Origin: Pseudobacter sp.
Lineage (GTDB): Bacteria; Bacteroidota; Bacteroidia; Chitinophagales; Chitinophagaceae
Direction: 5' to 3'
Assembly (NCBI GenBank): GCA_017849455.1
Contig: JAFIGX010000007.1
Span: forward strand, 4,208 to 68,207
DNA length: 64,000 nucleotides
In this document: positions 1 through 64,000 of the stretch, piece after piece
How positions within the stretch are numbered: the stretch's first letter is position 1
Layout: the number at the start of each line of letters is the position of its first letter
Notes under the pieces: model-generated
Seen by the model: the letters and a program-made list of their open reading frames with translations, nothing else
Database searches by the model: none
Told to the model about the DNA's origin: nothing
Translations under genes and position numbers: made by a program

Positions 1-2
1 AG

Positions 3-2306
3 GGCCATGCGGGAAAAATAACCGTCAGTGGCAATATTTACACCGGCCAGAGCCAGGTAACCCGCACAATGCCTATGATGAACACCGGGCAATACCTGTC
101 CATGCGGCATGAGGCATTGCATAACGACGGCTCCACACCCAACAATATTCCTTTCGATCCCGGTTATGCACCTGACTTATTGGGCTTTGATACGACCAAA
201 TACACCGATTGGAAAAAATATTTTATCGGAGGGACTGCCCATACTACTGATGCCAATGCGTCCATATCCGGCGGCTCATCCAATACCCAATTCTTTTTTG
301 GAGCGGGGTATCATCATGAAACTTATATATACCCTAGTGATTTTGCAGACAGGCGAATGAGCATGAGTTCCAATTTGCATCATAATTCCGGCAACAGGCG
401 GCTCAATATTGATTTTTCCTTCAAATATTCCTATGACTATAACAAGTCCTCTGGCAATGCCAATTTACTGGCTGCTTTTACATTACCTCCCAATTTCCCT
501 GATCTATTTAAGCCTAATGGGGATATTAACTGGAATTACAATGGCGTTTCGCTTGGGGCTTATAGCCTCGGATTAGTTACCAACCCTGCCGGTTTTCTGA
601 AACAGCCTTATTTCACCAAAACCTACAATCTGATTAGTAATTTTCAGATCGGATATGAAATTTTTAAAGGGTTGACCCTACGTTCGAGCTTTGGGTACAA
701 TACTGTTACGGCTAACGAATATTCCAGCTATCCTAAATCGGCTCAGGATCCTGTGAATTATCCATCTTCTCACGCCAGCTTTGGCCTGAATGATTACAAG
801 ACCTGGATCATAGAACCGCAGGTGGAATACAAAAAAACATGGGGCAGAGGCCGGTTGAATGTGTTGCTGGGGGGCACCTTCCAGCAGAATACGAATGACA
901 AGATGATTGAACGCGGAGATAATTATAGCAATGATCTGCTGCTCTATTCTTTAGCCGGCGCTGCAGCAGTCTCTGCAGGTAAAAATTATAGCCTGTATAA
1001 ATACAATGCTTTTTTTGGCAGGATCAATTATATCTGGGACAACAAATACATTCTCAATGTTTCCGGCCGCCGGGATGGCTCGAGCCGGTTTGGTCCGGGC
1101 AGGCAATTTGGGAATTTTGGTTCGCTGGGCGCCGGCTGGCTGTTTTCTGAAGCATCTTTCATCAAAGACCAATTGCCTTTTTTAAGTTATGGAAAGCTGC
1201 GAACTTCCTATGGAACCGTGGGGAGCGATGGCATCGATGACTATAAGTTTTTATCCGCCTATGTTCCTTTTGGCTATCCATACCAGGGGTCTCCAGCCTA
1301 TTTTCCCCAGGGATTATTCAACGCAAAATTGAACTGGTCTCTTTCCAAAAATTTTGAAATGGGGCTCGAGTTGGGATTTTTGAAAGATCGTATATTGGCT
1401 GCTGTCGCCTGGTACAGAATCCGCACTGGTAACCAGCTGGTCAGCTACAGACTACCTAGTCAGACTGGTTTTGGCAGCATACTTAAAAATGCACCCTATA
1501 CCGTGCAAAATTCCGGTTGGGAAATTTCAGTCAGCTCTACCAATATTAAGACAAAGCGGTTTAGCTGGAGTACCTCTTTTAATATCACCATTCCAAAAAA
1601 TGTGCTCTTATCTTTTCCCGGGATAGACCAATCTCCTTATGTGGGGACATATTTGGTGGGGCAATCGTTGAATGTTGTTCAAAGAGTAAAATATTTGGGC
1701 GTTAACGATACCACTGGCCTGTTTCAATTTCTGACAGCCAAAGGAGTTCCTACTTATTCTCCAAATACAGCTCCGGAGAGTTTGGGAGGGGATTTGGTGC
1801 CCGTCGGCAATACGGATCCTAAGTTCTATGGAGGATTAAAAAATACATTCAACTATCGCGGTTTTCAACTTGATATATTTGTTGAATTCAGGAAACAATT
1901 TGGCGTTAATTATTTAGGGCAGGTCTACTCACAAGGCCTGGTAGGTGGAATTTTCAATCTCCCCGCTTCGTTTGTCTCCCGTTGGCAGAAGTCAGGTGAT
2001 TACATGGATATCCAGAAATTCTCTGTCCAATATAGAGACGCGTATTCCACGGCAAATTATTTTTATAATTATTCCAGTGGTCCCTATAGTGATGCTTCTT
2101 TTATCCGGTGTAAGTCGGTTTCATTGTCCTATAATTTCCCGGGAAGTTATTTAAAAAGGTTGAAGATGGAAGGATTGAGTCTTTATGTGAATGCCCAGAA
2201 TTTATTTACTATCACCAGCTATAAAGGAAATGATCCGGAAAATCAAAGCTTCTATTCCTTGCCTCCTTTAAGGACGATCGTGGCCGGTCTTCAATTTAAC
2301 TTTTAA
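3..2306 (+). CDS. SusC/RagA-family TonB-dependent outer-membrane transporter, C-terminal part (5' end lies outside the window)
   Basis: The frame is open from position 3, upstream of the listed Met. It is beta-barrel-like, rich in Y/G/N, and ends in the typical aromatic terminus ...GLQFNF. A SusD-like gene follows immediately. Confidence 0.85.
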   Translation, partial: GHAGKITVSGNIYTGQSQVTRTMPMMNTGQYLSMRHEALHNDGSTPNNIPFDPGYAPDLLGFDTTKYTDWKKYFIGGTAHTTDANASISGGSSNTQFFFGAGYHHETYIYPSDFADRRMSMSSNLHHNSGNRRLNIDFSFKYSYDYNKSSGNANLLAAFTLPPNFPDLFKPNGDINWNYNGVSLGAYSLGLVTNPAGFLKQPYFTKTYNLISNFQIGYEIFKGLTLRSSFGYNTVTANEYSSYPKSAQDPVNYPSSHASFGLNDYKTWIIEPQVEYKKTWGRGRLNVLLGGTFQQNTNDKMIERGDNYSNDLLLYSLAGAAAVSAGKNYSLYKYNAFFGRINYIWDNKYILNVSGRRDGSSRFGPGRQFGNFGSLGAGWLFSEASFIKDQLPFLSYGKLRTSYGTVGSDGIDDYKFLSAYVPFGYPYQGSPAYFPQGLFNAKLNWSLSKNFEMGLELGFLKDRILAAVAWYRIRTGNQLVSYRLPSQTGFGSILKNAPYTVQNSGWEISVSSTNIKTKRFSWSTSFNITIPKNVLLSFPGIDQSPYVGTYLVGQSLNVVQRVKYLGVNDTTGLFQFLTAKGVPTYSPNTAPESLGGDLVPVGNTDPKFYGGLKNTFNYRGFQLDIFVEFRKQFGVNYLGQVYSQGLVGGIFNLPASFVSRWQKSGDYMDIQKFSVQYRDAYSTANYFYNYSSGPYSDASFIRCKSVSLSYNFPGSYLKRLKMEGLSLYVNAQNLFTITSYKGNDPENQSFYSLPPLRTIVAGLQFNF

Positions 2307-2318
2307 AAATCAAAAATA

Positions 2319-3752
2319 ATGAGTGCTATATATTTTACGAACAGGAAATGGATAGACTGCTTCTGCCTCGTTTTTCTGGTAATAGCCGGAGGGTGCAAAA
2401 AATTTGTTCAGATCCCCCCGGCTCCCAATCTGATTGTTACTTCGCAGGTATTTTCAGACAGTGCGGATGCCGATGCCGCGGTATTAGGTTTATACTTTTA
2501 TATGACATACGGCCCAACAACGTTATTGCCATACAACGGAGGGATTACTGTATATAGCGGATTGTCTGCTGATGAGCTCTATCCAACCACCGGATCGGCC
2601 GTGGGAAGGGCCTTGGAAAAGGAGCTTTATACCAATGCTATTCTTCCCACAAATAACCTTGCCGGTGGCCAATGGCAAGCCTGTTATCAGTTTATCTACC
2701 AGGCAAATGCAGTCATAGAAAACCTGACAGGCAGCACTACCCTGTCCTCTTCAGCCCACGATCAGTTAATCGGGGAGGCCAGGTTCGTAAGAGCCATGAT
2801 GTATTTTAACCTGGTTAATTTATTCGGAGCAGTACCATATTGTACCAGCACTAACTATGAGATCAATGCGGTTATGCCCCGCACACCTGTTGATTCAGTC
2901 TATAGGGGCATTATCAGCGACCTTCTTCAGGCCCAGCGTATGTTACCAGACAAATATGTGACGGCGGGCCGTGTGAGACCGAATTCCTATACTGCTTCGG
3001 CCCTGTTATCCCGGGCCTATTTATACCAGAAAGATTGGGTTAATGCCGAGATTACCGCTACACGGATCATCAATAATTCAGGAACTTATAAGCTGATGAA
3101 TAATTTGAATGAAGTTTTCCTTTCTTCTTTATCATCACCCAATATGGAGGCCATCTGGCAACTAATACCGGCCTATCCGGGATTTGAAACCACTGAGGGT
3201 TATTCCTTTGTGCCAGGCAGTACTGGAATTATTCCTAATTATGTGATCAGCGATTTTCTGTTATCTGCCTTTGAAGCGGGCGACCAGCGTAAAACATCCT
3301 GGATCAATGCCAATACAGTGGGGAGGCAATCCTATAGTTACCCTTATAAATATAAGCGTGGGAGAGATGGGGACGGTGTGGAACTGTATATGGTTTTCCG
3401 GGTAGCGGAACAGTACCTGATCCGGGCCGAGGCGCGCGCCAAGCAGGGAAAACCGGATGAAGCAATGGCTGATTTGAACAGCATACGCAACCGGGCAGGG
3501 CTTCCACCTGTGAGCGCCGGCACAACCGAAGAATTACTCTCTGCCATATACCATGAGAGGCAAATTGAACTGTTTTGCGAATGGGGACATAGATGGTATG
3601 ATTTGAAAAGAACCGAACGTGTCAATACCGTGATGTCAGTAGTTACCCCCAGCAAAGGAGGCATCTGGGATCCTAACTGGCAACTGTATCCGATCTCTCA
3701 AACTGAACTAAATCAAAACCATTTTCTAACACAGAACCCGGGTTATCATTAA
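2319..3752 (+). CDS. SusD/RagB-family nutrient-binding outer-membrane lipoprotein
   Basis: Lipoprotein-type N-terminus (..IAGGCKK). Characteristic C-terminal region RAEARAKQGK...IRNRAGL...ERQIELFCEWGHRWYDLKR. It sits 13 nt after the SusC-like gene. Confidence 0.9.
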   Translation: MSAIYFTNRKWIDCFCLVFLVIAGGCKKFVQIPPAPNLIVTSQVFSDSADADAAVLGLYFYMTYGPTTLLPYNGGITVYSGLSADELYPTTGSAVGRALEKELYTNAILPTNNLAGGQWQACYQFIYQANAVIENLTGSTTLSSSAHDQLIGEARFVRAMMYFNLVNLFGAVPYCTSTNYEINAVMPRTPVDSVYRGIISDLLQAQRMLPDKYVTAGRVRPNSYTASALLSRAYLYQKDWVNAEITATRIINNSGTYKLMNNLNEVFLSSLSSPNMEAIWQLIPAYPGFETTEGYSFVPGSTGIIPNYVISDFLLSAFEAGDQRKTSWINANTVGRQSYSYPYKYKRGRDGDGVELYMVFRVAEQYLIRAEARAKQGKPDEAMADLNSIRNRAGLPPVSAGTTEELLSAIYHERQIELFCEWGHRWYDLKRTERVNTVMSVVTPSKGGIWDPNWQLYPISQTELNQNHFLTQNPGYH

Positions 3753-3781
3753 TCAGTATAGAACCAGCTGAAAAAATTTAT

Positions 3782-5182
3782 ATGAAAAAAATAAAATTAA
3801 TTACCATTCTTCTTTTTCTGGTTATCTGCCTGCGGGGCCAAACCAGTTTACAATCCATCCAGGCACTAAAACCAGGAGAAAAAGTACCGGACATGGAGCT
3901 CATTTTTCATTATCGCGATTCAGTGGCAAAGCCCTGCCATTTGAGCGATTTTAAGGGGAAAATGATTTTATTAGATACCTGGGCGACAGATTGTACGCCA
4001 TGCATTGCCGGTTTACCTTATATGCAGGAACTCCAGGAAAAGTATGCAGACAAACTGAAGGTGATTGTGTACACGGCTCAGGATGAAAAAGACTATAACA
4101 AACTCTGGAAGGTTCTTGAGAAAAGAATATTCTCTAATACGGTCCTTGATGCCGCTACAAAGCTGCCGGCTGTTTTGGGAGACACCATATTCAGCAAATT
4201 ATTTCCAAGTCCAACTGCGGGAACAAAAATATGGATCGATTCTGCCGGAAGATACCAGGCCATGACCTATGAAGGCAAGCCCTCGGGAAGCACGGTGGAA
4301 GATTTGTGGGCAGGAAAAAAAATTGTGTCTGATAAACTGTATATACCCGATATCTGGTCGGATAGCCAGAGAAGAAAATGGATGGAAAAGAGGATGGGAT
4401 TTACGGATCATCTGTTGAATTATTCAGTATTGGCCCGGTATGATGAAAAAGTACGTAGTGCTTCATGGGATGAGCTGTTCAAAATCGATTCCTCGACTGG
4501 AAAAATTATTGGCATAACTATGCTCAATAAATGCATCAAGGATTTATACACGATGGCCTGGTTGAAAAAAGGCATACCTGACAATGATTTCCTTGCCCTG
4601 TCGAAGGATCCGGAAGCTTGCTATTCAACATCAAATAAAAGCAAAAATTGGAAGGATGGGGTGAACTGGATGGAAAACCATCTGTATTGTTATACGCTGC
4701 AAATTCCATCTACTTCAAATGAGGATGCTTTGGCAGTAATGAGAAAGGACCTGGAGCGTTATTTTGGAATGAGAGGCAGTATGGAAAACAGGAAAATGAA
4801 ATGCTGGATACTCAAAAGAATAACAACTGAAGACAAAATCAAAACAAAAGATAAAACTGCCAAAGAAATAAGCGATGTAATTTTTGAGGACAACGGAGAG
4901 AAAAGACTTGTTATAAAAAATTCACAGGGAGGGGTCACTGGTAGAATACTAGGGGAAATTAAGTACTATTATTTCAAAGACTCCCTATGGGGCGCTTCCG
5001 CCTGTACATTTATTGATGAAACTAATTATAAAGGTAGCGTAGATATCGACTTGCCGTTAGGCATGGGAAATTGCTCTGTCCCTTTATTGCGTAAGGAGTT
5101 GCAGAAATATGGATTGGATCTGGTACAGGAATACAGAGTAAGAAAATTATTTGTTTTACGGGATATTAGCCTTAAGAAATAA
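3782..5182 (+). CDS. Exported TlpA/AhpC-TSA-like thioredoxin-fold protein with a long C-terminal domain of unknown function
   Basis: Signal peptide, then LLDTWATDCTPCIAGLP (CxxC motif, CTPC). The C-terminal ~300 aa are unrecognised; any resemblance to soil-bacterial DUF3738/TIGR03435-type proteins is only tentative. Confidence 0.65.
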   Translation: MKKIKLITILLFLVICLRGQTSLQSIQALKPGEKVPDMELIFHYRDSVAKPCHLSDFKGKMILLDTWATDCTPCIAGLPYMQELQEKYADKLKVIVYTAQDEKDYNKLWKVLEKRIFSNTVLDAATKLPAVLGDTIFSKLFPSPTAGTKIWIDSAGRYQAMTYEGKPSGSTVEDLWAGKKIVSDKLYIPDIWSDSQRRKWMEKRMGFTDHLLNYSVLARYDEKVRSASWDELFKIDSSTGKIIGITMLNKCIKDLYTMAWLKKGIPDNDFLALSKDPEACYSTSNKSKNWKDGVNWMENHLYCYTLQIPSTSNEDALAVMRKDLERYFGMRGSMENRKMKCWILKRITTEDKIKTKDKTAKEISDVIFEDNGEKRLVIKNSQGGVTGRILGEIKYYYFKDSLWGASACTFIDETNYKGSVDIDLPLGMGNCSVPLLRKELQKYGLDLVQEYRVRKLFVLRDISLKK

Positions 5183-5237
5183 ATTAAAGTGGGCTGGTAC
5201 TAAAAATAAATAGTTAGGCAACTTAATTGTATTGATA

Positions 5238-6584
5238 ATGATTGGACAATTTTCAATTTCAAAGAGAATAATATCCCTGCTTGTTATTTTAGTGATAATA
5301 AATAAAGTGTTTTGCCAGACATCTAAGCATATTATTCTCGTCACTATAGATGGGCTTCGCCCTGAGTTTTATTTAAGCAATGAATATGCTGCTCCTAATC
5401 TGAAACTATTAATGAAGGAGGGATCTTATGCAAAAGAAGTTATGGATGTATTTCCCGCGGTTACTTATCCCAACCATACTTCCATTATCACAGGAGTGCT
5501 TCCGGCAAAACATGGCATCTATTGCAATGAACCTTTTGAACCGGACAGCATTACCGGAAAATGGTTCTGGTATGCGGATTCCATTAAAGCGCCTACACTC
5601 TGGCAGGTATTGCATCAGCATCATTTAAAAACGGCTTCTGTACTATGGCCCGTTACAGTAAATGCGGATATTGATTATGATGTGCCCGATATATGGGACA
5701 CAAAAACATACGACCGTGCAGCGCCTATCCAACAATTTATTCATCCAAAAGATCTATGGCAGGAATTGCAGCAAAACGCAACAGGAGTTTTGACAACGGA
5801 TGATTTGAACGAAGGAAGATTTTCATTGGATGAAAACAGCACGAGAATAGCAGGTTATATCATACGAACATATAAACCTGCGCTGCTTGCGCTTCACTTA
5901 ATCAATGTGGATGACATGCAGCATGAATACGGCAGAGATGCAGACAGTGTACAACTAGTCGTAGCTAATGCAGATCACTGCATCGGTCAATTGTTGGAAG
6001 CCATAGACAGAGCAGGCATCAAAGACAGTACCACGATCATCATTACAGGCGATCACGGCTTTATGGATATTCAACAAACTATATTTCCAAATGTATGGCT
6101 GGCAAAGAACGGATTTATCAATGGCAAAGAATGGAAAGCAAAATTTCATTCAGGAAGGGGGTCGGGTTTCCTGCGATTGTATGACCCGAACGATAAAACT
6201 ACACTCAATTCGGTAAAAGCAATGCTCAATGTATTACCCGATTCAGTCAGGAATATGTTTACTATTATTGAAAAAGAAGAACTGCAAAGATTGGGAGCAT
6301 ATTCTGATGCAGTATTAACAATTGTTCCTAAAGATGGTATTTCAGTTGGCGCATCATCGAAAGGCGAAGCCATTCGTCCGGCTGCACAGAAAGGGACACA
6401 TGGCTATTTGCCAGCGAATCCAAAAATGAAAACAGGATTTATTGTTTATGGTGCAGGAATAAGAAAAGGAACGGTAATATCTGAGATGAGCTTGTTGGAT
6501 ATTGCTCCACTAATTGCAAAATTATTAGGTATTGATTTTATTACATCTGACGGTAAATTAATTCAAGAAATAATAAAAGAATAA
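5238..6584 (+). CDS. Type I phosphodiesterase / nucleotide pyrophosphatase (alkaline-phosphatase superfamily), exported
   Basis: Motifs ILVTIDGLRPEF, FPAVTYPNHTSIITG, IIITGDHGF and GTHGY. The ATG at 5238 is preferred over the TTG at 5232. Confidence 0.8.
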   Translation: MIGQFSISKRIISLLVILVIINKVFCQTSKHIILVTIDGLRPEFYLSNEYAAPNLKLLMKEGSYAKEVMDVFPAVTYPNHTSIITGVLPAKHGIYCNEPFEPDSITGKWFWYADSIKAPTLWQVLHQHHLKTASVLWPVTVNADIDYDVPDIWDTKTYDRAAPIQQFIHPKDLWQELQQNATGVLTTDDLNEGRFSLDENSTRIAGYIIRTYKPALLALHLINVDDMQHEYGRDADSVQLVVANADHCIGQLLEAIDRAGIKDSTTIIITGDHGFMDIQQTIFPNVWLAKNGFINGKEWKAKFHSGRGSGFLRLYDPNDKTTLNSVKAMLNVLPDSVRNMFTIIEKEELQRLGAYSDAVLTIVPKDGISVGASSKGEAIRPAAQKGTHGYLPANPKMKTGFIVYGAGIRKGTVISEMSLLDIAPLIAKLLGIDFITSDGKLIQEIIKE

Positions 6585-6585
6585 A

Positions 6586-7038
6586 ATGAAGAAAAGAATA
6601 ATCCTGTCTGCGTTGGTTGCATTTGTTGCTTCCATAACATTTGCACAAACTCTGGTGCAATGGAATTACAGCACTAAAAAGATTGCTGACAAAACCTATG
6701 AAGTTCACCTTACCGCTACTATAGATGACAACTGGCATTTGTACAGCCAGCGCCAACCCGAAGATGCCATTGCAATGCCCACAGCAATAAAATTTACTCC
6801 TAACCCGTTGTTAATTTTTACTGGTATCATAAAAGAAATAGGCAAAATGGAAAAGCACACTGATAAAACGCTCGGAATAACCCAGAATCAATACTCAAAC
6901 AAGGTGGATTTTGTACAAGTCGTAAAATTGAAAGGAAAAGCAAAAACGAATGTAAGCGGTGATATACAGTATCAGGCATGTACCGATGAAAATTGTTTGC
7001 CGCCTAAGACAGTGCAATTTAGTGTGTCATTACAATGA
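6586..7038 (+). CDS. DsbD N-terminal-domain-like (thiol:disulfide interchange) periplasmic protein
   Basis: Signal peptide. The C-terminal motif QYQACTDENCLPP is typical of the DsbD alpha domain. Its start lies 1 nt after the stop of the previous gene. Confidence 0.55.
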   Translation: MKKRIILSALVAFVASITFAQTLVQWNYSTKKIADKTYEVHLTATIDDNWHLYSQRQPEDAIAMPTAIKFTPNPLLIFTGIIKEIGKMEKHTDKTLGITQNQYSNKVDFVQVVKLKGKAKTNVSGDIQYQACTDENCLPPKTVQFSVSLQ

Positions 7039-8242
7039 ACAGTTTTCTCATGTGAAATCGGATGCCATAGCAATAAGGTATCCATTCAGAGAGTTTGTTT
7101 CTACATACTCTCTTTATATCATAAAGCAGGGACTTATAACAAAATCGAGCCCGGCGAATTACAGGCTTTCTCATAAAGCAGAATAGTCTCGATAGCTATC
7201 GGGGTGGTTATGGTGGGGATGTAAAATAGCGCCTCCCCCTTTTATCCAATATTACTGAAGGAAGAGATAATGGGTACTCATTAGGATTTGGAATTATCCG
7301 GCTGTCCCGGTTTTACAAGCTGCAGATGCGCCAGATCCGGGTCTTTGCGGATGCGTTCAATCTCCTGCTCGATAATATCGGTTACTTCGTTTTTGATGCA
7401 GATATAGTTCTTTTGTATTTCCTGTGCAGTAATGTTCCTGATTTTGTTGTGCTGGGACTAAGTTACATCATAATTTAAAAGCAAATCACACCTCCACTCC
7501 ATTTCGGCTGAAATGAAACTACACAATACTCTTCAACATCCCTTCTTCTCCTCAACAATGGAAAAAGTTTTTTTCTTCCCAGTAAATGGTTAAATTTAAC
7601 CGCAATTCGTTTATATTTGAACTTCTCTTCTTGACACGATTAAGTCATAAGGTTCCTGACTCTCCATCCGGTCCAACGCATTAAACCTACAGCGCTCTTT
7701 CATTAGAATTTTTAATCCCGTTCCAACAACCCAATTGGGACCAAAAATCCTTTCAATTCCTAAATGATTAGCAATTGAATTTTGAAATGGATCTTGCTTT
7801 ATCTATTAATAACCTTTCGGTTAAATCATCCATAAATAAATGGTCGAATTGAATAAAGATACTTGCTTTTGAGTTGGATCAAGTAAGGCATCAGGGTAAA
7901 CGTTGGAAAAAATAATGGTCATAAATTGGAGGTATAATTTAAGGTAAAAAATTATACATTTACCATTGCTTATGGCTCATTTATACATGCCATCTTATTC
8001 GCATCTTTTGCATCAACCCTTTTCACTAAATACGGATACCAGTATATCGATTTCATTTATTAACGATCGTCATACTTGAACGAATGGATCCGGCCAGGCA
8101 GGCGCTCATTGATTTCCCAAAAAATTGCCTGAAGAATTGCACTTGGTATTCAGTTGAATTATCTTAGGCCCCTTTAACCCAGAACTGTTTTATATAAAAC
8201 ACAAAACCTCCACCATCTAACTCTGTCCTCCCGCGACCTTCC

Positions 8243-10651
8243 ATGAAAAAAGTAATCACCATCTCACTCCTCTCCATTCTCTTCTCCCCCGGCCTCCATT
8301 CCCAGGTACAATCCATGGAAAAGGCACTGGCATCCATCCCCAAAAAAGGAATAGTCGCTGAAAATATTTATGCCCACTGGTCTCAAACCATCTGCATGGC
8401 AGGTGACACATTATTTTTCAAAGCCTATGTACTTCAGGGAATGAAATTCTCCGATAAAAGCACCTGCCTCTATGTCGACCTCTTCGATAAGCGCGGTTAT
8501 CTGATGGCCATGAAAACCTTTCCCATTGTCTCTGGCATTTCCCTCGGGCAAATAGAGATACCTCCTACCATGTCGGCAGGCTTATATTATGTCAGGGCAT
8601 ATACGAAATATCAACTCAACTTCGATTTTCAATCCATCTATCAGGTACCTGTCTCCGTTATAGACCCAAAATCCGATAAAGCCATTTTGTTCAGCAGGAA
8701 AATACCCCAACTCTTCAATGAACAGGCCGATAGCGTCATGATCATTGGTAACTATTCTTCCAAGGGATTCTATTATACCATCATGGCCGACGAACATTGC
8801 CCCTACATCGACTCTGCTTTGTCCCTCTATTTTATCTCGGCAGCCATGACAGGCAAAAGCGATTTCATCCTGAAAAAAGACAGCCCTGTTTCCTTCCTGC
8901 TTCCTCCTTCGCCTGCCTCCACCTCACAGGCACTCGATGTGGTGTTGCTCTCCGCTTCCGGTAAAGTGATCCTGCAAAGCAGGCTGGCGCCACCCTCCCC
9001 GGAAATACCGGTCGAGATCATCACCGATACCCTGAATAAGAAGGAAAAAGGGTTGAACAAATGGACCGTCCATGTTAAAGACACCAGTATCGCTACCCTT
9101 TCCATGACCATCACCGACGCCGATATCGATAGCAACCAGGTCTGCATCAATCACTGCATCTCCACCACAGGGTTCAATTACCGCCAACTGCTGGAAAATA
9201 AATTTCCCCGAATAGACCAGGTGGATTCAACCTATATCACCCTTACCGGAAAAGCTTTGAAGAGCTCCGATAAATCAACGATCAGGAATAAGACCCTCAT
9301 CGCTTTTTTCAACACCAAAGATTCAACCAAGTCCTTTGAAACCCTCTCCATAGATACCGCAGGCCGGTTTGAATTGAAAAACTTATTCTTCTACGATACG
9401 GCCACTATTCACTTCCAGCTCCAGGAGAAGGAGCGTAAATCGAAAGATATCGAATTGAGGTTCGACCGGTTCTTCCGGCCCCCATTCTTTATCGACACCA
9501 ACCAGTATGTTTTCAGAACGAGAACGAACATGCAGCAAACATCGCTGGCAGATGTTACCAAAAGAAAGGACGATCTTTTTAGTTACGACAAGATCGGCAC
9601 GCTAAAGGCCGTGGTTGTAAAAGCTAACAGGAAAACGAAGGTGGAAAGAATGGACGAAGAATATACCAACGGGGCATTCAGAGGAGGCATCAATGCCAGG
9701 AGCTTCGACCTGATCAACGATAATATGGCCTTGGGCACGCCTAATGTGCTGGAGTATCTTACTACCAGGATGCCTTCTGTTCAGATTAGCCGGAAAGATG
9801 GGAAAGTAACCGGCCTCAGTTACCGGCAGGAATCCCTTGCTTTCTTTCTCAATGAAATGCCCTGCGATGTTGATCAGATACTGAATCTTCCCATGTCACA
9901 GATCGCTTATGTAAAAGTACTTCCCCCTCCCTTCGTTGGAGCCTTCCTGATGAAAGGGGCCGTCAGCGTTTACACCAAAACAGGCAGTGAATTGGAAACC
10001 CCGGAACCCAAACCGCTCAGTGAAGTAGTAGTATCCGCGAAAAACCTCCATAAGAAACTGGATAAAGCTTATGCCACCGGCCTGTTCTCTGCAACTGCCG
10101 ACCATGCTATAGACCTGCGCTCGTCACAAAAAGAGTTCGATCTTTTTAGTTATCTGAAAGAGAAGATACCCGGGTTCGATTACAGAGACCAGGGCATGAG
10201 TACCTCCATCCTCTATAATAATAAACCCATAAAGATCTTCATCGACGAATGGGATGTGCAGCCCGGCCAGTTATCCATCTACCGCTATAACGTCAATTTT
10301 CTGGCCTATGCCAAGATCATCAGTTCATTCCCCGACCAGGGACATTTTATTCCCGTACTCGCTTTGTATACACGGCAGGGAGAAGATATCAGTGGAGCCC
10401 TTCCAGGGCTTAACCAGGCCCGATTGCCGGGGTTCGACAGGATCGTGAAGCAACGCCCTACGGAATACCCGGACAATAGCCGCTCCGATTACGCCGACAA
10501 CAGGATCAATCTCTTCTGGAACCCGATGGTGCATTCCGGCGAAAACCTCGTGAAGTTCTACAATAATGATTTCACCAAACGATTCAAAGTGATCATCGAA
10601 GGCATCGGCGCCAATGGCCAATTATTGCATTTTGAAAAGATCATTGAATAA
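8243..10651 (+). CDS. Large exported hypothetical protein (802 aa)
   Basis: Clear signal peptide (MKKVITISLLSILFSPGLHSQ) and a long uninterrupted ORF. No family is confidently recognised. Confidence 0.5.
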   Translation: MKKVITISLLSILFSPGLHSQVQSMEKALASIPKKGIVAENIYAHWSQTICMAGDTLFFKAYVLQGMKFSDKSTCLYVDLFDKRGYLMAMKTFPIVSGISLGQIEIPPTMSAGLYYVRAYTKYQLNFDFQSIYQVPVSVIDPKSDKAILFSRKIPQLFNEQADSVMIIGNYSSKGFYYTIMADEHCPYIDSALSLYFISAAMTGKSDFILKKDSPVSFLLPPSPASTSQALDVVLLSASGKVILQSRLAPPSPEIPVEIITDTLNKKEKGLNKWTVHVKDTSIATLSMTITDADIDSNQVCINHCISTTGFNYRQLLENKFPRIDQVDSTYITLTGKALKSSDKSTIRNKTLIAFFNTKDSTKSFETLSIDTAGRFELKNLFFYDTATIHFQLQEKERKSKDIELRFDRFFRPPFFIDTNQYVFRTRTNMQQTSLADVTKRKDDLFSYDKIGTLKAVVVKANRKTKVERMDEEYTNGAFRGGINARSFDLINDNMALGTPNVLEYLTTRMPSVQISRKDGKVTGLSYRQESLAFFLNEMPCDVDQILNLPMSQIAYVKVLPPPFVGAFLMKGAVSVYTKTGSELETPEPKPLSEVVVSAKNLHKKLDKAYATGLFSATADHAIDLRSSQKEFDLFSYLKEKIPGFDYRDQGMSTSILYNNKPIKIFIDEWDVQPGQLSIYRYNVNFLAYAKIISSFPDQGHFIPVLALYTRQGEDISGALPGLNQARLPGFDRIVKQRPTEYPDNSRSDYADNRINLFWNPMVHSGENLVKFYNNDFTKRFKVIIEGIGANGQLLHFEKIIE

Positions 10652-10748
10652 TACTGTCAACAAGTAATATTAATATGCTATTCGATTGTTAACCTACCCT
10701 CTCATCCCACAACTAATTCGTACCTTCCCTTTACAAAAACGATCTGCC

Positions 10749-11108
10749 ATGACTACCAAGGAAATAGCCAAAAAGCTCGCCGGCTACTGCGCTAAAGGCC
10801 AATGGGAACATGCCCAGAAAGAATTATATGCCGAACACGCTACCAGCACCGAACAGCACGCATCACCCGATTTCGAAAAAGAGACCAAAGGGCTGAAAGC
10901 CATCATCGAAAAAGGACATAAGTTCAATAAGATGGTGGAGGAGATGCATAGTGTTGCCGTGTCGGAGCCTGTTGTAGCCGACAATTCATTCGCCATCGTG
11001 ATGACGATGGACTCCACCATGAAAGGAAGGGGAAGAATGAAAATGTCGGAGCTCTGCGTTTACCAGGTTAAGGACGGCAAGGTAGTAGCAGAACAATTTT
11101 TCATGTAG
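10749..11108 (+). CDS. SnoaL-like / NTF2-fold small protein
   Basis: About 120 aa from the internal Met (MTTKEIAKKL...), ending ...VYQVKDGKVVAEQFFM. This is typical of the SnoaL-like family. The start was chosen at the ATG at 10749. Confidence 0.5.
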   Translation: MTTKEIAKKLAGYCAKGQWEHAQKELYAEHATSTEQHASPDFEKETKGLKAIIEKGHKFNKMVEEMHSVAVSEPVVADNSFAIVMTMDSTMKGRGRMKMSELCVYQVKDGKVVAEQFFM

Positions 11109-11175
11109 GAGCTGACACTGCTCATTGTCATTATCTTTAAAGCAACGATCAGCCGGAAGTATCCGGGTGAATTAG

Positions 11176-11880
11176 TTATTTTTTGTGGTTATTCCCGGCA
11201 TGTTCCAGCCGCTCTTTTGCCCATCCCAGTGCAATGTCCAGTTGCTCCTTGATGGTGAGTTTGGAATTGTCCAGCACCAGTGCATCCTCGGCCTGGCGGA
11301 GTGGACTGATGGCGCGATGCGAATCGATATAGTCGCGCATTTCAAGATTGGATTTCACTTCCTCTATCGTGATATTGGGGTTCTTCTCGTATAATTCACG
11401 GAATCTCCTTTCTACCCGGATGGCATTGTCGGCAGTCATGAAGATCTTCAGCTCCGCCTGTGGAAAGACCACGGTGCCTATATCGCGGCCATCCATTACG
11501 ATCCCTTTCTTCCTGCCCATCGCCTGCTGCTGCCTCACGGCAAATTCCCGTACTTCCCTGATAGCTGCCACATCGCTCACTTTTTCCGCCACCACCAGGT
11601 CACGGATCACGTATTCCACATTCTCCTCATTGAGGTACATTTCGCTCTGCCCGTTCTTATGGTTCGATTGAAATTCGAGATCGATATGCTTCAATGCATC
11701 TTCCACTGCTTTGTGCTTTGTCCAGTCCACATGGTTCCGCAGAAAATACAATGTAATGGCCCGGTACATGGCGCCACTGTCGATGTAGACATATCCTAAT
11801 TCTCTCGCCAGTTGTTTTGCAAGGGTGCTTTTGCCGCACGACGACCAGCCGTCGATGGTAATGATGATCTTTTTATCCAT
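11176..11880 (-). CDS. cmk: Cytidylate kinase
   Basis: P-loop ITIDGWSSCGKSTLAKQLARELGYVYIDSGAMYRA and a DGRDIGTVVFP motif. The start is taken at MDKKIII (ATG at 11880). Confidence 0.9.
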   Translation of the reverse strand: MDKKIIITIDGWSSCGKSTLAKQLARELGYVYIDSGAMYRAITLYFLRNHVDWTKHKAVEDALKHIDLEFQSNHKNGQSEMYLNEENVEYVIRDLVVAEKVSDVAAIREVREFAVRQQQAMGRKKGIVMDGRDIGTVVFPQAELKIFMTADNAIRVERRFRELYEKNPNITIEEVKSNLEMRDYIDSHRAISPLRQAEDALVLDNSKLTIKEQLDIALGWAKERLEHAGNNHKK

Positions 11881-12011
11881 GATGAAGTGGTACAAAAATG
11901 CAGAAAAATCGGCAATCGGCAATCTATTGCCTGGACGTCATAGCATTAGTGAACAGGCCGGGCCCTTCGCTTATTGAAGACCTCAAGCCATCTTCGCTAA
12001 AGCTATAGCGG

Positions 12012-12407
12012 CTAAACAGGCATGGGCTGACGGGTGATGGCTTTCCACCTATCGCCTTCGTTTCCCCATACATCGGTAACAAAAAATTCTTCCGGCTCAC
12101 CGGTGTAGTTGGGCCTGGCATATTGCCTGGTCCTGTACAATACTACACAGGCATGTTCATGGACGGTTATGCTGATAAAGTCGACTTCAAATTTATCGAG
12201 CCGGTATATTTCCAGTGCCATCTGAAGCCATTCGGCTTTATTCATACACAGGTCTTTCCTGTTCCTGCTGATGTAGTTGAAATTGTCGGCCAGTAAATGT
12301 TCGAGCGATGCCCGGTCGCGGTCCTTCCAGGCATTCATCCATTGTAAGGTGAGCTCTTTGAAAAATTGTGCATCGGGTTTCAGAGCCATAACAGAGGTAG
12401 CAACCAT
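12012..12407 (-). CDS. NTF2-like (DUF4440/SnoaL-like) protein
   Basis: 131 aa. The pattern ...WMNAWKDRDRASLEHLLADNF... is characteristic of the NTF2-like fold. Confidence 0.5.
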   Translation of the reverse strand: MVATSVMALKPDAQFFKELTLQWMNAWKDRDRASLEHLLADNFNYISRNRKDLCMNKAEWLQMALEIYRLDKFEVDFISITVHEHACVVLYRTRQYARPNYTGEPEEFFVTDVWGNEGDRWKAITRQPMPV

Positions 12408-12563
12408 GAATAATGGGGCCAGGTGGAATTTACAAACGGTTCATGGCTACAATACCGGCCTTTCAGGTCTCATACAAGTTAATATTTAATAGGCTATTTT
12501 CCCGCGACCAGAGAGGGTTTTTGAGGAGGATTTGACAGTTTTTATACAAAAGTGAAGGTTTGC

Positions 12564-12649
12564 CACGAAGGCACGAAGGCGCAAAGGATAGATAAGTTAG
12601 GTTAAGGGCAGCAATGCTGAGGGCAGCTTTATGTCTTCGTGTCTTCGTG
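12564..12649. repeat. Imperfect inverted repeat cacgaaggcacgaag / cttcgtgtcttcgtg
   Basis: 15-nt arms (12564-12578 and 12635-12649) with one mismatch, separated by ~55 nt. Located in the intergenic region. Confidence 0.6.
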
Positions 12650-12650
12650 A

Positions 12651-12691
12651 CAAAAAAAGAACGCTGACCTGCGCATATTGCGGCCAGCGTT
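12651..12691 (-). terminator. Rho-independent terminator (minus strand)
   Basis: On the - strand, aacgctggcc-(12 nt loop)-ggtcagcgtt forms a 10-bp stem with one G.U pair. It is followed directly by cttttttt. Confidence 0.6.
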
Positions 12692-12906
12692 CAAAAATGT
12701 AGTGGACGACGACGATGGTGGCTCACTACTGCAAGTCACCTGGTTTTCGTAAGCATTGGATTTGATTTTTTCAACGCCCGTTTCAGGGGATCGGCATCAC
12801 GATAAATGCCAGGGTCTGTCAACGGCATTAAAAACAACAGGGACTTGATAATATTAACGACAGGTCGTTTTGAAAGTTGTATCTGCCGGGTCCTAAAAAT
12901 GTTAAT

Positions 12907-12928
12907 GGCCCCGCCGAATGGCGGGGCC
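12907..12928 (-). terminator. GC-rich hairpin just downstream of clpC
   Basis: ggccccgcc-gaat-ggcggggcc is a perfect 9-bp stem, 70 nt after the clpC stop. The downstream T-tract on the - strand is weak. Confidence 0.4.
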
Positions 12929-12997
12929 TAAGTGTTTTCTTTTATATGATACTACATGTTTATTAACGCTTTGTAGCCGCCGGGCTACAGTGCCTCC

Positions 12998-15523
12998 CTA
13001 TGCTTCCGACTTTTCTTTGGTCGGCGCCTTGATCGAGAACCTGATCTTCGAGTTCTCCTTATCGAGGTCGGCGATCATGATATCACCTTGCTTGATATGC
13101 AGGTTCAGGATCTCTTCTGCGAGAGGATCTTCCAGGTATTTCTGGATGGCCCTGTGCAGCGGGCGTGCCCCGAATTGCTGATCATATCCCTTATCCGCGA
13201 TGAAATTCTTCGCATCTTCCGTCAACTCCAGGGTAAAGCCCAGTGTTGCCAGTCTCTTCGTTACTCCTTTCATCAGGATATCGATGATCTGGAAGATATG
13301 GTCCTTATTCAGTGAATTGAAGATGATCACATCGTCGATACGGTTCAGGAATTCCGGTGAGAATGTCCTTTTCAGCGCTTTTTCGATCACTGCCTTGTTG
13401 TTCTCATCGGTGCTCATGGTGCGGGCCGCAGTGGCGAATCCAACACCTTCCCCAAAATCTTTCAACTGGCGTACACCGATATTGGAGGTCATGATGATGG
13501 TAGTGTTCTTGAAGTCTACCTTCCGCCCCAATCCATCCGTGAGTTGACCATCATCGAGCACCTGCAACAGTATATTGTAAATATCAGGATGTGCTTTTTC
13601 GATCTCATCGAGCAGGATCACTGAGTAAGGTTTGCGGCGCACTCTTTCAGTGAGCTGGCCACCTTCTTCATACCCAACATAACCGGGAGGCGCACCTATC
13701 AGGCGGCTGACGGTGAATTTTTCCATGTATTCACTCATATCGATCCTGATCAAAGCATCTTCCGAATCGAACATATAGCGGGCAAGTGATCTTGCCAATT
13801 CTGTTTTACCAACACCTGTAGGGCCGAGGAAGATGAAAGTACCGATCGGCTTCCTCGGATCTTTCAGACCTACACGGTTACGCTGGATAGCTTTCACCAC
13901 TTTGCCGATGGCTTCGTCCTGGCCTACTACCATACCTCTCATATCTTCGGCCATGCGGCGCAGTTTTTCGCTTTCTGCCTGCACCATCCGTTTTACCGGG
14001 ATGCCTGTCATCATGCTCACCACTTCTGCAATGGCTTCTTCATCGATCGGATAACGTTTATGCTTGCTTTCTTCTTCCCATCCTGCTTTGGCTTTTTCCA
14101 ATTCTTCCTGCAACCTTTTCTCTGTGTCACGGAGTGAAGCGGCTTCTTCGAACTTCTGGCTTTTCACCACTTTGTTCTTTTCCACTTTCACATCTTCTAT
14201 CTTTTTCTCCAGGTCGAGGATCTCTTTCGGCACATTGATGTTCTTCAGGTGAACGCGCGCGCCAACTTCATCCATTACGTCGATCGCCTTGTCGGGCAAT
14301 AAACGGTCGGTGATATAACGGTCGCTCAGTTTCACACAGGCATCTATGGCATCATCACTGTAAGTGACATTGTGATAGTCTTCGTATTTCGATTTGATGT
14401 TGTTGAGGATCTGGATAGTTTCGTCTACACTTGGAGGTTCTACCATCACTTTCTGGAAACGGCGGTCGAGGGCGCCATCTTTTTCGATGTACATCCTGTA
14501 CTCATCGAGCGTGGAAGCGCCGATGCATTGAAGCTCGCCCCTGGCCAGTGCCGGTTTGAAGATATTGGAAGCGTCCAGTGAACCGCTGGCGCCACCGGCG
14601 CCTACGATCGTGTGGATCTCGTCGATGAAGAGGATCACGTCACGATTCTTTTCGAGCTCGTTCATGATGGCCTTCATGCGCTCTTCGAACTGGCCACGAT
14701 ATTTTGTACCTGCCACCAGTGCGGCCAGGTCTAATGAAATAACACGTTTGTCGAACAATACACGGGAAACTTTGCGTTGTACGATGCGGAGGGCAAGCCC
14801 TTCCACGATCGCTGTTTTACCGACGCCAGGCTCACCGATCAGGATCGGGTTATTCTTTTTCCGGCGGGAAAGGATCTGCGATACCCTTTCTATCTCTGCT
14901 TCACGTCCAACGATGGGGTCCAGTGAACCGTTCTCCGCGAGGCGGGTGATGTCGCGGCCGAAATTATCGAGCACCGGCGTTTTACTTTTTGCATTACCGG
15001 CAGAGCGGGATTTCTGTTGTGAATATTTTTTCTCTTCATCGAAGTCATCTTCATTCTCATCAGCATATTCACTACGCACATCATTACTTTTTACAACGCC
15101 TAATTCATTGCGGAAAAGATCATAGTCCACGTCGAACTGATTTAAGATTTGAGTAGCGATGTTTTCTTTATTCTTAAGGATAGACAGCATGAGATGTTCT
15201 GTTTCCACTGTAGGGCTTTTCAGTGCTTTGGCCTCGAGTACAGTTACGCGGATCACCTTTTCTGCCTGCTTCGTCAGCGGCAAGCTGTTTATGTTGGCGA
15301 TGTTTTTACCGGTCTTATCCTTTACTGCCATTTCAACTTCTTTCCGCAATTCATAAAGATCAACGTTGAAACTTTTCAAAATACGGACTGCAGTATTCTC
15401 TCCCTCACGAATCAACCCCAGCAACAAATGTTCGGTACCGATAAAATCATTCCCCAGCCTAAGAGCCTCCTCCCTGCTAAACGAAATGATCTCCTTCACC
15501 TGGGCTGAAAAATTGTTGTCCAT
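12998..15523 (-). CDS. clpC: ATP-dependent Clp protease ATP-binding subunit ClpC (class III Hsp100)
   Basis: Two Clp_N repeats (FIGTEHLLLGL / VETEHLMLSIL). Two AAA+ modules (GEPGVGKT, GPTGVGKT). UVR-like linker KFEEAASLRDTEKRL. The start is at MDNNFSAQV (ATG at 15523). Confidence 0.93.
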   Translation of the reverse strand: MDNNFSAQVKEIISFSREEALRLGNDFIGTEHLLLGLIREGENTAVRILKSFNVDLYELRKEVEMAVKDKTGKNIANINSLPLTKQAEKVIRVTVLEAKALKSPTVETEHLMLSILKNKENIATQILNQFDVDYDLFRNELGVVKSNDVRSEYADENEDDFDEEKKYSQQKSRSAGNAKSKTPVLDNFGRDITRLAENGSLDPIVGREAEIERVSQILSRRKKNNPILIGEPGVGKTAIVEGLALRIVQRKVSRVLFDKRVISLDLAALVAGTKYRGQFEERMKAIMNELEKNRDVILFIDEIHTIVGAGGASGSLDASNIFKPALARGELQCIGASTLDEYRMYIEKDGALDRRFQKVMVEPPSVDETIQILNNIKSKYEDYHNVTYSDDAIDACVKLSDRYITDRLLPDKAIDVMDEVGARVHLKNINVPKEILDLEKKIEDVKVEKNKVVKSQKFEEAASLRDTEKRLQEELEKAKAGWEEESKHKRYPIDEEAIAEVVSMMTGIPVKRMVQAESEKLRRMAEDMRGMVVGQDEAIGKVVKAIQRNRVGLKDPRKPIGTFIFLGPTGVGKTELARSLARYMFDSEDALIRIDMSEYMEKFTVSRLIGAPPGYVGYEEGGQLTERVRRKPYSVILLDEIEKAHPDIYNILLQVLDDGQLTDGLGRKVDFKNTTIIMTSNIGVRQLKDFGEGVGFATAARTMSTDENNKAVIEKALKRTFSPEFLNRIDDVIIFNSLNKDHIFQIIDILMKGVTKRLATLGFTLELTEDAKNFIADKGYDQQFGARPLHRAIQKYLEDPLAEEILNLHIKQGDIMIADLDKENSKIRFSIKAPTKEKSEA

Positions 15524-15617
15524 TTTTATAATTTGTTGTGTTATACAATAATAACAAATATTTTTGACTTCTGTTCTGGCCGCTTTATTAACGGCTGTTA
15601 ACAACTACAAAGTGTGT

Positions 15618-15995
15618 ATGAAGGTCAAAATTGATACCAAGCAAAAATTCCATGTCATTAGCATCACAGAACCATCTCTTTCTGCTAATATGACAGCAGA
15701 ACTGGACGCCAGTTTACTTCCATTCCTCCAAAATGACGTTAAAAACGTGGTACTCACCTTAAAAGACATCGAAACCATCGATGAAGCTGCGGGAGAGTAT
15801 TTGTTAAAGATCCAACAAATGTTCTACGAGCAGCATGCATCCTTCGTGATCTGTGAGTTACAACCATCCGTGGAGGATACACTGGAGAAAGCCGGGATAC
15901 TTGAATTGATGAATACCACCCCCACGGAAAGTGAGGCCTGGGACATCGTGCAGATGGAAGAGATCGAAAGGGAATTGCTGGGAGGTGAACTTTAA
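15618..15995 (+). CDS. STAS-domain protein (anti-sigma-factor-antagonist-like)
   Basis: About 125 aa from MKVKIDTKQKFHVISI. The STAS-like layout ends in an acidic tail. It is divergent from clpC. Confidence 0.6.
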   Translation: MKVKIDTKQKFHVISITEPSLSANMTAELDASLLPFLQNDVKNVVLTLKDIETIDEAAGEYLLKIQQMFYEQHASFVICELQPSVEDTLEKAGILELMNTTPTESEAWDIVQMEEIERELLGGEL

Positions 15996-16010
15996 CAAAC
16001 GGGGGTAACT

Positions 16011-16691
16011 ATGAAAAAATATGCCGTCATTGTGGCCGGAGGCTCCGGTCTTAGAATGGGCACGCGGGTGCCGAAACAGTTCCTTCCCTTGCGGGACAAA
16101 CCCGTTTTATGGTATACTCTTACCGCTTTTCTCGAAGCCTTCCCCGACCTCACCATCATTCTTGTGCTGCCGGAAGCACACCTGCAAACCGGCCATGATA
16201 TCCTCCGGACCACCCACGACCCCGACCGCATCTGGATGACCACCGGCGGCGAAACCCGTTTCCACTCTGTCAAGAACGGCCTCGATCATATCCACCAACA
16301 TTCTATCGTATTCGTTCACGACGGCGTTCGCTGCCTCCTCACCCCCGATCTGGTCCGCCGCTGCTACCAGATGGCCCTCGAAAGAGGTAACGCCATCCCC
16401 GCGGTGACTGCCGTCGATTCCATCCGCATCGAAAATATAGGTGGCAATGAATATATCGATCGCAACAAAGTACGTATCATCCAAACACCTCAGACATTCT
16501 ACAGCGATATCATCAAAGCAGCTTTCGAACAGGAATATGAAGAAACATTCACCGATGAGGCCAGTGTAGTGGAAAGGCTGGGCGTAAAGATCCATCTCAT
16601 AGAAGGCGAAGCCACCAATATCAAGATCACGCAACCGATCGATATCCTCATTGCGGAGAAGATCCTTGAAGAAAGAGAGATGGGAATTTGA
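16011..16691 (+). CDS. ispD: 2-C-methyl-D-erythritol 4-phosphate cytidylyltransferase
   Basis: AVIVAGGSGLRMGTRVPKQFL at the N-terminus, plus the IQTPQTF and NIKITQPIDI motifs. Confidence 0.9.
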   Translation: MKKYAVIVAGGSGLRMGTRVPKQFLPLRDKPVLWYTLTAFLEAFPDLTIILVLPEAHLQTGHDILRTTHDPDRIWMTTGGETRFHSVKNGLDHIHQHSIVFVHDGVRCLLTPDLVRRCYQMALERGNAIPAVTAVDSIRIENIGGNEYIDRNKVRIIQTPQTFYSDIIKAAFEQEYEETFTDEASVVERLGVKIHLIEGEATNIKITQPIDILIAEKILEEREMGI

Positions 16692-16705
16692 GTGAGCAGT
16701 GGGTA

Positions 16706-16814
16706 GTTAGCAGTGGGCAATTTGCAGTTGGCAGTTAAGAAACTCCGAATTGCGAAAGACTCGTGTCAACACAAGCTGTTACCGACTGCCAACTGCAAAT
16801 TGCCCACTGCTAAC
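16706..16814. repeat. Perfect 30-bp inverted repeat (hairpin element) between convergent genes
   Basis: The left arm is 16706-16735, gttagcagtgggcaatttgcagttggcagt. It is the exact reverse complement of the right arm, 16785-16814. The spacer is 49 nt. The right arm overlaps the stop codon of the - strand gene. Confidence 0.85.
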
Positions 16815-17733
16815 TGCTCCTCAGCATCCTCACCCACCAGGGCAGCCTGTTGATCCGCAATGCCGGATAGATCTCCTGCACCGCGCCGAAACTGCTGAAG
16901 AAATAGGCGAGATTGCGCAGGTCGGAGCCTTCGAAGTCCAGCAACAGATCCTGCCCCGCCTGCTCACGGATAAACCCATCGATCAACTGATGCGATGCGC
17001 CTAATGTGCGGCCATTGGGGTGATTGCCGGCCAGTATATAACAGGCACGGCCATGCGAGAAGAAGAAGACGCCGGAAGCGATCAATTCACCTGATGCCGC
17101 ATAAACACCATAAGCCCTGGCCTGCCCCCGCTGTTGCAAAAGATGATACAGGGAGCTGAACGACGCATAATCCGCATCGGATAGCTTCAGGATTTTCTGC
17201 ATCTGCATTTTCGATAAAGCGATCACTTCCTCCACCGGTATATCGATCTTGAACCTGTTCTGCAATTGCTGTGATCTTCTTACATCCTGGCGCACCTTTC
17301 CACGGTATCCAGCACTCAGTTCTTCGTACGATCTGTTCAATGACAGCACATAGTTGGTACGCAGGATGGACTGCCCGCCTGTCCCTTCATACAAATTGTC
17401 TTTATTGAGATCGATCTCGATCAACCTGAATTTCTTCGGAATAGCATGAATGAATTCCTGTGCCAATGCGGGTGTCAGCGAATTCCCGAAGATCCCCAGT
17501 GAAGCAGTGAATGGGGGTTGATACAAATAATGAATGCCATATTTCCGGTTCCAGGTGAGGGGCATGACCGCCTCATAGTTGTTCAGCACCAGGGCATCCC
17601 AGTTTTTGGCCATCCGGTCGAGGTAGAAAGAATACGCATATATGAGGCCGTTACCAGCCGTGTCCACACATTGGTCCCACCTGGCAATGTCCAGTTGGCG
17701 CCGCTGCAGGTATTGTATGGAATGGCCAGGCAT
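16810..17733 (-). CDS. GNAT/FemAB-like acyltransferase-fold protein (function unknown)
   Basis: 307 aa. Its general resemblance to BioF2-like/FemAB-type acetyltransferase family proteins is weakly recognised. It lies 6 nt downstream of the M1 peptidase gene. Confidence 0.4.
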   Translation of the reverse strand: MPGHSIQYLQRRQLDIARWDQCVDTAGNGLIYAYSFYLDRMAKNWDALVLNNYEAVMPLTWNRKYGIHYLYQPPFTASLGIFGNSLTPALAQEFIHAIPKKFRLIEIDLNKDNLYEGTGGQSILRTNYVLSLNRSYEELSAGYRGKVRQDVRRSQQLQNRFKIDIPVEEVIALSKMQMQKILKLSDADYASFSSLYHLLQQRGQARAYGVYAASGELIASGVFFFSHGRACYILAGNHPNGRTLGASHQLIDGFIREQAGQDLLLDFEGSDLRNLAYFFSSFGAVQEIYPALRINRLPWWVRMLRSS

Positions 17734-17739
17734 GTTCCG

Positions 17740-20598
17740 TCAGAATGGAAATTGGTTATTCGTTAATCTCCGCAAATTGAACCGCTGGATGTCGATACTG
17801 AATGAAATGCGTTTCAGGAAGGTATTCTCATCGGGTACGGTCTTGAGGTTGTCGCGGAACTCGTTGCTGTAAACTACAGGCACGTAGATATTCAACAGTT
17901 CTTTGATCAGCGATACCTGGAACCCGCCTACGTAGAGGAATTTGCTGGTGGCCGCGTTTTTCTTCCATGCCTGGGCATAAGTGCCAACGTCCAGGAACAG
18001 GCGCACAGGTAATTTCACAGGGAACAATTTTTCGGGCAGGGTGCTGTTGAAGTTCATGGAAGCGATCCAGTTGTCGGACCGCCCCTGGAGGTCCTGGAAC
18101 AGGTCGGTGCGGAGTTTCAGTCCGCCGTCGCGCATCATGATCTGCTGACTGGCAAACCCATTGATCTCATTCCTGCCTATGAAATAATTGCTGTAGGTGT
18201 AATCTTCATTGCCCCTGACGGCAGTGAGCTTCGGCTGGTAGATAGCTGTAGCGAACTCTTTGGCAGTGGTCTTTTCACCCAGGTATCCGAATTTGGCGGC
18301 GAACACGCGCACATTCATACCTCCTCCCTTCGCATAGTTGAGAAAGTAATGCCCGGTAGCTGTTGCCCGGTAGAAACCTTCACCCTGCTGTACCCGCAAC
18401 TGTACATCGTACGGGTACAGGGCACGGTAATCGGCGATATTGAAAGTAAGCTGGTTGAGATAACGGTTCCTTACCTGCCCTTTGGACGGATAGTACAATG
18501 AATCGGCCTGCTTCAGGAAATAATTGAAACCTCTCTCGCCAATGAAGTAGGTCTTCCACTCCAGCCATTTCTCCACAGTGCTGCGTGCGTTCTTGTTGGA
18601 GAAAGTGAAACGAAGCGATGGAACGATCTTGTGGAATCCGCTGAAAACCTTTGTGCCATTGCTATCCACGCCATCGAGTGTCGAGAAGCGCGCCCCTGAA
18701 ATACCGAGCTCTATTTTCTGCAATGCATTGGCGGGATACCAGGAATAAGCGAGATGCCCGATCCCATTGAACTGTTTGCTCCCCATTGCATACAACGGGA
18801 CCAGTGCGTATTGAAATTTTTTGGCAGGTGGTGTATAATTATGAATGAGTAATCCCACCATGAATTTATCATACATGTTGTAACCGATGGCAGGCATCCA
18901 GTTCACATAGTTCACCCTGTCGTAGTCCCGGAACGAGAAGAAGAAGGCGGGTTTTATTTTTTTGGGCCCGGTATACGGGTCGATCTCACCTTTTTCATCC
19001 AGCAGCCTGAAATGCGGGGAGAGGTCTTGTGCGGCATGGGCCTGCATCACCTGTTGAAAATCTTCGGGGCCGGGATGTTTGAACTGCCATTGCTGATAAT
19101 ACGCCCGCATGGCGCTGTCGAACTGCGGCCTGCCCATCATCGTTTCCAGTTTTTGCATCCATTCGGCCGTTTTCGAATAGGCGATAACGCTAATCCCCAG
19201 GTGAGTAAAATCAGGGGAAGCTGTGGAAATGGGCTGATCTTTCCTTTGTTTGGCCAGGATCGATACCAATAGCGGCCCTTCATTCTCCGGCACTCTATTA
19301 TTGAGCCAGTTGCCCGAAGAATCAGGATATCGCAGGGCTTTATAACGGTTGTCGTAATAAGTGTTCATTCCTTCGTCCATCCAGGGATGATCGCGCTCGT
19401 TATTGGCCAGCACACCATAGAACCAGTTATGGCCAACTTCGTGTTCGATCACGAGGTCCAGCTCTTTGGCATTTTCCATGGAAGAAATACTGGTAATGGT
19501 GGGATATTCCATTCCTCCATCGAACCCGATGGCAGCTTCCACCACGCTCACCACGTTATAGGGATATTCAGCCAGCACGGCCGATCTGGATCGGACAGCT
19601 TCTTTCAGGAAGCGGATGCTTTGTTTCCAGGCATTGCTCTCCGCCGAAGTATAGAATGTATACGCTTCCACTATTCTGCCCGATGGCAACTGAACGGTGT
19701 CCCGGTCGACCACAAAGTGCTTATCGGCGAACCAGGCAAAATCATGAATGCGGTCCTGCCGGTATTGGAGGGTCTTGGTTCTGCCGCTGATAGTGGCCGG
19801 CATGATGGTGGGTTTCATTTTTTCCGCCACCGGCTTCCTGCCCCATGCCATTTTTTTTGTTTTCAGGACCTGTGGCTTCGTAACGAGTTCCGGTTTATGC
19901 CCTTGCGTTTCCTGTTTGGCCGCACTGTTCACCAGTTCACCGGTGGCAGCTACCACATATTCATCGGGTACGGTTATGCGCACATCGTAGCTGCCGAACT
20001 CGCTATAGAATTCGCCCTGGTCGAGATAAGGCATGGGATGCCAGCCCTGGCGGTCGTAGACGGCAGGTTTGGGATACCATTGCGTTACCTGGTACGACTG
20101 GCCCTTATGCCCTCCTCTCGAAAAATTGGCGGGCAGCTTCACATGAAATGGAGTAGTGATAAGGGTTTGGCCGCCCGGAGGTAATGGAGCAGACAGGTAC
20201 ACTTTTACGATGTCGATGAACTGCGGATGATCTTCTGTTCTCAGTGAAATATTGTCCGACCGGAAATCGAGCCTGTTCATATAACCCCGCTGGTCTTTGC
20301 CGGCAAAATAGAAATCCGTTCTGCCGTTCTCCAGGAATTGCTCACTGAAAGCGGTACGGTCGTTCTTGAAAGCATTGGGCCAGATATGGAACCAGATATA
20401 GGATAATGTATCGGGCGAATGATTGATGTATTGCAACTTCAGGAATCCATTCAGCGTATGTTCGGCATCGTTGAGACTGACATCGATGGTATAATGCACT
20501 TCCTGTTGCCAATAGTTTTTTTGTGCAAAGACGGAGAGCTGGAAGAAAAAGCAGGCAATTAGAAGTATGGTGTATCTGAACACGGCGGTTTTTTTCAA
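17740..20598 (-). CDS. M1-family zinc metallopeptidase (aminopeptidase N-like), exported
   Basis: Signal peptide. Gluzincin motif VIEHEVGHNWFYG followed by WMDEGMNTY. Confidence 0.85.
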   Translation of the reverse strand: MKKTAVFRYTILLIACFFFQLSVFAQKNYWQQEVHYTIDVSLNDAEHTLNGFLKLQYINHSPDTLSYIWFHIWPNAFKNDRTAFSEQFLENGRTDFYFAGKDQRGYMNRLDFRSDNISLRTEDHPQFIDIVKVYLSAPLPPGGQTLITTPFHVKLPANFSRGGHKGQSYQVTQWYPKPAVYDRQGWHPMPYLDQGEFYSEFGSYDVRITVPDEYVVAATGELVNSAAKQETQGHKPELVTKPQVLKTKKMAWGRKPVAEKMKPTIMPATISGRTKTLQYRQDRIHDFAWFADKHFVVDRDTVQLPSGRIVEAYTFYTSAESNAWKQSIRFLKEAVRSRSAVLAEYPYNVVSVVEAAIGFDGGMEYPTITSISSMENAKELDLVIEHEVGHNWFYGVLANNERDHPWMDEGMNTYYDNRYKALRYPDSSGNWLNNRVPENEGPLLVSILAKQRKDQPISTASPDFTHLGISVIAYSKTAEWMQKLETMMGRPQFDSAMRAYYQQWQFKHPGPEDFQQVMQAHAAQDLSPHFRLLDEKGEIDPYTGPKKIKPAFFFSFRDYDRVNYVNWMPAIGYNMYDKFMVGLLIHNYTPPAKKFQYALVPLYAMGSKQFNGIGHLAYSWYPANALQKIELGISGARFSTLDGVDSNGTKVFSGFHKIVPSLRFTFSNKNARSTVEKWLEWKTYFIGERGFNYFLKQADSLYYPSKGQVRNRYLNQLTFNIADYRALYPYDVQLRVQQGEGFYRATATGHYFLNYAKGGGMNVRVFAAKFGYLGEKTTAKEFATAIYQPKLTAVRGNEDYTYSNYFIGRNEINGFASQQIMMRDGGLKLRTDLFQDLQGRSDNWIASMNFNSTLPEKLFPVKLPVRLFLDVGTYAQAWKKNAATSKFLYVGGFQVSLIKELLNIYVPVVYSNEFRDNLKTVPDENTFLKRISFSIDIQRFNLRRLTNNQFPF

Positions 20599-20613
20599 AA
20601 ATAAGGGAATTAA

Positions 20614-22047
20614 TCATTGCCCCTTACCCATGAACAGGATCCGCAAAGTGTGCAGCATGATCTTGAGGTCGAGGGCAAGGGAAATATTTTCGATATAGAT
20701 CAGGTCGTATTTCATCCTTTCCACCATTTCTTCCACGTTTTCTGCATACCCGAATTGGACCATTCCCCAGGAAGTAAGGCCTGGCTTCACTTTCAGCAAG
20801 TAATTGAAATAGGGTGTTTGCCGGTGGATCTGCCCGATATACCAGGCACGTTCGGGCCTGGGCCCCACCAGGCTCATATCGCCTTTCAGGATATTCCATA
20901 ACTGGGGTAATTCATCCAGTCGCCATTTACGCATGGTGCGCCCCCAGGACGTGATGCGCGGATCATTGGCAGAAGAGAGCTGCGGACCGTCCGGCTCGGC
21001 CGCATCGACCATGGAACGGAATTTATAGATCATGAATTTCCTCCCCCTGTATCCGACCCTTTCCTGCTGGTACAGGATGGGACCGGGCGATGATAATTTC
21101 ACGCGGATAGCTGCATAGAGATAAATAGGCCATAGCAGCAGTATTCCCAGGATGGCCACTACCACATCGATCACGCGCTTGATATTCTGCTGCCATTCGG
21201 GCATGAGGTCGGTGCGGATATCCGAGAGCACAGCTCCCCGCACATTGTTGGTACGCACCGAGCCGGAGAGGATATCGAGGGTATCGGGAACGATCTTGAT
21301 ATCTACATCCTTTTCACTCAGCACTTCCACGATCCGGCCGATCTGCTCTTTTTCTTTTTTCTCCACGGCGATCACTACCAGTTGGATCTGGTTATTGTCG
21401 ATCACGCTCTGCACGTCCGTGAAATCGCCGAATTGGGGAAGGTATTCACGAATGCCATTGGGTTCGTGCCCAACAGGCAGGAATCCTTTATAATGGTACC
21501 CGGCAAGACGAAGACCTTCTTTCGTGTCTTTGTAGATCCTGGTGGCGACTGAGTTACCGCCGATCAGCAAGGTATTGAAGAAGACCTGTCCGTTCCGTAT
21601 CTGTTTTCTCACCAGCCGCAGCAGGAAGAACCTGCCTGTGATGGTGAAGATGGACTGGGCCAGGATGTAAGCCAGCAGGGCCTTGTAGAAATAAGTGTAA
21701 TTCTTTTGCGGATCATTGATCACGAACGCAAAGAAAATGACCGTGCAACCGATCAGGCTGCATAATACCGCAGAGGAAAATTCGGATAACCTGGACTTGC
21801 GGTATAATGAATGGTAAGAACCGGTGAGGGCAAAGAAAGTGACCCATGCCAGCGGGATGAGGGATATCCCCCACCAGAACCTGTCGTTCAGGTATGGTCT
21901 GTTATTAATGGTGATATGCTCATGGAGCAGGTAACGCCGCGTAAAGTACAATACTATCCAGGCCAGTAATGCTGCCAGGTAATCGCTCAGCAAATACCAA
22001 CTGCTATGGATCGGTCTGGTGGATACGATTGCGGGTTTATGAGACAA
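20614..22047 (-). CDS. Polyprenyl-phosphate glycosyl-1-phosphate transferase (WbaP/EpsB-type initiating sugar transferase)
   Basis: N-terminal TM segments. C-terminal bacterial sugar transferase domain: PGPILYQQERVGYRGRKFMIYKFRSM...DELPQLWNILKGDMSLVGPRP. Confidence 0.88.
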   Translation of the reverse strand: MSHKPAIVSTRPIHSSWYLLSDYLAALLAWIVLYFTRRYLLHEHITINNRPYLNDRFWWGISLIPLAWVTFFALTGSYHSLYRKSRLSEFSSAVLCSLIGCTVIFFAFVINDPQKNYTYFYKALLAYILAQSIFTITGRFFLLRLVRKQIRNGQVFFNTLLIGGNSVATRIYKDTKEGLRLAGYHYKGFLPVGHEPNGIREYLPQFGDFTDVQSVIDNNQIQLVVIAVEKKEKEQIGRIVEVLSEKDVDIKIVPDTLDILSGSVRTNNVRGAVLSDIRTDLMPEWQQNIKRVIDVVVAILGILLLWPIYLYAAIRVKLSSPGPILYQQERVGYRGRKFMIYKFRSMVDAAEPDGPQLSSANDPRITSWGRTMRKWRLDELPQLWNILKGDMSLVGPRPERAWYIGQIHRQTPYFNYLLKVKPGLTSWGMVQFGYAENVEEMVERMKYDLIYIENISLALDLKIMLHTLRILFMGKGQ

Positions 22048-23011
22048 TACTGTTGTTTTTAATTTTCTGCAGGATCTGGTGCGCTACATCCATAGCCCTA
22101 TAGCCATCTACTTCCGAGACTTTAGTAGAAGTATTGTTCCTGATAGAATCCCGAAAAGATTCAAGTTCCTTTTTGATCGCATTTATTTCCGGTACTTGCG
22201 GATTTATTACGGCTATCGTCTTTTTGCCATGTAAGGTATCCAGATCGAAAGAAAAAGCATCTACATCCTGCGGAGTTTTCAACTTGATGACCTCCGATTT
22301 CTTGTTGAGGAAGTCTATCCCAATATACGCATCTTTTTGGAACAAACGAATTTTGCGCATCTTCTTCATGGAAATGCGGCTCGACGTGAGATTCGCCACA
22401 CATCCATTGTTGAACTCAATGCGAACGTTGGCGATATCCGGCGTATCGGTCATCACCGCCACCCCACTGGCCGAGATCATTTTCACTTCACTTCTCACCA
22501 GGCTCAGGATAATATCGATATCATGGATCATCAGGTCGAGGATCACGCTCACCTCCGTACCGCGGGGATTGAATTGTGCCAGGCGATGCACTTCAATGAA
22601 CATGGGATGCAATTCCAGGTGCTGCACGGCCAGGTAGGCCGGGTTGAAACGCTCCACATGACCAACCTGGAATTTGATGTTCGATTCCTTCACCAGCTTT
22701 ACGAGTTCCCTGGCTTCTTCCATGGTGTTGGCCAAAGGCTTTTCCACGAAAACATGCTTGCCTTTACGGATAGCGAGCTTACATAGGTCGAAATGAAAGG
22801 TGGTAGGGGCTACGATGTCTACCGCATCGACGGCGTCCATCAGGCGTTCGGCATCGAGGAACCTGGGGAGTTGATATTTTTCCGTGACTTCCTGTGCAGC
22901 CACATCCGAAGGATCGAAAAAGCCTACAAGCTCCACATCTTTGATCTCTTTCCAGTTGTTGAGGTGAAATTTACCGAGATGACCAACACCCAAAACGCCA
23001 ACCTTTAGCAT
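22037..23011 (-). CDS. Gfo/Idh/MocA-family NAD(P)-dependent oxidoreductase
   Basis: Rossmann N-terminus LKVGVLGVGHLGKFH and an EKPL motif. It overlaps the downstream sugar transferase gene by 11 nt. Confidence 0.85.
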   Translation of the reverse strand: MLKVGVLGVGHLGKFHLNNWKEIKDVELVGFFDPSDVAAQEVTEKYQLPRFLDAERLMDAVDAVDIVAPTTFHFDLCKLAIRKGKHVFVEKPLANTMEEARELVKLVKESNIKFQVGHVERFNPAYLAVQHLELHPMFIEVHRLAQFNPRGTEVSVILDLMIHDIDIILSLVRSEVKMISASGVAVMTDTPDIANVRIEFNNGCVANLTSSRISMKKMRKIRLFQKDAYIGIDFLNKKSEVIKLKTPQDVDAFSFDLDTLHGKKTIAVINPQVPEINAIKKELESFRDSIRNNTSTKVSEVDGYRAMDVAHQILQKIKNNSIVS

Positions 23012-23109
23012 AATGAAAAAAATTAGTTGCCAAAGATAAATGCTGTTATCCGTTAGATAACGCTTTTTTATTACCAGTCAGTATCCGGGTGTGAATAACC
23101 TGGTGAATT

Positions 23110-23883
23110 TCAACGGATCAATTTAGACCGGCTGCGATAAGTGGAGGTAGGATGATAGATGAAAAGACAGGTGCCTTCCTTGATCTCGTCGATCAGGGGG
23201 CGACTGACATCGGCAGGCACAGCCGGGCAACCCAGGCTCCTACCGATATATCCCTGGCTCTGGATGAACGATTCGCTGACATAATCGGCCCCATGCAGTA
23301 CGATGGCCCTGCGTTGTGCAAGATCATTGATCCCTTTTTCAACGCCTCTCAGCTTCAAGGAATAGCCGTTGCTACCCAGGTAGGGTTCACCGGTGACATA
23401 GAAACCGAGACTGCTTTTTTTAGAGGAAGGCTTGTTGGAAAAAACGTTGGCCATCAGTTTCCCCGACCGCATACCATGGGCCACCCAGGTATTGAAGAGC
23501 AACTGGTAATTATCGAGGTCGATCACGTATAAACGCCTCTCGGAGCTAGGCTTGCTGAAATCCACGATGGAGAGGATATCTGATTGGATCAGCCCTGATC
23601 TCTGCAATCTTTCCATACCCTTCAGGGCTATCTGGAACACATAGCGCGAGAGGCCCACATCTTCCAGCCGGAGGCTGTCATAGACGGCCATCTTCGCCAG
23701 TGACCAGGCGATAGCATTGTATTCAAAACCTTTTCCGGGATCAGGCGCCAGTGCGCGTGCAGGAAAGGATCTGCCTTCCCTTCCGGGATCGGCTACTACA
23801 AATGATAGTTGGAGTGCCACTAATACAATTACCAATGAAAACCGCATTAGTTTCCTCAGCCTTAACTTTTTCGGTTTTTTCAT
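23110..23883 (-). CDS. YkuD_2-type murein L,D-transpeptidase catalytic-domain family protein
   Basis: Signal-anchor N-terminus. Catalytic-site-like IVLHGADYV...GRSLGCPAV. Confidence 0.7.
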   Translation of the reverse strand: MKKPKKLRLRKLMRFSLVIVLVALQLSFVVADPGREGRSFPARALAPDPGKGFEYNAIAWSLAKMAVYDSLRLEDVGLSRYVFQIALKGMERLQRSGLIQSDILSIVDFSKPSSERRLYVIDLDNYQLLFNTWVAHGMRSGKLMANVFSNKPSSKKSSLGFYVTGEPYLGSNGYSLKLRGVEKGINDLAQRRAIVLHGADYVSESFIQSQGYIGRSLGCPAVPADVSRPLIDEIKEGTCLFIYHPTSTYRSRSKLIR

Positions 23884-24072
23884 GGACCCAGCCCTTTTAG
23901 GATCTACAAAAATGATTTCAAAGTATGAACGGGATACACAAAAAAAAATTGCCCTGGATTCGGCAGGGCAGTTTCGGATTTTTTTAAGTGGACCGGCGCA
24001 AAAGTAAGGGAATTTGCTATTCAGGGATCAGGCCCCGGCAGATATTAACATATCAATAATAAATAGCATATA

Positions 24073-24780
24073 TCAAAGCTTCTCGCCGATGATGGAATAG
24101 AGGATGGTGCGGTAATGCTCACTACAGGGCAGTTCCGTATCACCGAGGAAAACAGTCTTCCTGGCCACCGTATCCACCTTTCGCAGCGAAACGATATAGG
24201 AGCGGTGGATCCGTATGAAATTCTCGCCCGGCAACCGGCTTTCGAAGTACTTCAGGCTTTGCAGGGTCACCACGGGTTTCCGGCTCTCGGCCAGGTGGAT
24301 CCGGGTATAATCCTTGAGCCCCTCGAGGTATACGATATCGTTGTAGAAGATCTTCTGGATCTTGTGGGAGGTCTTGATGAACAAAAAATCGTCCGTTCGC
24401 TGTGTATTCTTATTTTTCCTGAAACTGATGTATTCATAAGCCTTGCTCACGGCTGCCACGAAGCGGTCGAAGGGAACGGGCTTCAACAGGTAATCGATGG
24501 CATCCAGTTCGAAGCCCTCTACTGCAAATTCGTTATAGGCAGTAACAAAGATCACCGCTGGTTTCTTCGGCAGGGACTTTAGAAATTGTATTCCCGAAAT
24601 ATCGGGCATTTTTATGTCGAGGAATACAAGGTCGATCTCTTCCTTTTCGAAAATGGGCAATGCCGGAACCGGCCCTTCACACCTTGCCGCCAGCCGCAGG
24701 TAAGGGATCTTCTGAATGAAATCTTCCATCAGGTCCAGCGCCCAGGGTTCATCGTCGATGATCAGACAGTTAAGTTTCAT
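24073..24780 (-). CDS. LytTR-family two-component response regulator
   Basis: Receiver domain (IIDDEP...LVFLDIKMPDISG) plus a C-terminal LytTR DNA-binding domain (...FIRIHRSYIVSL). There is a 4-nt overlap with the upstream kinase gene. Confidence 0.9.
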   Translation of the reverse strand: MKLNCLIIDDEPWALDLMEDFIQKIPYLRLAARCEGPVPALPIFEKEEIDLVFLDIKMPDISGIQFLKSLPKKPAVIFVTAYNEFAVEGFELDAIDYLLKPVPFDRFVAAVSKAYEYISFRKNKNTQRTDDFLFIKTSHKIQKIFYNDIVYLEGLKDYTRIHLAESRKPVVTLQSLKYFESRLPGENFIRIHRSYIVSLRKVDTVARKTVFLGDTELPCSEHYRTILYSIIGEKL

Positions 24781-26585
24781 CCTTTTATTTTTTGGTGAGA
24801 AAAATTATCGTGCTCGGTCTCATGATCAAGGTCGATTTTCAGGTTCACGATATAGAGCGAATTGTTCTCCACTACATCGAGCAGGTACCTGCCGGGATAG
24901 AGTACATCGAGCCTTCTACGGGCATTGATGAGCCCTACCCCATCATGGTCCTTCTCACGCTGTGCGGTAACTGCATTTCCTACCGTCAGCAGCAGGGTTT
25001 TTTGTACCAGTTCGATATTGATCCTGATCTCGGAAGGGACCGTATAGCTGACACCATGTTTGAACGCATTTTCAATGAATGTGATCAGGAGAAGCGGTGC
25101 GATCACCAGGTTGCCTGTATTGCCGGTAACGGAATAATGAATAGTAACGTTCTTGGATATGCGTATTTTTTGCAGATCGATATAATTACGGATATATTCG
25201 AGGTCTTTGGCGAGAGGGATCTTTTCAGCAGCAGAATCATACAATACATAACGCATGATCTGTGAAAATTTCAGGATGGAATATTCCGTTTGCTCCGACT
25301 TGAGATGCGCCTGTGAATAGATGCTGTTCAATGTATTGAAGAGGAAATGGGGGTTGATCTGGAGCTTGAGGAAGTTCAGTTCTGCATTGAGCCTTTCATT
25401 CTCCAGCACCTTCTTTTGTTTTTCGCTGATCACGAGCGAGTTCGCCAGTTTGATGAACCCGCTGATCAGTAGTATGATGATGGCGGAAGTAAGCGTGTCC
25501 ATCATCAGCATCGGCAAAGCGATCAGAGGGATCTCCGTGCCGAATAATTTCAGCGTGGGAATTTTTCGCCCGCCAAAGGGCCCATTGGCCATGAAAGTAG
25601 CCGCAAAGGGCATTGATTCAGGTGGATCATTTTTGAATTGTGAACGTGGCGAGAGATTCAATGGCAATGTACCTTTATCTACCAACGTATCGATCAGGGT
25701 AAAAGGCAGGGACATCACAGGTAATGGTGTACCGATCGTAGCGATCGAAGGCTGGCCGGGGGACGGCAATACGGTACCGATCGCCAACGATTCTGTCGGA
25801 CCCATATACATCACATTATTCCTCAGATTGGCCTGCCTGAATTTTTCACGGCGGATCCTGTCCTGCCTGACGAACCATGCATCATCACTGGCCGCCGTCA
25901 ATATTTTCGTATGTGCTCCTGCATATCTCCCCTGCACGCCTACAAACTCGGTCTGTGAAAAGGCGAAAGATGGCTCCGGTACATCTCTGCCGATGTCTGT
26001 GGCGGAATCAAAGAATGATTTTGCAGAGCTTTTATTACCGGTGATCGCACTCCTGCCCGTACGTTCACCGAACAACATGGCGCCGGATGATAATTGGATG
26101 CTATCCCTTGCCTGCACACGCCCTGCTGCAAATGGCATCATACGGGCCTTGGCCACGGGAGAGAGGTGATGAAAAAATTTGGGGGGTCTCCCCGGCCGCC
26201 CTACCAGGGTGAAACCCGTTTTTTTCCGGAAAAGATCCTGAAAATAATATTCCACGGTGAGTTGCTGTGCACAGATAACGATCAGGGTAACAAATACCAG
26301 CAGAAAATAATTGAGCATGCGTCCTTTCCGGAAAAATTTCGGGATCAGGTAATAATAATGGAAATAAAAGAGAATGATAAGAAAGGATTTGTTGATCAGC
26401 TCCCTGTAAAGAAATGTGCTGTCGAGTATCTCGATACGATAGATCAGCATCGGCAGGGAAAGAAAAAGGCCCCAAAGCACTATGTGCAAGGATATGATGA
26501 GAAGCCGGTGCATGACCGTTCTCACGGGTTTAAATCCCAACACATAAGCAATAACGTCCTGCGCTTGTTCTTTAGGCATTATCAT
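24777..26585 (-). CDS. LytS/His_kinase (PF06580-type) sensor histidine kinase with an unusually long insert
   Basis: N-terminal TM cluster, then a non-hydrophobic segment of ~240 aa and a final TM. It ends with NAELNFLKLQINPHFLFNTLNSIYS and an HATPase-like tail. Confidence 0.8.
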   Translation of the reverse strand: MIMPKEQAQDVIAYVLGFKPVRTVMHRLLIISLHIVLWGLFLSLPMLIYRIEILDSTFLYRELINKSFLIILFYFHYYYLIPKFFRKGRMLNYFLLVFVTLIVICAQQLTVEYYFQDLFRKKTGFTLVGRPGRPPKFFHHLSPVAKARMMPFAAGRVQARDSIQLSSGAMLFGERTGRSAITGNKSSAKSFFDSATDIGRDVPEPSFAFSQTEFVGVQGRYAGAHTKILTAASDDAWFVRQDRIRREKFRQANLRNNVMYMGPTESLAIGTVLPSPGQPSIATIGTPLPVMSLPFTLIDTLVDKGTLPLNLSPRSQFKNDPPESMPFAATFMANGPFGGRKIPTLKLFGTEIPLIALPMLMMDTLTSAIIILLISGFIKLANSLVISEKQKKVLENERLNAELNFLKLQINPHFLFNTLNSIYSQAHLKSEQTEYSILKFSQIMRYVLYDSAAEKIPLAKDLEYIRNYIDLQKIRISKNVTIHYSVTGNTGNLVIAPLLLITFIENAFKHGVSYTVPSEIRINIELVQKTLLLTVGNAVTAQREKDHDGVGLINARRRLDVLYPGRYLLDVVENNSLYIVNLKIDLDHETEHDNFSHQKIKG

Positions 26586-26703
26586 AATGAGACGATAATA
26601 TTACAGGACGCTGCAGTACTCCGAATGTATTTGATCGCTGATCAATGAATTTTATCCTTTCTATAACAAATGCCCGTCGCAATTTGATCCGCTTCGTTAT
26701 TGA

Positions 26704-27762
26704 TTAGTTATTGTCGTTATCGTTTTTAGGATCATTCGGATGCCATTCGAACATATTATCGAACGGTGTGGAACCGCTTCGGCCGGTGAGTACGAATCCG
26801 CGGTTATTGATTACAAACGCCACGGCCCCTTCGCGCGCTGAGCCTTCGAAAGAAGTCTTTTTTGTCCACAGATCATTCACCGCATCATACTCCCAGGTAT
26901 CAGTGATCAGGCCGCCGGCCCTGCCGGTAGCCACATAGCCTTTGTCGTTCATTACGAATGCCACGCCGCCATAGCGGGCGATATTGCTGTATTTGTCATC
27001 ATACGTTTCAGAGGTATTCGCATTGATGATCTTTCTTTTTTCCGTCCAGCTATCTGCCACTGGATCATACATCTGCAGATCGGTCAATGCATCTCCGTTG
27101 TTATTCCCGCTTACCACATAAGCTTTGCCCCCCATCACGAATACCTGGGACTGCGATCTTTTCCTGGTAAGAGGCTGTCTTTGCGTCCAACTGTCGCTGG
27201 CGATATTGTATTCCCAAAGATCCAACAGTGCGCCGCCTGAATTATACCCTGTTGCAATGAAAGCCCTGTCACCGATCGTAAAGGCAACTGCATTGCGACG
27301 GGCGCCGCCAGGGAAATCGTTCATTTGTTTCCATCCTTTGGAAACAGGATTATAGCGCCATACATCACTGAAGTATTTATTGTCGCGCCCATTATACCCG
27401 GTAGCCACATACCCGAAACCGCCCACTGAAAACCCTACAGCGCCCTGCCTGATCTCGGCACTGAACAGGCTATCGGGATTTGGTGTTACATTGGTCCACC
27501 CCTTGTCGATCACATATTTGTAAAATGCGTTGTTATAACTGCTGTAATTATCAAACAGGCCCGTACCAATATACGCCTCGTTGTTGACTACAAAACATAC
27601 GGCCTCGCTGCGGCCGGCTCCCGGGATCTCGCTGACCAGGCTCCAGTTGCCGATCAGGTCTGAATCGGAACTGCTGCTTTTTGAACATCCGGTTGTGAAG
27701 ATCAGGGGGGAAAGCATTAACGTGGCTAATGATACCTGGAGGGCCAAATTTTTCATCCGCAT
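26704..27762 (-). CDS. Kelch-repeat beta-propeller lipoprotein
   Basis: Lipobox ..LIFTTGCSK from the Met at 27762. Repeated units follow, of the form G(G)..A..F...GY...G......D.W.Y....D.W. Confidence 0.7.
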   Translation of the reverse strand: MRMKNLALQVSLATLMLSPLIFTTGCSKSSSSDSDLIGNWSLVSEIPGAGRSEAVCFVVNNEAYIGTGLFDNYSSYNNAFYKYVIDKGWTNVTPNPDSLFSAEIRQGAVGFSVGGFGYVATGYNGRDNKYFSDVWRYNPVSKGWKQMNDFPGGARRNAVAFTIGDRAFIATGYNSGGALLDLWEYNIASDSWTQRQPLTRKRSQSQVFVMGGKAYVVSGNNNGDALTDLQMYDPVADSWTEKRKIINANTSETYDDKYSNIARYGGVAFVMNDKGYVATGRAGGLITDTWEYDAVNDLWTKKTSFEGSAREGAVAFVINNRGFVLTGRSGSTPFDNMFEWHPNDPKNDNDNN

Positions 27763-27891
27763 AGTTTTAAATTTAGAAATGAACCGCGTATAGTTGTTTT
27801 TTGATAAAAGTATTCCTGCCTTCTTCAAACAACTTGATAAAATAGATGGTAACCGGAATGTAATCGACCAATCATTCGATTTCGTCTTTTA

Positions 27892-28049
27892 GTCTGAACC
27901 ACGATTTGCTGGATTTGATGGATTGGGATGAAAATTCGCCGATTGCCTATAACTCCTTCATAAAATTGCTTCCTCTTCTCATATTGAGCCTCAAACCTTC
28001 AACGACCTTTCCCCCCAATCCATCAAATCCAGCAAATCGTGGTTCAGAC
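27892..28049. repeat. Perfect 36-bp inverted repeat element (gtctgaac... family)
   Basis: The left arm is 27892-27927, gtctgaaccacgatttgctggatttgatggattggg. It is the exact reverse complement of the right arm, 28014-28049. The spacer is 86 nt. It lies in a divergent promoter region. Confidence 0.9.
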
Positions 28050-28159
28050 ATTTCGCAGACATAAACACCTGTTTGGCCGATTATTCAGCCATGCTGATAT
28101 ATAATAACAAAATTTGCAGGGAGCGCCCGGATATATTGCAGGGAAATGTGCCTTCACGC

Positions 28160-29494
28160 ATGAAACATGTACGCTCGTCTTCTCTTATGGTATGCAGCTT
28201 GTTCCTGACGGCCCTGTTCTTTACATCCTGTTATAAAAATGAGATCCAGTTCGGGAACGATAACCCCGACAGCTTCAACAAGATCATTACCATAGATACC
28301 ATAACCCCGGTATTCTCCACGTTCGTATTGGATTCTTTTCCTACTTCGGGGAACGGTGTATTATTGGTGGGAAGGTTCAATGACCCTGTACTCGGCCCTA
28401 CTTCAGCACGTACGTTCTTCCAGGTTGGACTGCCCGCTTCCACCGACATCGCCCTGCTCACGGCAGATGCCATTTATGATTCCATTGCAGTGGTGTTGAA
28501 GCCCAATACCAATTATTACGGCGATACGGCTATTGCCCAGACATACACGCTCCTGGAACTGGCCGAGCAGCCCGATTATACCTATCAAAGCAGGATCTAC
28601 AATACTTCTTCTTTCAGCACATTGCCTCAGCCGCTGGCAACGATCTCCAAACCACTGACCCCATCGAGGGATTCATTATCGTTCCGGCTCTCCGACCTGC
28701 GTGGAAAAGATTTCTTCGATAAACTGCGCAACAATGATAACCAGATCCAGACGGAAGATAATTTCCTCAATTTCTTCAAAGGATTTTGCGTGCAGGTGAA
28801 CAACACGGACAAAGGCGCCATCTACACAATACCGGCCGACAACAGCGCCACGATGCGCATCTATTTTCATACCACCAATCCCTATTTCGCACAGCATACC
28901 CTGACCTTTCCATTGACCCGCTCCAGTTACCAGTTCAATCAGTTATTGGCTAACCGCGATGGCACACCGCTGAAGCCGTCTTATGCCGGGCAGCAGGAAT
29001 TCTTTGCTACACCTGTCCAGCCTTATGCCTATTCTCAATCGGGGATGGGATTGCTCTTAAAAGTAAAATTCCCTTCCCTCAAGAATATACTTACCGTGGG
29101 ATCATTTGTCCGGCTGCTATCGGCCGACCTGGTCCTCCGGCCGGTAGAAAGCTCCTTTGATCTCTTCGGCTCGCAATTACCTTCGAGCCTTACCTTTTTT
29201 CACACCGACGCCTCCAACGTGATTGGTTACCCGGTGGTCAATGCCGGCGGCCAGACTGCCATTGCTGCTTCGCCGGTCATCGATAATATTTACAGGATCA
29301 ATACCAACTATTCATTCAGCGTAACGCCTTTCATAGATTACCTGCTCAATACCAGCAACACCACAGAAAGCGGCGCCTTCATTCTGCAGGAAAGTCCCGG
29401 AAGCGCCAAACTGTTGCATCGCGCCGCGATCGGCAGCTCATACCTGGCGAAATTCCAATCGCAACTCAAATTAACTGTATTGACCTCTCAATAA
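28160..29494 (+). CDS. DUF4270-like lipoprotein
   Basis: Lipobox LFFTSCYKN from the Met at 28160. The N-terminal pattern ...LLVGRFNDPVLGPTSA... is typical of the Bacteroidota DUF4270 family. Confidence 0.55.
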   Translation: MKHVRSSSLMVCSLFLTALFFTSCYKNEIQFGNDNPDSFNKIITIDTITPVFSTFVLDSFPTSGNGVLLVGRFNDPVLGPTSARTFFQVGLPASTDIALLTADAIYDSIAVVLKPNTNYYGDTAIAQTYTLLELAEQPDYTYQSRIYNTSSFSTLPQPLATISKPLTPSRDSLSFRLSDLRGKDFFDKLRNNDNQIQTEDNFLNFFKGFCVQVNNTDKGAIYTIPADNSATMRIYFHTTNPYFAQHTLTFPLTRSSYQFNQLLANRDGTPLKPSYAGQQEFFATPVQPYAYSQSGMGLLLKVKFPSLKNILTVGSFVRLLSADLVLRPVESSFDLFGSQLPSSLTFFHTDASNVIGYPVVNAGGQTAIAASPVIDNIYRINTNYSFSVTPFIDYLLNTSNTTESGAFILQESPGSAKLLHRAAIGSSYLAKFQSQLKLTVLTSQ

Positions 29495-29501
29495 CCGGAC
29501 T

Positions 29502-30752
29502 ATGCAAAAAGGAATATTGACCTTGATGATCTTCTTATCGCTGATTGCAAATGCCAGGGCCCAGGACCTCAATGCTCCTTATTCGGCGTATGGTATCGGT
29601 GATCTCGATTTCAGGTATTATGATAAGAGCGCTGGCATGGGACATACATCCATGGGCATTCTTTCTACACCCTACAATATAGTGTTCAAGAACCCGGCAT
29701 CGCTGGCCGGTCTCGATAGGAGCAATGTAGTAGTGAATGGTGCGTTCGTTGGAAAGCTGAGTACCTACACCGGCGATGCTATCACCTCATCGAACAATAA
29801 GGCAAGGGATTTTACAGTGAAACAATTTTCGCTGGCCATCAAGCTGAATAAATTCTGGGCCAGCGGCATCAGCGTGATGCCTTATAGCTATGTGGGATAT
29901 TCATATAGATCGAACCTGAACATCGAAGGATCTGCAAATACCTACGATGCTTTGTATACCGGTGATGGAGGGCTTTATAATGTTGCGTGGACCAATGCTT
30001 TCAATGTTGGCAAACATCTTTCGTTCGGTATACGCTCATCGTTTTTATTTGGATCGATCAACCAGACGGAAACCCTGCAAAGCGATCTGCTCTCCGTTCC
30101 CATCAACACCAAAAAAACGGATTACTATCACAATTTCAGGTTCGAGTATGGAGGGCTTTATCATACCAAACTGACTAAAGACCTGCAATTCTCGGTGGGT
30201 GGAAAATTTACAGCCAAGACCAGGTTGAACTCCGAACAGAGCCTGCTCATGACACAGGGCAACAGCACCATCAAACAGGAAGATGTGGTGAAAACAGGCA
30301 GGTTTTACCTGCCGATGAGCTATGACCTCGGTGTGGCGCTGACCAGTAAGGGCAAGACCACTTACGCAGTGGACTATACTTATGAGAACTGGGACGGGAT
30401 CAATACGAATGGATATTCCTGGTCGATGATCAATAGCCATCGTTTATCGGCCGGTGTGCAATTCTCCAACCAGATGGAGGCTTATAATATGAAGTTTGAA
30501 AAAAATTACTGGCAGATGGGACTATTTGCAGACAGATCTTACCTCAGGATCCGGAATACGCCTATCGATGAGGTGGGCGCTACGATCGGGTATGGAGGTT
30601 ACATGACAGGCAGGCTATCGTATGGATTATCCCTGGAAGCGGGCCGCAGAGGCGCCACTACCAACCAGCTGATCAGGGAGAACTATGTTCAGTTCACCTT
30701 ACGGTTATCATACCGCGAATTCCTTTTCAGCAAGGGGAGGAAATATGATTAG
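29502..30752 (+). CDS. Outer-membrane beta-barrel protein (PorQ/PorV/FadL-like motif)
   Basis: Signal peptide ...ANARAQD. The N-terminal motif KSAGMGHTSMG...FKNPASLAGL resembles the GMG...NPA.L signature of PorV/PorQ-type barrels. The sequence has an alternating beta-strand character. Confidence 0.45.
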   Translation: MQKGILTLMIFLSLIANARAQDLNAPYSAYGIGDLDFRYYDKSAGMGHTSMGILSTPYNIVFKNPASLAGLDRSNVVVNGAFVGKLSTYTGDAITSSNNKARDFTVKQFSLAIKLNKFWASGISVMPYSYVGYSYRSNLNIEGSANTYDALYTGDGGLYNVAWTNAFNVGKHLSFGIRSSFLFGSINQTETLQSDLLSVPINTKKTDYYHNFRFEYGGLYHTKLTKDLQFSVGGKFTAKTRLNSEQSLLMTQGNSTIKQEDVVKTGRFYLPMSYDLGVALTSKGKTTYAVDYTYENWDGINTNGYSWSMINSHRLSAGVQFSNQMEAYNMKFEKNYWQMGLFADRSYLRIRNTPIDEVGATIGYGGYMTGRLSYGLSLEAGRRGATTNQLIRENYVQFTLRLSYREFLFSKGRKYD

Positions 30753-30980
30753 TCTGAACTGGGATTTGTGAGATGAATGGGATTGATGGGATAGGTCGTT
30801 GATCATATTGAATGCTTTTAAAATTGATCACCCGTTATTTATATATACAATAAACGGAGAGCCGACAAAAAATTGTCGGCTCTCCGTTTTCTAAAAATTG
30901 ATCATTTCATAATCGGGCAAATCTTCAACTCAACGACCTATCCCATCAATCCCATTCATCTCACAAATCCCAGTTCAGAC
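30752..30980. repeat. Perfect 51-bp inverted repeat element (gtctgaac... family) enclosing a terminator
   Basis: The left arm is 30752-30802, gtctgaactgggatttgtgagatgaatgggattgatgggataggtcgttga. It is the exact reverse complement of the right arm, 30930-30980. The spacer is 127 nt. The arms touch or overlap the stops of both convergent genes. Confidence 0.92.
30852..30889. terminator. Bidirectional rho-independent terminator between convergent genes
   Basis: aaacggagagccgaca-(6 nt loop)-tgtcggctctccgttt is a perfect 16-bp stem. It is flanked by an A-run upstream and a T-run downstream. Confidence 0.75.
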
Positions 30981-33400
30981 ATCTTACTCTCGATCTTATA
31001 TATCGCCTTGATCGTCTTGATCACTGAATCGGGCGTAACGGAAATGCTGTCGATCCCTTTCTCTACGAGGAACTGTGCAAAATCGGGAAAGTCGGAAGGG
31101 CCCTGACCGCAGATCCCTACTTTCACTTTGCAGGCTTTGGCAGTATCGATGAGCATGCTGATCATTCTTTTCACGGCTTCGTTCCTTTCATCGTATAGAT
31201 GCGCCACGAGGGCTGAATCCCTATCGAGCCCCAGGGTAAGTTGTGTAAGGTCGTTGGAACCGATGGAGAACCCGTCGATATGTTCGGCAAACTCTTTTGC
31301 CATCAGGATATTGGAAGGCAATTCTGCCATGAGATAAATCTCGAGCCCATCTTCTCCCTGTATCAGTCCGAATTCCTTCATGGTCTGTTTAACCTTGAGC
31401 AATTCGGCAACGGTCCGGCAGAAAGGGACCATCACCACCACATTGGTGAGACCCATTTCTTCGCGGACACGCCTGATGGCCTTGCACTCGAGACCGAAAG
31501 CCTGTTTGTAGGTGTCGGAATAATACCGTGATGCGCCACGCCAGCCGATCATCGGGTTCTCTTCATGCGGCTCATAATATTTACCGCCAAGCAGGTTGAA
31601 ATATTCATTGCTCTTGAAATCCGAAAAGCGAACGAGGATCTTATTCGGGTAGAATGCCGAGGCGATCTTGGCGATGCCATAAGACAGCTTCCTGATGAAG
31701 AACTCCTCTTCGTTCTGGTAGCCTTTGATAAGTGTATTGATGGAGCGGGTAAGCTCAGGATCATTCAACTGCTGGTGTTGGAGGAGGGCAAGCGGATGCA
31801 CACCTATATAATTATTGATGATGAACTCTTCGCGGGCCAGTCCGACCCCCCGGTTAGGAATATGTGAGAACCTGAATGCCAGGGCCGGTGAGGCCACGTT
31901 GAGCATGAGGGAGGTATCGATAGAAGGTAGTTCGTCGAGCGATGTTTCCGTTACTTCGAAATCCAGCTTACCATCGTAAATAAGTCCTTCGTCGCCTTCT
32001 GCGCAGGAAACGGTGATCAGTTGACCATCCTGCAGGAACTCGGTGGCGTTGCCACAGCCAACGATAGCCGGTACGCCCATCTCACGGGCAACGATGGCAG
32101 CGTGGCAGGTGCGGCCGCCTTTATTGGTGACGATGGCCGAAGCTTTCTTCATGATGGGTTCCCAGTCGGGATCGGTCATCTCAGTGACCAGCACATCACC
32201 TTCCTTGAACTCATGGCCTTCTACCACGCGTTTATCGAGTGAATACATAATGCTTACTTTTCCACTGGCGATCTTATCCCCAACGGCGATGCCTTTGAGG
32301 ATGGGTTTGCCGTCGGTGGTATGGTGTTTCATCACATATTCGGTGATGGTATTATACTCTTTGCGGGAATGGATGGTCTCCGGGCGGGCCTGCACGATAA
32401 AGAGTTCCTGGGAGAGGCCGTCCACGGCCCATTCCACGTCCATCGGGCACCATTGTTTCTTGATACCTGTATAATATTGTTCGATGAGCGCAACCCATTT
32501 AGCGAGGCGGAGGATCATATCGTCCTGCAGGCAAAAGCGGTGCTGGGCCGATTTTTCCGTTGGGATAATGCGTACGCGTTCATCGGGGTCGTCGCCATAG
32601 ACCATCTTCTGGTCTTTTACGCCGAGTTTTTTTTCGATAATGGAAGCGAACCCCTGTTGCAGGGTAGGCTTGAAAACGATGAACTCATCGGGTGAAACGC
32701 TGCCCTGCACAACCATCTCACCGAGACCATAGGAGCCATTGATCACGATCACGTCCTTAAAGCCCGATTCGGTATCGAGAGAGAAGGCAACGCCGGAACT
32801 GCCGAGGTCGGAGCGGACCATCTTCTGTACACAAACGGACAGGCCTACCTGAAAATGATCGAAATTGAAATTCTCCCGGTAGCTGATAGCGCGATCGGTA
32901 AATAGGGAGGCGAAGCAATTGCGGACCGCATCGATCAGTGCGGCAGGTCCGCGTACATTGAGATAGGTTTCCTGCTGACCGGCGAAAGAGGCATCGGGCA
33001 GGTCTTCCGCCGTGGCGGAAGAGCGGACGGCCACGTCGGTGATCTCCTGGTCGTACTGTTGGGAGAGCTTGTAATACGCATCGATGATCTCTGCGCTCAG
33101 TGCGGGCGGGAATTTGGAATTCCTGACGAGGTTCCTCACGGCGAGGCCTGCTCGCCGGAGTGATTCTACATTGTTGTAATCGATCTCTTTGACCAGTTTT
33201 CGGATAGTGTCCTGAAGGCTGTTGAATTCGATGAACTGGTTATAGGCGTTCACGGTGATCACGAAACCGGCGGGAATATTGACGCCTAGTTTGGTGAGGT
33301 GCTGAAGCATTTCGCCGAGTGAAGCATTTTTTCCGCCGACCAACTCGATATCGTTGATGCCGACTTCATGCAGGAGGAGAATACTGCTGGTTGTTTTCAT
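30956..33400 (-). CDS. ppsA: Phosphoenolpyruvate synthase (pyruvate, water dikinase)
   Basis: The N-terminal motif is VGGKNASLGEM. The phosphohistidine region is TNKGGRTCHAAIVAREMGVPAIVG. There is a C-terminal PEP-utilizing TIM-barrel domain (SIGSNDLTQL). The start is at MKTTSSILLL (33400). Confidence 0.93.
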   Translation of the reverse strand: MKTTSSILLLHEVGINDIELVGGKNASLGEMLQHLTKLGVNIPAGFVITVNAYNQFIEFNSLQDTIRKLVKEIDYNNVESLRRAGLAVRNLVRNSKFPPALSAEIIDAYYKLSQQYDQEITDVAVRSSATAEDLPDASFAGQQETYLNVRGPAALIDAVRNCFASLFTDRAISYRENFNFDHFQVGLSVCVQKMVRSDLGSSGVAFSLDTESGFKDVIVINGSYGLGEMVVQGSVSPDEFIVFKPTLQQGFASIIEKKLGVKDQKMVYGDDPDERVRIIPTEKSAQHRFCLQDDMILRLAKWVALIEQYYTGIKKQWCPMDVEWAVDGLSQELFIVQARPETIHSRKEYNTITEYVMKHHTTDGKPILKGIAVGDKIASGKVSIMYSLDKRVVEGHEFKEGDVLVTEMTDPDWEPIMKKASAIVTNKGGRTCHAAIVAREMGVPAIVGCGNATEFLQDGQLITVSCAEGDEGLIYDGKLDFEVTETSLDELPSIDTSLMLNVASPALAFRFSHIPNRGVGLAREEFIINNYIGVHPLALLQHQQLNDPELTRSINTLIKGYQNEEEFFIRKLSYGIAKIASAFYPNKILVRFSDFKSNEYFNLLGGKYYEPHEENPMIGWRGASRYYSDTYKQAFGLECKAIRRVREEMGLTNVVVMVPFCRTVAELLKVKQTMKEFGLIQGEDGLEIYLMAELPSNILMAKEFAEHIDGFSIGSNDLTQLTLGLDRDSALVAHLYDERNEAVKRMISMLIDTAKACKVKVGICGQGPSDFPDFAQFLVEKGIDSISVTPDSVIKTIKAIYKIESKMSELGFVR

Positions 33401-33942
33401 CTGTAAAAAAGTTTCCTGGTGACGAGAACTGTTTGGCATCCCAAAAATAGATACTAACAGTTGTAAGTCAATATATTCCATAAAATATTTTTACAATGCG
33501 TTACATCCACACATTCCGCAAATTAATTGTGTATTTTTTACATTTACTCTTGTGGAAGGGAGTATATAATGGAGTGACTGCAGAATAAAATCTTCTTGAA
33601 ATGGTAATACCGGTTTCTTGGATCGGCCGGGCCTGGATTTTAATTTCGCTTCCATAAAAATCCGGTGGGTTTAGCGGGCCGTAGATGAAATATGGAGAGT
33701 AAACTGTACATTTGGACATCTCCTGATGAATTACCTTACCTGGTGCTGTTAAGCTTCTACTGTGGTGTGCACGATCTGTGCAAAACTTGGTGAGACCTTA
33801 TCCCGCAATTGTTGTAGTTTTTGATCGGTGATGCCGATGCCGGAAAATACTGCCTGTTGTTGCATGCGCTGCGCAACGGGTAATTGATATTTATGATGGA
33901 TTGAAATATCTTAATTCGTAACATTCCAAATGTATTGGCCTG

Positions 33943-34533
33943 ATGAAAAATTTGAGTAGCGATGTGATCACTCAATTCAATATGGGAAGTACCCAGGCTT
34001 TCTCAAAAATCTACAACTACTATCACAGGCAGTTGTTCTTTTTTGCCAGGCGCCTGATCACCGATACGCAGGAAGCCGAAGATATCGTGGCGGAATGTTT
34101 CATTAAAGTATGGAACAAGCGGGGCGATTTTCAGACCCTGCAAAACGTAAAGGCTTTTTTATTCATCGCAACCCGCAATGCCTGCTTCAACTTCTTAAAG
34201 GCTTCGCAAAGCCAGCATTCATCTCATAAAGAGCTGTTTTATTTGTCCGACGGGATCGATGAATCGGCAGTATTCCAGCAGGAGATCACAGCAGAACTGC
34301 TTCAGCTTCTGTATTCCGATATCGAGAACCTACCCCCCAAGCGAAGGAAGATCGTGGAAATGATCCTGCAAGGACTTACGGATTCACAGATCGCAGAGCA
34401 ATTGAACATTACTGCGAAAACGGTCCGCAACCAGCGGGCAAATGCCATTCAATTATTGAGAGAAGCCTTCCTGAACAGGGCGACCTATTTCCTGCTGATG
34501 ATCGTGGCGTTGATCAATTTTTTCAGACAGTAA
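33943..34533 (+). CDS. ECF-type RNA polymerase sigma-70 family factor
   Basis: Region 2 (EDIVAECFIKVWNKR) and region 4 HTH (LTDSQIAEQLNITAKTVRNQ). A FecR-like gene lies downstream. Confidence 0.88.
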   Translation: MKNLSSDVITQFNMGSTQAFSKIYNYYHRQLFFFARRLITDTQEAEDIVAECFIKVWNKRGDFQTLQNVKAFLFIATRNACFNFLKASQSQHSSHKELFYLSDGIDESAVFQQEITAELLQLLYSDIENLPPKRRKIVEMILQGLTDSQIAEQLNITAKTVRNQRANAIQLLREAFLNRATYFLLMIVALINFFRQ

Positions 34534-34794
34534 CGGTAAACCGGCTGTCGCCACCCACTTATTATCATTTCAAACCATCAATCCTTCCTGGAATTCATTG
34601 GGCACGTCGAAAATTTATTGACCGCCGACATCTTTTTTTTAAACCACTCTTCAATTGTTACGGGAACATTACTTTTTTTTTATTAATCAATTAATTCACC
34701 CGCCCTGTAAAAAATCCTTAAAAATTCTTTGGGCCGATTCATAGCATTTGTTGTTTCTATAGAAATGACAGGTGATAAATAGGATTTTTGAAAC

Positions 34795-36063
34795 ATGGCA
34801 AAAAGTTTAATCAGCATGCCGGACAAAGCACAAAGAATATCATACCTCATCTACGTTTATCTCAACAATTCCATCACACCCGAAGAAAAGATGGAATTGG
34901 ATGCCTTCATCGACAGTTCACCTGCCAACGCTGCTTACTTCTCTGAAATCACAAATAAGAATAATATCGAAACACTGCTGGCGGAATACGGCCAGCCCGA
35001 CAGGTCGCGGATCTGGCAACTGATCACAGAGCAGGCGCCTGAACTGCGGAGGGTCCCTTTATACCGCCAAACCTGGTGGCGCTATACGGCCGCCGCCGTG
35101 GTAGTGCTGGCGCTCGGCACCTGGTTATTATACAGCCAGCTCTCCGGTAAGCCAGGCAGGAATGTTCCAGCACAGCTTACCCTTCAAAATGATATTGCTC
35201 CCGGCGGAGATAAGGCCACGCTCACCCTGGCCAATGGAAAGACCATCGTTCTGGACAATGCCGCCAACGGCACACTTGTACAGGAAGGTAATGTCAATAT
35301 CTCCAAACTCGATAACAATCAACTAACTTATACCCTCTCCTCTCCTTCTTCTCCTTCTATCCTTAGCTATAATATCATCACCACTCCCCGTGGTGGTCAA
35401 TATCAACTTGTTTTGCCCGACGGTAGTAAGGTATGGCTGAATGCCGGCTCTTCGCTCCGGTTCCCCACCTCATTTTCCTCACAGGGAAGGGTAGTCGAAT
35501 TGAGCGGTGAAGCCTACTTCGAGATCGCTTCCGTTTATCAACCGGCATTACCGGGCGGCGAGCGGCACAAATTGCCGTTCAGGGTTTCTGTCAACCTGCC
35601 CGGCAACGGACCTGCGGACGCCATCGAAGTACTGGGCACCCACTTCAATATAATGGCCTATAAAAAAGAAGAAGTCCGCACCACATTAACGGAAGGCAGC
35701 GTAAAACTGCTGGGAGGTGATGGGCAGTCGGCCAGGCTAAAGCCCGGTCAGCAGGGCTTGTTCCCTGCAGCCGGTACAGCGAACGGGAAGATCACCATCA
35801 ATGATGATGTGGATATAGAAGAAGTACTGGCCTGGAAGAACGGGCTCTTCAATTTCAACAATGCAAGCCTGCATACCATCATGGAGCAGATATCCCGCTG
35901 GTACGATGTGGACGTAGTATTTGAAACGGATGTCGATAATCATTACAGCTTCGAGCTACCGAGAAACCTGCCCGTCTCCAAGATCCTGCAGGTCCTCGAG
36001 CTCACCAAAAGCGTTCATTTCAGGATCGACGGCAAAAAGATCACAGTAGTGCGTGCCAGTTGA
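34795..36063 (+). CDS. FecR-family anti-sigma factor / transmembrane sensor
   Basis: Single central TM (WWRYTAAAVVVLALGTWLLY). FecR domain (VWLNAGSSLRFP...GEAYFEI...VLGTHFNI). C-terminal DUF4974-like tail. Confidence 0.85.
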   Translation: MAKSLISMPDKAQRISYLIYVYLNNSITPEEKMELDAFIDSSPANAAYFSEITNKNNIETLLAEYGQPDRSRIWQLITEQAPELRRVPLYRQTWWRYTAAAVVVLALGTWLLYSQLSGKPGRNVPAQLTLQNDIAPGGDKATLTLANGKTIVLDNAANGTLVQEGNVNISKLDNNQLTYTLSSPSSPSILSYNIITTPRGGQYQLVLPDGSKVWLNAGSSLRFPTSFSSQGRVVELSGEAYFEIASVYQPALPGGERHKLPFRVSVNLPGNGPADAIEVLGTHFNIMAYKKEEVRTTLTEGSVKLLGGDGQSARLKPGQQGLFPAAGTANGKITINDDVDIEEVLAWKNGLFNFNNASLHTIMEQISRWYDVDVVFETDVDNHYSFELPRNLPVSKILQVLELTKSVHFRIDGKKITVVRAS

Positions 36064-36426
36064 CGCACTACTCCCGAAATAATATTCAGATAAGAGAAGT
36101 CTTATTCCTATGACAGACCAGGTTTCTGGTTAAAAAGAGCTCTGAATCCCGCGCTACTATTGCATCTCTTGACCAACGATGCCATTAAGACCCGCTATCC
36201 TTTTCAAAAGGGGCTTCGCGATAACTCTTGTTATGCCATTGAGCCATTAAATCTACCTATGCGATGCCATATCCGGGTATTCTGCCCGGCCTATGGCTAT
36301 TACATCGGCAAGAACATCATCTGAAAAACTGTTGGGTATTCGTTTGTACTAAGACGTAACCCAACAATTATTTAACCCTCCGGGATTCAACATGATTTTC
36401 AATTTCCCGGATCAACCTTGACTTTT

Positions 36427-39400
36427 ATGCAATTCAATGCTTTTTGCGAAGGCATGCGTGCCTTGCCGCAACAGCCAGCTCATGCCATGACACGAAAACA
36501 ATCTGGGTGTATTCGTTCCAGCACCCGGGCCCTTTCCCGGCTCCTGTTTTCAGTTCTGCTCATGATGGTGGCATTCTCTCCGGTCAGCGCGGAAACGCCT
36601 GAACCCAGGATCACACTCTCGAAAAAGAATTCCACTTTACAGGAAGTGTTCAAAGATATACAAAAGCAAACCAGCTATGCTTTTGTATATAACACGGAAA
36701 TGATGCAGCAAACAAAGCGTGTGACCATCAACGTGAAAGATGCCAGCCTGGAGGCTGTCCTTTCCCTTTGTTTCCGGGACCAGCCGCTTACTTACAGTAT
36801 AGTCGATAAAATCATTGTGGTGCAGAAAAAGGAAAAGGTGGTAGAAACGCCGGAAAGGGATACGGCGCAGTCGCCGGATTTTCCCTCGCTGATGAATGTG
36901 AAAGGAAAGGTGACCGATGAAAAGCTGAATCCCGTAGCAAAAGCAACGGTACTCGTTAAAGGCACCCGAAAGATGACAGCTACAGATAATAACGGTGAAT
37001 TCACCATTGATGAAGTAGCAGCCAATTCTGTATTGGTATTCACCTGTGTTGGGTTTACCCCTAAAGAAATCCCCATCAGGGGAAATCCTAATATTAGTGC
37101 CCAACTGAAAGTGGCTGTTGGGAATTTGGATGAGACGGTAGTTGTGGCATATAATACTACTACCAGCAGGGCAAATACTGCAGCTGTGACGGTGGTGAAA
37201 GGCGATCAAATAGCTAATCTGCCGAACAGGAGTTTCGATAAGAGCTTGCAAGGCCTGGTCCCAGGTTTACTGGTAACGAGTGGTACCGGTCAGCCGGGGG
37301 GTGGAGTTGCCAATTTTGTAATGAGGGGTATCGCTACAGCCAGCGATGTAGTATACAATAGCACCATTAGAAACCCACTTATTGTAATTGATGGGGTTCC
37401 CGTAACACAGGAAGGTTATCAGTGGGCAAGTTCGCTGGAAGAAACACCGGTAATTAATCCTATTGCCCAATTGAATCCTTCAGATATTGAAACCATCTCA
37501 ATCCTGAAAGACGCTGCTGCCATTGCGTTATATGGGTCCAAAGCAAGCAACGGAGTAATACTGGTCACTACCAAAAAAGGCAAAGCAGGAAAAACCGTAA
37601 TTGGCTTCCGGCATCAGACAGACATTGCACAAAGGCTTCCGGGAAAACTGAAACTGGCTAACCAGGATGAATACCTGGAACTTTTATATGAGACCTTCCG
37701 AAATTCTGGTTTCGGAAACCGCGACTCTCTCCGCTCCGAGCTATATAAGCAATTTCCTGTCCGTATACATAATGGAGATACCAGCTTTTATCCAGCGACC
37801 AACTGGGAAGACGAAATTTATACCAACAGGGCCTTTACAGTCTCAAACGAGCTCTCCATTTCCGGAGGAAATGAAAAGACCCTTTTTTACATGAACCTGG
37901 AGTATACGAAGCAGAACGGAGTGGTAAAGAAAACAGGATTTGACCGAAAATCCTTGCGTTTCAATCTTGATAACCGGCCTACAAGTTGGCTAAAATTAGG
38001 ACTTAATTCCACATTATCCTATAGTATCCAGGATTATGCTTCCCTCGTTGGTGGTGACCTCCCTTATGGGGTAGCGTCATTAACCAGTCCGTTAAATCCT
38101 GTCCGCCTTGAAGACGGAAATTATCTGTGGAATTTCACAACTCCTTTTTTTGCTGCAAATCCGGCCGCACAATTAGAATTCAATAAGAACCGGAATACCA
38201 GCTACCGGGGTTTGACCAAGGCTTCCGCAGAGGTCAGTTTTTTGAAATCGTTCAAACTCACGACATCACTGGGTGCAGATTTCATGTATTTGGAAACAAA
38301 AGAAAAATCTGATCTTCGCCTGTACGATAGCTATACCACTTCTGTAGGGTCAGGAAGGATCCAGGAAAGGAACTCACGTTATGCCAATCTCATTACTACG
38401 AATACATTGGCCTATGATAAGACATTCTCATACGACCATAATATTAATGTATTGCTGGGCCAGGAAGCCCAGATATTGACGACCAGATTTCTGGAAGTAA
38501 TAGGTACAGGTTTCAAAATCCCCACCAATGACGATATCTCGAATGCTGCTCAAAAAACGTCCTCCGGTTTAAGCACCAAGCAAACCCTGATTTCCTATTT
38601 TGGCCAGTTGAATTATGCGTTCAAGAACAAATATTTCCTCTCCTCCAGTATAAGAAAGGATGGGTCGTCACTATTTGGAGAAAGGAATAGATTTGGCAGC
38701 TACTGGTCATTGGGTGGGGGATGGATCGCCTCGTCAGAATCTTTCATGAACGGTACCTCTTCCTGGCTCGATTATCTAAAATTCAGGGGAAGTTTAGGTG
38801 TTGCCGGCAACTCTTTTGTGATCGACCGTTATACGCGGTATGATCTTTTGCAAGTATCCAGGTACCTCGGCAATTTGGCTGTGTACAACGGAAGGCTGGG
38901 CAACCCGAATATCAGGTGGGAAAAAACTTTCAACTGGGATGTCGGTGTTGAGGCCAGATTCTGGAAGCAACGAATATCGTTCACTGCAGACATTTACAAG
39001 AGAAAAACATCGGATGTGATCTTTGATATTAATTTGCCTTATACATCTGGGTTCACAAGAGTAAAAGATAATATTGGAGACATTGAGAACAGAGGGATTG
39101 AATTGTCCCTTTCAATAGACATAATTAAGAACAGGGATTTTCGTTGGAACCTTAATGCCAACTGGAGCACCAATAAGAATATTTTAGTAAAAGCAAATAT
39201 TCCTGAATTCTCTTCCGTTGATAATTTGCAAAACAGGGTAGGAAAAAACTTCAATTCTTTTTATCTGGTTCCATGGGCCGGGGTCAATCCTGACAATGGC
39301 AATCCACAGTATTTGGATTCTGCCGGTAAAATCACTTCTGATTTCCCGGTGGGCAAACAAAATGAAAGATATTTCGGCAAACCACAGCCAGATGGATTTG

Positions 39401-39858
39401 GTGCAGTTATCAACAGTTTTAACTTCAAGAATATCCAGCTTACTGCTACCTTCTATTACCAGTATGGATTCCAGGTCAATACGTCAATGATGGTCAATGA
39501 TGGAGCGAATCCATTAATGAACCAGGACAAAAGCGCACTTGACCGCTGGCAAAAACCAGGAGATATTGCCACCAATCCTAAACGATTCATATACAATTAC
39601 ACCTCAAACGGATCGCGATATATTTATAATGGCGATTTTATACGCCTGCAGGACCTTTCTGTTAGCTATGATCTTCCCAAAAAAATCGTAAACCGGCTGG
39701 GGTTGACTACACTGAAAGTATACGCGAAGGCATATAACCTGGCGATCTGGACCCACTATCCAGGCTCAGACGTTGCCAATACCAATGTTCATGGTACAAA
39801 CGGCTTTTCTTATCCAAATCAGAAATCATATTCATTAGGGTTCAATCTCAATTTCTAA
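36427..39858 (+). CDS. SusC/RagA-family TonB-dependent transporter with N-terminal STN signalling domain (transducer type)
   Basis: The STN-like segment is LQEVFKDIQKQTSYAFVYN...ASLEAVLSLCF. A CarboxypepD_reg-like region (VKGKVTDEKLNPVAKATVLVKG), a plug and a barrel follow, ending ...SLGFNLNF. The start is uncertain: TTG at 36418, ATG at 36427 or ATG at 36487. Confidence 0.9.
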   Translation: MQFNAFCEGMRALPQQPAHAMTRKQSGCIRSSTRALSRLLFSVLLMMVAFSPVSAETPEPRITLSKKNSTLQEVFKDIQKQTSYAFVYNTEMMQQTKRVTINVKDASLEAVLSLCFRDQPLTYSIVDKIIVVQKKEKVVETPERDTAQSPDFPSLMNVKGKVTDEKLNPVAKATVLVKGTRKMTATDNNGEFTIDEVAANSVLVFTCVGFTPKEIPIRGNPNISAQLKVAVGNLDETVVVAYNTTTSRANTAAVTVVKGDQIANLPNRSFDKSLQGLVPGLLVTSGTGQPGGGVANFVMRGIATASDVVYNSTIRNPLIVIDGVPVTQEGYQWASSLEETPVINPIAQLNPSDIETISILKDAAAIALYGSKASNGVILVTTKKGKAGKTVIGFRHQTDIAQRLPGKLKLANQDEYLELLYETFRNSGFGNRDSLRSELYKQFPVRIHNGDTSFYPATNWEDEIYTNRAFTVSNELSISGGNEKTLFYMNLEYTKQNGVVKKTGFDRKSLRFNLDNRPTSWLKLGLNSTLSYSIQDYASLVGGDLPYGVASLTSPLNPVRLEDGNYLWNFTTPFFAANPAAQLEFNKNRNTSYRGLTKASAEVSFLKSFKLTTSLGADFMYLETKEKSDLRLYDSYTTSVGSGRIQERNSRYANLITTNTLAYDKTFSYDHNINVLLGQEAQILTTRFLEVIGTGFKIPTNDDISNAAQKTSSGLSTKQTLISYFGQLNYAFKNKYFLSSSIRKDGSSLFGERNRFGSYWSLGGGWIASSESFMNGTSSWLDYLKFRGSLGVAGNSFVIDRYTRYDLLQVSRYLGNLAVYNGRLGNPNIRWEKTFNWDVGVEARFWKQRISFTADIYKRKTSDVIFDINLPYTSGFTRVKDNIGDIENRGIELSLSIDIIKNRDFRWNLNANWSTNKNILVKANIPEFSSVDNLQNRVGKNFNSFYLVPWAGVNPDNGNPQYLDSAGKITSDFPVGKQNERYFGKPQPDGFGAVINSFNFKNIQLTATFYYQYGFQVNTSMMVNDGANPLMNQDKSALDRWQKPGDIATNPKRFIYNYTSNGSRYIYNGDFIRLQDLSVSYDLPKKIVNRLGLTTLKVYAKAYNLAIWTHYPGSDVANTNVHGTNGFSYPNQKSYSLGFNLNF

Positions 39859-39877
39859 TCTTTTCAAGCGAATCACT

Positions 39878-41302
39878 ATGAAGCGCAATCAATATCTATT
39901 AGCCAGTATTCTGACACTATTTATCAATATTTCCTGCAAAAAAGATTTCCTTGATGTTGTTGATCCTAATACTGCCACAAAGCAGGGATATATAGTCGAT
40001 CTCAAAGCAACAGGAGAATATTTAAATGGCATATATATTACAATAGCAACTCAATTATATTCTCAGAACGGCATAACCATCTATCCTGATATTATTGCTG
40101 ATAATATTAAATTGGTAAACGCAAGTGCACAATATTTTGCTCAGCCATACTATTGGTTGCAGGTTACATCAACGACGGCGACTGGTTCAAAGAATGCAAA
40201 TGTGATCTGGTTGAATGGTTACCAGATCATCCGATCCTGTAATCTTGTTATAGAGAAAGCGGAACAATACAAAAGTCAAAATGTGGAGCAGGCAAATGAT
40301 ATGAAAGCCCAGGCATTAGCTATTAGATCTTTGATCAATTTCCTGTTGGTAAATACATTCGCTCAGCCTTATCGGTTTACAGCAGACGGGGCTCATCCAG
40401 GCATCCCATATATAGTCAGTTCGGATTGGACGGTGCCTCTCAAAGGAAGACAGACCGTTGCAGAAGTTTATGCTCATCTTGTCTCGGACCTGAAGGACGC
40501 TCTACCAATGTTCTCTTCCTCCAGGAATAGTTTATACATGAACCAAAATGCCGCAAAGGCATTACTGGCAAGAGTTTATCTATTTAAAGAAGATTATTCC
40601 AATGCAAGAATTCTGGCAAATGAAGTTTGCCAGAAAGTTCCACTCATGGGAGGAGGTGCAGGTGGCTATCCTTCCAAACTGTTTACTCCCAATGAAACGG
40701 AAGCATTATTTCAATTGCCGCCCAGTAAAACAGATTATTCTACTCAATTTATCGCAGCAAATTTTTCGCCCACTTACTACGTACAGTTCCTTCCCACCTT
40801 GGATATTACGGGGATTCTACAGGAAAACCCTTCCGATAAAAGAAATGCGTGGATTACAAATACCGGCGGAAAATGGTATATCAGTAAATTCCCTTCAGGG
40901 GTGGTGCCCGGTGTCACACCTGCAGCGGGTTCTTATTATCAAACCATCTTGAGATCATCAGAAATGTATCTCACAGCCGCAGAGTCGTATGCAAAATTAA
41001 GTATTGAGGACAGTGCCAGGATCTATTTGGATGCTATTCGGTTAAGAGCTGTTCCTGATGCAGTGCCCTCTACTGCAACAGGGACTGCATTATTAGATTC
41101 AATTTATAAAGAGCGACGAAAAGAACTGGCATTTGAGGGAATAAGAATGTTCGACTTGCTTAGATGGGGAAAAGGGGTTGATAGAACAGACGCCTGGGTC
41201 CCAACGGCCAGGAACCTCCCTTTTCCTAGTCAAAAGGCAATTGCCCCTATACCACAGAACGATATTGAAGCATCAGGCCTCACTCAAAATCCCGGGTATT
41301 AA
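39878..41302 (+). CDS. SusD/RagB-family outer-membrane lipoprotein
   Basis: Lipobox LFINISCKK. C-terminal ...ERRKELAFEGIRMFDLLRWGK. Follows the SusC-like gene by 19 nt. Confidence 0.9.
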   Translation: MKRNQYLLASILTLFINISCKKDFLDVVDPNTATKQGYIVDLKATGEYLNGIYITIATQLYSQNGITIYPDIIADNIKLVNASAQYFAQPYYWLQVTSTTATGSKNANVIWLNGYQIIRSCNLVIEKAEQYKSQNVEQANDMKAQALAIRSLINFLLVNTFAQPYRFTADGAHPGIPYIVSSDWTVPLKGRQTVAEVYAHLVSDLKDALPMFSSSRNSLYMNQNAAKALLARVYLFKEDYSNARILANEVCQKVPLMGGGAGGYPSKLFTPNETEALFQLPPSKTDYSTQFIAANFSPTYYVQFLPTLDITGILQENPSDKRNAWITNTGGKWYISKFPSGVVPGVTPAAGSYYQTILRSSEMYLTAAESYAKLSIEDSARIYLDAIRLRAVPDAVPSTATGTALLDSIYKERRKELAFEGIRMFDLLRWGKGVDRTDAWVPTARNLPFPSQKAIAPIPQNDIEASGLTQNPGY

Positions 41303-41317
41303 CAAAAAAACATAAAT

Positions 41318-43903
41318 ATGAAATACAAATTAGCGGCAATTCTATTTTTGGCATTATCATTTCAAATATGCTACTCCCAGAGACAAGTAGGCCTCAGTCA
41401 TCAAAGGATTGTCATTGAATCTGTGATCCCTGAAAGTTTTCATACCTGGATGGCCGATCATCCTAAAAATGGTATTCCGTTGGAGTCAGCTAATCCAGAT
41501 TATATTACCCCGGATCCATCCTGGACTGTTAATGATGGAAAAGTTAAAGGTAATAAAGTAACGTGGATACTTTACTCAAACAATCCTGTAGCGATCCGGA
41601 TCCCTTTCCTGATCCAATCGGCATTTGTCTGTCCAGGAGATAGCATCTCTCTTTACTTTGAAGGTAAAGAGCCTGTATATTCCGGCAAGGGCAGCGAAGG
41701 GTTGAATCTGCAACGCAAACTAGAGCTTTATCACAAGAACTTACCGGAGCCAACCCCAAAGGGCTATGTTGTCCTGACATCTGTGGAAGATTACCTAAAA
41801 TGGGATAAATTCCTGGATGAACAGTCGGCATTTATCATTCCTCTTCTTGATTCTTATAAGAAAAGAATATCTCCATCCCTTTATGACCTTATTAAAAAGA
41901 ACGAATTAAAATATATAGAACATCAGCGAGCTGAAAGCCTTCTTTCTTTGAACAACCGCCGTGTGCTTTACAAAAATTCCGGGATAACACCCAACGACAT
42001 GATCACTCTTGCTGATACTAAACTGGATAAATCCCAGGCAGTATGGCTTAGAAATCAATCTGAACATTTTGGAGATCATGACGTCTGGTATTTCTTTCAA
42101 TATAACCGGATCCAGATTGCAAAAAAAGTAGGTTTCGATTTCACCAATGACAGTTTAGACAGGCCTGAGGTTTCAAGGTTGCTTTTTTACCAGACCCTGA
42201 AACAGCGTTATAAAGGATTACTCCGGGAAAGGCTTTTGCAATATTTGATTGCTGAAAGAGTAATCAAGAAAATGGGATACATGCATCCATTGACCTCAAA
42301 ACTCTTAAAAGATTATTACAGTCAGCCCGGCTTCCCTGAATATAAACAATGGATGCGAAATTTTGAGATCAAGGCCAGGAAACTGTATAACTATAATTCA
42401 AGTACAGGCGGGAATCTGGCGCCGGACTTTCAACTGGTCGATACAAAGGGAAACGTTTTTACCAAGTCAGATCTCAAAGGGAAAATAGTACTTCTTGATT
42501 TTTGGTTTTCGGGCTGCAAAGGTTGTGTGGATATGGCCCCGCAGCTCCGTAAGATTGAGGAAGAGTTCAAAAATGATCCTTCTATTGCTTTTGTGAGCAT
42601 ATCTACAGACCAGGACAAAGATCGCTGGCTTTTGAGCATAGCACAGAAAAAATATACTTCCGGCGGCGGGATCAATTTGTATACCGGAGGTCAGGGAATG
42701 AGGCATCAAATGCTAAAAGATTACAACATAACATCCTACCCAGAGTTGTATTTGCTGAATACTGAGGGAGAAATCGCTCAATATCCCTTACCGAATCCGA
42801 GAGGAGATAACGGGCTTGCATTGATAAATCTTATAAAGAAAAAACGTGCAGAGCTGAATGATGGGCCCTATATTCTGTATGAAAAGACTGACACAATGTC
42901 CATAAACTATATAAACCCGTTAACAGGAAGAATTACTGAGGAAAAACAAATAGCTCCGTTGACGCTGTCTATCGGAACAGATAAATACCCAGAAACTTTT
43001 TCTGTACAGCTAAAAACAGAATTACAAAATGAACCTTCAATTTATAATGAGCCTTCAAAGCAACTGGTAGTTTCAGATATTGAAGGCAACTTTGAGGCCC
43101 TCCGGAAATTATTGCAGGCCAGTAAAGTAATTGATTCGAAATATAACTGGATATTCGGCAATGGGCACCTGGTATTTGTAGGCGACATGTTTGATCGGGG
43201 CCAACAGGTAACAGAGTGTCTATGGCTTATTTATTCCCTTGAAGAAAAAGCCAAAAAAGCTGGAGGCTATATCCATTTCATTTTAGGGAACCATGAGATA
43301 CTTAACCTTTGTGGAGATTTTCGTTATACACAAAAAAAATATACACAAAACGCCAAATTACTTAACGAGGATTATAAATCCTTATATGGCTGTAATAGTG
43401 AATTAGGCCGATGGTTAAGAACCAAAAACATTATGGAAAAAATCGGAAATATTTTATACACACATGGAGGGATTTCCAGAGAAGTAAATAACCTATCCCT
43501 CACACTGCCTGAGATCAATGCGCTAATACGCCCTTATTATGCGGATAGAGATAATTTCAAGCAAAATAAAAAAAATCCGGAGTTGAATGTATTGTTTAAT
43601 AGTCAGACCTCTCCCTTCTGGTATAGAGGATACTATAAGAACGAAAACCAAATTCCAATCATAGACAGCACTCTGCAGAAATTTGGTGTCAGGCGGGTTA
43701 TTACAGGACACACAATAATTGCAGATACAATTAGCCTGCATCATAATGGCAAAGTGATCGATATCGATACCCATCATGCAGACGGCAAATCCGAAGCTTT
43801 GTTGATTGAGGATGAAAATTTTTATCGGATAACACCTACAGGAGAAAAAGTGTTGCTGTTAAAGAATGATAAGCTTTTTGCCATAAGGGGGCGGACAAAT
43901 TAA
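41318..43903 (+). CDS. Exported three-part fusion: unknown N-terminal domain (~360 aa) + TlpA-like thioredoxin fold + PPP-type (calcineurin-like) metallophosphoesterase
   Basis: Signal peptide MKYKLAAILFLALSFQICYSQ. Thioredoxin motif VLLDFWFSGCKGCVDMAP (CKGC at 42515-42526). Phosphoesterase motifs VVSDIEGNF, VGDMFDRG, LGNHE and GHT from ~43060 onward. Confidence 0.78.
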   Translation: MKYKLAAILFLALSFQICYSQRQVGLSHQRIVIESVIPESFHTWMADHPKNGIPLESANPDYITPDPSWTVNDGKVKGNKVTWILYSNNPVAIRIPFLIQSAFVCPGDSISLYFEGKEPVYSGKGSEGLNLQRKLELYHKNLPEPTPKGYVVLTSVEDYLKWDKFLDEQSAFIIPLLDSYKKRISPSLYDLIKKNELKYIEHQRAESLLSLNNRRVLYKNSGITPNDMITLADTKLDKSQAVWLRNQSEHFGDHDVWYFFQYNRIQIAKKVGFDFTNDSLDRPEVSRLLFYQTLKQRYKGLLRERLLQYLIAERVIKKMGYMHPLTSKLLKDYYSQPGFPEYKQWMRNFEIKARKLYNYNSSTGGNLAPDFQLVDTKGNVFTKSDLKGKIVLLDFWFSGCKGCVDMAPQLRKIEEEFKNDPSIAFVSISTDQDKDRWLLSIAQKKYTSGGGINLYTGGQGMRHQMLKDYNITSYPELYLLNTEGEIAQYPLPNPRGDNGLALINLIKKKRAELNDGPYILYEKTDTMSINYINPLTGRITEEKQIAPLTLSIGTDKYPETFSVQLKTELQNEPSIYNEPSKQLVVSDIEGNFEALRKLLQASKVIDSKYNWIFGNGHLVFVGDMFDRGQQVTECLWLIYSLEEKAKKAGGYIHFILGNHEILNLCGDFRYTQKKYTQNAKLLNEDYKSLYGCNSELGRWLRTKNIMEKIGNILYTHGGISREVNNLSLTLPEINALIRPYYADRDNFKQNKKNPELNVLFNSQTSPFWYRGYYKNENQIPIIDSTLQKFGVRRVITGHTIIADTISLHHNGKVIDIDTHHADGKSEALLIEDENFYRITPTGEKVLLLKNDKLFAIRGRTN

Positions 43904-44134
43904 TTCAGATATTCAGAGTTCCTGAGATTCCCTGAAATCGCCAAATCCCGGTTGCCTTTGGTAGCCGGGATTTTCAATTTCTTTTTCTTAATGAACAGGT
44001 CAACCACCTGATTTCTATTGATCAAAATGTAATATTCCGCCGCAGTTATAATGCAGCCGACATTACTAATTTTAATGTTATAACTATCAGGCCAGTGGTT
44101 ATAAATATTTTCTAACATTAAAAATTTAGTAATC

Positions 44135-44467
44135 ATGAAAAATTTATCAGTCCAAAAACTGTCCATTCTGGGTCTAGTACTGATGGGTGCTTCAGCTGTT
44201 ACTGCTGCAGTAATGCCTAAAGCAAAACAAACTATTCCTCCAGGTGAATTGAAGTTCATTTCAGCCAGAGCTGGTGTCAATCAATGGACATGTAAACCAG
44301 TTGTTTCTGTATTTAATTGTGATTATACAGCAACTGATGGTGTGAAAAGCTTTACATCTGCTGCTCCTGCCACTACCAGTCTTAACGGACCAACAACTGG
44401 AGTAGACGGTCAAAATACAGGCCTCATACCTGATGCAGCACATAATAACATTAAGAGATCAAGCTAG
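44135..44467 (+). CDS. Small (110 aa) signal-peptide-bearing two-Cys, Ser/Thr-rich protein, paralog A
   Basis: ATG start. The Sec-type N-terminus is MKNLSVQKLSILGLVLMGASA|V. It aligns gap-free over nearly its whole length with the ORF at 47097-47432. Conserved blocks are TCK, NCDYT.TD and SLN.PTTG.DG.NTGL. Confidence 0.6.
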   Translation: MKNLSVQKLSILGLVLMGASAVTAAVMPKAKQTIPPGELKFISARAGVNQWTCKPVVSVFNCDYTATDGVKSFTSAAPATTSLNGPTTGVDGQNTGLIPDAAHNNIKRSS

Positions 44468-44486
44468 TCGTTGCATTTCTTGGCAT

Positions 44487-44531
44487 CAATGGAATAACCT
44501 TTCAAATTCAATCTGAAAAGTTATTCCATTG
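44487..44531 (+). terminator. Hairpin directly downstream of small-protein gene A
   Basis: caatggaataac-(21 nt)-gttattccattg is a perfect 12-bp stem starting 20 nt after the stop codon. There is no strong T-tract, so it could be a partial terminator, an attenuator or a processing site. Confidence 0.4.
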
Positions 44532-44590
44532 AACTTATAAACGATATTTTCATTCGCAAGCAGCCCATTCGTCAGTCTAAAGAAAATCCT

Positions 44591-45688
44591 ATGCGATATA
44601 TATTATTCTTATCCCTGGCAGGAATAGCATTGGCCAGTCAAATCAATTGTTCAATGAAGGTCAAGGAAAGAAATTCCATCAGCACTAGAGGCCCAAGCAT
44701 TATCATTGAGAGTCGACTGCCTGATAATTATGCAAGGTATATAGCAAATCCTTACGATGAAGATATTACAGAACTCGGCTGGATGCCAGTAAATAATATC
44801 GCACTTCGGACTGATTGGAGAGTAGAAAAAGAATTTATTAGGGACAATAAATTAAAATGGATTATATATTCCGATAAGCCAGTGATATCCCATTCGGCTC
44901 TCCTTGGGTACGGGGTCTTCATAAATCCGGGAGATAGCGTTTGCATTATTCCAGAGAAGGATGGTTATAAATATTCTGGCAAAGGGGTTGATGGACTAGA
45001 ACTGCAAGCCAGGATTAGCAAACTCCAAGGTGGAATAAAGAAGCCATCACAAGATCATGATCAATTCGTTAATCTTGACAATTATATGGAATGGAAAAGG
45101 TACCTGGACAAGCAATTGGAATTAATTCTACCTGCCATCGACTCTTACGAAAGGAAAATACCGTCTGCTATATTCAATCTGATAAAAACCCATGCTATCA
45201 ATAGAATTGAAAAGGAACGAACGGAAGTATTCATGAGCTTTATAAATTACAAGACCAGGTATAAGGCAGAAGACCTAACCTTATTTGATTATGTAGCCAT
45301 TTTTGATTCAACCATGAACGGTCCAGCGTCACAGTGGTTAAGATCATACTCAGACTATGAAGGTGATCCATGGTTTTTTTACCAGTATACAAGGATCAAG
45401 GTTTGGAAGAAATACAATTTTGATTTCAGCCATGACAGCTTGGATGATAATAATAAAAGAGTGGATTATTACAGATCCATTAAAGAAGACTTCAAAGGAT
45501 TGCTTAGAGAAAAATTGCTCCAATATACAATTGCACAAGATATAATCAAGGGGTTGCGGTTTGCCCATCCTAAGACTGATAGTATCCTGAACGACTATTA
45601 TAAACAGCCTGGCTTTCCAGAATATAAACAATGGATGAGGAGCTATGAGGATAGCATGAGAATTAAATTTGCAAGCTTAAAAAAATAA
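44591..45688 (+). CDS. Exported protein homologous to the N-terminal domain of the 861-aa fusion protein
   Basis: It has a signal peptide. It is colinear with residues ~30-365 of the 41318-43903 product. Example pairs: YSGKGVDGLELQ vs YSGKGSEGLNLQ, and LLREKLLQY...DYYKQPGFPEYKQWMR vs LLRERLLQY...DYYSQPGFPEYKQWMR. Confidence 0.65.
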   Translation: MRYILFLSLAGIALASQINCSMKVKERNSISTRGPSIIIESRLPDNYARYIANPYDEDITELGWMPVNNIALRTDWRVEKEFIRDNKLKWIIYSDKPVISHSALLGYGVFINPGDSVCIIPEKDGYKYSGKGVDGLELQARISKLQGGIKKPSQDHDQFVNLDNYMEWKRYLDKQLELILPAIDSYERKIPSAIFNLIKTHAINRIEKERTEVFMSFINYKTRYKAEDLTLFDYVAIFDSTMNGPASQWLRSYSDYEGDPWFFYQYTRIKVWKKYNFDFSHDSLDDNNKRVDYYRSIKEDFKGLLREKLLQYTIAQDIIKGLRFAHPKTDSILNDYYKQPGFPEYKQWMRSYEDSMRIKFASLKK

Positions 45689-45701
45689 ACTTTTCAAAGT
45701 A

Positions 45702-46940
45702 ATGCAACCAAGCAGCGTATTCATGAAGGAAGTTATGAAAATTTGGCGAGGTCCAAGAAAAATAGGATGCCCCTACTTACCTAACGTCGTATTACTGGCG
45801 TTAATATTGGCAGCAAATTTCGGCTGCAAGAATAATGCAGAAACCTCTCCCAGCAAATACAATTATATTAAACCTCAATATGACCAGGTCGGATTGAATT
45901 CATCAGCCGATACTATGACCTTCGCACTGGGAGAAAGCACGTACACCGATATTAAATCATTTAACCTCTTTGTTCAAAATGACACAGAATATATATCATT
46001 CTACGATCAGCGTTCGCAGACAATAAATATCTATAATTTTCAATCTCAGCAACAGGTAAAAAAAATAAAACTGAAGAGAACATTCTCTAGTGCTCAATTA
46101 TTTAAAACCACTGTTTTTACCCGGAATTTCGACAGTATTTTAGTCAACAACCAAGCTACATTTTACCAATTAGATTCTAAAGGAAAGATCAATAAAACCA
46201 TCGCCTTCCTTAAAAATCCTCCATTATCCTGGGCAGTTTTCCAAAGTACCAGTCTTCCGGTTTTTAAAGGCAGCCAGATTTATGCTCTTGTACGACCTTA
46301 CGTTAAAGAGCGGTCTCTAAAAGCATTAAAGGAATGGAGGGTATTATACAGGTTCGATTTGCAAAATGAAAAAGCAAACCTCATTTATAATTTACCTGAG
46401 ATATACCAGAAATACATCTATGGCTTCCATTTCCTGGACTACAATTATTGTTATAATGATCATGGCAATTTCGTATTCAGTTTTCCTGCAGATTCCAATA
46501 TCTATGAAACGAATCTCGAAAATTATCATATTGCCTATTATGGTAGAAGCCAGTTTCAAAATGGCCCTATTCAACCAGCCTCTGAACAGGATATATCAAA
46601 GAGTGATGATGAGTATAGAAATTTCTTAAAAAAAGATTCCTATGGCCCCATTTACTTCGATCCTTACATGAAGCGATACCTTCGGGTGTCAAGGTCCGGG
46701 ATCAGAAATACAGATCTTGAAGCAAAAAACTGGCGACAACAGGAGCGCCTTATCATTTTTGATGATGGATTTAAGATCATCGGGGAATCGAAAGTAGACG
46801 ATGAAATTTTACTCAATACAATATTTTTTACCAGGGATGGTAACATATTCGCGAGAACCAGATCTAATGATGAATATGCGCTCCACTTTGTACGCATGAA
46901 GTATGAAGAAAATATCAAGCTTCCCCTTACAAAGAAATAA
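45702..46940 (+). CDS. Lipoprotein of unknown function (possibly DUF4221 / 6-bladed beta-propeller-like)
   Basis: Lipobox LILAANFGCKNN. Asn/Tyr/Phe-rich sequence of about 400 aa. The family assignment is tentative. The start could be 45702 or 45735. Confidence 0.45.
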   Translation: MQPSSVFMKEVMKIWRGPRKIGCPYLPNVVLLALILAANFGCKNNAETSPSKYNYIKPQYDQVGLNSSADTMTFALGESTYTDIKSFNLFVQNDTEYISFYDQRSQTINIYNFQSQQQVKKIKLKRTFSSAQLFKTTVFTRNFDSILVNNQATFYQLDSKGKINKTIAFLKNPPLSWAVFQSTSLPVFKGSQIYALVRPYVKERSLKALKEWRVLYRFDLQNEKANLIYNLPEIYQKYIYGFHFLDYNYCYNDHGNFVFSFPADSNIYETNLENYHIAYYGRSQFQNGPIQPASEQDISKSDDEYRNFLKKDSYGPIYFDPYMKRYLRVSRSGIRNTDLEAKNWRQQERLIIFDDGFKIIGESKVDDEILLNTIFFTRDGNIFARTRSNDEYALHFVRMKYEENIKLPLTKK

Positions 46941-47096
46941 ACCAAAGTTCCTAATACTATCTTAAAGCAGCTCGCCATCTAAATTGTTCATAAAGATAAT
47001 ATTATACTGCGGCCTGAGTGCAGGTGTCTTGACTATTTTAGTACCTAAAAGTGGTCGTGGCTATTAATACTTTACAAAATTCTTAAACTAAATACC

Positions 47097-47432
47097 GTGA
47101 AATACTTATATGGCCAGAAATTATCCCTCTTAGGGTTGGTTTTAATGGGCGCTTCCTCCATTACGGCGGTAGTAGTTCCTACAAAAAAATTTTCATTTAG
47201 TCAATATGGACAATTAATGCTCATTTCTAAAAGAGGAGGAATAATACAATTTACCTGCAAAGCAGCATTTAGTTTAATAAACTGCGATTATACAATAACA
47301 GATAACGCATTGTATAGCTGGACTTCCTATGTTGCTGCAACATCAAGTCTCAATGCACCAACTACAGGTATTGACGGTGACAATACAGGGCTACGCGACG
47401 CGAATGGTGATGGGATTCGTACATCAAGCTAG
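47097..47432 (+). CDS. Small (111 aa) signal-peptide-bearing two-Cys, Ser/Thr-rich protein, paralog B
   Basis: The GTG start is supported by alignment to paralog A (MKYLYGQKLSLLGLVLMGASS|I). It shares the same conserved blocks: TCK, NCDYT.TD, SLN.PTTG.DG.NTGL and a terminal SS. Confidence 0.6.
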   Translation: MKYLYGQKLSLLGLVLMGASSITAVVVPTKKFSFSQYGQLMLISKRGGIIQFTCKAAFSLINCDYTITDNALYSWTSYVAATSSLNAPTTGIDGDNTGLRDANGDGIRTSS

Positions 47433-47489
47433 GCGGCTTAAGAACAAATCCATATTCAACTTATAATGATAATTCATAACTACTCAGAT

Positions 47490-48014
47490 ATGAGAACAAA
47501 AACAGTTTTGTGGGTTCTCTTACTAGCTTCTGCCTGTGGCAAACCCAAACAAAATAGTATTGAATTGATCACCATTCCCGAAAAGCAATCGTCTTTATTC
47601 CAGGATTTAGTGGCGATTACGGGAAAAACGATACCTGATACACTTCTTTCCGATTCATTGGCTTTCCTAATATTACCTGTACAGGCAAGTTGCCCTGCCT
47701 GTCGAAAAAAAACCATTGATAGCATTGCTAAACATCAGAGCGACCTGAACGATAACCATTATATCATCGTTTCAGCCAATGGCGGGCGCAGGGCTATCCG
47801 GGGATATTTCCAGGAACAGAACCATGAACTTCCTGATATCCCTGGTAAATTTTTTATGGACAGTCTAAACCTCGCATATCAGCGTAACCTTTATGTGAAT
47901 AAACCTACCATTTACTTTACTTATAACAGAAAAGTCTACAAGAAAGTAGCTGCAATCCCGGCAACTGTACGTGACGATCTTAGAGAATTTTTTTCAGGGT
48001 ACAGAGATAAATAG
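47490..48014 (+). CDS. Thioredoxin-fold-like lipoprotein with CPAC motif
   Basis: Lipobox LLLASACGK from the Met at 47490. LPVQASCPACRKK (CxxC). Its position corresponds to the thioredoxin segment of the 861-aa fusion. Confidence 0.5.
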   Translation: MRTKTVLWVLLLASACGKPKQNSIELITIPEKQSSLFQDLVAITGKTIPDTLLSDSLAFLILPVQASCPACRKKTIDSIAKHQSDLNDNHYIIVSANGGRRAIRGYFQEQNHELPDIPGKFFMDSLNLAYQRNLYVNKPTIYFTYNRKVYKKVAAIPATVRDDLREFFSGYRDK

Positions 48015-48035
48015 TCCATATCCTGGCAGGAATAT

Positions 48036-48950
48036 ATGTATAAAAAAATAAACATAGCACTCAGCATTCCCAATGCAGATAGACCTGACAGATATTTTGC
48101 TTTCCGGTTACAGCAATGCTTGTCCAATGAACCAGCACTATATGAGATGCCCAGCAGATTATTCGTGGTCTCTGACATTGAAGGAAACTTCCAACCTTTC
48201 TGCCATATATTGATGAGATGGAAGATCATCGATAAATATTTTCAATGGATATATGAGGATGGGCACCTTGTTGTACTTGGCGATTGTTTTGATCGGGGGG
48301 AGCAAGTTACTGAATGCCTGTGGCTGATCTATTCACTGGAAGAAGGCGCCAGAAGAGCAGGTGGGCGTGTTCATTTTATTCTGGGCAATCATGAAATCAT
48401 GAACCTTAATGGCGATTGGCGGTATGTTCATCCCAAGTACGCATACAATACTTCTTCCTTCCACCTTTCCCCAACTGCATTATATGATGCTAACAGTGAG
48501 TTATGGCGATGGCTCTGTACAAAAAATATTGTAGAAAAAATAGGCAATGTACTTTTTGTTCATGGGGGAATTGCCCCTGCACTTCTGGAATATAACCTGT
48601 CTGTACCGGAGATCAATGAAGTAGCCCGGCCGTGGTTCACCAAAGCCAACGGATCGTTCACGGATCAGTTATTGCACCTTCTTTTTAGTGGTGAGGATTC
48701 TCCTTTCTGGTATCGAGGTTATTATAATGGATTGATTACAGAAGAAATTATAGATGTTATCCTGGCAAGATTTGAAGTTACTACAATAATCACAGGTCAT
48801 ACCATGGTGGAGCAGGTACGTAGTTATTTCAATGGTAAAGTAATTAATGTGAATACAGATCATGCCAGTGGAAATTCAGAAGGGCTGGTTATTACAAAAA
48901 ATCAGCACTTTTACCGGGCGATGGATAAGAAGAGAGAAAGAATCAAATAG
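48036..48950 (+). CDS. PPP-type (calcineurin/Shelph-like) metallophosphoesterase, stand-alone paralog of the fusion protein C-terminus
   Basis: Motifs VVSDIEGNF, LGDCFDRGEQVTECLWLIYSLEE, ILGNHE and ITGHT. It is clearly colinear with residues ~570-861 of the 41318-43903 product. No signal peptide is visible. Confidence 0.8.
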   Translation: MYKKINIALSIPNADRPDRYFAFRLQQCLSNEPALYEMPSRLFVVSDIEGNFQPFCHILMRWKIIDKYFQWIYEDGHLVVLGDCFDRGEQVTECLWLIYSLEEGARRAGGRVHFILGNHEIMNLNGDWRYVHPKYAYNTSSFHLSPTALYDANSELWRWLCTKNIVEKIGNVLFVHGGIAPALLEYNLSVPEINEVARPWFTKANGSFTDQLLHLLFSGEDSPFWYRGYYNGLITEEIIDVILARFEVTTIITGHTMVEQVRSYFNGKVINVNTDHASGNSEGLVITKNQHFYRAMDKKRERIK

Positions 48951-48956
48951 TAAAAT

Positions 48957-49796
48957 TCAAAATTGAATAGGCTCCTCGGGCATTCCTTCAGTTGATGTGA
49001 TACTTAGAACATTTGCATTGCTCCAATCGCATAATACTAATTCATAGCGGGTCAGTACCTGCATCAATTCATCATCCGCGCTCTCAAGCCTGGTAATGCA
49101 TAATGAGCCAATATAGCCACTTCTCAGAATGCCATAGTATATATAGTTTTCCGTTCGGATCGAAAAACCATTTTCTACATACCCATGGCCTGCTAAAAAG
49201 ACATTACCCGGTTCCGAGGCACCAACTAATTGACAAAAAAATCCAAAGGGTAAGTCGAGGGAGTTCTTTTCCGATCTTGAAAACTGCTCTTGATAACCCA
49301 GTAGCGCATCCTGTTGGTTAACCAAAATCGATCTAATGGCTCCGATCTCACTTTCAATCTCTGGTAATGAAGTCAATGGCAAAAACTCCAGGTTTCGCCA
49401 GTCGGCCACATTTAATTCTACAGTACGATCCCCGTACATAGGGTTAACGCATATTCCAGGTAGTTCACAGATAGTTGGCGAGCTATGGCGGAACTGAATT
49501 GGGTCTGCGAAGGCAGCATTCTGAACATGCAGAGTAAGCTTTTTACGGTATTGAAATTCATCTGCCAACACAGGATTTGCTTTTAATACCCGCCACTTCG
49601 TATTATCCAGTTCAATGATAGTAGGCTTGTCAAAGCCCGAAGGCAGGATATCGGCCATCAACTTATACTTGCCTATTATATTGTTAGTAACGGCATCAAC
49701 CAGTATTACTGTTATTTTCTTAGGAAATAACATTATTGCAGAGCCAATAATTTTTGCATAATTCATAATACCATTATTATTTAGCGTACCAAGCAT
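48957..49796 (-). CDS. Hypothetical protein (279 aa), translationally abutting the kinase-LanC gene
   Basis: Long ORF whose start codon (49796) directly abuts the stop of the upstream gene (49797). No motif is recognised. Confidence 0.55.
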   Translation of the reverse strand: MLGTLNNNGIMNYAKIIGSAIMLFPKKITVILVDAVTNNIIGKYKLMADILPSGFDKPTIIELDNTKWRVLKANPVLADEFQYRKKLTLHVQNAAFADPIQFRHSSPTICELPGICVNPMYGDRTVELNVADWRNLEFLPLTSLPEIESEIGAIRSILVNQQDALLGYQEQFSRSEKNSLDLPFGFFCQLVGASEPGNVFLAGHGYVENGFSIRTENYIYYGILRSGYIGSLCITRLESADDELMQVLTRYELVLCDWSNANVLSITSTEGMPEEPIQF

Positions 49797-51953
49797 TTAT
49801 ATCAGCATCGGAAATCCTATTACATCCGGGTAACAATACCGCAGCAAAAAGTGTAGTACACCACTGTTTCCTGTCATAAAACTCGCTGTCGGATGACGTT
49901 CATGTTCTACAAGCCAATAAGGGCCGGATTTCTCATCTTGCTTTTGCAATTGCATAATTATCTGGGATATCCAACCTGCCCTATGCAGCCATTCCTCATC
50001 CTTAAAGACTCGCCATGCTTCCAGATATGCCTCTCCAACACCACTAAGTCCATAACTCTGCCCAAGATTGTTATCAATGATCTCCCCAGGGATGTTTTTC
50101 AAGGCGCTAACTGCATATTGTTTATAAACCGGTTCATTAGTAATTTGCCAAGCCTTCATAAATGAAAGGGCAATGCCGGAAGCCCCGCCTGTCCACCAAT
50201 ATGAAAGTTCTTTACCTTTTGATGAATTCCACCAGATGCCTCCATTTTTGTGAATAGCTTTTTTCATCAACCACTGCATCCCCCGAATTGCAGATTTTGT
50301 ACTGGTCTCATCATTATAGGAATGCCCATACTCCAGTAAAAAGTAAAGGATGCCAGCCATCCCCTCCACAAACCCCCGTGTTATTTTGTTCATCTTCCTT
50401 TTAGTAATTTTTTGTTGATAATTCCCGAAAATCCAATAACCATCATACTCCTGTTTTTCCAATAAGAAACGTACATACTGTTCTATTCGCTCTTGTATTT
50501 TCTGGGAACTGCAGAGGGGTTTTGCAATAAGATTGGCAATGCCTTGTCCGGCTACACCAGACAAAATACCCAGGGAATCACTTGTTCTCGCCAATAATTG
50601 ATCAATCCAATCTAAATATTCAGGTGAAGGTTCTACCAGTTTGTTCCGGATCGCCGTTGCCAATGAAGCTGCAATGCCATCAGATCCAAAATGCAAACCG
50701 GTATTGGCAGATTCTATTCTATTAATATATTTTTCCCGAATTCGTTCCAGACCTAACTGAACAAAGGGTAGTGCAGTTTGCACATCCAATCCAACATATT
50801 TAGCCTGGCTTATCATATAAATTATCCCACTATCCCCACGATTAAAGCTGGCATACCACATTTTACTAAGCTTATGTTTATCCATATCTGGGGTGGGCTT
50901 CATGTTTTCTGCAAACCAGCCTTTTTCCGGATCAGCCATTAAAGGAGATATCATCGTTCTGATGGATTGTTGAACGATTGACAAAATATCCTCCCTATCA
51001 TAAAATACCGAAGATGACGAATGCCTGGAAACGTCATACCTGATATCAGTTTTGTATTGTTGGAGCGTCCGCCTGACCACCTTTGCAGAAGGCCTGACGG
51101 TCGCATCCGGTTGCATACACCGTATTATCAACTCCCCTATCTCCTGGTCCGTGACCAGGAAATGAACTTTCCGCGATAATGATTCCAATGATTCATTCGT
51201 GAACTTGAGTGGCGATATCCCCGTCCACACCTGCAGCATAATTGCCCCCAATGCATAAATATCCTCCGCGGTAGTCGGCGTTTCAGTAACCTCTTGCTGG
51301 GGCGACATATACCCATAAGTCCCCAACTGAAATGCCGGCGTTGGAAATTGTTCTTTCACGGAATAACACATTTCCATATCGATCAATGCCACCTTTCCGC
51401 CAGGAGTGATCATGTAATTATTAGGAGTAGCATCCCGATGCACTACCTGTTGACTATGGAGAATATCCAGAATGTCCGCTATCTGTATCAGGTAATCCAA
51501 CACTTTCATCCCTTTCTTACCCCCGGTGATGATCGATTGTCTCAATTCCTTCCTCCACTCAGAACATATTTTCTGCAATGGCTTTCCCCGTATATGTTCG
51601 ATCACCAGGTAATAATTCCCATTTTCTTCAAAAGTGCCTAACAACCGGGGCATCCGCACTTTATCCTGTAAGAGCTCATGCAATTGTTTCTGCCATTTCA
51701 ATCTGTCGATAATATCACGCCCCTGCTTGTCTTTCGTATCACCATAAGTTCCTTCCTTGATCACACAAAATCCAAAATTGGTAAGACTTTTGATATACAG
51801 GCACTTCACTACATCATTCTTCTGACTTTCCTTATAACTTTTGATGATAATGTAATTGTACCCTACGCGCTTACCACTTTTCTTTTCCACCTTACCTTTT
51901 ATCTCCTGCTCGACAGGGGCATCGCTGACATGTGTTACGGTGGCAATTTTCAT
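49797..51953 (-). CDS. Ser/Thr protein kinase fused to a LanC-like (lanthionine-synthetase C-like) alpha-toroid domain; no lyase domain
   Basis: The kinase motifs are CVIKEG (LanKC-type Lys region), VVHRDATPNNYMI (HRD...N), LIDMEM and GTYGYMSPQQ. The C-terminal half has repeated LanC-type Gly-rich helix starts: GVAGQGIANL, GMAGILYFLLE, GGASGIALSF, GLSGVGEAYLE and GNSGVLHFLL. Confidence 0.85.
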   Translation of the reverse strand: MKIATVTHVSDAPVEQEIKGKVEKKSGKRVGYNYIIIKSYKESQKNDVVKCLYIKSLTNFGFCVIKEGTYGDTKDKQGRDIIDRLKWQKQLHELLQDKVRMPRLLGTFEENGNYYLVIEHIRGKPLQKICSEWRKELRQSIITGGKKGMKVLDYLIQIADILDILHSQQVVHRDATPNNYMITPGGKVALIDMEMCYSVKEQFPTPAFQLGTYGYMSPQQEVTETPTTAEDIYALGAIMLQVWTGISPLKFTNESLESLSRKVHFLVTDQEIGELIIRCMQPDATVRPSAKVVRRTLQQYKTDIRYDVSRHSSSSVFYDREDILSIVQQSIRTMISPLMADPEKGWFAENMKPTPDMDKHKLSKMWYASFNRGDSGIIYMISQAKYVGLDVQTALPFVQLGLERIREKYINRIESANTGLHFGSDGIAASLATAIRNKLVEPSPEYLDWIDQLLARTSDSLGILSGVAGQGIANLIAKPLCSSQKIQERIEQYVRFLLEKQEYDGYWIFGNYQQKITKRKMNKITRGFVEGMAGILYFLLEYGHSYNDETSTKSAIRGMQWLMKKAIHKNGGIWWNSSKGKELSYWWTGGASGIALSFMKAWQITNEPVYKQYAVSALKNIPGEIIDNNLGQSYGLSGVGEAYLEAWRVFKDEEWLHRAGWISQIIMQLQKQDEKSGPYWLVEHERHPTASFMTGNSGVLHFLLRYCYPDVIGFPMLI

Positions 51954-52035
51954 ATACGAAGTTTACTCACCAATTTACATTCCCTTACTGCATCCTTATT
52001 GCAGTCCTTTGTTACGATTAGATGATCTCAGGTTA

Positions 52036-52269
52036 TCAGTTTTTTCGTTGAAAAGAAATATTGAAACTCCCCTCCTGGTCATAATAATAGCTCTGCCTGT
52101 AGCTGTTGAATTTTATGGGAGCACCGAATTCTTTCATCAAATTCAGGTATTCATACACACTTCTTTCTGAAATACCCAGCTTATTGGCCAGCTCTGTCGG
52201 TGTGCCCGTGGCTTTGATGCGTATAAGCTGGTCAATTCGTTCCAGACGTTGAAATATTTCTCTTTGCAT
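52036..52269 (-). CDS. Small helix-turn-helix protein (HTH_11/DeoR-N-like)
   Basis: 77 aa with ...GTPTELANKLGISERSVYEYLNLMKEFG... It overlaps the 3' end of the MauE/DoxX gene by 38 nt. Confidence 0.6.
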   Translation of the reverse strand: MQREIFQRLERIDQLIRIKATGTPTELANKLGISERSVYEYLNLMKEFGAPIKFNSYRQSYYYDQEGSFNISFQRKN

Positions 52270-52699
52270 AAGATAGGTTTTTATTGATTCGGCGATACTT
52301 TGTTTCCAGGATAATGGCGATGCTGCTCAATACAACAAAGAAACTGTTGAATACGATATGAACTCCCCACGACATCTCTTCCAGTACACCCCCGCAGGAG
52401 CATGGGATATCCGATCCCGATAGTAACATGGCTGCTATATAAACGGTAAAAAGGAACATCAACACGAAGGAAGCATAGAGACCTGCCAGCCGGGTCACCG
52501 GCAGCAGGAGCATTATTGCAATACAGATCTCGGTGGCAGGTACCAGCCAGGCCAGGATGCCTGCAAATGGGGCTATATAAGGAGACTCGCTGAGACCAAA
52601 CTGAAAATTGGCGTAATCGGCCAGTTTGGCCCAGGCTGCATACACGAACAATAGGATATGAAGCAGGGAGGCGATCCCCACAAAGATTTTCCTGGTCAT
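52232..52699 (-). CDS. MauE/DoxX-family redox-associated membrane protein
   Basis: Four predicted TM helices and the characteristic SDIPCSCGG motif in the third or fourth helix region. Confidence 0.7.
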   Translation of the reverse strand: MTRKIFVGIASLLHILLFVYAAWAKLADYANFQFGLSESPYIAPFAGILAWLVPATEICIAIMLLLPVTRLAGLYASFVLMFLFTVYIAAMLLSGSDIPCSCGGVLEEMSWGVHIVFNSFFVVLSSIAIILETKYRRINKNLSYAKRNISTSGTN

Positions 52700-53171
52700 A
52701 GCTAAATTTTCAGAATGTTGAAGAGTTGTTATCTAAGGATACGATGCTATAATTTTTAACTGCCGGATAAATGTTCATCGTCCGCTGTCTGTTGTCTTTC
52801 ATTAACAGACAAACGAAGTATGGCTACCGGAACAGGCCATGCAGAGGGATGCATGTTGATCATTTATTGAGGGTACTGGTTTCTGCGGAGGCATAACCAG
52901 TGAATAACAATATAAATTTCCACCCGGATCGACCCTGTTTAGTTATGAAATCGGGAGTAAATTCCATACGAAAATGGCAAATATTGAAAACTTAACATTG
53001 ACCTAAGGGTTTGTCTCTACCAATCCCTAGAACATTTCAGATAGATATTTTGTCGATCGCATATTGGATTTTCCAGTTCGTTCCTCATTATCCCTCCTGG
53101 AATTATTCACACCCTGTGATTAAGTTAATTTGACTAAACCTCCTTGTCGGTTTACGTTTGCAGTCGCTCTT

Positions 53172-53392
53172 TTACCGCAATTGTGCTGGTTCCTGCGCCG
53201 GTCAGCCGGCCAGGATTAAAAGGGAACCATGTGAAAATCATGGGCTGTTGCGCAACTGTAAGTTTTACACCCCACTTATTACAGCTGAACTTCAGGCCAC
53301 TGTGCCCCTGGTAAATGGCATGGGAAGGCGTTCAGCCGTCCGCCGCAAGGCGGGTAAAACAAGTCAGGATACCTGCCGGTACGATCTGTGCT
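53172..53392 (+). ncRNA. Cobalamin (adenosylcobalamin) riboswitch upstream of nrdB-nrdA
   Basis: The conserved blocks occur in the canonical order. They are ggttcc, ttaaaagggaacc, gtgaaaatc, gctgttgcgcaactgtaag, ggccactg, gggaaggc and the B12 box aagtcaggatacctgcc (53361-53377). The element ends about 130 nt upstream of the nrdB ATG. Confidence 0.85.
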
Positions 53393-53522
53393 AAAACCTT
53401 CGCATTAAAGGTAAATGCATCACTTTAAAATGTCAGTTTGGCTTTATTCCCCATAAAGCCCAGGCATATTATCGCTGTTCATTTCCCCATGCGCGATCCA
53501 ATGAATATTAAAAAGTGATAGT

Positions 53523-54488
53523 ATGCAAAACGAAATTCTCCTCCAGGAAAACAAAGACAGGTTCGTGATCCTTCCCATCAACTATCCCAGGGTATGGGAA
53601 ATGTACAAGAAGCATGAAGCCAGTTTCTGGACAGCCGAAGAAATCGACCTGAGTGCCGACCTGAAAGACTGGGCGACTATGAACGACGGAGAACGCCATT
53701 TTATTTCCCATGTACTGGCATTCTTTGCCGCCAGTGACGGTATCGTGAACGAAAACCTCGCCGTCAATTTCATGAGCGAAGTACAATTGCCGGAAGCACG
53801 CTGCTTCTACGGATTCCAGATCATGATGGAAAATATTCACTCCGAAACCTATGCCCTCCTGATCGATACTTATATCAAAGACCCACAGGAAAAGCATCGC
53901 CTCTTCCATGCCATCGATACCGTTCCTGCCGTTAAGAAGAAAGCGGAATGGGCCCTCCGCTGGATCGAGAACGGGAGCTTTGCCGAAAGACTGGTAGCTT
54001 TCGCCGCCGTGGAAGGTATTTTCTTCAGCGGTAGCTTCTGCTCCATTTTCTGGTTGAAGAAAAGAGGGCTCATGCCCGGTCTCACCTTCAGCAATGAGCT
54101 GATCAGCCGTGATGAAGGCCTTCACTGCGAATTCGCCTGCCTGCTTTACAGCATGCTCCATGGAAAGCTCTCCCAGGAAGAGGTCTATGCCATCATTAGC
54201 GATGCCGTCAAGATCGAAAAGGAGTTCATTACCGAAGCGCTTCCGGTGGACCTGATCGGGATGAACGCCAAGCTCATGCAGCAATACATCGAGTTCGTGG
54301 CCGACCGATGGCTCTCCGAACTGGGTTACCCCAAAATGTTCAACAGCACCAATCCGTTCGATTTCATGGAAATGATCTCACTGGAAGGCAAGACCAATTT
54401 CTTCGAGAAACGCGTGGGCGACTACCAGAAGGCCGGTGTACTGGGCAATAAAGAATCACAGACATTTTCCCTGGAAGAAGATTTCTGA
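53523..54488 (+). CDS. nrdB: Ribonucleoside-diphosphate reductase (class Ia) small subunit beta
   Basis: [31 protein letters not shown], the ferritin-like iron ligands (..MENIHSETY..) and the C-terminal tail ...FSLEEDF. It closely resembles eukaryote-type R2. Confidence 0.93.
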
Positions 54489-54526
54489 TCTCAACCGATT
54501 ACTCTTCACTCTTCAATATATATAAC

Positions 54527-56914
54527 ATGTTTGTAATTAAAAGGAACGGTAAGAAAGAATCCGTGAAATTCGACAAGATCACAGCCCGCATCGAAAAGCT
54601 GTGCTATGGACTGGACAGAAGGTTCGTCAATTCCATCGACGTTGCAAAAAAAGTTATCGAGGGACTGTATGATGGTGTTACTACCACCGAACTGGATAAC
54701 CTGGCTGCGGAAACAGCCGCTTCCCTGACCGTTAAACACCCCGACTACGCGCTGCTGGCCAGTCGCATAGCCATCAGCAACCTGCATAAGAATACCACTA
54801 AGGTCTTTTCCAAAACCATGCAGCTCCTGTTCGAATGCAGGGACAGCAAGGCAGGTAAAGCAGCCCCGCTGATCGCCGACGATGTATGGGAGATCATCCA
54901 GCAACATGCCGAGCTGCTCGATTCTACCATCATCTACGATCGTGATTACGGCTTCGATTATTTCGGTTTCAAAACCCTGGAAAAATCCTACCTCTTGAAA
55001 GTCGATGGCAAAGTGGTAGAACGCCCTCAGCACATGTATATGCGTGTAGCTATCGGCATTCATAAAGACGATATCGAGAGCGCCATCAAAACCTACCACA
55101 TGATGAGTGAGCGCTGGTTCACACATGCCACTCCTACCCTCTTCAATGCAGGCACACCAAAACCACAGATGAGCTCCTGCTTCCTGCTCACCATGAAGGA
55201 AGACAGCATCGACGGTATTTACGATACTTTGAAACAAACAGCCAAGATATCCCAGAGTGCGGGTGGCATCGGTCTTTCCATCCACGGCATCAGGGCAACC
55301 GGCAGTTATATCGGCGGCACCAACGGCACCAGCAACGGCATCATCCCCATGCTCCGTGTGTTCAATGATACTGCCCGTTATGTAGACCAGGGCGGTGGCA
55401 AACGCAAAGGCGCTTTCGCCGTTTACCTCGAACCCTGGCACGCCGATGTTTTCGAATTCCTCGACCTCCGCAAGAACCATGGTAAGGAAGAATTGCGCGC
55501 CCGCGATCTTTTCTATGCCCTCTGGATCCCGGACCTCTTTATGAAAAGAGTGGAAGAGAACGGCGACTGGAGCCTGTTCTGCCCCCATGAAGCTCCCGGT
55601 CTTCACGAATGCTGGGGAGAAGCTTTTGAAAAACTCTATGCACAATACGAACAGGAAGGCAAGGCAAGAAGGACTGTGAAAGCGCAGGACCTCTGGTTCG
55701 CTATTCTCGATGCACAGATCGAAACAGGCACACCATACCTGTTGTACAAAGATTCCGCCAACCGGAAATCGAACCAGCAGAATCTCGGTACTATCAGGAG
55801 CAGCAACCTTTGCACAGAGATACTGGAATTTACATCTCCTGATGAAGTGGCCGTCTGTAACCTGGCTTCGCTGGCGCTGCCCCGTTTCGTGATCGATGGA
55901 CGCTTCGACCATGATAAATTGTATGAGATCACTTATGAGGTTACCAAAAACCTGAACAAGATCATCGATAATAATTATTATCCTGTTGAGGAAGCACGTA
56001 CTTCGAATCTTCGCCATCGTCCTATCGGGCTTGGTGTACAGGGATTGGCGGATGTATTCATCCTGATGCGTGTGCCGTTCGAAAGTGAGGAAGCCAAAAA
56101 GCTGAACCAGGAAATTTTCGAAACGATCTACTTCGCAGCTATGACCGCCAGCAAAGACATGGCGAAACTGCAAGGCCCGTACGAAACCTTTGCCGGTTCG
56201 CCCGCCTCGAAAGGGGTATTCCAGTTCGATATGTGGAATGTTGAGCCATCGCTCCGGTGGGACTGGTACCGGCTGAAAGATGAAGTGATCAAATATGGCC
56301 TGCGTAATTCCCTGCTGGTAGCGCCTATGCCTACCGCTTCCACCTCACAGATCCTCGGCAATAATGAATGCTTCGAACCATACACTTCCAATATCTATGT
56401 TCGCAGGGTATTGAGCGGTGAATTTGTTGTGGTGAACAAGCATTTGCTGAAAGACCTGATAGAACTCGGGCTTTGGAATGATGATATGAAGAACAGGATC
56501 ATCGCCCACAATGGTTCTATCCAGAAGATCGATGGTATCCCCGATAATATCAAAGAGATCTATAGAACAGTATGGGAGATCAAACAGCGTACACTCATCG
56601 ATATGGCTGCCGACCGCGGCGCCTATATCTGCCAATCGCAATCACTCAACCTGTTCGTGGATACGCCTACTACCGGCAAACTCACTTCCATGCACTTCTA
56701 TGCCTGGAAGAAGGGACTGAAAACAGGTATGTACTACCTCCGCACCAAGGCCGCAGCACAGGCAGTACAATTTACCGTTGAAAAGCAGGGAGGCAAAATG
56801 GTGGAACCGCTTACCGATAAACATTCCCTGAAAGTAATAGAAGGTAATAACGACACGGATATTGCCGGCCCCACTTGCAGTATGGAGGATGGTTGTGTTA
56901 CCTGCAGCGCATAA
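54527..56914 (+). CDS. nrdA: Ribonucleoside-diphosphate reductase (class Ia) large subunit alpha
   Basis: N-terminal ATP-cone ([20 protein letters not shown]). Active-site regions SNLCTEI and [11 protein letters not shown]-terminal CxxC tail (CVTCSA). Confidence 0.95.
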
Positions 56915-56918
56915 TAAT

Positions 56919-57014
56919 GTTTGTAGTTTGTTGTTAGTCGTTGGTCGTTTGTGCTGCAAAATAACGATGTAGTCTAAACGACAAACGACTAGCGACTAAC
57001 CGCAAACCACGAAC
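56919..57014. repeat. Long imperfect palindrome downstream of nrdA
   Basis: gtttgtagtttgttgttagtcgttggtcgtttgt (56919-56952) pairs with aaacgacaaacgactagcgactaaccgcaaaccacgaac (56977-57014). Most differences are G.U-compatible. It may act as the nrdA terminator. Confidence 0.5.
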
Positions 57015-57029
57015 ATAAAATATATTTCC

Positions 57030-57413
57030 ATGATCGACCCGGAAAGAGTAAAAGGCTCCGAAACCAGGATATTCAAAGCCGTTTTCCCGAATACCACGAA
57101 TCACTATGATACACTGTTCGGCGGAACCGCCATGCAGCTCATGGATGAAGTGGCATTCATTGCCGCCACACGATATGCGCGCAAGAGAATGGTAACTGTT
57201 TCGTCCGACAAAATAGATTTCACCCGGCCAATACCTGCCGGCACCATTATCGAACTGATCGGCACGGTAACCCATGTAGGCAATACCAGCCTGCAGGTAT
57301 TGGTGGAGATCTATATCGAAGAAATGTATTCCTTTATCCGGGAAAAAGCGATCAGCGGTACTTTTACACTGGTAGCCATCGACGAGCATAAGCAACCTGT
57401 AAAGATCACCTGA
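57030..57413 (+). CDS. Acyl-CoA thioesterase (hotdog fold, YciA/4HBT-like)
   Basis: FPNTTNHYDTLFGGTAMQLMDEVAFIAATRY and VTVSSDKIDFTRPIPAG. Confidence 0.8.
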   Translation: MIDPERVKGSETRIFKAVFPNTTNHYDTLFGGTAMQLMDEVAFIAATRYARKRMVTVSSDKIDFTRPIPAGTIIELIGTVTHVGNTSLQVLVEIYIEEMYSFIREKAISGTFTLVAIDEHKQPVKIT

Positions 57414-57414
57414 T

Positions 57415-57822
57415 CTACCAGGTATATTCAGGTGGTTCGATCCCGTTCATTCGCAGGTGCAATACAGCCTGCCCGCGGTGATGGGTGATATGATCGAGTG
57501 TGGCATAAACACCATTCACTGCTCCTTCATCCAGTTGCCGGCCTTCGATAGTCTTTTGCAATCCATCATAAGCCTGTTCAAGATAATCCATCACCTGTTT
57601 CTTGTTATCTTTCACCGGAACAGGTTCCCAGGCCATTTTTTTCCCTTTCACATAGTTGGCTTCCCACCATTGAATGCCATAGGCAATATGGTGCATCAGT
57701 TCCCGAAAATTCCATACAGCCTCTGCCGGCTTGAAATCCCAGGACCTGTCGGGCATGGCAGCAGCCACGCTGAGTGTGTATTGCCGGGAGTTCTGTACAT
57801 TGGTCATCAGTTGTTCTTTCAT
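57415..57822 (-). CDS. DinB-family (four-helix bundle) protein
   Basis: 135 aa with His residues at the DinB positions (...ELMHHIAYGIQWW..., ...DHITHHRGQAVLHL). Confidence 0.7.
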   Translation of the reverse strand: MKEQLMTNVQNSRQYTLSVAAAMPDRSWDFKPAEAVWNFRELMHHIAYGIQWWEANYVKGKKMAWEPVPVKDNKKQVMDYLEQAYDGLQKTIEGRQLDEGAVNGVYATLDHITHHRGQAVLHLRMNGIEPPEYTW

Positions 57823-57870
57823 ACAATAATTTTTTGTGGAACAAAACTAAAGACCGGTGCCGGCCGGGGC

Positions 57871-58746
57871 TTAAGAAATCTTGCTATTCTGATGGGCGCT
57901 CGTTTCAAAAGTAGTTCTGAACATCGTAGGAGCGCAATGATACTTTTTACGGAATGCTGCGTTGAAATGCTCGATGCTGTTGAATCCCGACTTAAAAGCA
58001 ATATCGGCCACAGGCAATGCCGTTGTTTGAAGAAGCATAGCTGCCTGTTGCAACCGGATCGCCAGCAGGAACTGATGAGGAGAAACAGCAGTGAATAGCT
58101 TGAAGATGCGGCTGAAATGAAAAGGGCTTACGTAACAATATTCCGCCAGTTCCATCAGGGAAAGGTCTCTCGTGAAATTTTCGGTTATATATTCTTTCGC
58201 CCTTTCAATAGTGATAAGGTGATGGCGTTTCAGGTTTGCCTGCAGTTGCTGACCGGGGACATGGTCCGTGATCGATCCCAATACTTTCGATGTTATGTGC
58301 AGCACAAGGTGATCGATCTGTAATTTACTGCCCGACCGGCCCTTTGTCAGTTGCCAAAGCTGGTAATGCAATAGCTCTGTTTCAGCCGTTGTCCTGACAA
58401 GTGTGGAATGCAGGTCTTCGTCCCTGAAGAATTTTGTTTTGCCATATTGTTCAAGTAATCGAGGATGGAAATCCTGCCTGAATTCGATAATGGTACATTC
58501 ATCAGGGATGGTATGGGTATGAGTCACGGTGCGCTCATAGCCAGGCTTGGTGATCAACACACATCCACTGTAGGAATCGAGCGAGCGGCGAAAGACATTG
58601 AACAGGAAATTCCCCTTCCGTACGAAGCTGATGGCGAATGCTTCGCCATATTCGGGCTTCGATGTTCTGCAATCTACACACCGGCATTTAAAATCGAGGA
58701 TCTGGTAGAAGTCCGATACGTAGCGTGTATGAATATCTGCATCCAT
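57871..58746 (-). CDS. AraC-family transcriptional regulator
   Basis: C-terminal double HTH: LSLMELAEYCYVSPFHFSRIFK ... IAFKSGFNSIEHFNAAFRKKY. Confidence 0.85.
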   Translation of the reverse strand: MDADIHTRYVSDFYQILDFKCRCVDCRTSKPEYGEAFAISFVRKGNFLFNVFRRSLDSYSGCVLITKPGYERTVTHTHTIPDECTIIEFRQDFHPRLLEQYGKTKFFRDEDLHSTLVRTTAETELLHYQLWQLTKGRSGSKLQIDHLVLHITSKVLGSITDHVPGQQLQANLKRHHLITIERAKEYITENFTRDLSLMELAEYCYVSPFHFSRIFKLFTAVSPHQFLLAIRLQQAAMLLQTTALPVADIAFKSGFNSIEHFNAAFRKKYHCAPTMFRTTFETSAHQNSKIS

Positions 58747-58823
58747 CCTCCATAAAGTTATTGATTTTTGGCAACAGCCTGCATTTCGTTCTGCCGGGCC
58801 TCAGCCGGCTGAAACAGAATATT

Positions 58824-59711
58824 TCATTTTGTCTTCTTGAGATAGGCTTTTACCTGCTGGTGAAGCGGCTCGCTCAGGGGCGCCATCGGCAGGCGAAGAT
58901 GGTTCTCTATCACGCCTAATTCTGCCAGGAAAGCTTTTACGCCGGCAGGATTGTTCTCTACAAACATCAGGTCGTACGCTTCGATCAAAGTATCGTTCTG
59001 CTTTTTGGCAAGTGCAAAATCGCCTTTGAGACAGCTCCGTACCATGTCTGTAAATGCTTTGGGCAATGCATTGGCAGCAACGCTGATCACGCCATCCATT
59101 CCGCAGGCCACTTGCGGAAGAACGAGTGCATCATCACCACTGACCACAAGAAAATCATTGGGCCTGTCGCGCAGTATCTGCATACATTGCGCCATATCGC
59201 CGCTGGCTTCCTTGATACCTGCGATATTCTTCACTTCATTGGCGAGCCTGATGGTGGTAGCGGCGGTCATATTCCTGCCGGTGCGTCCCGGCACATTATA
59301 GAGAATGATCGGTTTGGACGAAGCGGCTGCCAGTACTTTATAATGTTGAAAGATCCCTTCCTGTGAAGGCTTATTGTAATAAGGGCTGGCGCTGAGTACA
59401 GCCACGGCTTTATCGAGCGGGAACAATTCAAGGTCTTTCACCAGGCTTTGGGTATCATTGCCGCCGATGCCTACTACTACCGGCACGCGGCCGCCAACTT
59501 TTTCATACGTGTACTGTATGATGGCTATCTTCTCTTCATTACTGAGTGTGGGAGTTTCGCCGGTAGTGCCCAGTGTAACGATATATTCAACTCCGCCTTT
59601 GATGACGGAATCGATCAGTCGGCCTAGTGCATCGAGGTCCACTTCGGTATTTGCTCTGAAAGGAGTTACCAGTGCTACGCCTGTTCCTTTTAATACTTGC
59701 CTGAGAGACAT
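58824..59711 (-). CDS. dapA: 4-hydroxy-tetrahydrodipicolinate synthase
   Basis: GTGVALVTPF..., LGTTGE, YNVPGRTG and IAGIKEASGD motifs. The start is at MSLRQVLKG (59711). Confidence 0.92.
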   Translation of the reverse strand: MSLRQVLKGTGVALVTPFRANTEVDLDALGRLIDSVIKGGVEYIVTLGTTGETPTLSNEEKIAIIQYTYEKVGGRVPVVVGIGGNDTQSLVKDLELFPLDKAVAVLSASPYYNKPSQEGIFQHYKVLAAASSKPIILYNVPGRTGRNMTAATTIRLANEVKNIAGIKEASGDMAQCMQILRDRPNDFLVVSGDDALVLPQVACGMDGVISVAANALPKAFTDMVRSCLKGDFALAKKQNDTLIEAYDLMFVENNPAGVKAFLAELGVIENHLRLPMAPLSEPLHQQVKAYLKKTK

Positions 59712-59978
59712 GTGCTGTACGATTTTTTTGTTTGATGATTGCTGTTGAATGAGGTTGATGGTCACCTGCCGTTGAGTAAAATAAAAAGCCTTCCTGCTAT
59801 GGGAAGGCCTTTACATTTATTTCAGACATACAAAACTGTTGTCAACCTTCCCGGTACACGGAATGTTTCTTGACACGCTTTGTATGTTTCTTTATCAACT
59901 GCATGGTAAGTACCAAAAATAATCAGCAAATGGATTCTACCCAAAAAATTTTGTTCAGGAGCTGTTGTTCTGATAAGA

Positions 59979-60956
59979 TCAGGCAGTGGTTTCGTCCCAG
60001 AACCCCATCTTGTTGAATTTCTCGATGCGCTTGCGAACGCGGTCTTCGGGGTCCATCTGCTGCAGGTCATTGATCGCGTTAATGAGAAAAGGTTTCAGCA
60101 GCGTAGTAGCTTCATTGTAGTCCCAGTGGGCCCCACCCGTAGGTTCTGGAATGATGGCATCGATGAGCCCGAACTGGTACATATAATCGGCGGTAAGCTT
60201 CAACTGTTCGGCTGCTTTTTCCTTCTGGTCCCAACTTCTCCACAGAATGGAGCTACAGCTTTCCGGGGAGATAACGGTATACCAGGTATTTTCCAGCATA
60301 AAGACCCTGTCGCCCACACCGATACCCAGGGCGCCGCCGGAGGCTCCCTCTCCGATGATGACGCAGACAACGGGCACTTTAAGCCGGGTCATTTCATATA
60401 TATTACGTGCGATGGCTTCTCCCTGTCCCCTTTCTTCCGCTTCGAGGCCGGGATAAGCGCCGGGCGTATCGATCAGGGTAATGATCGGTTTATTGAATTT
60501 TTCGGCGAGCTTCATCAGGCGGAGGGCTTTGCGATAGCCTTCGGGATTGGCCATCCCGAAATTGCGCAATTGCCTGGCCTTGGTATTGATCCCTTTTTGC
60601 TGGCCGATCATCATCACTGTTTGTCCATCGAGTGAGGCGAAGCCGCCCACCATCGCTTTATCATCCCGGATATTCCTATCGCCAAACAGCTCTACGAAAT
60701 TGGTGGTCAGTTTTTCTATATATTTTGAGGTGTATGGGCGATCGGGGTGGCGGCTTAGCTGGACTTTTTGCCAGGGGGTAAGGTTTTGGGTGATGGCTTT
60801 GCGGGTTTCGAGTACACGTTCTTCAAGTTTCTTGATCGGCTCGCTCAGGTCAATTTTACTTTTCTCTGCCTTTTGCTTGAGTCCCTCGATATCATCAAAG
60901 AGTTCTTTGATCGGTCTTTCAAAATCCAGGAACTGACGGTTTTTGTCTTGCGGCAT
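59979..60956 (-). CDS. accA: Acetyl-CoA carboxylase carboxyltransferase subunit alpha
   Basis: [10 protein letters not shown]..., [17 protein letters not shown]-like ([23 protein letters not shown]) and [10 protein letters not shown]. Confidence 0.93.
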
Positions 60957-61180
60957 ATTGTAAAGATGATATAAGGTTGTAAAATTAAGGGTTGGCTATT
61001 TTTTTATGAAAGTTTTGTTGGGAAAAAACAAAATTCTCCTATCTTTGCCATCCCAAAAACAATAATACTACCCAAAGCGGTTGAAAGTTAAGAAGTTGAG
61101 AGGGAGGTAGTGAGATGGGAAACAATTCTTACAGTGATCAATCACTATAAACTTTTGAGGTTGCTAAGTTCGTCTTAGTA

Positions 61181-61254
61181 AGGATCGGTAGTTCAGTTGG
61201 TTAGAATGCCGCCCTGTCACGGCGGAGGTCGCGGGTTCGAGTCCCGTCCGGTCC
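61181..61254 (+). tRNA. tRNA-Asp (anticodon GTC)
   Basis: The 74-nt cloverleaf was folded by hand. Acceptor stem GGATCGG/CCGGTCC has one G.U pair. Anticodon stem CCGCC/GGCGG carries the loop CTGTCAC. The T-arm is GCGGG-TTCGAGT-CCCGT. No CCA is encoded. Confidence 0.9.
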
Positions 61255-61296
61255 GCAAATGGCCACAAAAGGCAACAAATGGCCACAAATTCCAAG

Positions 61297-61330
61297 AAAT
61301 GCCTCCAAAAACTCATGATCTTGGAGGCAT
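61297..61330 (+). terminator. Hairpin terminator after tRNA-Asp
   Basis: aatgcctcca-(14 nt)-tggaggcatt is a perfect 10-bp stem followed by ctgtattt. Confidence 0.5.
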
Positions 61331-61479
61331 TCTGTATTTAATATCCTTTTTCTCCGTGGGCCAGAATTAAGGGACGCTTACACAGGGAAAACATTAATAT
61401 CTAGCCGCACCATGTTATGCGTATGACCTGAATAGCAGAAACCTGCCATGTCGCGAGGTGGTTTTTTAATATACAGGGA

Positions 61480-63375
61480 TTACTCTGTTCTTTTCTTTCT
61501 ATTCAGAACCTTTTGTTTAAGCAAGTATAAGTCCAATGTATTGAAATTTGTTTGCATTTCATTTTTTATCCACGTGACTAATTCTGTAATTAAGTCTTTT
61601 GTTTTTTGAGAAAGCTCTCTTTCTAGCTTATCCGACCATATATAATATGACCTCATGAGCTGTTCAAAGACATTACCTCTACTTTCTGTCAAATTTAATT
61701 GTATACTCATAGTAGAAAAATGGAGCCCCCAGAAAATATAAATATTATTATCATTAGATGATTCCAATGATTTTGTAGCTCTATGAAAGGATTGGAGAAT
61801 TGTATCTGAAAAGATATTTCTGTAGAACTCTGTTGAAAAGTTAACTGCCGACGAATTTTGAATATTCCAAAGAGTACCAATATATCCTCTTGCTCCACTA
61901 ACTAGGAATTGTTCCGCAATTTGATACCATGACCAGCATGTATTATTAAAGATAAATGGAGAAGAATGGGAAGCAAGGATATTGAGCATTCCCTGGTGAT
62001 TTCCATCAGAACAATGTATGGCAGAAGAGTTAGGTATTTTCTTTTTTTTGTCAAGTACTTTCTTTTGCTGCATAGTGCTAATATCTAGTGCATTCATCAT
62101 GTCAGAAAAAACATAATGAGGATATTTACTCTTCAATTCTGGACTCCTCCAAACAAGTCCATCAAATTTTTTAAAATATGTCTTTCGTTGAACGTGCCCA
62201 TAACCTGCCTTTGAGCTAGGAGAAATAGACAAGACTTCATCATATACAACGGTATGCTTATCTCCTTTGCTGTCTACAAATGTTTCTTCAATTGTGCGCC
62301 CCTCAATTTCACCACCATGACTGCATAGATGAAAGATGTCATATGGAAACTCCTTTAAGTTCATATCAAGATTATAAACTGAAGCATTCTTTCCAAAGAG
62401 TTCTCTTACATAGAAATTGTTTTTATTAAGAATGGTACTAACTGCTGCTGTTTCTTCGTCTTTGAAGAATCCTGGCGAAAAACAAACGGCCCCTCCATAT
62501 TGGTTCTTTTTCTCATAGATTAAATTGTCAAGGATAAAGAAGTCGGCACGAAGTTCGAGATGAACATAACTGCAAGGAATACAATTATTAAGAACTAATG
62601 AATAAGGGAGGCCTGTTGTGAAGAATGTCGCGAAATCAATCTTGCTAAACGAGATAGCACCAATTCTGTCAGTTACTTTTTGCTCAATATGTTTATATTG
62701 AGATAAATCCCCATTTCTCCAACCTTCAATACAACTGTGAATAATAAATCTGTCGTCGGGATCTAACGGTTCCACAATGTGAACATCCGAATTTATGGAA
62801 TATGCGTAGTTGACAGCAATTACTGGTGTCACACTGTTATCATTTTCGATAATAATCAATCCTCCGTTGCCTATAGGAGAAGTTTGTATAGGCTCAGCTC
62901 TTTCATCAATTTTTAAGATAAAATTGCTTCGTAAGGCTAAGGATAAACCAACGAAAACATCCGAGGGTCGACATAAAAGTAACTCCTTTGCTTCCGAAAT
63001 AAATGACGAAAGATAAAAGTCTACTTCGGACATGTCGCTTATGTCAATAACATTCGTCTTTGACAAAAAATATAAATAACTTTTTTGTTCTACAGATAGG
63101 CCTGCTAAAATTAAGTAATCGCATGACGTTATTCTAGCTAATATATTATTTGCCAAGGTTGCGAAATGGGTGGCCCTACCTATAGAAAGTGAGTTTTCGG
63201 TTTGCTTATCTTCTTCGTATTTAGGTTTTGCGCAAGTAACGTGTGGGAACTCCAAAATGGGAAAGTAAACGCCCTTCTTATTTAAGTAGGATGAAATAAT
63301 AGCAGCAAGCTCTGGCTTACGAAAGTCAACAATACATACAAATTGTCTATTTATGGTTGGGATATTTGCCCTCAT
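61480..63375 (-). CDS. CHAT/caspase-like domain protein (631 aa) with an unknown N-terminal half
   Basis: A candidate His-Cys dyad lies in typical CHAT context. The His is in YDIFHLCSHGGEIEG. The Cys is in SPFIFNNTCWSW, followed by FLVSGARGYIGTLWNI. The gene is very AT-rich compared with the rest of the window. Confidence 0.6.
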   Translation of the reverse strand: MRANIPTINRQFVCIVDFRKPELAAIISSYLNKKGVYFPILEFPHVTCAKPKYEEDKQTENSLSIGRATHFATLANNILARITSCDYLILAGLSVEQKSYLYFLSKTNVIDISDMSEVDFYLSSFISEAKELLLCRPSDVFVGLSLALRSNFILKIDERAEPIQTSPIGNGGLIIIENDNSVTPVIAVNYAYSINSDVHIVEPLDPDDRFIIHSCIEGWRNGDLSQYKHIEQKVTDRIGAISFSKIDFATFFTTGLPYSLVLNNCIPCSYVHLELRADFFILDNLIYEKKNQYGGAVCFSPGFFKDEETAAVSTILNKNNFYVRELFGKNASVYNLDMNLKEFPYDIFHLCSHGGEIEGRTIEETFVDSKGDKHTVVYDEVLSISPSSKAGYGHVQRKTYFKKFDGLVWRSPELKSKYPHYVFSDMMNALDISTMQQKKVLDKKKKIPNSSAIHCSDGNHQGMLNILASHSSPFIFNNTCWSWYQIAEQFLVSGARGYIGTLWNIQNSSAVNFSTEFYRNIFSDTILQSFHRATKSLESSNDNNIYIFWGLHFSTMSIQLNLTESRGNVFEQLMRSYYIWSDKLERELSQKTKDLITELVTWIKNEMQTNFNTLDLYLLKQKVLNRKKRTE

Positions 63376-63393
63376 TTGGTTTTATTCAATTAT

Positions 63394-63981
63394 TTATTTA
63401 TCCGGTTCGTTGAAATCTAAAAGAGCATATAACTCTCTTCGCAAATGCCAAACTTTCACTAAAAACCACTGTAGTTCATTTGATGCAGTCATCTTTCTAT
63501 CAGAGAAATAAAAATTTCCTACTAAGAACGACTCTAAGGTGTATATATCCTTATCGATTTTACTTAAATCAGGTACTGAACGCCTTGTATAATTGTCTAG
63601 TTTTTGAGCAACCCAACCGAATGAAGATATAAAGGTATCATTATCAAAAAGATCAGGTGCGAGAGTTGCATAGAACTGACCTTTGGGGTGAATCAAAATT
63701 TGGCTCTCAGAGGCGGGGAACTCAACCAAACCATCCGTCCAATAGAATGTTTGCCAATTCTTATAAGAAAGTTTATTTACTATTTCATCCTTTCTCTCTT
63801 GCAAAGAGAGCGCTTCATGCTTATTTTGATTACATAGATTGTTGAGATTTTCTAGCCAGATATTATCGGAATTGTATTTTGGTTGAATATTGACAAAGAA
63901 ATTGAAGATGTTTGGGTGTTTATTTTTCAACCCTGGGAAAACCCCCATAACTCGATTTTCAATATCACTATCTTTTGCCAT
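63394..63981 (-). CDS. Hypothetical protein (195 aa), upstream partner of the CHAT-like gene
   Basis: AT-rich ORF, 18 nt upstream of and on the same strand as the CHAT-like gene. No motif is recognised. Confidence 0.45.
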   Translation of the reverse strand: MAKDSDIENRVMGVFPGLKNKHPNIFNFFVNIQPKYNSDNIWLENLNNLCNQNKHEALSLQERKDEIVNKLSYKNWQTFYWTDGLVEFPASESQILIHPKGQFYATLAPDLFDNDTFISSFGWVAQKLDNYTRRSVPDLSKIDKDIYTLESFLVGNFYFSDRKMTASNELQWFLVKVWHLRRELYALLDFNEPDK

Positions 63982-64000
63982 ACTTCTTAATATGGGGAAG

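Follow-up and report, generated by a model that had tools for sequence, protein, structure and literature searches.

The locus raises the question of whether a Ser/Thr kinase-LanC gene lacking a lyase and the thioredoxin, phosphatase and small two-Cys protein genes beside it, on the opposite strand, form one system, and what such a system would do. An AT-rich accessory block had been delimited in the earlier note at 41318-52699 of the window (the whole stretch of DNA analysed, 64 kb in length). All of its open reading frames were verified in coordinates and length, and its parts list (kinase, LanC-like domain, phosphatases, thiol oxidoreductases, small proteins) is correct. The AT-richness is real: GC is 0.398 in the block, 0.512 in ppsA and 0.495 in nrdBA at the flanks, and 0.448 in the whole window.

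Gene organization of the module

The true unit is larger, about 19 kb (~33943-52699). The block at 41318-52699 stands as described, but a conserved partner, the part encoding the ECF sigma factor, anti-sigma factor, SusC and SusD, had been left out. The unit starts at its 5' end with the ECF sigma factor of 196 aa (33943..34533, +; Pfam Sigma70_r2, Sigma70_r4_2, Sigma70_ECF), followed by a FecR-type anti-sigma factor of 422 aa (34795..36063, +; FecR, FecR_C), a SusC-like TonB-dependent transporter with an N-terminal STN signalling domain (36418..39858, +; STN, CarbopepD_reg_2, Plug, TonB_dep_Rec_b-barrel) and a SusD-like lipoprotein of 474 aa (39878..41302, +; SusD-like_3, SusD_RagB). An 861-aa fusion protein, predicted to be exported, is next (41318..43903, +). 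A terminator-like hairpin with a 14-bp stem (43943..43973, +) separates the fusion gene from the first small-protein gene and suggests two transcription units on the + strand. The second would comprise small protein 1 (44135..44467, +), a 365-aa lipoprotein or secreted protein (44591..45688, +), a 412-aa lipoprotein (45702..46940, +), small protein 2 (47097..47432, +), a CxxC lipoprotein (47490..48014, +) and a 304-aa phosphatase paralogue (48036..48950, +). The 412-aa protein, listed previously as an extra lipoprotein, belongs to DUF4221 (PF13970, 93 bits).

The - strand carries a MauE-family membrane protein of 155 aa with a CSCGG motif (52232..52699), a 77-aa HTH_11 protein (52036..52269; 28 bits), the 718-aa kinase-LanC protein (49797..51953) and, directly 3' of its gene, a 279-aa protein (48957..49796; 269 aa from the second Met). 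The assignment of the membrane protein as MauE/DoxX holds for MauE (110.7 bits); the DoxX match is below threshold. Its role here may be supposed from family membership.

Conservation and synteny

The comparison set consisted of 26 other Chitinophagaceae loci from several genera (43–63% identity). Kept beside the kinase-LanC gene are the HTH gene (26/26) and the stand-alone PPP phosphatase, CxxC lipoprotein and DUF4221 genes (25/26 each). The 861-aa-type fusion and SusD are each present in 24/26. The 279-aa protein (16/26), the 365-aa protein (11/26) and an adjacent MauE (10/26) are less constant. The arrangement was found again at 28 further loci, and given this recurrence it is not due to chance. 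The full module, sigma factor through MauE, is present in L055 and L056, both with a FecR gene; the ECF sigma gene opens the module in L056. SusC orthologues occur at related loci whose flanks extend that far.

Outer flanks vary between loci, and nrdB adjoins in only 4 of 27, which indicates that the genes of the block move together. The second + strand unit (3' of the hairpin), with its small-protein genes, is inverted in L007 and L010, where it lies co-directionally behind the kinase-LanC gene, adjacency being kept. The earlier note had joined the two strands into one system from proximity, to be given up if they were not syntenic elsewhere; synteny with the kinase-LanC operon was found in about 25 of the 26 loci, which span several genera. 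Together with adjacency preserved through inversion, this argues that the proximity is functional, not accidental. Judged by gene content and order, the module is one conserved unit of soil Chitinophagaceae.

The kinase-LanC protein and its neighbours

The 718-aa protein contains a Pkinase (98-292) and a LANC_like domain (370-712; Pfam). It aligns with the class IV LanL model at positions 188-843 of 851; since the alignment starts only at 188, the lyase domain is absent. RamC_N was not detected in the protein by domain search, nor was a lyase homologue found anywhere in the 64-kb window. Across 23 sequences, kinase residues K66, H172-R173-D174, N179 and D192 do not vary. In the LanC domain, E, T/G and S-Y stand where PDB 8CAR has its Cys and His motifs, and these positions show no conservation within the family. 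By these features the protein is a class III-like synthetase without lyase domain and without zinc ligands. The claim that its architecture is unlike lanthipeptide classes I-V is upheld, as it lies outside the class definitions.

The HTH gene is located directly 5' of the kinase-LanC gene in 26/26 loci and is the most constant and best conserved neighbour (49–88% identity). The 279-aa gene is translationally adjacent to the kinase-LanC gene. The 279-aa family is confined to relatives of this locus, and every member is annotated as hypothetical. It has an invariant Lys and a near-invariant His. Its AF2 model has a pLDDT of 85 and matches no PDB fold (best E 0.086, TM below 0.2).

Some distant relatives retain the lyase. 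In L028 and L048 the enzyme is a complete lyase-kinase-cyclase (LanL model positions 17-842). MauE and a thioredoxin-type lipoprotein come before it, and tandem ~100-aa Cys proteins with a signal sequence, 7 or 3 in number, come after it, their genes converging on Trx-SusD-SusC. L034 is built along the same lines, with a protein that joins a lyase-like part to a kinase. MauE is directly followed by the thioredoxin-type lipoprotein in L028, L030 and L048, and Trx-SusD-SusC also adjoins L028, L032, L034 and L048, distant relatives that are lyase-bearing or kinase-only. PPP genes and HTH occur at lyase-less loci only and are absent from L028, L032, L034 and L048, in a contrast drawn from only 4 informative lyase-bearing loci. 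An additional RamC_N + Pkinase gene is located within the + strand unit of L006 and L009; most loci are without a RamC_N gene. One His position, presumably that of the catalytic His of the lyase family, is kept in L028 and L030 and lost in the RamC_N copies of L006, L009, L032 and L034.

Small two-Cys proteins

Small proteins 1 (110 aa) and 2 (111 aa) are paralogues, 55% identical, with a shared signal-like leader and Cys pattern and a Ser/Thr-rich core. In the family, 338 clusters at 50% identity, the leader is near-invariant and the core hypervariable (identity 0.60 vs 0.22). Ser and Thr make up 25% of the core and 12.6% of neighbouring proteins. Of 134 small proteins, 123 have exactly 2 Cys, as a single Cys-x(6-13)-Cys pair, and the residue before Cys1 is Thr or Ser in 122/123. 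By inspection, no Ser-x-x-Ser-x-x-x-Cys motif is evident. The AF2 model of small protein 1 is uninformative (pLDDT 48). The leader is probably a Sec-type signal peptide with an ASA|VTAA cleavage site.

The small proteins are plausible substrates of the kinase-LanC enzyme, since in L028, L048 and L034 2–7 tandem genes for small leader-bearing Cys proteins lie right after the (lyase-)kinase(-cyclase) gene. With a Sec-like leader on the small proteins, export is predicted for the fusion phosphoesterase, while the kinase would stay in the cytoplasm; it is unlikely that a simple pathway operates within a single compartment.

The fusion protein, its paralogues and the CxxC lipoprotein

The 861-aa fusion comprises an N-domain of no known family (1-354), a TlpA-like thioredoxin domain with WFSGCKGC (365-489) and a PPP phosphatase domain (559-844; Metallophos 583-799). 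Its PDB matches are 2ZBM/1V73 (E 3e-65) and 2LRN (E 3e-15). Every PPP motif is kept in 24/24 fusion orthologues, and CxxC in most. The duplication of the set seen previously is confirmed by paralogy as well as by the small proteins: the 365-aa protein, without Pfam or PDB family, is a stand-alone copy of the N-domain (36% identity to fusion residues 8-354, E 7e-74), and the 304-aa protein matches fusion residues 548-837 (49% identity, E 3e-94) and PDB 2Z72 (E 2e-59; Pfam Metallophos). On these alignments both phosphoesterases are Shewanella-type PPP phosphatases. A signal peptide was not detected in the 304-aa protein or any of its orthologues. Its metal motifs are intact here, but most orthologues show partial or complete degeneration of them.

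For the CxxC (CPAC) lipoprotein, reported as thioredoxin-fold, the CxxC is real and kept in 26/26, but the fold is plausible only: the motif is in register with the fusion thioredoxin domain (hhalign E 0.053; PDB thioredoxins E ~0.4), and neither a Pfam match nor BLASTP similarity to that domain was found.

Proposed function

The module is tentatively proposed to mature the small secreted proteins by phosphorylation without dehydration, in a process coupled with TonB-dependent uptake or sensing. Its ancestor would be a lanthipeptide system of class III type, with the dehydration chemistry since lost. The 718-aa enzyme would act as a Ser/Thr kinase without lyase, its zinc-less LanC-like domain probably being a structural, substrate-guiding scaffold. 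It would recognise the 110- and 111-aa proteins and phosphorylate Ser/Thr of the core ahead of export. These would leave the cytoplasm by the signal-like leader, the Cys pair being handled by MauE, the CxxC lipoprotein and the fusion thioredoxin domain. Phosphates would be removed by the fusion PPP phosphatase by hydrolysis, not elimination, while the signal-less 304-aa paralogue may act or bind on the cytoplasmic side. STN-SusC/SusD, FecR and the ECF sigma factor would take up or sense the product or a carried ligand and control the + strand genes, and the small HTH protein may control the kinase operon or respond to it. Class III ThurKC offers a precedent: its cyclase has no zinc ligands, and neither the kinase nor the lyase-kinase, once excised, shows activity when the cyclase domain is missing (PMC10604976).

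Several points count against phosphorylation-based maturation. A Sec leader, if real, leaves a cytoplasmic kinase a brief window before export. The purpose of a phosphorylation-then-hydrolysis cycle is not obvious. The adjacent MauE and the 279-aa protein are far from constant, and many genomes carry a catalytically degenerate version of the stand-alone PPP. The HTH protein and a cytoplasmic PPP suit a purely regulatory kinase equally well.

Such a purely regulatory role is considered unlikely. The kinase-LanC protein would be a repurposed cytoplasmic sensor kinase whose LanC-like toroid binds a ligand, with a regulator, either the 77-aa HTH protein or a different one, as target and the 304-aa PPP as cognate phosphatase or pseudophosphatase; together these would tune expression of the SusCD/thioredoxin/phosphatase uptake locus, and the small proteins would be merely exported accessories. 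The constancy of HTH, the restriction of HTH and PPP genes to loci where the lyase is lost, the signal-less, often degenerate 304-aa PPP family and a LanC domain devoid of all catalytic and zinc residues are consistent with this. However, a dedicated ECF sigma/anti-sigma/STN-SusC signalling chain is already present at the locus, in HTH-less lyase-bearing relatives the tandem small-protein genes come directly next, as in a synthetase-precursor operon, a small-protein gene lies directly behind the kinase-LanC gene in L007 and L010, and the extreme leader-core asymmetry of the small proteins is left unexplained.

Dehydration and cyclisation of the small proteins (lanthionine or labionin) by a lyase acting in trans is judged unlikely. 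The lyase could be the 279-aa protein, a RamC_N-kinase paralogue as in L006 and L009, or an enzyme encoded elsewhere in the genome. [quoted passage not shown] Against it, the window shows no lyase homologue, most loci are without a RamC_N gene, the RamC_N copies of L006, L009, L032 and L034 have lost the presumed catalytic His, and the 279-aa protein resembles no solved PDB structure and is missing from 10/26 loci. Just two Cys at disulfide-like spacing, the conserved exported CxxC proteins and MauE indicate disulfide chemistry, and strictly conserved phosphatases would be senseless if phosphate were eliminated.

That a SusCD locus for nutrient scavenging, equipped with a periplasmic thiol reductase and phosphatase (for, e.g., phosphorylated or disulfide-bonded substrates), and an independent kinase operon are unrelated neighbours is highly improbable: opposite strands, separate regulators (ECF sigma vs HTH) and the commonness in Bacteroidota of SusCD loci with TlpA-like proteins but no kinase fit this, whereas the adjacency persists in ~25/26 loci of several genera with differing outer flanks and through inversion, and the distant relatives L028, L032, L034 and L048 also stand beside Trx-SusD-SusC.

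Comparison with known systems

As far as sequence comparison can tell, no described system matches the whole module. Class III LanKC (e.g. ThurKC, PDB 8SAO) is approached through same-family distant relatives with a RamC_N lyase followed by tandem precursor-like small-protein genes. The 718-aa protein differs in having no lyase (151.6 bits vs the curated cut-off of 575); the candidate substrates are ~100 aa long, with a signal-peptide-like leader and no evident motif of the kind noted above; and SusCD, ECF sigma, thioredoxins and phosphatases are encoded in place of a protease or ABC exporter. Class IV LanL (NCBIfam NF038150) is the best-scoring curated model, covering kinase and cyclase parts (268 bits, E 2e-79), but the score is below the 650-bit cut-off, model positions 1-187 (lyase) are not covered, and the zinc-ligand Cys and His of the LanL cyclase are missing. 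Class VI synthetases, reported from Streptococcus only, combine a truncated lyase with a likewise truncated cyclase and act on very short peptides (PMC10676316, PMC12328550). They are alike in being LanKC-like enzymes with a reduced lyase part; by description they differ, as the present protein has no lyase at all and a full-length LanC-like domain, and its host belongs to Bacteroidota.

As in methylamine dehydrogenase maturation (MauE/MauD), MauE is found near exported CxxC/thioredoxin-type proteins and a small exported Cys protein, but mau genes and an amine dehydrogenase are absent here and MauE is adjacent in 10/26 close loci. Both phosphatase copies align end to end with Shewanella cold-active protein-tyrosine phosphatase/psychrophilic phosphatase I (PDB 1V73, 2Z72, 2ZBM; 'Shelph' PPP family) and have the GDxxDRG, GNHE, HGG and GHT motifs. 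They differ in the first metal motif, SDIEG vs SDVHG (His to Glu; 24/24 fusions), and in context: one is fused behind thioredoxin and N-domain, the other is signal-less and often degenerate. All four components of PUL-type signalling (ECF sigma, FecR, STN TonB-dependent transducer, SusD) are present with their defining domains. Carbohydrate-active enzymes are replaced as cargo by thiol oxidoreductases, phosphatases, a DUF4221 lipoprotein and hypervariable small proteins, and a lanthipeptide-synthetase relative accompanies the locus without exception.

Organisation of the block

All open reading frames named in the earlier note are present, and the block (41318-52699) is AT-rich as described there (GC 0.398 vs 0.512 in ppsA and 0.495 in nrdBA). 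Its genes are confirmed over that interval; the unit itself is larger than had been drawn and starts upstream, at 33943. Domain searches identify on the + strand an ECF sigma factor (33943-34533), a FecR anti-sigma factor (34795-36063), a SusC-like transporter with an STN signalling domain (36418-39858), a SusD-like lipoprotein (39878-41302), an 861-aa fusion of an uncharacterised N-domain, a TlpA-like thioredoxin with CxxC and a Metallophos domain (41318-43903), a 412-aa DUF4221 protein (45702-46940) and a 304-aa Metallophos protein (48036-48950). On the - strand they identify a 718-aa protein with Pkinase and LANC_like domains (49797-51953), a 77-aa HTH_11 protein (52036-52269) and a 155-aa MauE protein (52232-52699). 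A cobalamin riboswitch of nrdB (53170-53394, +; Rfam RF00174, 87.9 bits) accounts for the long GC-rich spacer between MauE and nrdB and sets the right-hand edge of the block.

The + strand probably forms two transcription units, divided by a strong terminator-like hairpin with a 14-bp stem (43943-43973, +) between the fusion gene and the first small-protein gene. Unit 1 would begin with the sigma factor and end with the 861-aa fusion; unit 2 would begin with the 110-aa protein and end with the 304-aa phosphatase. Minus-strand genes overlap or almost touch, as would be expected of an operon. Where the 304-aa and 279-aa genes converge, 6 bp lie between their stop codons (48951-48956); no terminator was detected in this interval, and the transcripts of the two strands probably overlap there. 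A promoter scan, of a kind ill-suited to Bacteroidota promoters, performed at chance (35 matches vs 30.9 expected). Outside the block, a tRNA gene (61182-61255, +; Rfam, 68 bits) opens a second AT-rich stretch (61-64 kb, GC 0.35-0.37), which may be another accessory insertion.

Conservation of synteny

A scan with one genome per species recovered 31 Chitinophagaceae loci (L001-L031), in genera including Niastella, Chitinophaga, Paraflavitalea, Longitalea, Flavihumibacter, Terrimonas and Pseudoflavitalea. All encode homologues of the kinase-LanC (718-aa) protein, except L028 and L030, which encode full three-domain relatives. For 26 lyase-less loci the sequence extends 10 kb downstream; the HTH gene is present in all 26, the signal-less phosphatase, the CxxC lipoprotein and DUF4221 in 25 each, and the thioredoxin-phosphatase fusion and SusD in 24 each. 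Two metagenomic loci (L055 and L056) carry the entire module, from sigma factor through MauE. An inversion in L007 and L010 has placed the second + strand unit co-directionally behind the kinase-LanC gene, still beside fusion, SusD and SusC. The gene nrdB adjoins the block in just 4 of the 27 loci having that flank (L028 included); the block has thus moved as a unit.

Individual loci show further variation. In the Paraflavitalea speifideaquila chromosome (L029) all module genes, and nrdB too, are split into several frames, which looks like assembly indel errors rather than pseudogenisation. In three Chitinophaga loci (L008, L009, L010; ~8500-9630, +) a stand-alone LanC-like ORF, with 24-26% identity to residues ~231-674 of the 718-aa protein, replaces MauE just upstream of the HTH gene. 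L055 encodes an extra Lys-rich 111-aa protein (14242-14577, -) between the phosphatase gene and the homologue of the 279-aa gene; it has no counterpart in the window and no relationship to the small two-Cys proteins, and looks like a DNA-binding protein.

Kinase-LanC protein

The 718-aa protein matches Pkinase (68 bits) and LANC_like (91 bits) in Pfam. The class IV (LanL) model aligns over positions 188-843 of 851, with 268 bits vs a cut-off of 650; the class III LanKC model aligns only from position 248, with 151.6 bits vs the NF038151 cut-off of 575. No Pfam match to the RamC_N lyase domain is found in the protein; the same model does match the L006 paralogue. Across 23 family members the catalytic kinase residues K66, HRD 172-174, N179 and D192 do not vary. 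The APH match is below cut-off, and the kinase is of the Pkinase type. Where PDB 8CAR has its Cys, Cys-Cys and His motifs, the aligned positions of the LanC-like domain hold T/G, S-Y and E, which are not conserved in the family. The domain is without the zinc ligands, which is the class III pattern. In the class III enzyme ThurKC a zinc-less cyclase domain is still required for dehydration activity (PMC10604976), which gives a reason for keeping the LanC-like domain in the 718-aa protein. The family comprises >350 enzyme sequences, all named members being Chitinophagaceae; the best annotation within it is 'protein kinase/lanthionine synthetase C family protein'.

No short ORF for a classical lanthipeptide precursor was found around the kinase-LanC gene or in the 820-bp spacer towards nrdB. 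The sole precursor candidates nearby are the 110-aa and 111-aa proteins, in which a hydrophobic, signal-like leader is followed by a (T/S)C-x(6-13)-C core.

Small two-cysteine proteins

The small proteins (110 aa, 44135-44467; 111 aa, 47097-47432; both +) have essentially invariant residues 10-28 (S-LGLVLMGASAVTAA--P); the remainder is hypervariable save two Cys and one Gly. Identity among 28 locus-derived sequences is 0.60 in the leader vs 0.22 in the core. Ser and Thr make up 25% of the core vs 12.6% in neighbouring proteins. Each locus carries 1-3 copies; in L028 as many as seven directly follow the synthetase.

A profile search of 1.84 billion representatives gave 338 clusters at 50% identity; all of the 150 matches listed are 85-154 aa long. 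In the 134 top matches in which the leader motif was found, exactly two Cys, 6-13 residues apart, occur in 123. Thr or Ser stands just before the first Cys in 122 of these 123, and 57 of them have [ND]-x-[ST] behind the second Cys, vs 5.6% expected. The core skeleton of the family (P0182-P0337) is G-x-L, (T/S)-C, 6-13 residues, C-(N/D/T/H)-x-(T/S). N-[TS]-[ST] occurs near the C-terminus in 97/134. Kinase action or glycosylation may target the N-x-S/T-like motifs.

Conservation of this kind fits a leader-guided substrate or a secreted ligand under diversification, and not an ordinary periplasmic protein. A conserved leader, a hypervariable core and multiple copies next to the enzyme would be expected of a RiPP precursor, yet the leader resembles an ordinary Sec signal peptide, with a probable cleavage site at ASA|VTAA. 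AF2 gave no confident fold for the 110-aa protein (pLDDT 48).

Thioredoxin, phosphatase and other components

The earlier note described one functional set carried twice on the + strand. Two of its three parts are indeed duplicated: the 365-aa protein matches the fusion N-domain (36% identity, E 7e-74) and the 304-aa protein the fusion phosphoesterase (49% identity, E 3e-94). The third part, the CPAC lipoprotein (47490-48014, +), is without significant similarity to any thioredoxin. Its CxxC is invariant; Pfam and BLASTP comparisons were negative, and the remaining thioredoxin comparisons weak (hhalign E 0.053; profile vs PDB E ~0.4). For the fusion, the assignment as a TlpA/ResA-like thioredoxin holds, with Thioredoxin_8 and AhpC-TSA above cut-off, PDB 2LRN at E 3e-15, and a CxxC. 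The N-domain common to the fusion and the 365-aa protein gave no family assignment (Pfam on 12 members; profile vs PDB).

Both phosphoesterase copies are predicted to be Shewanella-type PPP protein phosphatases, from full-length alignments with PDB 2ZBM, 1V73 and 2Z72 (E 3e-65 for the fusion, 2e-59 for the 304-aa protein). PPP metal-binding motifs are conserved, with a family-specific His-to-Glu replacement in the first metal motif of both copies. The fusion phosphatase keeps its motifs in 24/24 orthologues. In the signal-less 304-aa family the complete motif set occurs in a minority of genomes only; the window copy is intact.

The MauE protein is a sound family member (PF07291, 110.7 bits vs a cut-off of 27) with multiple hydrophobic segments. 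ECF sigma factor, FecR and STN-bearing transporter are all present, and the same set occurs in L055 and L056. The 279-aa protein (48957-49796, -), adjoining the kinase-LanC gene, is confined to relatives of this locus and occurs in 16/26 loci; its AF2 model is confident (pLDDT 85).

Lyase-bearing and kinase-only relatives

Complete lyase-kinase-cyclase proteins (31% identity) are encoded in L028 and L048 and align with LanL model positions 17-842. L048 was the only further relevant locus from a metagenome scan that used a two-sequence lyase-kinase alignment as query. In both L028 and L048, MauE and a thioredoxin-type lipoprotein precede the synthetase, and tandem ~100-aa proteins (seven and three, respectively) with signal-like N-termini and several Cys follow it and converge on thioredoxin, SusD and SusC. 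L034 and L032 encode a lyase-like and kinase protein without cyclase, with small Cys proteins, a thioredoxin protein and SusCD nearby, and with MauE in L034, not in L032. The His of the GWIIHLS motif, taken here to be the catalytic His of the lyase family, is kept only in L028, L030 and L048. All these loci share small exported Cys proteins, thioredoxin-type proteins and SusCD; most also have MauE. The kinase is the constant element; lyase and cyclase have been lost repeatedly. The HTH gene, both phosphatase genes and DUF4221 are confined to the lyase-less type, in a comparison of 4 informative lyase-bearing vs 28 lyase-less loci.

Large polytopic membrane proteins are encoded upstream of MauE in L028 (5342-8452), L048 (4316-9016) and L034 (7810-9462), and in L028 and L048 one of them carries a fused FAD/amine-oxidase-type domain. 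Perhaps these proteins are glycosyltransferase-like, a hint that in the lyase-bearing systems the Ser/Thr-rich small proteins undergo glycosylation as well. In L048 the thioredoxin gene and SusD are separated by a 426-aa ORF (16509-17789, -), apparently the insertion of a mobile element.

Proposed function

What defines a lanthipeptide synthetase is that it first dehydrates and then cyclises its substrate. The kinase-LanC family retains the kinase and the LanC-like scaffold and has shed the lyase and the zinc site. Added to it are a small HTH protein, phosphatases and, as an obligatory partner, a TonB-dependent transporter that signals through sigma and anti-sigma factors. What the data show is gene linkage, the identity of the domains, conserved motifs and the ancestry; substrate, chemistry, compartments and ligand are inferred. 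The best-supported reading, tentative and at somewhat below even chances, is a dehydration-free system derived from a lanthipeptide synthetase and acting on the small proteins. The kinase, scaffolded by its LanC-like domain, would phosphorylate the small proteins before export. MauE, CxxC and thioredoxin proteins would act on their single Cys pair, and the exported Shewanella-type phosphatase would take the phosphate off. SusCD and the anti-sigma/sigma chain would import or sense the product.

A purely regulatory module of kinase, HTH protein and phosphatase is unlikely.

Genuine thioether formation, with the lyase supplied in trans, is improbable to a slightly greater degree. Lyase-kinase and cyclase pieces of ThurKC do function in trans (PMC10604976), and L006 and L009 carry an additional RamC_N and kinase gene within the + strand unit. 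In the 64-kb window, tblastn with three lyase domains found no lyase homologue, and the 279-aa protein, as candidate for the missing lyase, was without a match in Foldseek against PDB (best E 0.086, TM <0.2).

About equally doubtful as a whole is a 'pherotype' circuit, in which the small hypervariable proteins would be self-made, strain-specific extracellular signals or recognition tags. They would be phosphorylated in the cytoplasm by a synthetase reduced to a leader-guided kinase and then exported; outside the cytoplasm the thioredoxin/phosphatase fusion would oxidise them and remove their phosphate. The cognate SusC/SusD would recapture them, the STN domain triggering the anti-sigma/ECF sigma switch. 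Such a circuit would combine RiPP and nutrient-uptake parts, with reversible phosphorylation in place of dehydration.

Coincidental adjacency is very improbable; the neighbour counts across the Chitinophagaceae loci clearly bear out the proposal that the two strands form one system.

If the dehydration-free reading is true, RiPP machinery can be turned to a new use, the reversible phosphorylation of secreted proteins, and a first function is at hand for the abundant SusCD loci of soil Bacteroidota that carry thioredoxins and not glycan enzymes. The module provides defined candidate substrates for the orphan annotation 'protein kinase/lanthionine synthetase C family protein'. The kinase-LanC family has many members and is under tight conservation, and its combination of RiPP, redox, phosphatase and TonB-signalling parts was not found in the literature searched.

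Comparison with known lanthipeptide classes

The earlier note saw no match to lanthipeptide classes I-V, and the locus indeed belongs to none of classes III, IV and V. [quoted passage not shown] Unlike LanKC, it has no lyase domain and scores below the curated cut-off. Class III precursors are short, their leader helical and their core marked by a Ser/Ser/Cys motif, whereas this locus has no such ORF beside the kinase-LanC gene. Class IV LanL consists of lyase, kinase and zinc-binding cyclase; the 718-aa protein is without the lyase part and without zinc ligands. Class V (LanK, LanY, LanX) has a separate APH-type kinase and a HopA1-like lyase, whereas here the kinase is a Pkinase and the 279-aa neighbour has no PDB fold match. 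No published account of this architecture was found in the literature searched, in which class VI is the closest precedent. Class VI, of streptococci, comprises a kinase, a truncated lyase and a truncated cyclase with very short peptides, according to review descriptions (PMC10676316, PMC12328550). Compared with class VI by description only, the 718-aa protein has a full-length LanC domain, and its lyase is wholly absent.

Follow-up and report, generated by a model that had tools for sequence, protein, structure and literature searches.

Two small genes of a Pseudobacter sp. encode members of an unannotated and undescribed Chitinophagaceae protein family. We propose, with a probability of roughly 0.5, that their products are Sec-exported or membrane-anchored, disulfide-looped clients of an envelope gene cluster, and not lanthipeptides. 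An almost invariant signal-like N-terminus, a hypervariable remainder and a constant cluster that includes a lyase-less LanL relative together make exported clients the most likely identity. Family membership, architecture, synteny, the motif states of the enzymes and cysteine parity were established directly.

Two paralogous genes and their family

The window (the whole stretch of DNA analysed, 64,000 nucleotides) contains the two open reading frames that a preliminary description had reported, and their reading as real genes was borne out. The genes and the repeats around copy A are as follows.

44135..44467, + strand: copy A of the small protein (110 aa), with residues 1-8 as n-region and 9-27 as invariant hydrophobic segment, then Pro28, a core with C53/C62 and an S/T-rich tail
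47097..47432, + strand: copy B of the small protein (111 aa), which starts with GTG and has diverged further than A (Y5, S21, I22, V25)
43943..43973, + strand: terminator-like hairpin and T-run between the 861-aa fusion gene and copy A (inverted repeat I8)
44486..44532, + strand: inverted repeat with 23-nt arms, 91% complementary, directly 3' of the copy A stop codon (I1)

In BLASTP, the two products aligned over almost their full length at 55% identity (62/112, E 2e-38). The alignment had been described as ungapped, but it contains three gaps of one residue each. Each copy has exactly two cysteines with eight residues in between (C53/C62 in A, C54/C63 in B) and a C-terminal half dense in Ser/Thr (14/55 residues in A, 15/56 in B), both as first noted. 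The conserved blocks listed earlier were all found in A and B, but the terminal SS, TCK, NCDYT.TD and SLN.PTTG.DG.NTGL are not family-wide, the last three being specific to this pair. The GTG start of copy B had been supported by paralogy only; the start stands, and the family profile now aligns from residue 1 (E 2e-28), with no in-frame ATG found before M17. Between A and B, codons 2-28 gave a pS of 0.89 (saturated) and a pN of 0.14, and the codons after 28 a pN/pS of ~0.53; both copies are protein-coding and under purifying selection. The family HMM revealed no further copies in the window.

Clustered at 50% identity, the family comprises 338 or more representatives (E<=1e-3), all of 85-154 aa and typically about 90-120 aa; its hosts are Niastella, Chitinophaga, Paraflavitalea, Longitalea and Terrimonas. 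Across 156 members, residues 10-28 showed near-zero entropy and P28 was present in 156/156; beyond it, only [ST]-C-x6-13-C-x-x-[ST] and, close to the C-terminus, N-T-[STG] were kept family-wide. Of 145 members, 144 have [ST]-C and 140 have C-x-x-[ST].

The small genes belong to a conserved envelope cluster

About 17 loci share one conserved 15-gene envelope cluster, which was reached from the small protein (L001-L009 and two contigs without DNA) and separately from the kinase-LanC protein (L010-L015, L021 and L022), and is also found in L023. Its order is ECF sigma, FecR, SusC(STN), SusD, the N-domain-thioredoxin-phosphatase fusion, one to four tandem small genes, DUF4221 lipoprotein, CPxC lipoprotein and PPP paralogue, followed on the opposite strand by kinase-LanC, HTH and often MauE. 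The members in the window are listed below.

33943..34533, + strand: ECF sigma factor, first cluster gene (Pfam Sigma70_r2, r4_2); position matched in L001 and L006
34795..36063, + strand: FecR-type anti-sigma factor (Pfam FecR, FecR_C); orthologues in L001, L002 and L008
36418..39858, + strand: SusC-like TonB-dependent transporter with N-terminal STN signalling domain (Pfam STN, CarboxypepD_reg, Plug, TonB barrel); orthologues 47-57% identical in all loci
39878..41302, + strand: SusD-like lipoprotein (Pfam SusD-like_3, SusD_RagB)
41318..43903, + strand: secreted 861-aa fusion of a ~350-aa N-domain, a thioredoxin-like domain (CKGC) and a Shelph/CAPTPase-type PPP phosphatase (Pfam Thioredoxin_8, Metallophos)
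44591..45688, + strand: secreted 365-aa paralogue of the fusion's N-domain (BLASTP to N-domains), an optional member
45702..46940, + strand: DUF4221 lipoprotein (Pfam DUF4221; PDB 3s9j, 'member of DUF4221 family', E 4e-18); orthologues carry the lipobox Cys
47466..48014, + strand: CPxC lipoprotein, ~175 aa, likely start M at 47490; lipobox in all orthologues
48036..48950, + strand: 304-aa PPP paralogue without signal peptide (Pfam Metallophos), sharing ~49% identity with the PPP domain in the periplasm
48957..49796, - strand: predicted cytoplasmic protein, 269-279 aa, likely start 49766, abutting the kinase-LanC gene
49797..51953, - strand: Ser/Thr kinase and LanC-like domain, 718 aa (Pfam Pkinase, LANC_like)
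52036..52269, - strand: small HTH_11 regulator (Pfam HTH_11); orthologues 58-88% identical in all loci reaching that position
52232..52699, - strand: MauE/DoxX-type redox membrane protein (Pfam MauE, E 8e-32), frequent but not universal

Among the loci with long enough flanks, kinase-LanC, HTH and small genes occurred together in every one, whichever query was used, and the small-protein homologues neighbour thioredoxin-PPP, PPP, kinase-LanC and SusC/D genes in essentially all. The earlier proposal that the small proteins are the most plausible substrates or cargo thus gains from the conserved neighbourhood, which marks them as dedicated partners of the cluster. One four-Cys member (P0006) adjoins DUF6266 genes on a short contig, which counts against the client role. 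The small genes of Chitinophaga filiformis run in the opposite orientation to the operon. The 365-aa paralogue occurs in ~6/13 loci and had no Pfam or PDB match. MauE orthologues are ~70% identical and absent from L006, L013, L016 and L022. The 279-aa protein has only seven homologues, is absent in L007, and showed neither a Pfam or PDB sequence match nor similarity to OspF; its AF2 model (pLDDT 69.5) had no Foldseek PDB match below E 0.04. The substrate imported by SusC/D is left unexplained by a client role of the small proteins, a point against it.

An N-terminus conserved beyond an ordinary signal peptide

The Sec signal peptide proposed in the preliminary description has a complete n/h/c architecture, with A-S-A at -3/-1 after a normal-length h-region, but it is not an ordinary one: over 11 loci, residues 9-28 share 83% identity, compared with 18-29% for ordinary signal peptides of neighbours, 59% for the PPP catalytic domain and 24% for the small-protein core in the same loci. 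All 156 members have a hydrophobic segment of exactly 19 residues (mean Kyte-Doolittle hydropathy 2.24), with a net charge of +2.8 ahead of it and +1.0 behind. Within it, the polar or small residues S10, G13, S20 and T23 do not vary, and A19 and A21 are Ala in 151-152/156. Position 5 is Ser/Thr in 140/150 members, with basic residues on either side, and is Tyr in copy B. Since this near-invariance continues seven residues beyond the putative cleavage site, to Pro28, we read the N-terminus as more than targeting. AF2 gave the small protein a pLDDT of 48, with no confident fold and no confident N-terminal helix, which weighs against this reading.

These properties could also describe uncleaved single-pass membrane mini-proteins, in which the segment would be a permanent transmembrane helix, its small-xxx-small faces (S10, G13, S20/A21, A24/A25) packing against FecR, MauE or a Sec/YidC-associated factor, with a cytoplasmic tail, x-K-x-S-x-[KR]-K, as the kinase target and the variable periplasmic tail as a tether or sensor. 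The fixed length and hydropathy of the segment, the invariant residues reaching past any cleavage site, the basic-flanked Ser/Thr and the cytoplasmic placement of both kinase and PPP paralogue would suit such an arrangement; we nevertheless consider it unlikely, given the canonical A-S-A site, the Tyr at position 5 of copy B and the lack of MauE in at least four loci. No partner helix was identified, and the arrangement would account neither for the conserved motifs of the core nor for the always-active phosphatase of the periplasm.

Cysteine parity points to disulfides

After P28, members contain exactly two cysteines (145/156) or four (11/156), and never an odd number (0/156). In the four-Cys members, the extra pair was gained jointly, one cysteine lying early in the core and the other at the extreme C-terminus. 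Even numbers throughout suggest that the cysteines pair in disulfides, which in turn would require export. No ABC exporter or leader peptidase was found in the conserved cluster, and most + strand neighbours have signal peptides or lipoboxes. The core is hypervariable, acidic and S/T/N/G-rich; it is probably disordered, and Tyr is rare in it (0.5%).

A LanL relative lacking lyase and zinc site

The NCBIfam LanL model aligns to the kinase-LanC protein only from model position 188 (268 bits, cut-off 650), and the LanKC model is weaker still (152 bits). Compared with LanL (PDB 8car), FCQG is replaced by WWTG and CCG by SYG. All 121 relatives (673-753 aa) carry the kinase motifs YIKS, HRD..N and D[ML]E without variation, and no lyase domain was found in any of them; the full Zn site (Cys-Cys-His) is kept by 12/121 and lost in ~90%. 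Judged by these motifs, the protein is a LanL relative without lyase domain and Zn ligands, and because of both losses lanthipeptide maturation by it is unlikely. An extra LanL-like lyase-kinase gene in L006 encodes the sole lyase-like domain found, in which the Lys/His pair (lyase residues defined in PMC2843593) is lost, GWKIHLS reading GWIVFIS; L016 has an extra LanC-like ORF.

RiPP precursors classically combine a conserved leader with a hypervariable core in tandem copies, as do the one to four diverging genes here, and kinase-LanC has leader-binding enzymes as ancestors; both observations speak against exported clients, as do the 12 relatives with a Zn site and the extra L006 gene. The N-terminus might then be a cytoplasmic leader bound by kinase-LanC, with core Ser/Thr phosphorylated, eliminated by a lyase that escaped recognition, such as the PPP paralogue or the 279-aa protein, and joined to the two cysteines as (methyl)lanthionine or other thioethers in a class III/IV-like lanthipeptide. 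The LanL homology of the enzyme, the extra LanC-like ORF of L016, conserved S/T beside both cysteines and hairpins on both sides of copy A, the last often the case for precursor genes, would agree with this, and class III cyclases function without Zn (PMC8341899). We find this route, with its chemistry and its rings, rather improbable: neither the family nor the L006 gene provides an intact lyase, the 279-aa protein resembles no solved fold and is missing from L007, Zn ligands are mostly lost, cysteines are gained in pairs, exporter and leader protease are absent from the cluster, and the supposed leader is a hydrophobic Sec-like segment, unlike soluble amphipathic RiPP leaders.

That a PUL-like locus here simply encodes small secreted proteins of an ordinary kind, such as accessory binders for SusC/D cargo, unlinked to the divergent kinase-LanC operon and similar at the N-terminus through recent common descent only, is very doubtful: their place within the + strand SusC-to-PPP operon, the inferential basis of their modification and the degree of independence shown by the inverted C. 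filiformis genes would allow it, but descent alone is insufficient where cores have diverged past BLAST recognition and residues 9-28 have not, and kinase-LanC, HTH and small genes always co-occur.

Phosphatases and thioredoxin-like proteins

A signal peptide was read at the N-terminus of the 861-aa fusion. Its PPP domain is a close homologue of a characterised enzyme, the cold-active protein-tyrosine phosphatase of Shewanella (PDB 2zbm/1v73, E 1.4e-65). Among the fusion's orthologues, the PPP motifs are invariant (11/11), whereas CxxC is lost in 5/11. The earlier appeal to thioredoxin-fold neighbours for disulfide handling thus holds only in part; in the CPxC lipoprotein, CP[AS]C is invariant in 11/11 loci. 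This lipoprotein is probably thioredoxin-like, with weak matches to PDB thioredoxins (E 0.24-1.5) and no Pfam match. The 304-aa PPP paralogue, in which no hydrophobic N-terminus was found, occurs in every locus covering its position; its catalytic motifs are degenerate in ~6/11 orthologues, and in many of them it is a decaying or pseudo-phosphatase. Two observations here weigh against clients of this cluster: cytoplasmic phosphorylation followed by periplasmic dephosphorylation has no obvious purpose, and the nearest characterised phosphatase is reported to be Tyr-directed, yet the cores are nearly free of Tyr.

Comparison with known systems

Class IV LanL enzymes (VenL, SgbL) and their LanA precursors resemble this cluster in the kinase and LanC-like domains and in several precursor-like genes with a conserved N-terminus and a variable, Cys- and Ser/Thr-containing C-terminus; here, by contrast, there is no OspF-like lyase, Zn ligands are missing in the window and in ~90% of relatives, the score falls far short of the family cut-off, the N-terminus is hydrophobic and Sec-like, Cys parity indicates disulfides, and neither transporter nor protease is encoded in the cluster. 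Class III LanKC enzymes (LabKC, AciKC, RamC) share a kinase, a Zn-less LanC-like domain and S/T-rich precursors with few Cys, but contain a RamC_N-type lyase domain absent here, and the LanKC model fits the protein less well than the LanL model. The labionin motif S-x-x-S-x-x-x-C and an (I/L)(L/F)(D/E)LQ-type leader motif are not seen in the small-protein sequences.

In prochlorosin biosynthesis, one enzyme serves many precursors, whose soluble leaders are cut at GG by a dedicated exporter. An invariant N-terminal module, hypervariable cores and multiple paralogous precursors per locus are common to both systems; the module here is instead a membrane-targeting segment, and no GG-cleaving exporter is encoded. 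Methanobactin operons combine the precursor MbnA, the TonB-dependent transporter MbnT and the FecI/FecR-like MbnI/MbnR, a precedent for a ribosomal product that is secreted and then re-imported. A Cys-containing ribosomal precursor likewise lies here beside a TonB-dependent transporter and ECF-sigma/anti-sigma surface signalling, but the enzymes are unrelated (no MbnB/C), and the product would be ~80 aa. The serine-rich repeat glycoproteins of Gram-positive cocci are accessory Sec substrates with specialised signal peptides, modified in the cytoplasm and then exported. They set a precedent for a Ser/Thr-rich protein whose specialised signal peptide is conserved to an unusual degree, and differ in phylum, size (>1000 aa versus ~110 aa) and modification (glycosylation); SecA2/SecY2 genes are absent here.

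The Shewanella Shelph-type PPPs (PDB 1v73, 2z72, 2zbm) are close homologues of the fusion's C-terminal domain and the 304-aa paralogue, sharing GDxxDRG and GNHE; motif I, however, is D-I-E-G in 11/11 periplasmic orthologues here versus D-V-H-G, and the domain here is fused to the thioredoxin-like domain and the N-domain. MauE/MauD with the small subunit of methylamine dehydrogenase shows that a pair of disulfide-handling proteins can be private to one system. As there, MauE and a thioredoxin-like periplasmic partner lie beside a small Cys protein, here predicted to be exported; unlike there, MADH, MauG and TTQ are absent, MauE is missing in several loci, and the client has only one or two predicted disulfides.

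Proposed role in the envelope

In the role we favour, as exported clients, the small proteins would be made when ECF-sigma/FecR/SusC(STN) signalling turns the envelope cluster on. The 28-residue N-terminus would serve as an export signal and as a recognition handle for some cluster component, which would bind it before export or as a membrane helix, whether transient or permanent. Kinase-LanC would retain its kinase and a peptide-binding LanC-like scaffold, the lyase being gone and the zinc site mostly gone, and we infer, from its invariant kinase motifs and the intact motifs of the periplasmic PPP domain, that this cytoplasmic LanL-derived kinase phosphorylates the S/T-rich small protein; thioether rings would not be formed. 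In the periplasm, the Cys pair of the core would close a short disulfide loop, probably through the invariant CPxC lipoprotein and, where present, MauE, and after export the always intact periplasmic Shelph-type phosphatase may strip the phosphates.

Two small paralogous proteins and their family

The two small proteins and the features around them occupy the following positions in the window:

41318-43903 (+), 861-aa fusion of an N-domain, Trx and PPP
43943-43973, terminator-like hairpin upstream of copy A
44135-44467 (+), small protein copy A, ATG start, 110 aa
44486-44532, inverted repeat with 23-nt arms directly downstream of copy A
44591-45688 (+), 365-aa paralogue of the N-domain
45702-46940 (+), DUF4221 lipoprotein
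47097-47432 (+), small protein copy B, GTG start, 111 aa
47466-48014 (+), CPxC lipoprotein
48036-48950 (+), 304-aa PPP paralogue
48957-49796 (-), 279-aa protein, its gene abutting that of kinase-LanC
49797-51953 (-), 718-aa kinase-LanC protein

The preliminary description had presented copies A and B as paralogues that align without gaps over nearly their full length. Both open reading frames are present, and the paralogy stood (55% identity, E 2e-38), but the alignment contains three one-residue gaps. The claimed cysteine pair (two Cys with eight residues between them) and Ser/Thr-rich second half (~1/4 of residues Ser or Thr) were recovered in both copies, and the GTG start of copy B, previously proposed from the paralogy, is backed by the family profile, whose alignment to B begins at residue 1. 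Synonymous sites between A and B are saturated over codons 2-28 (pS 0.89), with a pN of 0.14, and pN/pS is ~0.5 beyond codon 28; saturated pS together with low pN indicates that A and B are old duplicates under protein-level selection. The same saturation, with no Rfam match in the segment, rules out a DNA or RNA element behind the N-terminal conservation. The family HMM found no third copy in the 64-kb window. The hairpins that bracket copy A suggest that it is transcribed on its own, or that processing leaves it as a stabilised transcript.

A word-indexed search returned just 17 relatives of the small proteins. Profile searching of 1.84 billion representatives raised this to at least 338 clusters (E ≤ 1e-3), of which 204 reached E ≤ 1e-10; every member measures between 85 and 154 aa. 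There was no Pfam-A match even at E ≤ 10 and no NCBIfam match at E ≤ 0.01; members are named 'hypothetical protein' in their sources (e.g. Niako_2698 of Niastella koreensis GR20-10), and neither the family nor its cluster was described in the literature that we searched.

N-terminal module

Alignment of 156 family members revealed a 28-residue N-terminal module closed by a proline, P28, that is kept in all of them (156/156), with near-invariant positions S10, L12, G13, L14, V15, L16, A19, S20, A21, V22, T23, A24 and A25. Column entropy remains below 1 bit up to P28 and exceeds 3 bits immediately afterwards. The hydrophobic segment is exactly 19 residues long in 156/156 members (mean Kyte-Doolittle hydropathy 2.24), and the 8-residue n-region before it has a net charge of +2.8 and the form x-K-x-S-x-[KR]-K.

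The Sec signal peptide proposed earlier was thus upheld in its architecture, with a basic n-region, an h-region and A-S-A at -3/-1 (A19 is Ala in 151/156, S20 Ser in 154/156, A21 Ala in 152/156), but not as a sufficient account, since the segment is far more conserved than targeting needs. Residues 9-28 show 83% identity over 11 loci, versus 18-29% for the signal peptides of neighbouring genes and 59% for the phosphatase catalytic domain, and conservation reaches P28, 7 residues beyond the putative cleavage site. From the Sec architecture, combined with conservation that exceeds the need of a signal peptide up to P28, we conclude that the segment probably serves for targeting and for specific recognition at once. 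Permanent anchoring would be another use for this helix: the family would then consist of small membrane proteins that contact a partner through the helix and are phosphorylated by the kinase on their Ser5 tail, a reading we consider unlikely. A type IV pilin-like signal was rejected, as the module lacks both a G-F-T-L-I-E-type site and Glu5.

Core, cysteines and modification motifs

The core is rich in Ser, Thr, Asn, Gly, Ala and Asp, and poor in Lys and Arg. Two Cys follow P28 in 145 members and four in 11, with an odd number in none (0/156); the extra Cys come paired, one ~ten residues past P28 and the other at the extreme C-terminus. Even parity of this kind is what one would expect of disulfides, not of thioethers. 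In the two-Cys members, [ST] directly precedes Cys1 in 144/145 and [TS] stands at Cys2+3 in 140/145, and six to thirteen residues lie between Cys1 and Cys2. An N-[TS]-[STG] motif is found ~nine residues from the C-terminus in 126/156. AF2 prediction for copy A from an 18-sequence alignment gave no usable fold (pLDDT 48), an outcome that fits a disordered or peptide-like core. The general Bacteroidetes O-glycosylation motif D-[ST]-[AILVMT] was rejected as a modification site, as it is not enriched (91 observed versus 93±8 expected). N-x-[ST] is enriched (387 observed versus 282±15 expected), despite which no glycosyltransferase gene was found in the cluster.

Conserved gene cluster and its hosts

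The small genes belong to a conserved cluster that spans 33943-52699 in the window. It runs from an ECF sigma factor, FecR, an STN-bearing SusC and SusD to the ~860-aa N-domain-Trx-PPP fusion and one to four small genes, which are followed by an optional 365-aa N-domain paralogue, DUF4221, the ~180-aa lipoprotein and a ~303-aa PPP; the opposite strand encodes an uncharacterised ~270-aa protein, kinase-LanC, an HTH_11 regulator and usually MauE. The PUL-like ECF sigma/FecR/SusC(STN)/SusD tandem is present in the window and in three of the compared loci (L001, L002 and L023). Using the small proteins as query, we found homologues beside Trx, PPP and kinase-LanC genes, in this same gene order, in every locus with enough flank (L001-L009 and one further contig), in line with the preliminary description's view of them as substrates or cargo of the block. 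A search begun from a kinase-LanC alignment likewise recovered the small genes together with the other cluster members in all sufficiently flanked metagenome loci (L010; L011, which equals L012; L013; and L015), as well as in L021 (Niastella koreensis), L022 (Chitinophaga filiformis) and L023. The sole deviating context is that of P0006, a four-Cys protein on a 5-kb JGI contig, which lies downstream of three DUF6266 genes in place of SusD/Trx-PPP and may represent a second genomic context for the family.

All source-named hosts are Chitinophagaceae (Niastella, Paraflavitalea, Longitalea, Chitinophaga, Pseudoflavitalea and Terrimonas). A genome-collection scan had pointed to one Terrimonas MAG alone, an artefact of the limited sensitivity of a single peptide pattern combined with tblastn on the variable core; searching with the kinase then placed the cluster in Niastella, Chitinophaga, Paraflavitalea, Longitalea and Pseudoflavitalea.

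Several loci differ in detail. Chitinophaga filiformis (L022) carries four tandem small genes at 15965-17819 (+), inverted relative to the flanking operon, and a fifth, divergent copy at 8683-9048 (-) beside HTH/AraC genes. In some loci only, a 111-aa protein that is rich in Lys and Ala and HTH-like towards its C-terminus (L002 14242-14577 (-); L021 13133-13468) is encoded between the PPP paralogue and a 261-aa uncharacterised gene. A stand-alone LanC-like ORF, ~25% identical to the LanC part of kinase-LanC, occupies the usual MauE position upstream of the HTH gene at L016 2268-3632 (+).

Elsewhere in the window, we observed a cobalamin riboswitch at 53170-53394 (+) (88 bits), immediately 5' of the genes for the small and large subunits of class I ribonucleotide reductase (RNR; 53523-54488 and 54527-56914), a position that suggests B12-dependent repression of the B12-independent RNR, and a tRNA gene at 61182-61255 (+) (Rfam 68 bits).

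Neighbouring proteins

The 861-aa fusion carries a signal peptide and has a C-terminal domain closely homologous to the cold-active protein-tyrosine phosphatase of Shewanella (2zbm/1v73, E 1.4e-65). GDMFDRG and GNHE of this periplasmic PPP are invariant in 11/11 loci; the Trx CxxC is lost in 5/11 orthologues, and a PDB profile search with the N-domain matched no structure. Motif I of the PPP reads S-D-I-E-G-N-F in 11/11, so that the metal-ligand His of the canonical GDxHG is replaced by Glu; the Shewanella enzyme has D-V-H-G. The CPxC lipoprotein (182 aa) keeps CP[AS]C in 11/11 loci, and a PDB profile search with it gave non-significant thioredoxin matches, so that a thioredoxin fold is weakly supported. 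The DUF4221 protein is also a lipoprotein, and its PDB profile match is an uncharacterised DUF4221 structure (3s9j).

The 304-aa PPP paralogue lacks a signal peptide, and about 6/11 orthologues have degenerate catalytic motifs; it looks like a cytoplasmic pseudo-phosphatase kept for binding. Decayed motifs include SGFEGDF, GNCFDKEG and GPHE, with orthologues in L001, L006, L010, L011, L013 and L015. Export signals are absent from kinase-LanC, the 279-aa protein and the HTH regulator. Judged by the signal-peptide/lipobox and motif states of its proteins, the cluster would have two arms: the kinase, the pseudo-phosphatase and the regulator would work in the cytoplasm, and the transporter, a presumably active phosphatase and the CPxC lipoprotein in the envelope. 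The small proteins are plausibly the only encoded products able to pass between the two.

Kinase-LanC and the lanthipeptide classes

The 718-aa kinase-LanC protein is a relative of LanL, scoring 268 bits on NF038150 (LanL; cut-off 650) and 152 bits on NF038151 (LanKC; cut-off 575), and 121/121 of its relatives are 673-753 aa long. The LanL alignment begins at model position 188 (query residue 31), which means that the OspF-like lyase domain is absent; likewise, the RamC_N-type lyase (PF25816) gave no match on the window protein. In VenL, the lyase catalytic set Lys/His/Arg/Tyr is K51, H53, R83 and Y108, and the Lys/His pair is required by the VenL and SpvC lyases (PMC2843593). The kinase domain is intact (Pfam Pkinase E 9e-19), with the Lys of YIKS, HRDxxxxN and D[ML]E invariant in 121 sequences. 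The LanC zinc ligands are Cys-Cys-His (NisC C284, C330 and H331; PMC8341899); at these positions the window protein has WWTGG and QSYGLSG versus FCQG and QCCG in the LanL structure 8car, and just 12/121 relatives keep Cys-Cys-His (WC.G plus CHG). The L004 kinase-LanC (10700-12952 (-)) keeps both zinc motifs (WWC.G, QCHG) without a lyase domain, as do the other members of the zinc-retaining minority (12/121), e.g. P0215, P0216 and P0220. The zinc site thus seems, across these sequences, to be decaying within the family and not to have been absent from the start. A Zn-less cyclase is compatible with a class III (LanKC) feature.

Two candidates for a separate lyase were rejected. An extra 459-aa gene at L006 11124-12503 (+) encodes a LanL/RamC_N-like lyase domain and a kinase with no cyclase, and its Lys/His pair is replaced (GWIVFIS versus GWKIHLS in LanL 8car). 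The 279-aa protein had no PDB match by sequence or profile, and its AF2 model (pLDDT 69.5) gave no Foldseek match better than E 0.04 or TM 0.2; its assignment as a lyase is not supported, though it may have a novel fold.

On the defining features tested, the kinase-LanC system falls outside class III and class IV: the lyase is absent, the zinc ligands are lost, and no exporter or leader protease is encoded in the cluster. What selection preserves, as read from the alignments, is the kinase and the LanC-like scaffold. The small proteins do show the leader-core conservation pattern of lanthipeptide precursors (LanA), as would be expected of a genuine RiPP or lanthipeptide whose lyase has escaped recognition; their strictly even Cys counts and the missing lyase nevertheless argue against thioethers, making this reading rather improbable. 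That they are ordinary secreted accessory proteins, unconnected to the kinase, is less probable still.

Discussion

We propose, with a probability of about 0.5, that the small proteins are Sec-targeted, disulfide-looped clients of the cluster and that one of its components recognises their invariant N-terminus. As the most economical chemistry, the LanL-derived kinase would phosphorylate them and the periplasmic phosphatase would remove the phosphates; a prodrug-like or export-competence purpose for such a cycle is speculation.

Class IV and class III lanthipeptide pathways are the closest known systems, and architecturally the cluster is closest to RiPP operons, such as that of methanobactin, that are under FecI/FecR control and rely on TonB-dependent re-uptake. 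The system derives from a lanthipeptide synthetase and has probably abandoned thioether chemistry and acquired Sec-type substrates. A further elaboration, which we hold to be doubtful, is that the LanL descendant was repurposed as a dedicated kinase and the exported phosphoprotein is recaptured by SusC/D. The 'leader peptide' would then double as the Sec signal, and the Ser/Thr-rich mini-proteins would be multiply phosphorylated before export and released to the envelope or medium as disulfide-looped phosphoproteins. A private SusC/D would sense and recapture the product, the STN domain would signal via FecR and the ECF sigma factor, and the periplasmic Trx-phosphatase would strip the recaptured phosphoprotein, so that the product would be a ribosomally made phosphopeptide, secreted and reimported, with a role in signalling, in metallophore-like shuttling or as a prodrug.

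The small-protein family (at least 338 clusters), the 279-aa protein, the ~350-aa N-domain and the CPxC lipoprotein all lack functional annotation. Type strains in culture carry the cluster, Niastella koreensis GR20-10 and Chitinophaga filiformis among them, which makes it directly testable. With a strikingly conserved signal-like segment beside a hypervariable body, the small proteins are well suited to testing whether signal peptides can be informative beyond targeting. If the exported phosphoprotein is indeed recaptured, the cluster would define a RiPP-like class by phosphorylation instead of thioethers. If the main reading proposed here holds, a class IV-type synthetase would have kept its kinase and peptide-binding scaffold and lost its lyase, with the zinc site decaying: an evolutionary off-ramp, wired to Sec-exported clients and a TonB-dependent uptake/signalling module.

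Follow-up and report, generated by a model that had tools for sequence, protein, structure and literature searches.

Can a protein that joins a lanthionine synthetase-type kinase to a LanC-like domain still make lanthionine rings when it has neither a lyase domain nor a Zn site, or does it serve another chemistry? This question is raised by one gene in a 64,000-nucleotide (64-kb) stretch of Pseudobacter sp. DNA, here called the window. A preliminary description of this DNA had proposed that the gene product could carry out phosphorylation but, by itself, no elimination, and that a trans-acting partner or a different chemistry would be needed.

Architecture and key residues of the kinase–LanC protein

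The gene, its two domains and the diagnostic positions of its LanC-like part are located as follows.

49797..51953, minus strand: kinase–LanC-like protein, 718 aa (open reading frame and translation; coordinates include the stop codon)
51054..51866, minus strand: LanL/LanKC-type Ser/Thr kinase domain (residues ~30-300)
49818..50846, minus strand: LanC-like alpha/alpha-barrel domain (residues 370-712), without Zn ligands and without the catalytic His
50364..50366, minus strand: E530, in place of the catalytic acid His (AHG motif; His710 in SgbL)
50190..50192, minus strand: T588, in place of the first Zn-ligand Cys (WCxG)
50052..50057, minus strand: S633-Y634, at the positions of the Cys-His Zn ligands (CHG)

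The Pfam Pkinase profile matches residues 98-292 with 68.3 bits (cut-off 31.7) and LANC_like matches residues 370-712 with 91.3 bits (cut-off 23.2), which bears out the earlier assignment of the C-terminal half. The kinase motifs had been said to begin within about 40 residues of the N-terminus. While homology does start at about residue 30, the motif with the beta3 Lys, CVIKEG, lies at residues 63-68, followed by VVHRDATPNNYMI at 170-182 and GTYGYMSPQQ at 211-220; the conclusion is unaffected by this correction.

The absence of a lyase domain, also claimed in the preliminary description, is confirmed by three observations. The RamC_N profile (PF25816) gave no match to the protein in a Pfam scan. 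Positions 188-843 of the 851 positions of the NCBIfam LanL model align with residues 31-706, so that the first ~187 model positions, which represent the lyase, have no counterpart. A longer N-terminus is ruled out by an in-frame stop codon and by the end of the HTH gene at 52036, just 82 nt upstream. The total scores of 268.2 bits for NF038150 (LanL) and of 151.6 bits for NF038151 (LanKC) remain below the respective family cut-offs of 650 and 575. In an AF2 model of the protein (pTM 0.82) residues 1-61 are unstructured, and the structural comparison suggested earlier gave three-domain synthetases as the top fold matches, namely CuvL (TM 0.68), ThurKC, SalKC and PneKC. By HMM score, the protein is closer to LanL than to LanKC, yet it is class III-like in lacking Zn ligands, and from its sequence we regard the gene as a two-domain descendant of three-domain LanL/LanKC-type synthetases from which the lyase domain was deleted.

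With LanL enzymes (VenL, SgbL and CuvL, PDB 8CAV/8CAR) the protein shares the order of kinase and LanC-like domain, the HRDxTPxN catalytic loop, a D-x-E sequence in place of DFG and the lack of a canonical Gly-rich loop, and LanL provides both its best HMM (NF038150) and its best fold match (CuvL); it differs from LanL in the missing N-terminal lyase and in the replacement of the alphaC Glu by Gln. All four catalytic residues of the kinase (K66, D174, N179 and D192) are present, and they are invariant in a 22-sequence family alignment as well as in 148 of 148 clade representatives. The beta3 Lys of kinases is usually paired with a Glu in helix alphaC. Where this Glu would be expected the protein has Gln88, and Gln is found there in 146 of the 148 representatives. 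Since these include proteins with complete lyase and Zn residues, Gln88 as the sign of a dead kinase was rejected, and the kinase domain is apparently catalytically competent. Models of signalling kinases of the eSTK type (PknB/Stk1-like) gave partial matches to the kinase domain far under their cut-offs, and the protein has no transmembrane or PASTA segments and no alphaC Glu. The beta1-beta2/alphaC/beta4-5 region of the N-lobe, which takes part in leader binding in LanKC and LanL (PMC9828337), is conserved between the 718-residue protein and its full-length relatives; by analogy with LanKC, recognition of a hydrophobic leader by this lobe is plausible.

The LanC-like half carries WWTGGASG at residues 586-593 and SYGLSGVG at 633-640. 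HMMER alignments to LanCL2, LanCL1 and CuvL place E530, T588 and S633-Y634, and with T588, S633 and Y634 at the Cys/Cys/His positions the ligand set is absent, as had been proposed. Cyclisation by SgbL needs five residues, among them His710, Cys769, Cys814 and His815, and the catalytic role of the AHG His was established with the same enzyme (PMC9292228); the corresponding residues here are E, T, S and Y. The best PDB sequence match of the C-terminal domain is LanCL2 (E 4e-8). The eukaryotic proteins LanCL1 and LanCL2 resemble our protein in that a LanC-like barrel acts on or with protein kinases. They are, however, stand-alone proteins with an intact Cys/Cys/His Zn site that couple glutathione to dehydroamino acids, whereas the barrel studied here is fused to a kinase and free of Zn ligands. 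A kinase followed by a Zn-free LanC-like domain is also the arrangement of LanKC enzymes (ThurKC, CurKC, PneKC, SalKC and TherKC). Class III enzymes, however, have three domains and their lyase is essential (PMC10604976; PMC13504147), whereas here the lyase domain is missing and no precursor of the SxxSxxxC type was identified. A role other than cyclisation is available for the LanC-like domain, since the kinase activity of ThurKC needs its cyclase domain (PMC10604976); many LanC-like residues are invariant, and the domain could still be catalysing something.

A conserved family of Chitinophagaceae

The protein belongs, by sequence, to what NCBI names the 'protein kinase/lanthionine synthetase C family protein' of Chitinophagaceae, with more than 350 homologues of ~715-740 aa under generic database names. 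The best 120 of these share 51-66% identity with it, all contain the Pfam pair Pkinase and LANC_like, and 119 have 711-753 aa (the remaining one has 673 aa); one homologue is labelled 'class III lanthionine synthetase'. About 150 positions distributed over both domains are invariant in the 22-sequence alignment, and because the motifs and residue features described above are conserved in these homologues they are not due to chance. Synteny is kept across 30 genome loci from at least seven genera. Judged by these comparisons, we are dealing with a conserved, uncharacterised family of soil Bacteroidota and not with a singular oddity. Our literature search found no description of this family, nor of any LanKC or LanL without a lyase.

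Family members agree in length, architecture and synteny, but the Zn site varies: its loss is limited to a subclade, as the syntenic orthologues of Chitinophaga pinensis and C. barathri retain WC..G and CHG. The closest relatives outside the family are three-domain Bacteroidota enzymes of 850-920 aa with 32-35% identity over residues ~30-717. Those of Olivibacter domesticus (WP_093318368) and Dawidia soli (WP_254090340) have the WQ motif in helix alphaC in common with our protein; the three-domain relatives differ by the presence of a RamC_N domain of ~190 residues and by gene clusters without the SusCD/Shelph arrangement described below. Among the 148 clade representatives, only 20 retain the Zn ligands, and the H/K/K residues of the lyase are substituted in 59 of the 129 lyase domains. 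Invariant kinase residues combined with frequent loss of Zn and lyase residues indicate that phosphotransfer is the constrained chemistry in this clade. Mining pipelines assign any protein with Pkinase and LANC_like to class III/IV (PMC7268733), and such calls can be wrong for this family since the protein cannot dehydrate by itself.

Gene cluster and search for a lyase partner

For the synteny analysis, 30 related loci were compared, 26 of them with enough flanking sequence. The neighbours in the window are the following.

33943..34533, plus strand: ECF sigma factor
34795..36063, plus strand: FecR-type anti-sigma factor
36418..39858, plus strand: SusC-like TonB-dependent transducer with STN signalling domain (synteny)
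39878..41302, plus strand: SusD-like lipoprotein (synteny)
41318..43903, plus strand: 861-aa secreted fusion of an N-terminal domain, a TlpA-like thioredoxin and a Shelph-type phosphatase (Pfam Thioredoxin_8, AhpC-TSA and Metallophos)
44135..44467, plus strand: small protein 1, 110 aa, candidate substrate (signal-peptide-like N-terminus, two Cys, Ser/Thr-rich)
44591..45688, plus strand: 365-aa secreted protein, paralogue of the N-terminal domain of the 861-aa protein (36% identity, E 7e-74)
45702..46940, plus strand: DUF4221 lipoprotein (Pfam DUF4221, 93.3 bits; synteny)
47097..47432, plus strand: small protein 2, 111 aa, candidate substrate (signal-peptide-like N-terminus, two Cys, Ser/Thr-rich)
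47466..48014, plus strand: thioredoxin-like lipoprotein with a CPAC (CxxC) motif, 182 aa (sequence, synteny)
48036..48950, plus strand: 304-aa phosphoprotein phosphatase of the Shelph type (PPP family), convergent with the kinase operon (Pfam Metallophos)
48957..49766, minus strand: 269-aa protein, downstream of the kinase–LanC gene (mechanical open reading frame to 49796)
52036..52269, minus strand: winged-HTH protein, 77 aa, directly upstream (HTH_11, YafY/WYL-type N-terminal domain; Pfam, PADLOC WYL HTH)
52232..52699, minus strand: MauE-family membrane protein at the head of the operon, overlapping the start of the HTH gene (Pfam MauE, 110.7 bits)

The HTH gene adjoins the kinase–LanC gene in 30 of 30 related loci and is the sole universally adjacent gene. 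Its product was considered as a RiPP recognition element and rejected as such, since weak matches were obtained only to transcription-factor HTH and WYL-type N-terminal HTH domains; from its sequence it is treated here as DNA-binding. The MauE gene occurs in 12 of the 30 loci, and the genes for the DUF4221 protein, the CxxC lipoprotein and the phosphatase each occur in 25 of the 26 loci with enough flank. No mention of DUF4221 was found in the literature that was searched. The 304-aa phosphatase has no signal peptide, matches the Shewanella protein-tyrosine-phosphatase 2Z72/1V73 with an E value of 1.8e-59 and is 49% identical to the C-terminus of the secreted 861-aa protein. A second SusCD/redoxin/phosphodiesterase locus within the window has no kinase–LanC gene.

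Small-protein genes numbered 39 in 25 loci. Their products have a conserved N-terminus, exactly two Cys in 33 of the 39 cases and cores with 20-35% Ser+Thr. In two related loci such a gene follows the kinase–LanC gene on the same strand, and a reciprocal search that started from the family of small protein 1 led to a kinase–LanC gene in 5 of 5 metagenome loci with enough flank. The small proteins gave no Pfam or NCBIfam match, for which reason their assignment to DUF6520 or another known family was rejected, and neither an SxxSxxxC nor an STxSNxC motif is conserved among them. Separately, a DUF6520 protein adjoins one of the full-length relatives.

For the trans-acting partner envisaged in the preliminary description, the abutting 269-aa gene is the most obvious choice. 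It has 61 homologues, none of them with a Pfam domain, and is present in 19 of the 30 related loci. Its product was rejected as a trans lyase, as its sequence matched nothing in Pfam, NCBIfam or the PDB and its gene is missing from 11 of 30 loci; searched with its confident AF2 model (pLDDT 84.8), the PDB gave no fold match at E<=0.001 and nothing like OspF, SpvC or HopA1. The model therefore argues against a recognisable lyase, and a novel fold is possible. A profile built from six Bacteroidota RamC_N domains detected no RamC_N-like sequence at E<=10 in all six frames of the window, and Pfam scans of its large open reading frames revealed no LanB, LanM, HopA1 or OspF family member. A separate RamC_N+Pkinase gene encoding 450-468 aa lies within the convergent operon of Niastella vici, Chitinophaga sp. 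CF418 and C. rhizophila, that is in 3 of the 26 loci with enough flank, and none is present in the window. At the positions of ThurKC K65, H67 and K94 these proteins have L/Q/A, F/V and R/V, and with such substitutions the stand-alone lyase-like–kinase protein may not be an active lyase. The lyase-like domain of N. vici gave no scoring match in a protein database, a result that is uninformative on the spread of stand-alone lyase-kinase genes. The statement that the protein would phosphorylate and could not eliminate alone agrees with the conserved kinase residues and with the lack of a lyase in our searches.

Proposed phosphorylation of the small proteins and competing explanations

Alone, the kinase–LanC protein cannot dehydrate Ser/Thr and so cannot make lanthionine. 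Our preferred reading, which we hold tentatively and at somewhat less than even confidence, is that it is a peptide kinase which is guided by a leader and has the small proteins of the cluster as its substrates, and not a maker of lanthionine rings. From the architecture of the protein, the conservation of its residues, its descent and the linkage of its gene, all of which were observed, we infer which proteins are the substrates, that the chemistry ends with phosphorylation and what the phosphatases do. The kinase–LanC protein would bind the conserved N-terminal segment of the small proteins encoded at 44135-44467 and 47097-47432 and phosphorylate their Ser/Thr residues in the cytoplasm, with the LanC-like domain serving as a substrate-binding, kinase-activating scaffold instead of a Zn-dependent cyclase. 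The phosphates would be removed by the co-conserved Shelph-type phosphatases, one cytoplasmic and the other secreted and fused to a thiol-disulfide oxidoreductase; this phosphatase–TlpA-like fusion fits a substrate that bears both Cys and phosphate. After export, MauE and the CxxC lipoprotein might handle the Cys pair of the small proteins, and the adjacent HTH protein may regulate the operon. In other Bacteroidota, full-length relatives adjoin MauE, a Redoxin-like counterpart of the CxxC lipoprotein and small signal-like Cys/Thr-rich proteins, which supports the peptide-kinase reading. Several points count against it. ThurKC requires the alphaC Glu that is Gln here (PMC10604976). The N-termini of the small proteins look like common Sec signal peptides carrying an AxA site, and any contact of these proteins with a cytoplasmic enzyme may therefore be brief. 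A plain disulfide would suit both the pair of Cys conserved in them and the periplasmic redox proteins, and the strong conservation of the LanC-like domain noted above leaves room for a catalytic role.

Other explanations account for parts of the data. That the protein is a regulatory Ser/Thr kinase, forming with the HTH protein and the cytoplasmic PPP-type phosphatase a module that controls the SusC/SusD cluster, with the LanC-like barrel as a ligand or protein sensor, seems to us unlikely. The universal adjacency of a YafY/WYL-type DNA-binding domain speaks for it, as do the pairing of kinase and phosphatase that is typical of signalling and the ease with which a non-biosynthetic role accommodates the missing lyase and Zn site; moreover, since SusCD/redox/phosphoesterase modules occur without the kinase, as in the second locus, the transporter part could be a nutrient-uptake module and the kinase and HTH merely its regulator. 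However, the kinase belongs to the LanL/LanKC type, which modifies peptides, and still has the leader-binding N-lobe elements, the cluster already owns an ECF sigma/anti-sigma pair, full-length and probably biosynthetic relatives have similar kinds of neighbours, and the close association with the small-protein family, seen from either side, would be left unexplained. We consider it rather improbable that the kinase and a Zn-independent cyclase encoded here form a split lanthipeptide synthetase, whose lyase would reside on another polypeptide encoded outside the window and whose products would be small proteins with (methyl)lanthionine rings. The three RamC_N+Pkinase genes belong to an old lineage whose site is shared across genera; for LanKC/LanL, binding and activity in trans have been described for the lyase and the kinase domain (PMC9828337; PMC10604976); the full Zn site of some syntenic orthologues implies a real cyclase ancestry, and class III cyclases do not need Zn. 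Class V lanthipeptide systems, in which dehydration and cyclisation take place on separate polypeptides, are a precedent (PMC9486802), but their kinase, lyase and cyclase proteins are unrelated to ours, and neither their HopA1-type lyase nor any other lyase family searched for was found in the window. Furthermore, 23 of 26 loci lack the lyase-kinase gene, and where it is present key lyase residues are substituted.

Far less probable is a decaying synthetase remnant without current function. One domain and the cyclase catalytic residues are gone, and the gene is in frameshifted pieces at two related loci (L032 and L034), but an intact frame of 718 codons, the number of full-length homologues, their invariant positions and synteny across at least seven genera argue against decay. 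Scarcely credible, finally, is a kinase component of an anti-phage defence system: the PADLOC/NCBIfam kinase models PD-T4-6, MkoA and mad6 match the kinase domain, but these matches are confined to the generic kinase domain, the context is a chromosomal SusC/SusD cluster, and the neighbours have no defence-family match except for weak matches of the 77-aa HTH region to WYL and mad1.

The peptide-kinase reading can be extended, in a form that we think quite unlikely as a whole, to an undescribed peptide-maturation system of Chitinophagaceae, in which a kinase–LanC protein of LanL descent would have abandoned lanthionine chemistry and would phosphorylate small proteins that bear signal peptides, possibly at sites that include the invariant Ser10 of their N-terminal segment. 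Dedicated Shelph-type phosphatases on both sides of the membrane would reverse the mark, and either export would be gated by phosphorylation or the phosphopeptide would be sensed or re-imported via the SusC/SusD–ECF sigma pathway.

The family represents a natural experiment that could show what becomes of a LanL-type kinase and a LanC-like domain free of Zn once the lyase is gone. The contrast between an invariant kinase and the repeated loss of lyase and cyclase residues in this Bacteroidota clade points to an unrecognised, phosphorylation-centred function, and the tight association with small secreted proteins, phosphoprotein phosphatases, proteins of thiol redox chemistry and a TonB-dependent transporter marks out a specific gene cluster open to experiment in soil bacteria that can be cultured, among them Niastella koreensis and Chitinophaga pinensis.

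Domain architecture and catalytic residues of the kinase–LanC protein

The kinase–LanC gene (49797..51953, minus strand) encodes a protein of 718 aa, and all motifs quoted in the preliminary description are present in its translation: CVIKEG (residues 63-68), VVHRDATPNNYMI (170-182) and GTYGYMSPQQ (211-220), followed in the LanC-like half by WWTGGASG (586-593) and SYGLSGVG (633-640). Pfam analysis detected Pkinase (residues 98-292; 68.3 bits) and LANC_like (residues 370-712; 91.3 bits), as had been presumed, and no match to the lyase domain RamC_N (PF25816). The NCBIfam class IV (LanL) model gave 268 bits (cut-off 650), with model positions 188-843 of 851 aligning to residues 31-706, and the class III (LanKC) model gave 152 bits (cut-off 575). 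As the LanL alignment starts only at model position 188 and RamC_N is missing, the protein corresponds to a LanL/LanKC enzyme minus the first ~190 residues, which bears out the earlier view that there is no room for a lyase domain before the kinase. A longer N-terminus is ruled out, since the upstream HTH gene ends only 82 nt before the start codon. An AlphaFold2 model built with 22 homologues (pTM 0.82; pLDDT < 50 at residues 1-61) superposed best on three-domain class III and IV synthetases, namely CuvL (TM 0.68), ThurKC, SalKC and PneKC, with LanCL proteins and ordinary kinases ranking lower among PDB fold matches.

In HMMER alignments to LanCL2, LanCL1 and CuvL, the catalytic His of AHG corresponds to E530, the Cys of WCxG to T588 and the Cys-His of CHG to S633-Y634, and the Cys/Cys/His Zn ligands are indeed absent. 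In SgbL, a class IV enzyme, the residues at these positions (His710, Cys769, Cys814 and His815) are each needed for methyllanthionine formation (PMC9292228). The 718-aa protein lacks the residues used by class I, II and IV cyclases. This loss is not family-wide: WC..G and CHG are kept in syntenic orthologues of Chitinophaga pinensis and C. barathri, and a Flavihumibacter orthologue retains Cys, Cys and the AHG His.

No variation occurs in the family at the kinase residues K66 (beta3), D174 and N179 (both of the catalytic loop) and D192, which is part of the D-x-E motif present in LanKC/LanL instead of DFG. Where ThurKC has a required alphaC Glu (PMC10604976), the family has an equally invariant Gln88 (window 51690-51692). 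Of 148 representatives of the LanL-like clade of Bacteroidota, 146 share this Gln as part of a conserved R-L-x-W-Q motif, among them members with complete lyase and Zn residues. We therefore rejected Gln88 as the mark of a dead kinase and read it as a probable clade trait.

[quoted passage not shown] It would work like the enzymes of both classes, from which it differs by the missing lyase domain and sub-threshold HMM scores, and from class IV LanL also by the missing Zn site. Lacking a lyase domain, it should by itself be unable to dehydrate Ser/Thr, as had been argued before. Constraint on both domains is nevertheless clear.

Family, distribution and origin

A word-indexed search returned 354 homologues. 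The best 120 share 51-66% identity, measure 711-753 aa (119) or 673 aa (one) and all carry the Pkinase/LANC_like pair. Homologues come from Niastella, Chitinophaga, Paraflavitalea, Longitalea and soil metagenomes and are named 'protein kinase/lanthionine synthetase C family protein' at NCBI; one JGI record is labelled 'class III lanthionine synthetase'. The protein thus belongs to a database-named, uncharacterised Chitinophagaceae family. A literature search found no paper on this family or on any lyase-less LanKC/LanL, and class III is still described as three-domain in a 2026 study (PMC13504147).

When 1.84 billion representatives were searched exhaustively with HMMER, about 16 lyase-less ones of ~700 aa were listed, and after them proteins of 850-920 aa (30-36% identity) from Olivibacter, Dawidia and other Bacteroidota, which possess RamC_N and whose residues ~190-900 match query residues ~30-717. 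Such similarities point to descent of the 718-aa protein from LanL/LanKC enzymes. In a clade alignment of 148 representatives (each > 600 aa), the four kinase catalytic residues are intact in all 148, and the Cys/Cys/His Zn set is kept in 20. The lyase domain is absent from 19 (5 of them with the Zn set) and present in 129, of which 59 are substituted at the positions of ThurKC H67/K94/K108, although the lyase columns of this wide alignment may be misaligned in part. The trend is clear and suggests phosphotransfer as the constrained chemistry of the clade.

Chitinophaga loci contain an extra degenerate paralogue of ~450 aa (L004 6343-7695; L013, L014 and L015 about 8500-9630; plus strand), which consists of a kinase C-lobe remnant and a LanC-like domain and whose gene immediately precedes that of the HTH protein. 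Frameshifts break up the kinase–LanC gene (L032 10168-12168; L034 10001-12099) and several neighbours in Paraflavitalea speifideaquila and C. pinensis YS-16, the pieces being either pseudogenes or assembly errors.

Conserved gene neighbourhood and small proteins

The kinase–LanC operon is convergent with a plus-strand set comprising ECF sigma, FecR, SusC, SusD and DUF4221 lipoprotein genes and those listed here.

Table. Genes around the kinase–LanC gene (window coordinates)
41318-43903, plus: 861-aa secreted fusion (N-domain, TlpA-like thioredoxin, metallophosphatase)
44135-44467, plus: small protein, 110 aa
44591-45688, plus: 365-aa paralogue of the 861-aa protein's N-domain
47097-47432, plus: small protein, 111 aa
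47466-48014, plus: CPAC lipoprotein
48036-48950, plus: 304-aa metallophosphatase
48957-49766, minus: 269-aa protein, same operon, after the kinase–LanC gene
52036-52269, minus: HTH_11 protein, upstream of the kinase–LanC gene
52232-52699, minus: MauE, operon with the kinase–LanC gene

The 304-aa protein matches a Shewanella cold-active protein-tyrosine phosphatase (2Z72/1V73; E 1.8e-59) and is predicted to be a Shelph-type PPP phosphatase without signal peptide. Its first metal motif reads SDIEGN, versus SDVHGQ in the Shewanella enzyme, and the 861-aa paralogue shows the same His to Glu change. Residues 548-837 of the 861-aa protein are 49% identical to this phosphatase, and residues 8-354 are 36% identical to the 365-aa protein; 41318-43903, 44591-45688, 47466-48014 and 48036-48950 represent one module in fused and split copies.

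Among 30 Chitinophagaceae loci, the HTH gene adjoins the kinase–LanC gene in all, the 269-aa gene occurs in 19 and MauE in 12. Where flanks suffice for the convergent set (26 loci), DUF4221, CxxC lipoprotein and phosphatase are found in 25 and SusD in 24. Two loci, L012 and L015, have the small-protein/DUF4221/CxxC/phosphatase block in inverted orientation, downstream of the kinase–LanC gene and co-directional with it; the small-protein gene follows directly in L012 and after the 269-aa gene in L015. Three-domain relatives have similar kinds of neighbours in Dawidia soli (L049 10610-12644, plus: MauE, a 363-aa protein without Pfam match and a four-Cys DUF6520 small protein) and Olivibacter domesticus (L048 13867-14794, plus: a Redoxin-like protein with CxxC and a Thr-rich protein of 80 aa with two Cys), which hints at a wider Bacteroidota system.

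Elsewhere in the window, a second SusC/SusD locus (69-7038, plus) continues with genes for a Redoxin-domain protein of 466 aa, a type I phosphodiesterase/NPP and a DsbD_N protein; by its gene content it repeats the theme of TonB transporter, thiol-redox and phosphoesterase, with no kinase–LanC gene. A cobalamin riboswitch (Rfam RF00174, 87.9 bits; 53170-53394, plus) ahead of nrdB (53523-54488) and nrdA (54527-56914), which encode class Ia ribonucleotide reductase, accounts for most of the 800-nt gap next to MauE. Near the right end lie a tRNA gene (61182-61255, plus) and a gene for a 631-aa CHAT-domain protein (61480-63375, minus).

Across 25 loci, 39 small-protein genes (76-126 aa each) were collected, often in several tandem copies; the two in the window are 55% identical. 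Ten loci came from a metagenome search with this family, and kinase–LanC and HTH genes were present in 5/5 with enough flank, so the linkage is reciprocal. The strongly conserved N-terminus (M-x-K-x-S-x-K-K-L-S-I-L-G-L-V-L-M-A-A-S-A-V-T-A-A-x-x-P) resembles a Sec signal peptide and includes an AxA site, and Ser10 in its signal-like N-region is invariant. Cores contain 20-35% Ser+Thr, and 33/39 proteins have exactly two Cys, mostly as [ST]-C ... C-x-x-[ST]. The alignment further reveals T-x-G-N-T-[ST] close to the C-terminal end, together with several copies of N-x-[ST] and D-T-T-S; D-T-T-S appears to resemble D-[ST]-[ALIVMT], the motif for O-glycosylation in Bacteroidota.

Possible functions

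The function of the kinase–LanC protein can be approached through its cluster, and we tentatively propose a leader-guided peptide kinase that would phosphorylate the clustered small proteins. By analogy with the hydrophobic leaders bound by kinase N-lobes of LanKC/LanL (PMC9828337; PMC13504147), the small-protein N-terminus could serve as such a leader. As the ThurKC kinase needs its own cyclase domain (PMC10604976), the LanC-like barrel may be a binding and kinase-activating scaffold. The two Shelph-type phosphatases might process small-protein phosphates, and the secreted phosphatase/thiol-disulfide oxidoreductase fusion would suit a substrate bearing both Cys and phosphate. Somewhat less probable is a role as regulatory kinase in partnership with the HTH protein, a reading favoured by HTH adjacency in all loci and by the 69-7038 locus that does without the kinase–LanC gene.

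A split synthetase with its lyase encoded elsewhere, corresponding to the trans-acting partner envisaged earlier, seems unlikely. Six RamC_N domains from Bacteroidota were combined into a profile and searched against the window and 34 loci in all six frames; it found nothing in the window but matched (E 1e-25 to 1e-31) in the loci of N. vici, Chitinophaga sp. CF418 and C. rhizophila. The matching genes (L011 16236-17609; L014 13909-15258; L021 13903-15279; minus strand) lie between CxxC lipoprotein and phosphatase and encode stand-alone RamC_N+Pkinase proteins of 450-468 aa without cyclase domain, which form a separate deep clade and go part of the way towards the trans-acting partner envisaged. 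The positions of the lyase-domain K65, H67 and K94 required in ThurKC are L/Q/A, F/V and R/V in these proteins, making canonical lyase activity doubtful. Other dehydratase or lyase families are not encoded in the 64-kb window, and the 269-aa protein, confidently modelled (pLDDT 84.8), matched neither a PDB fold at E<=0.001 nor any family; a third of loci lack its gene. A decaying relic is very improbable, and a defence kinase even more so.

The architecture and conserved cluster of the kinase–LanC protein are real and unusual, and mining pipelines classifying by Pkinase and LANC_like alone would mislabel it (PMC7268733).
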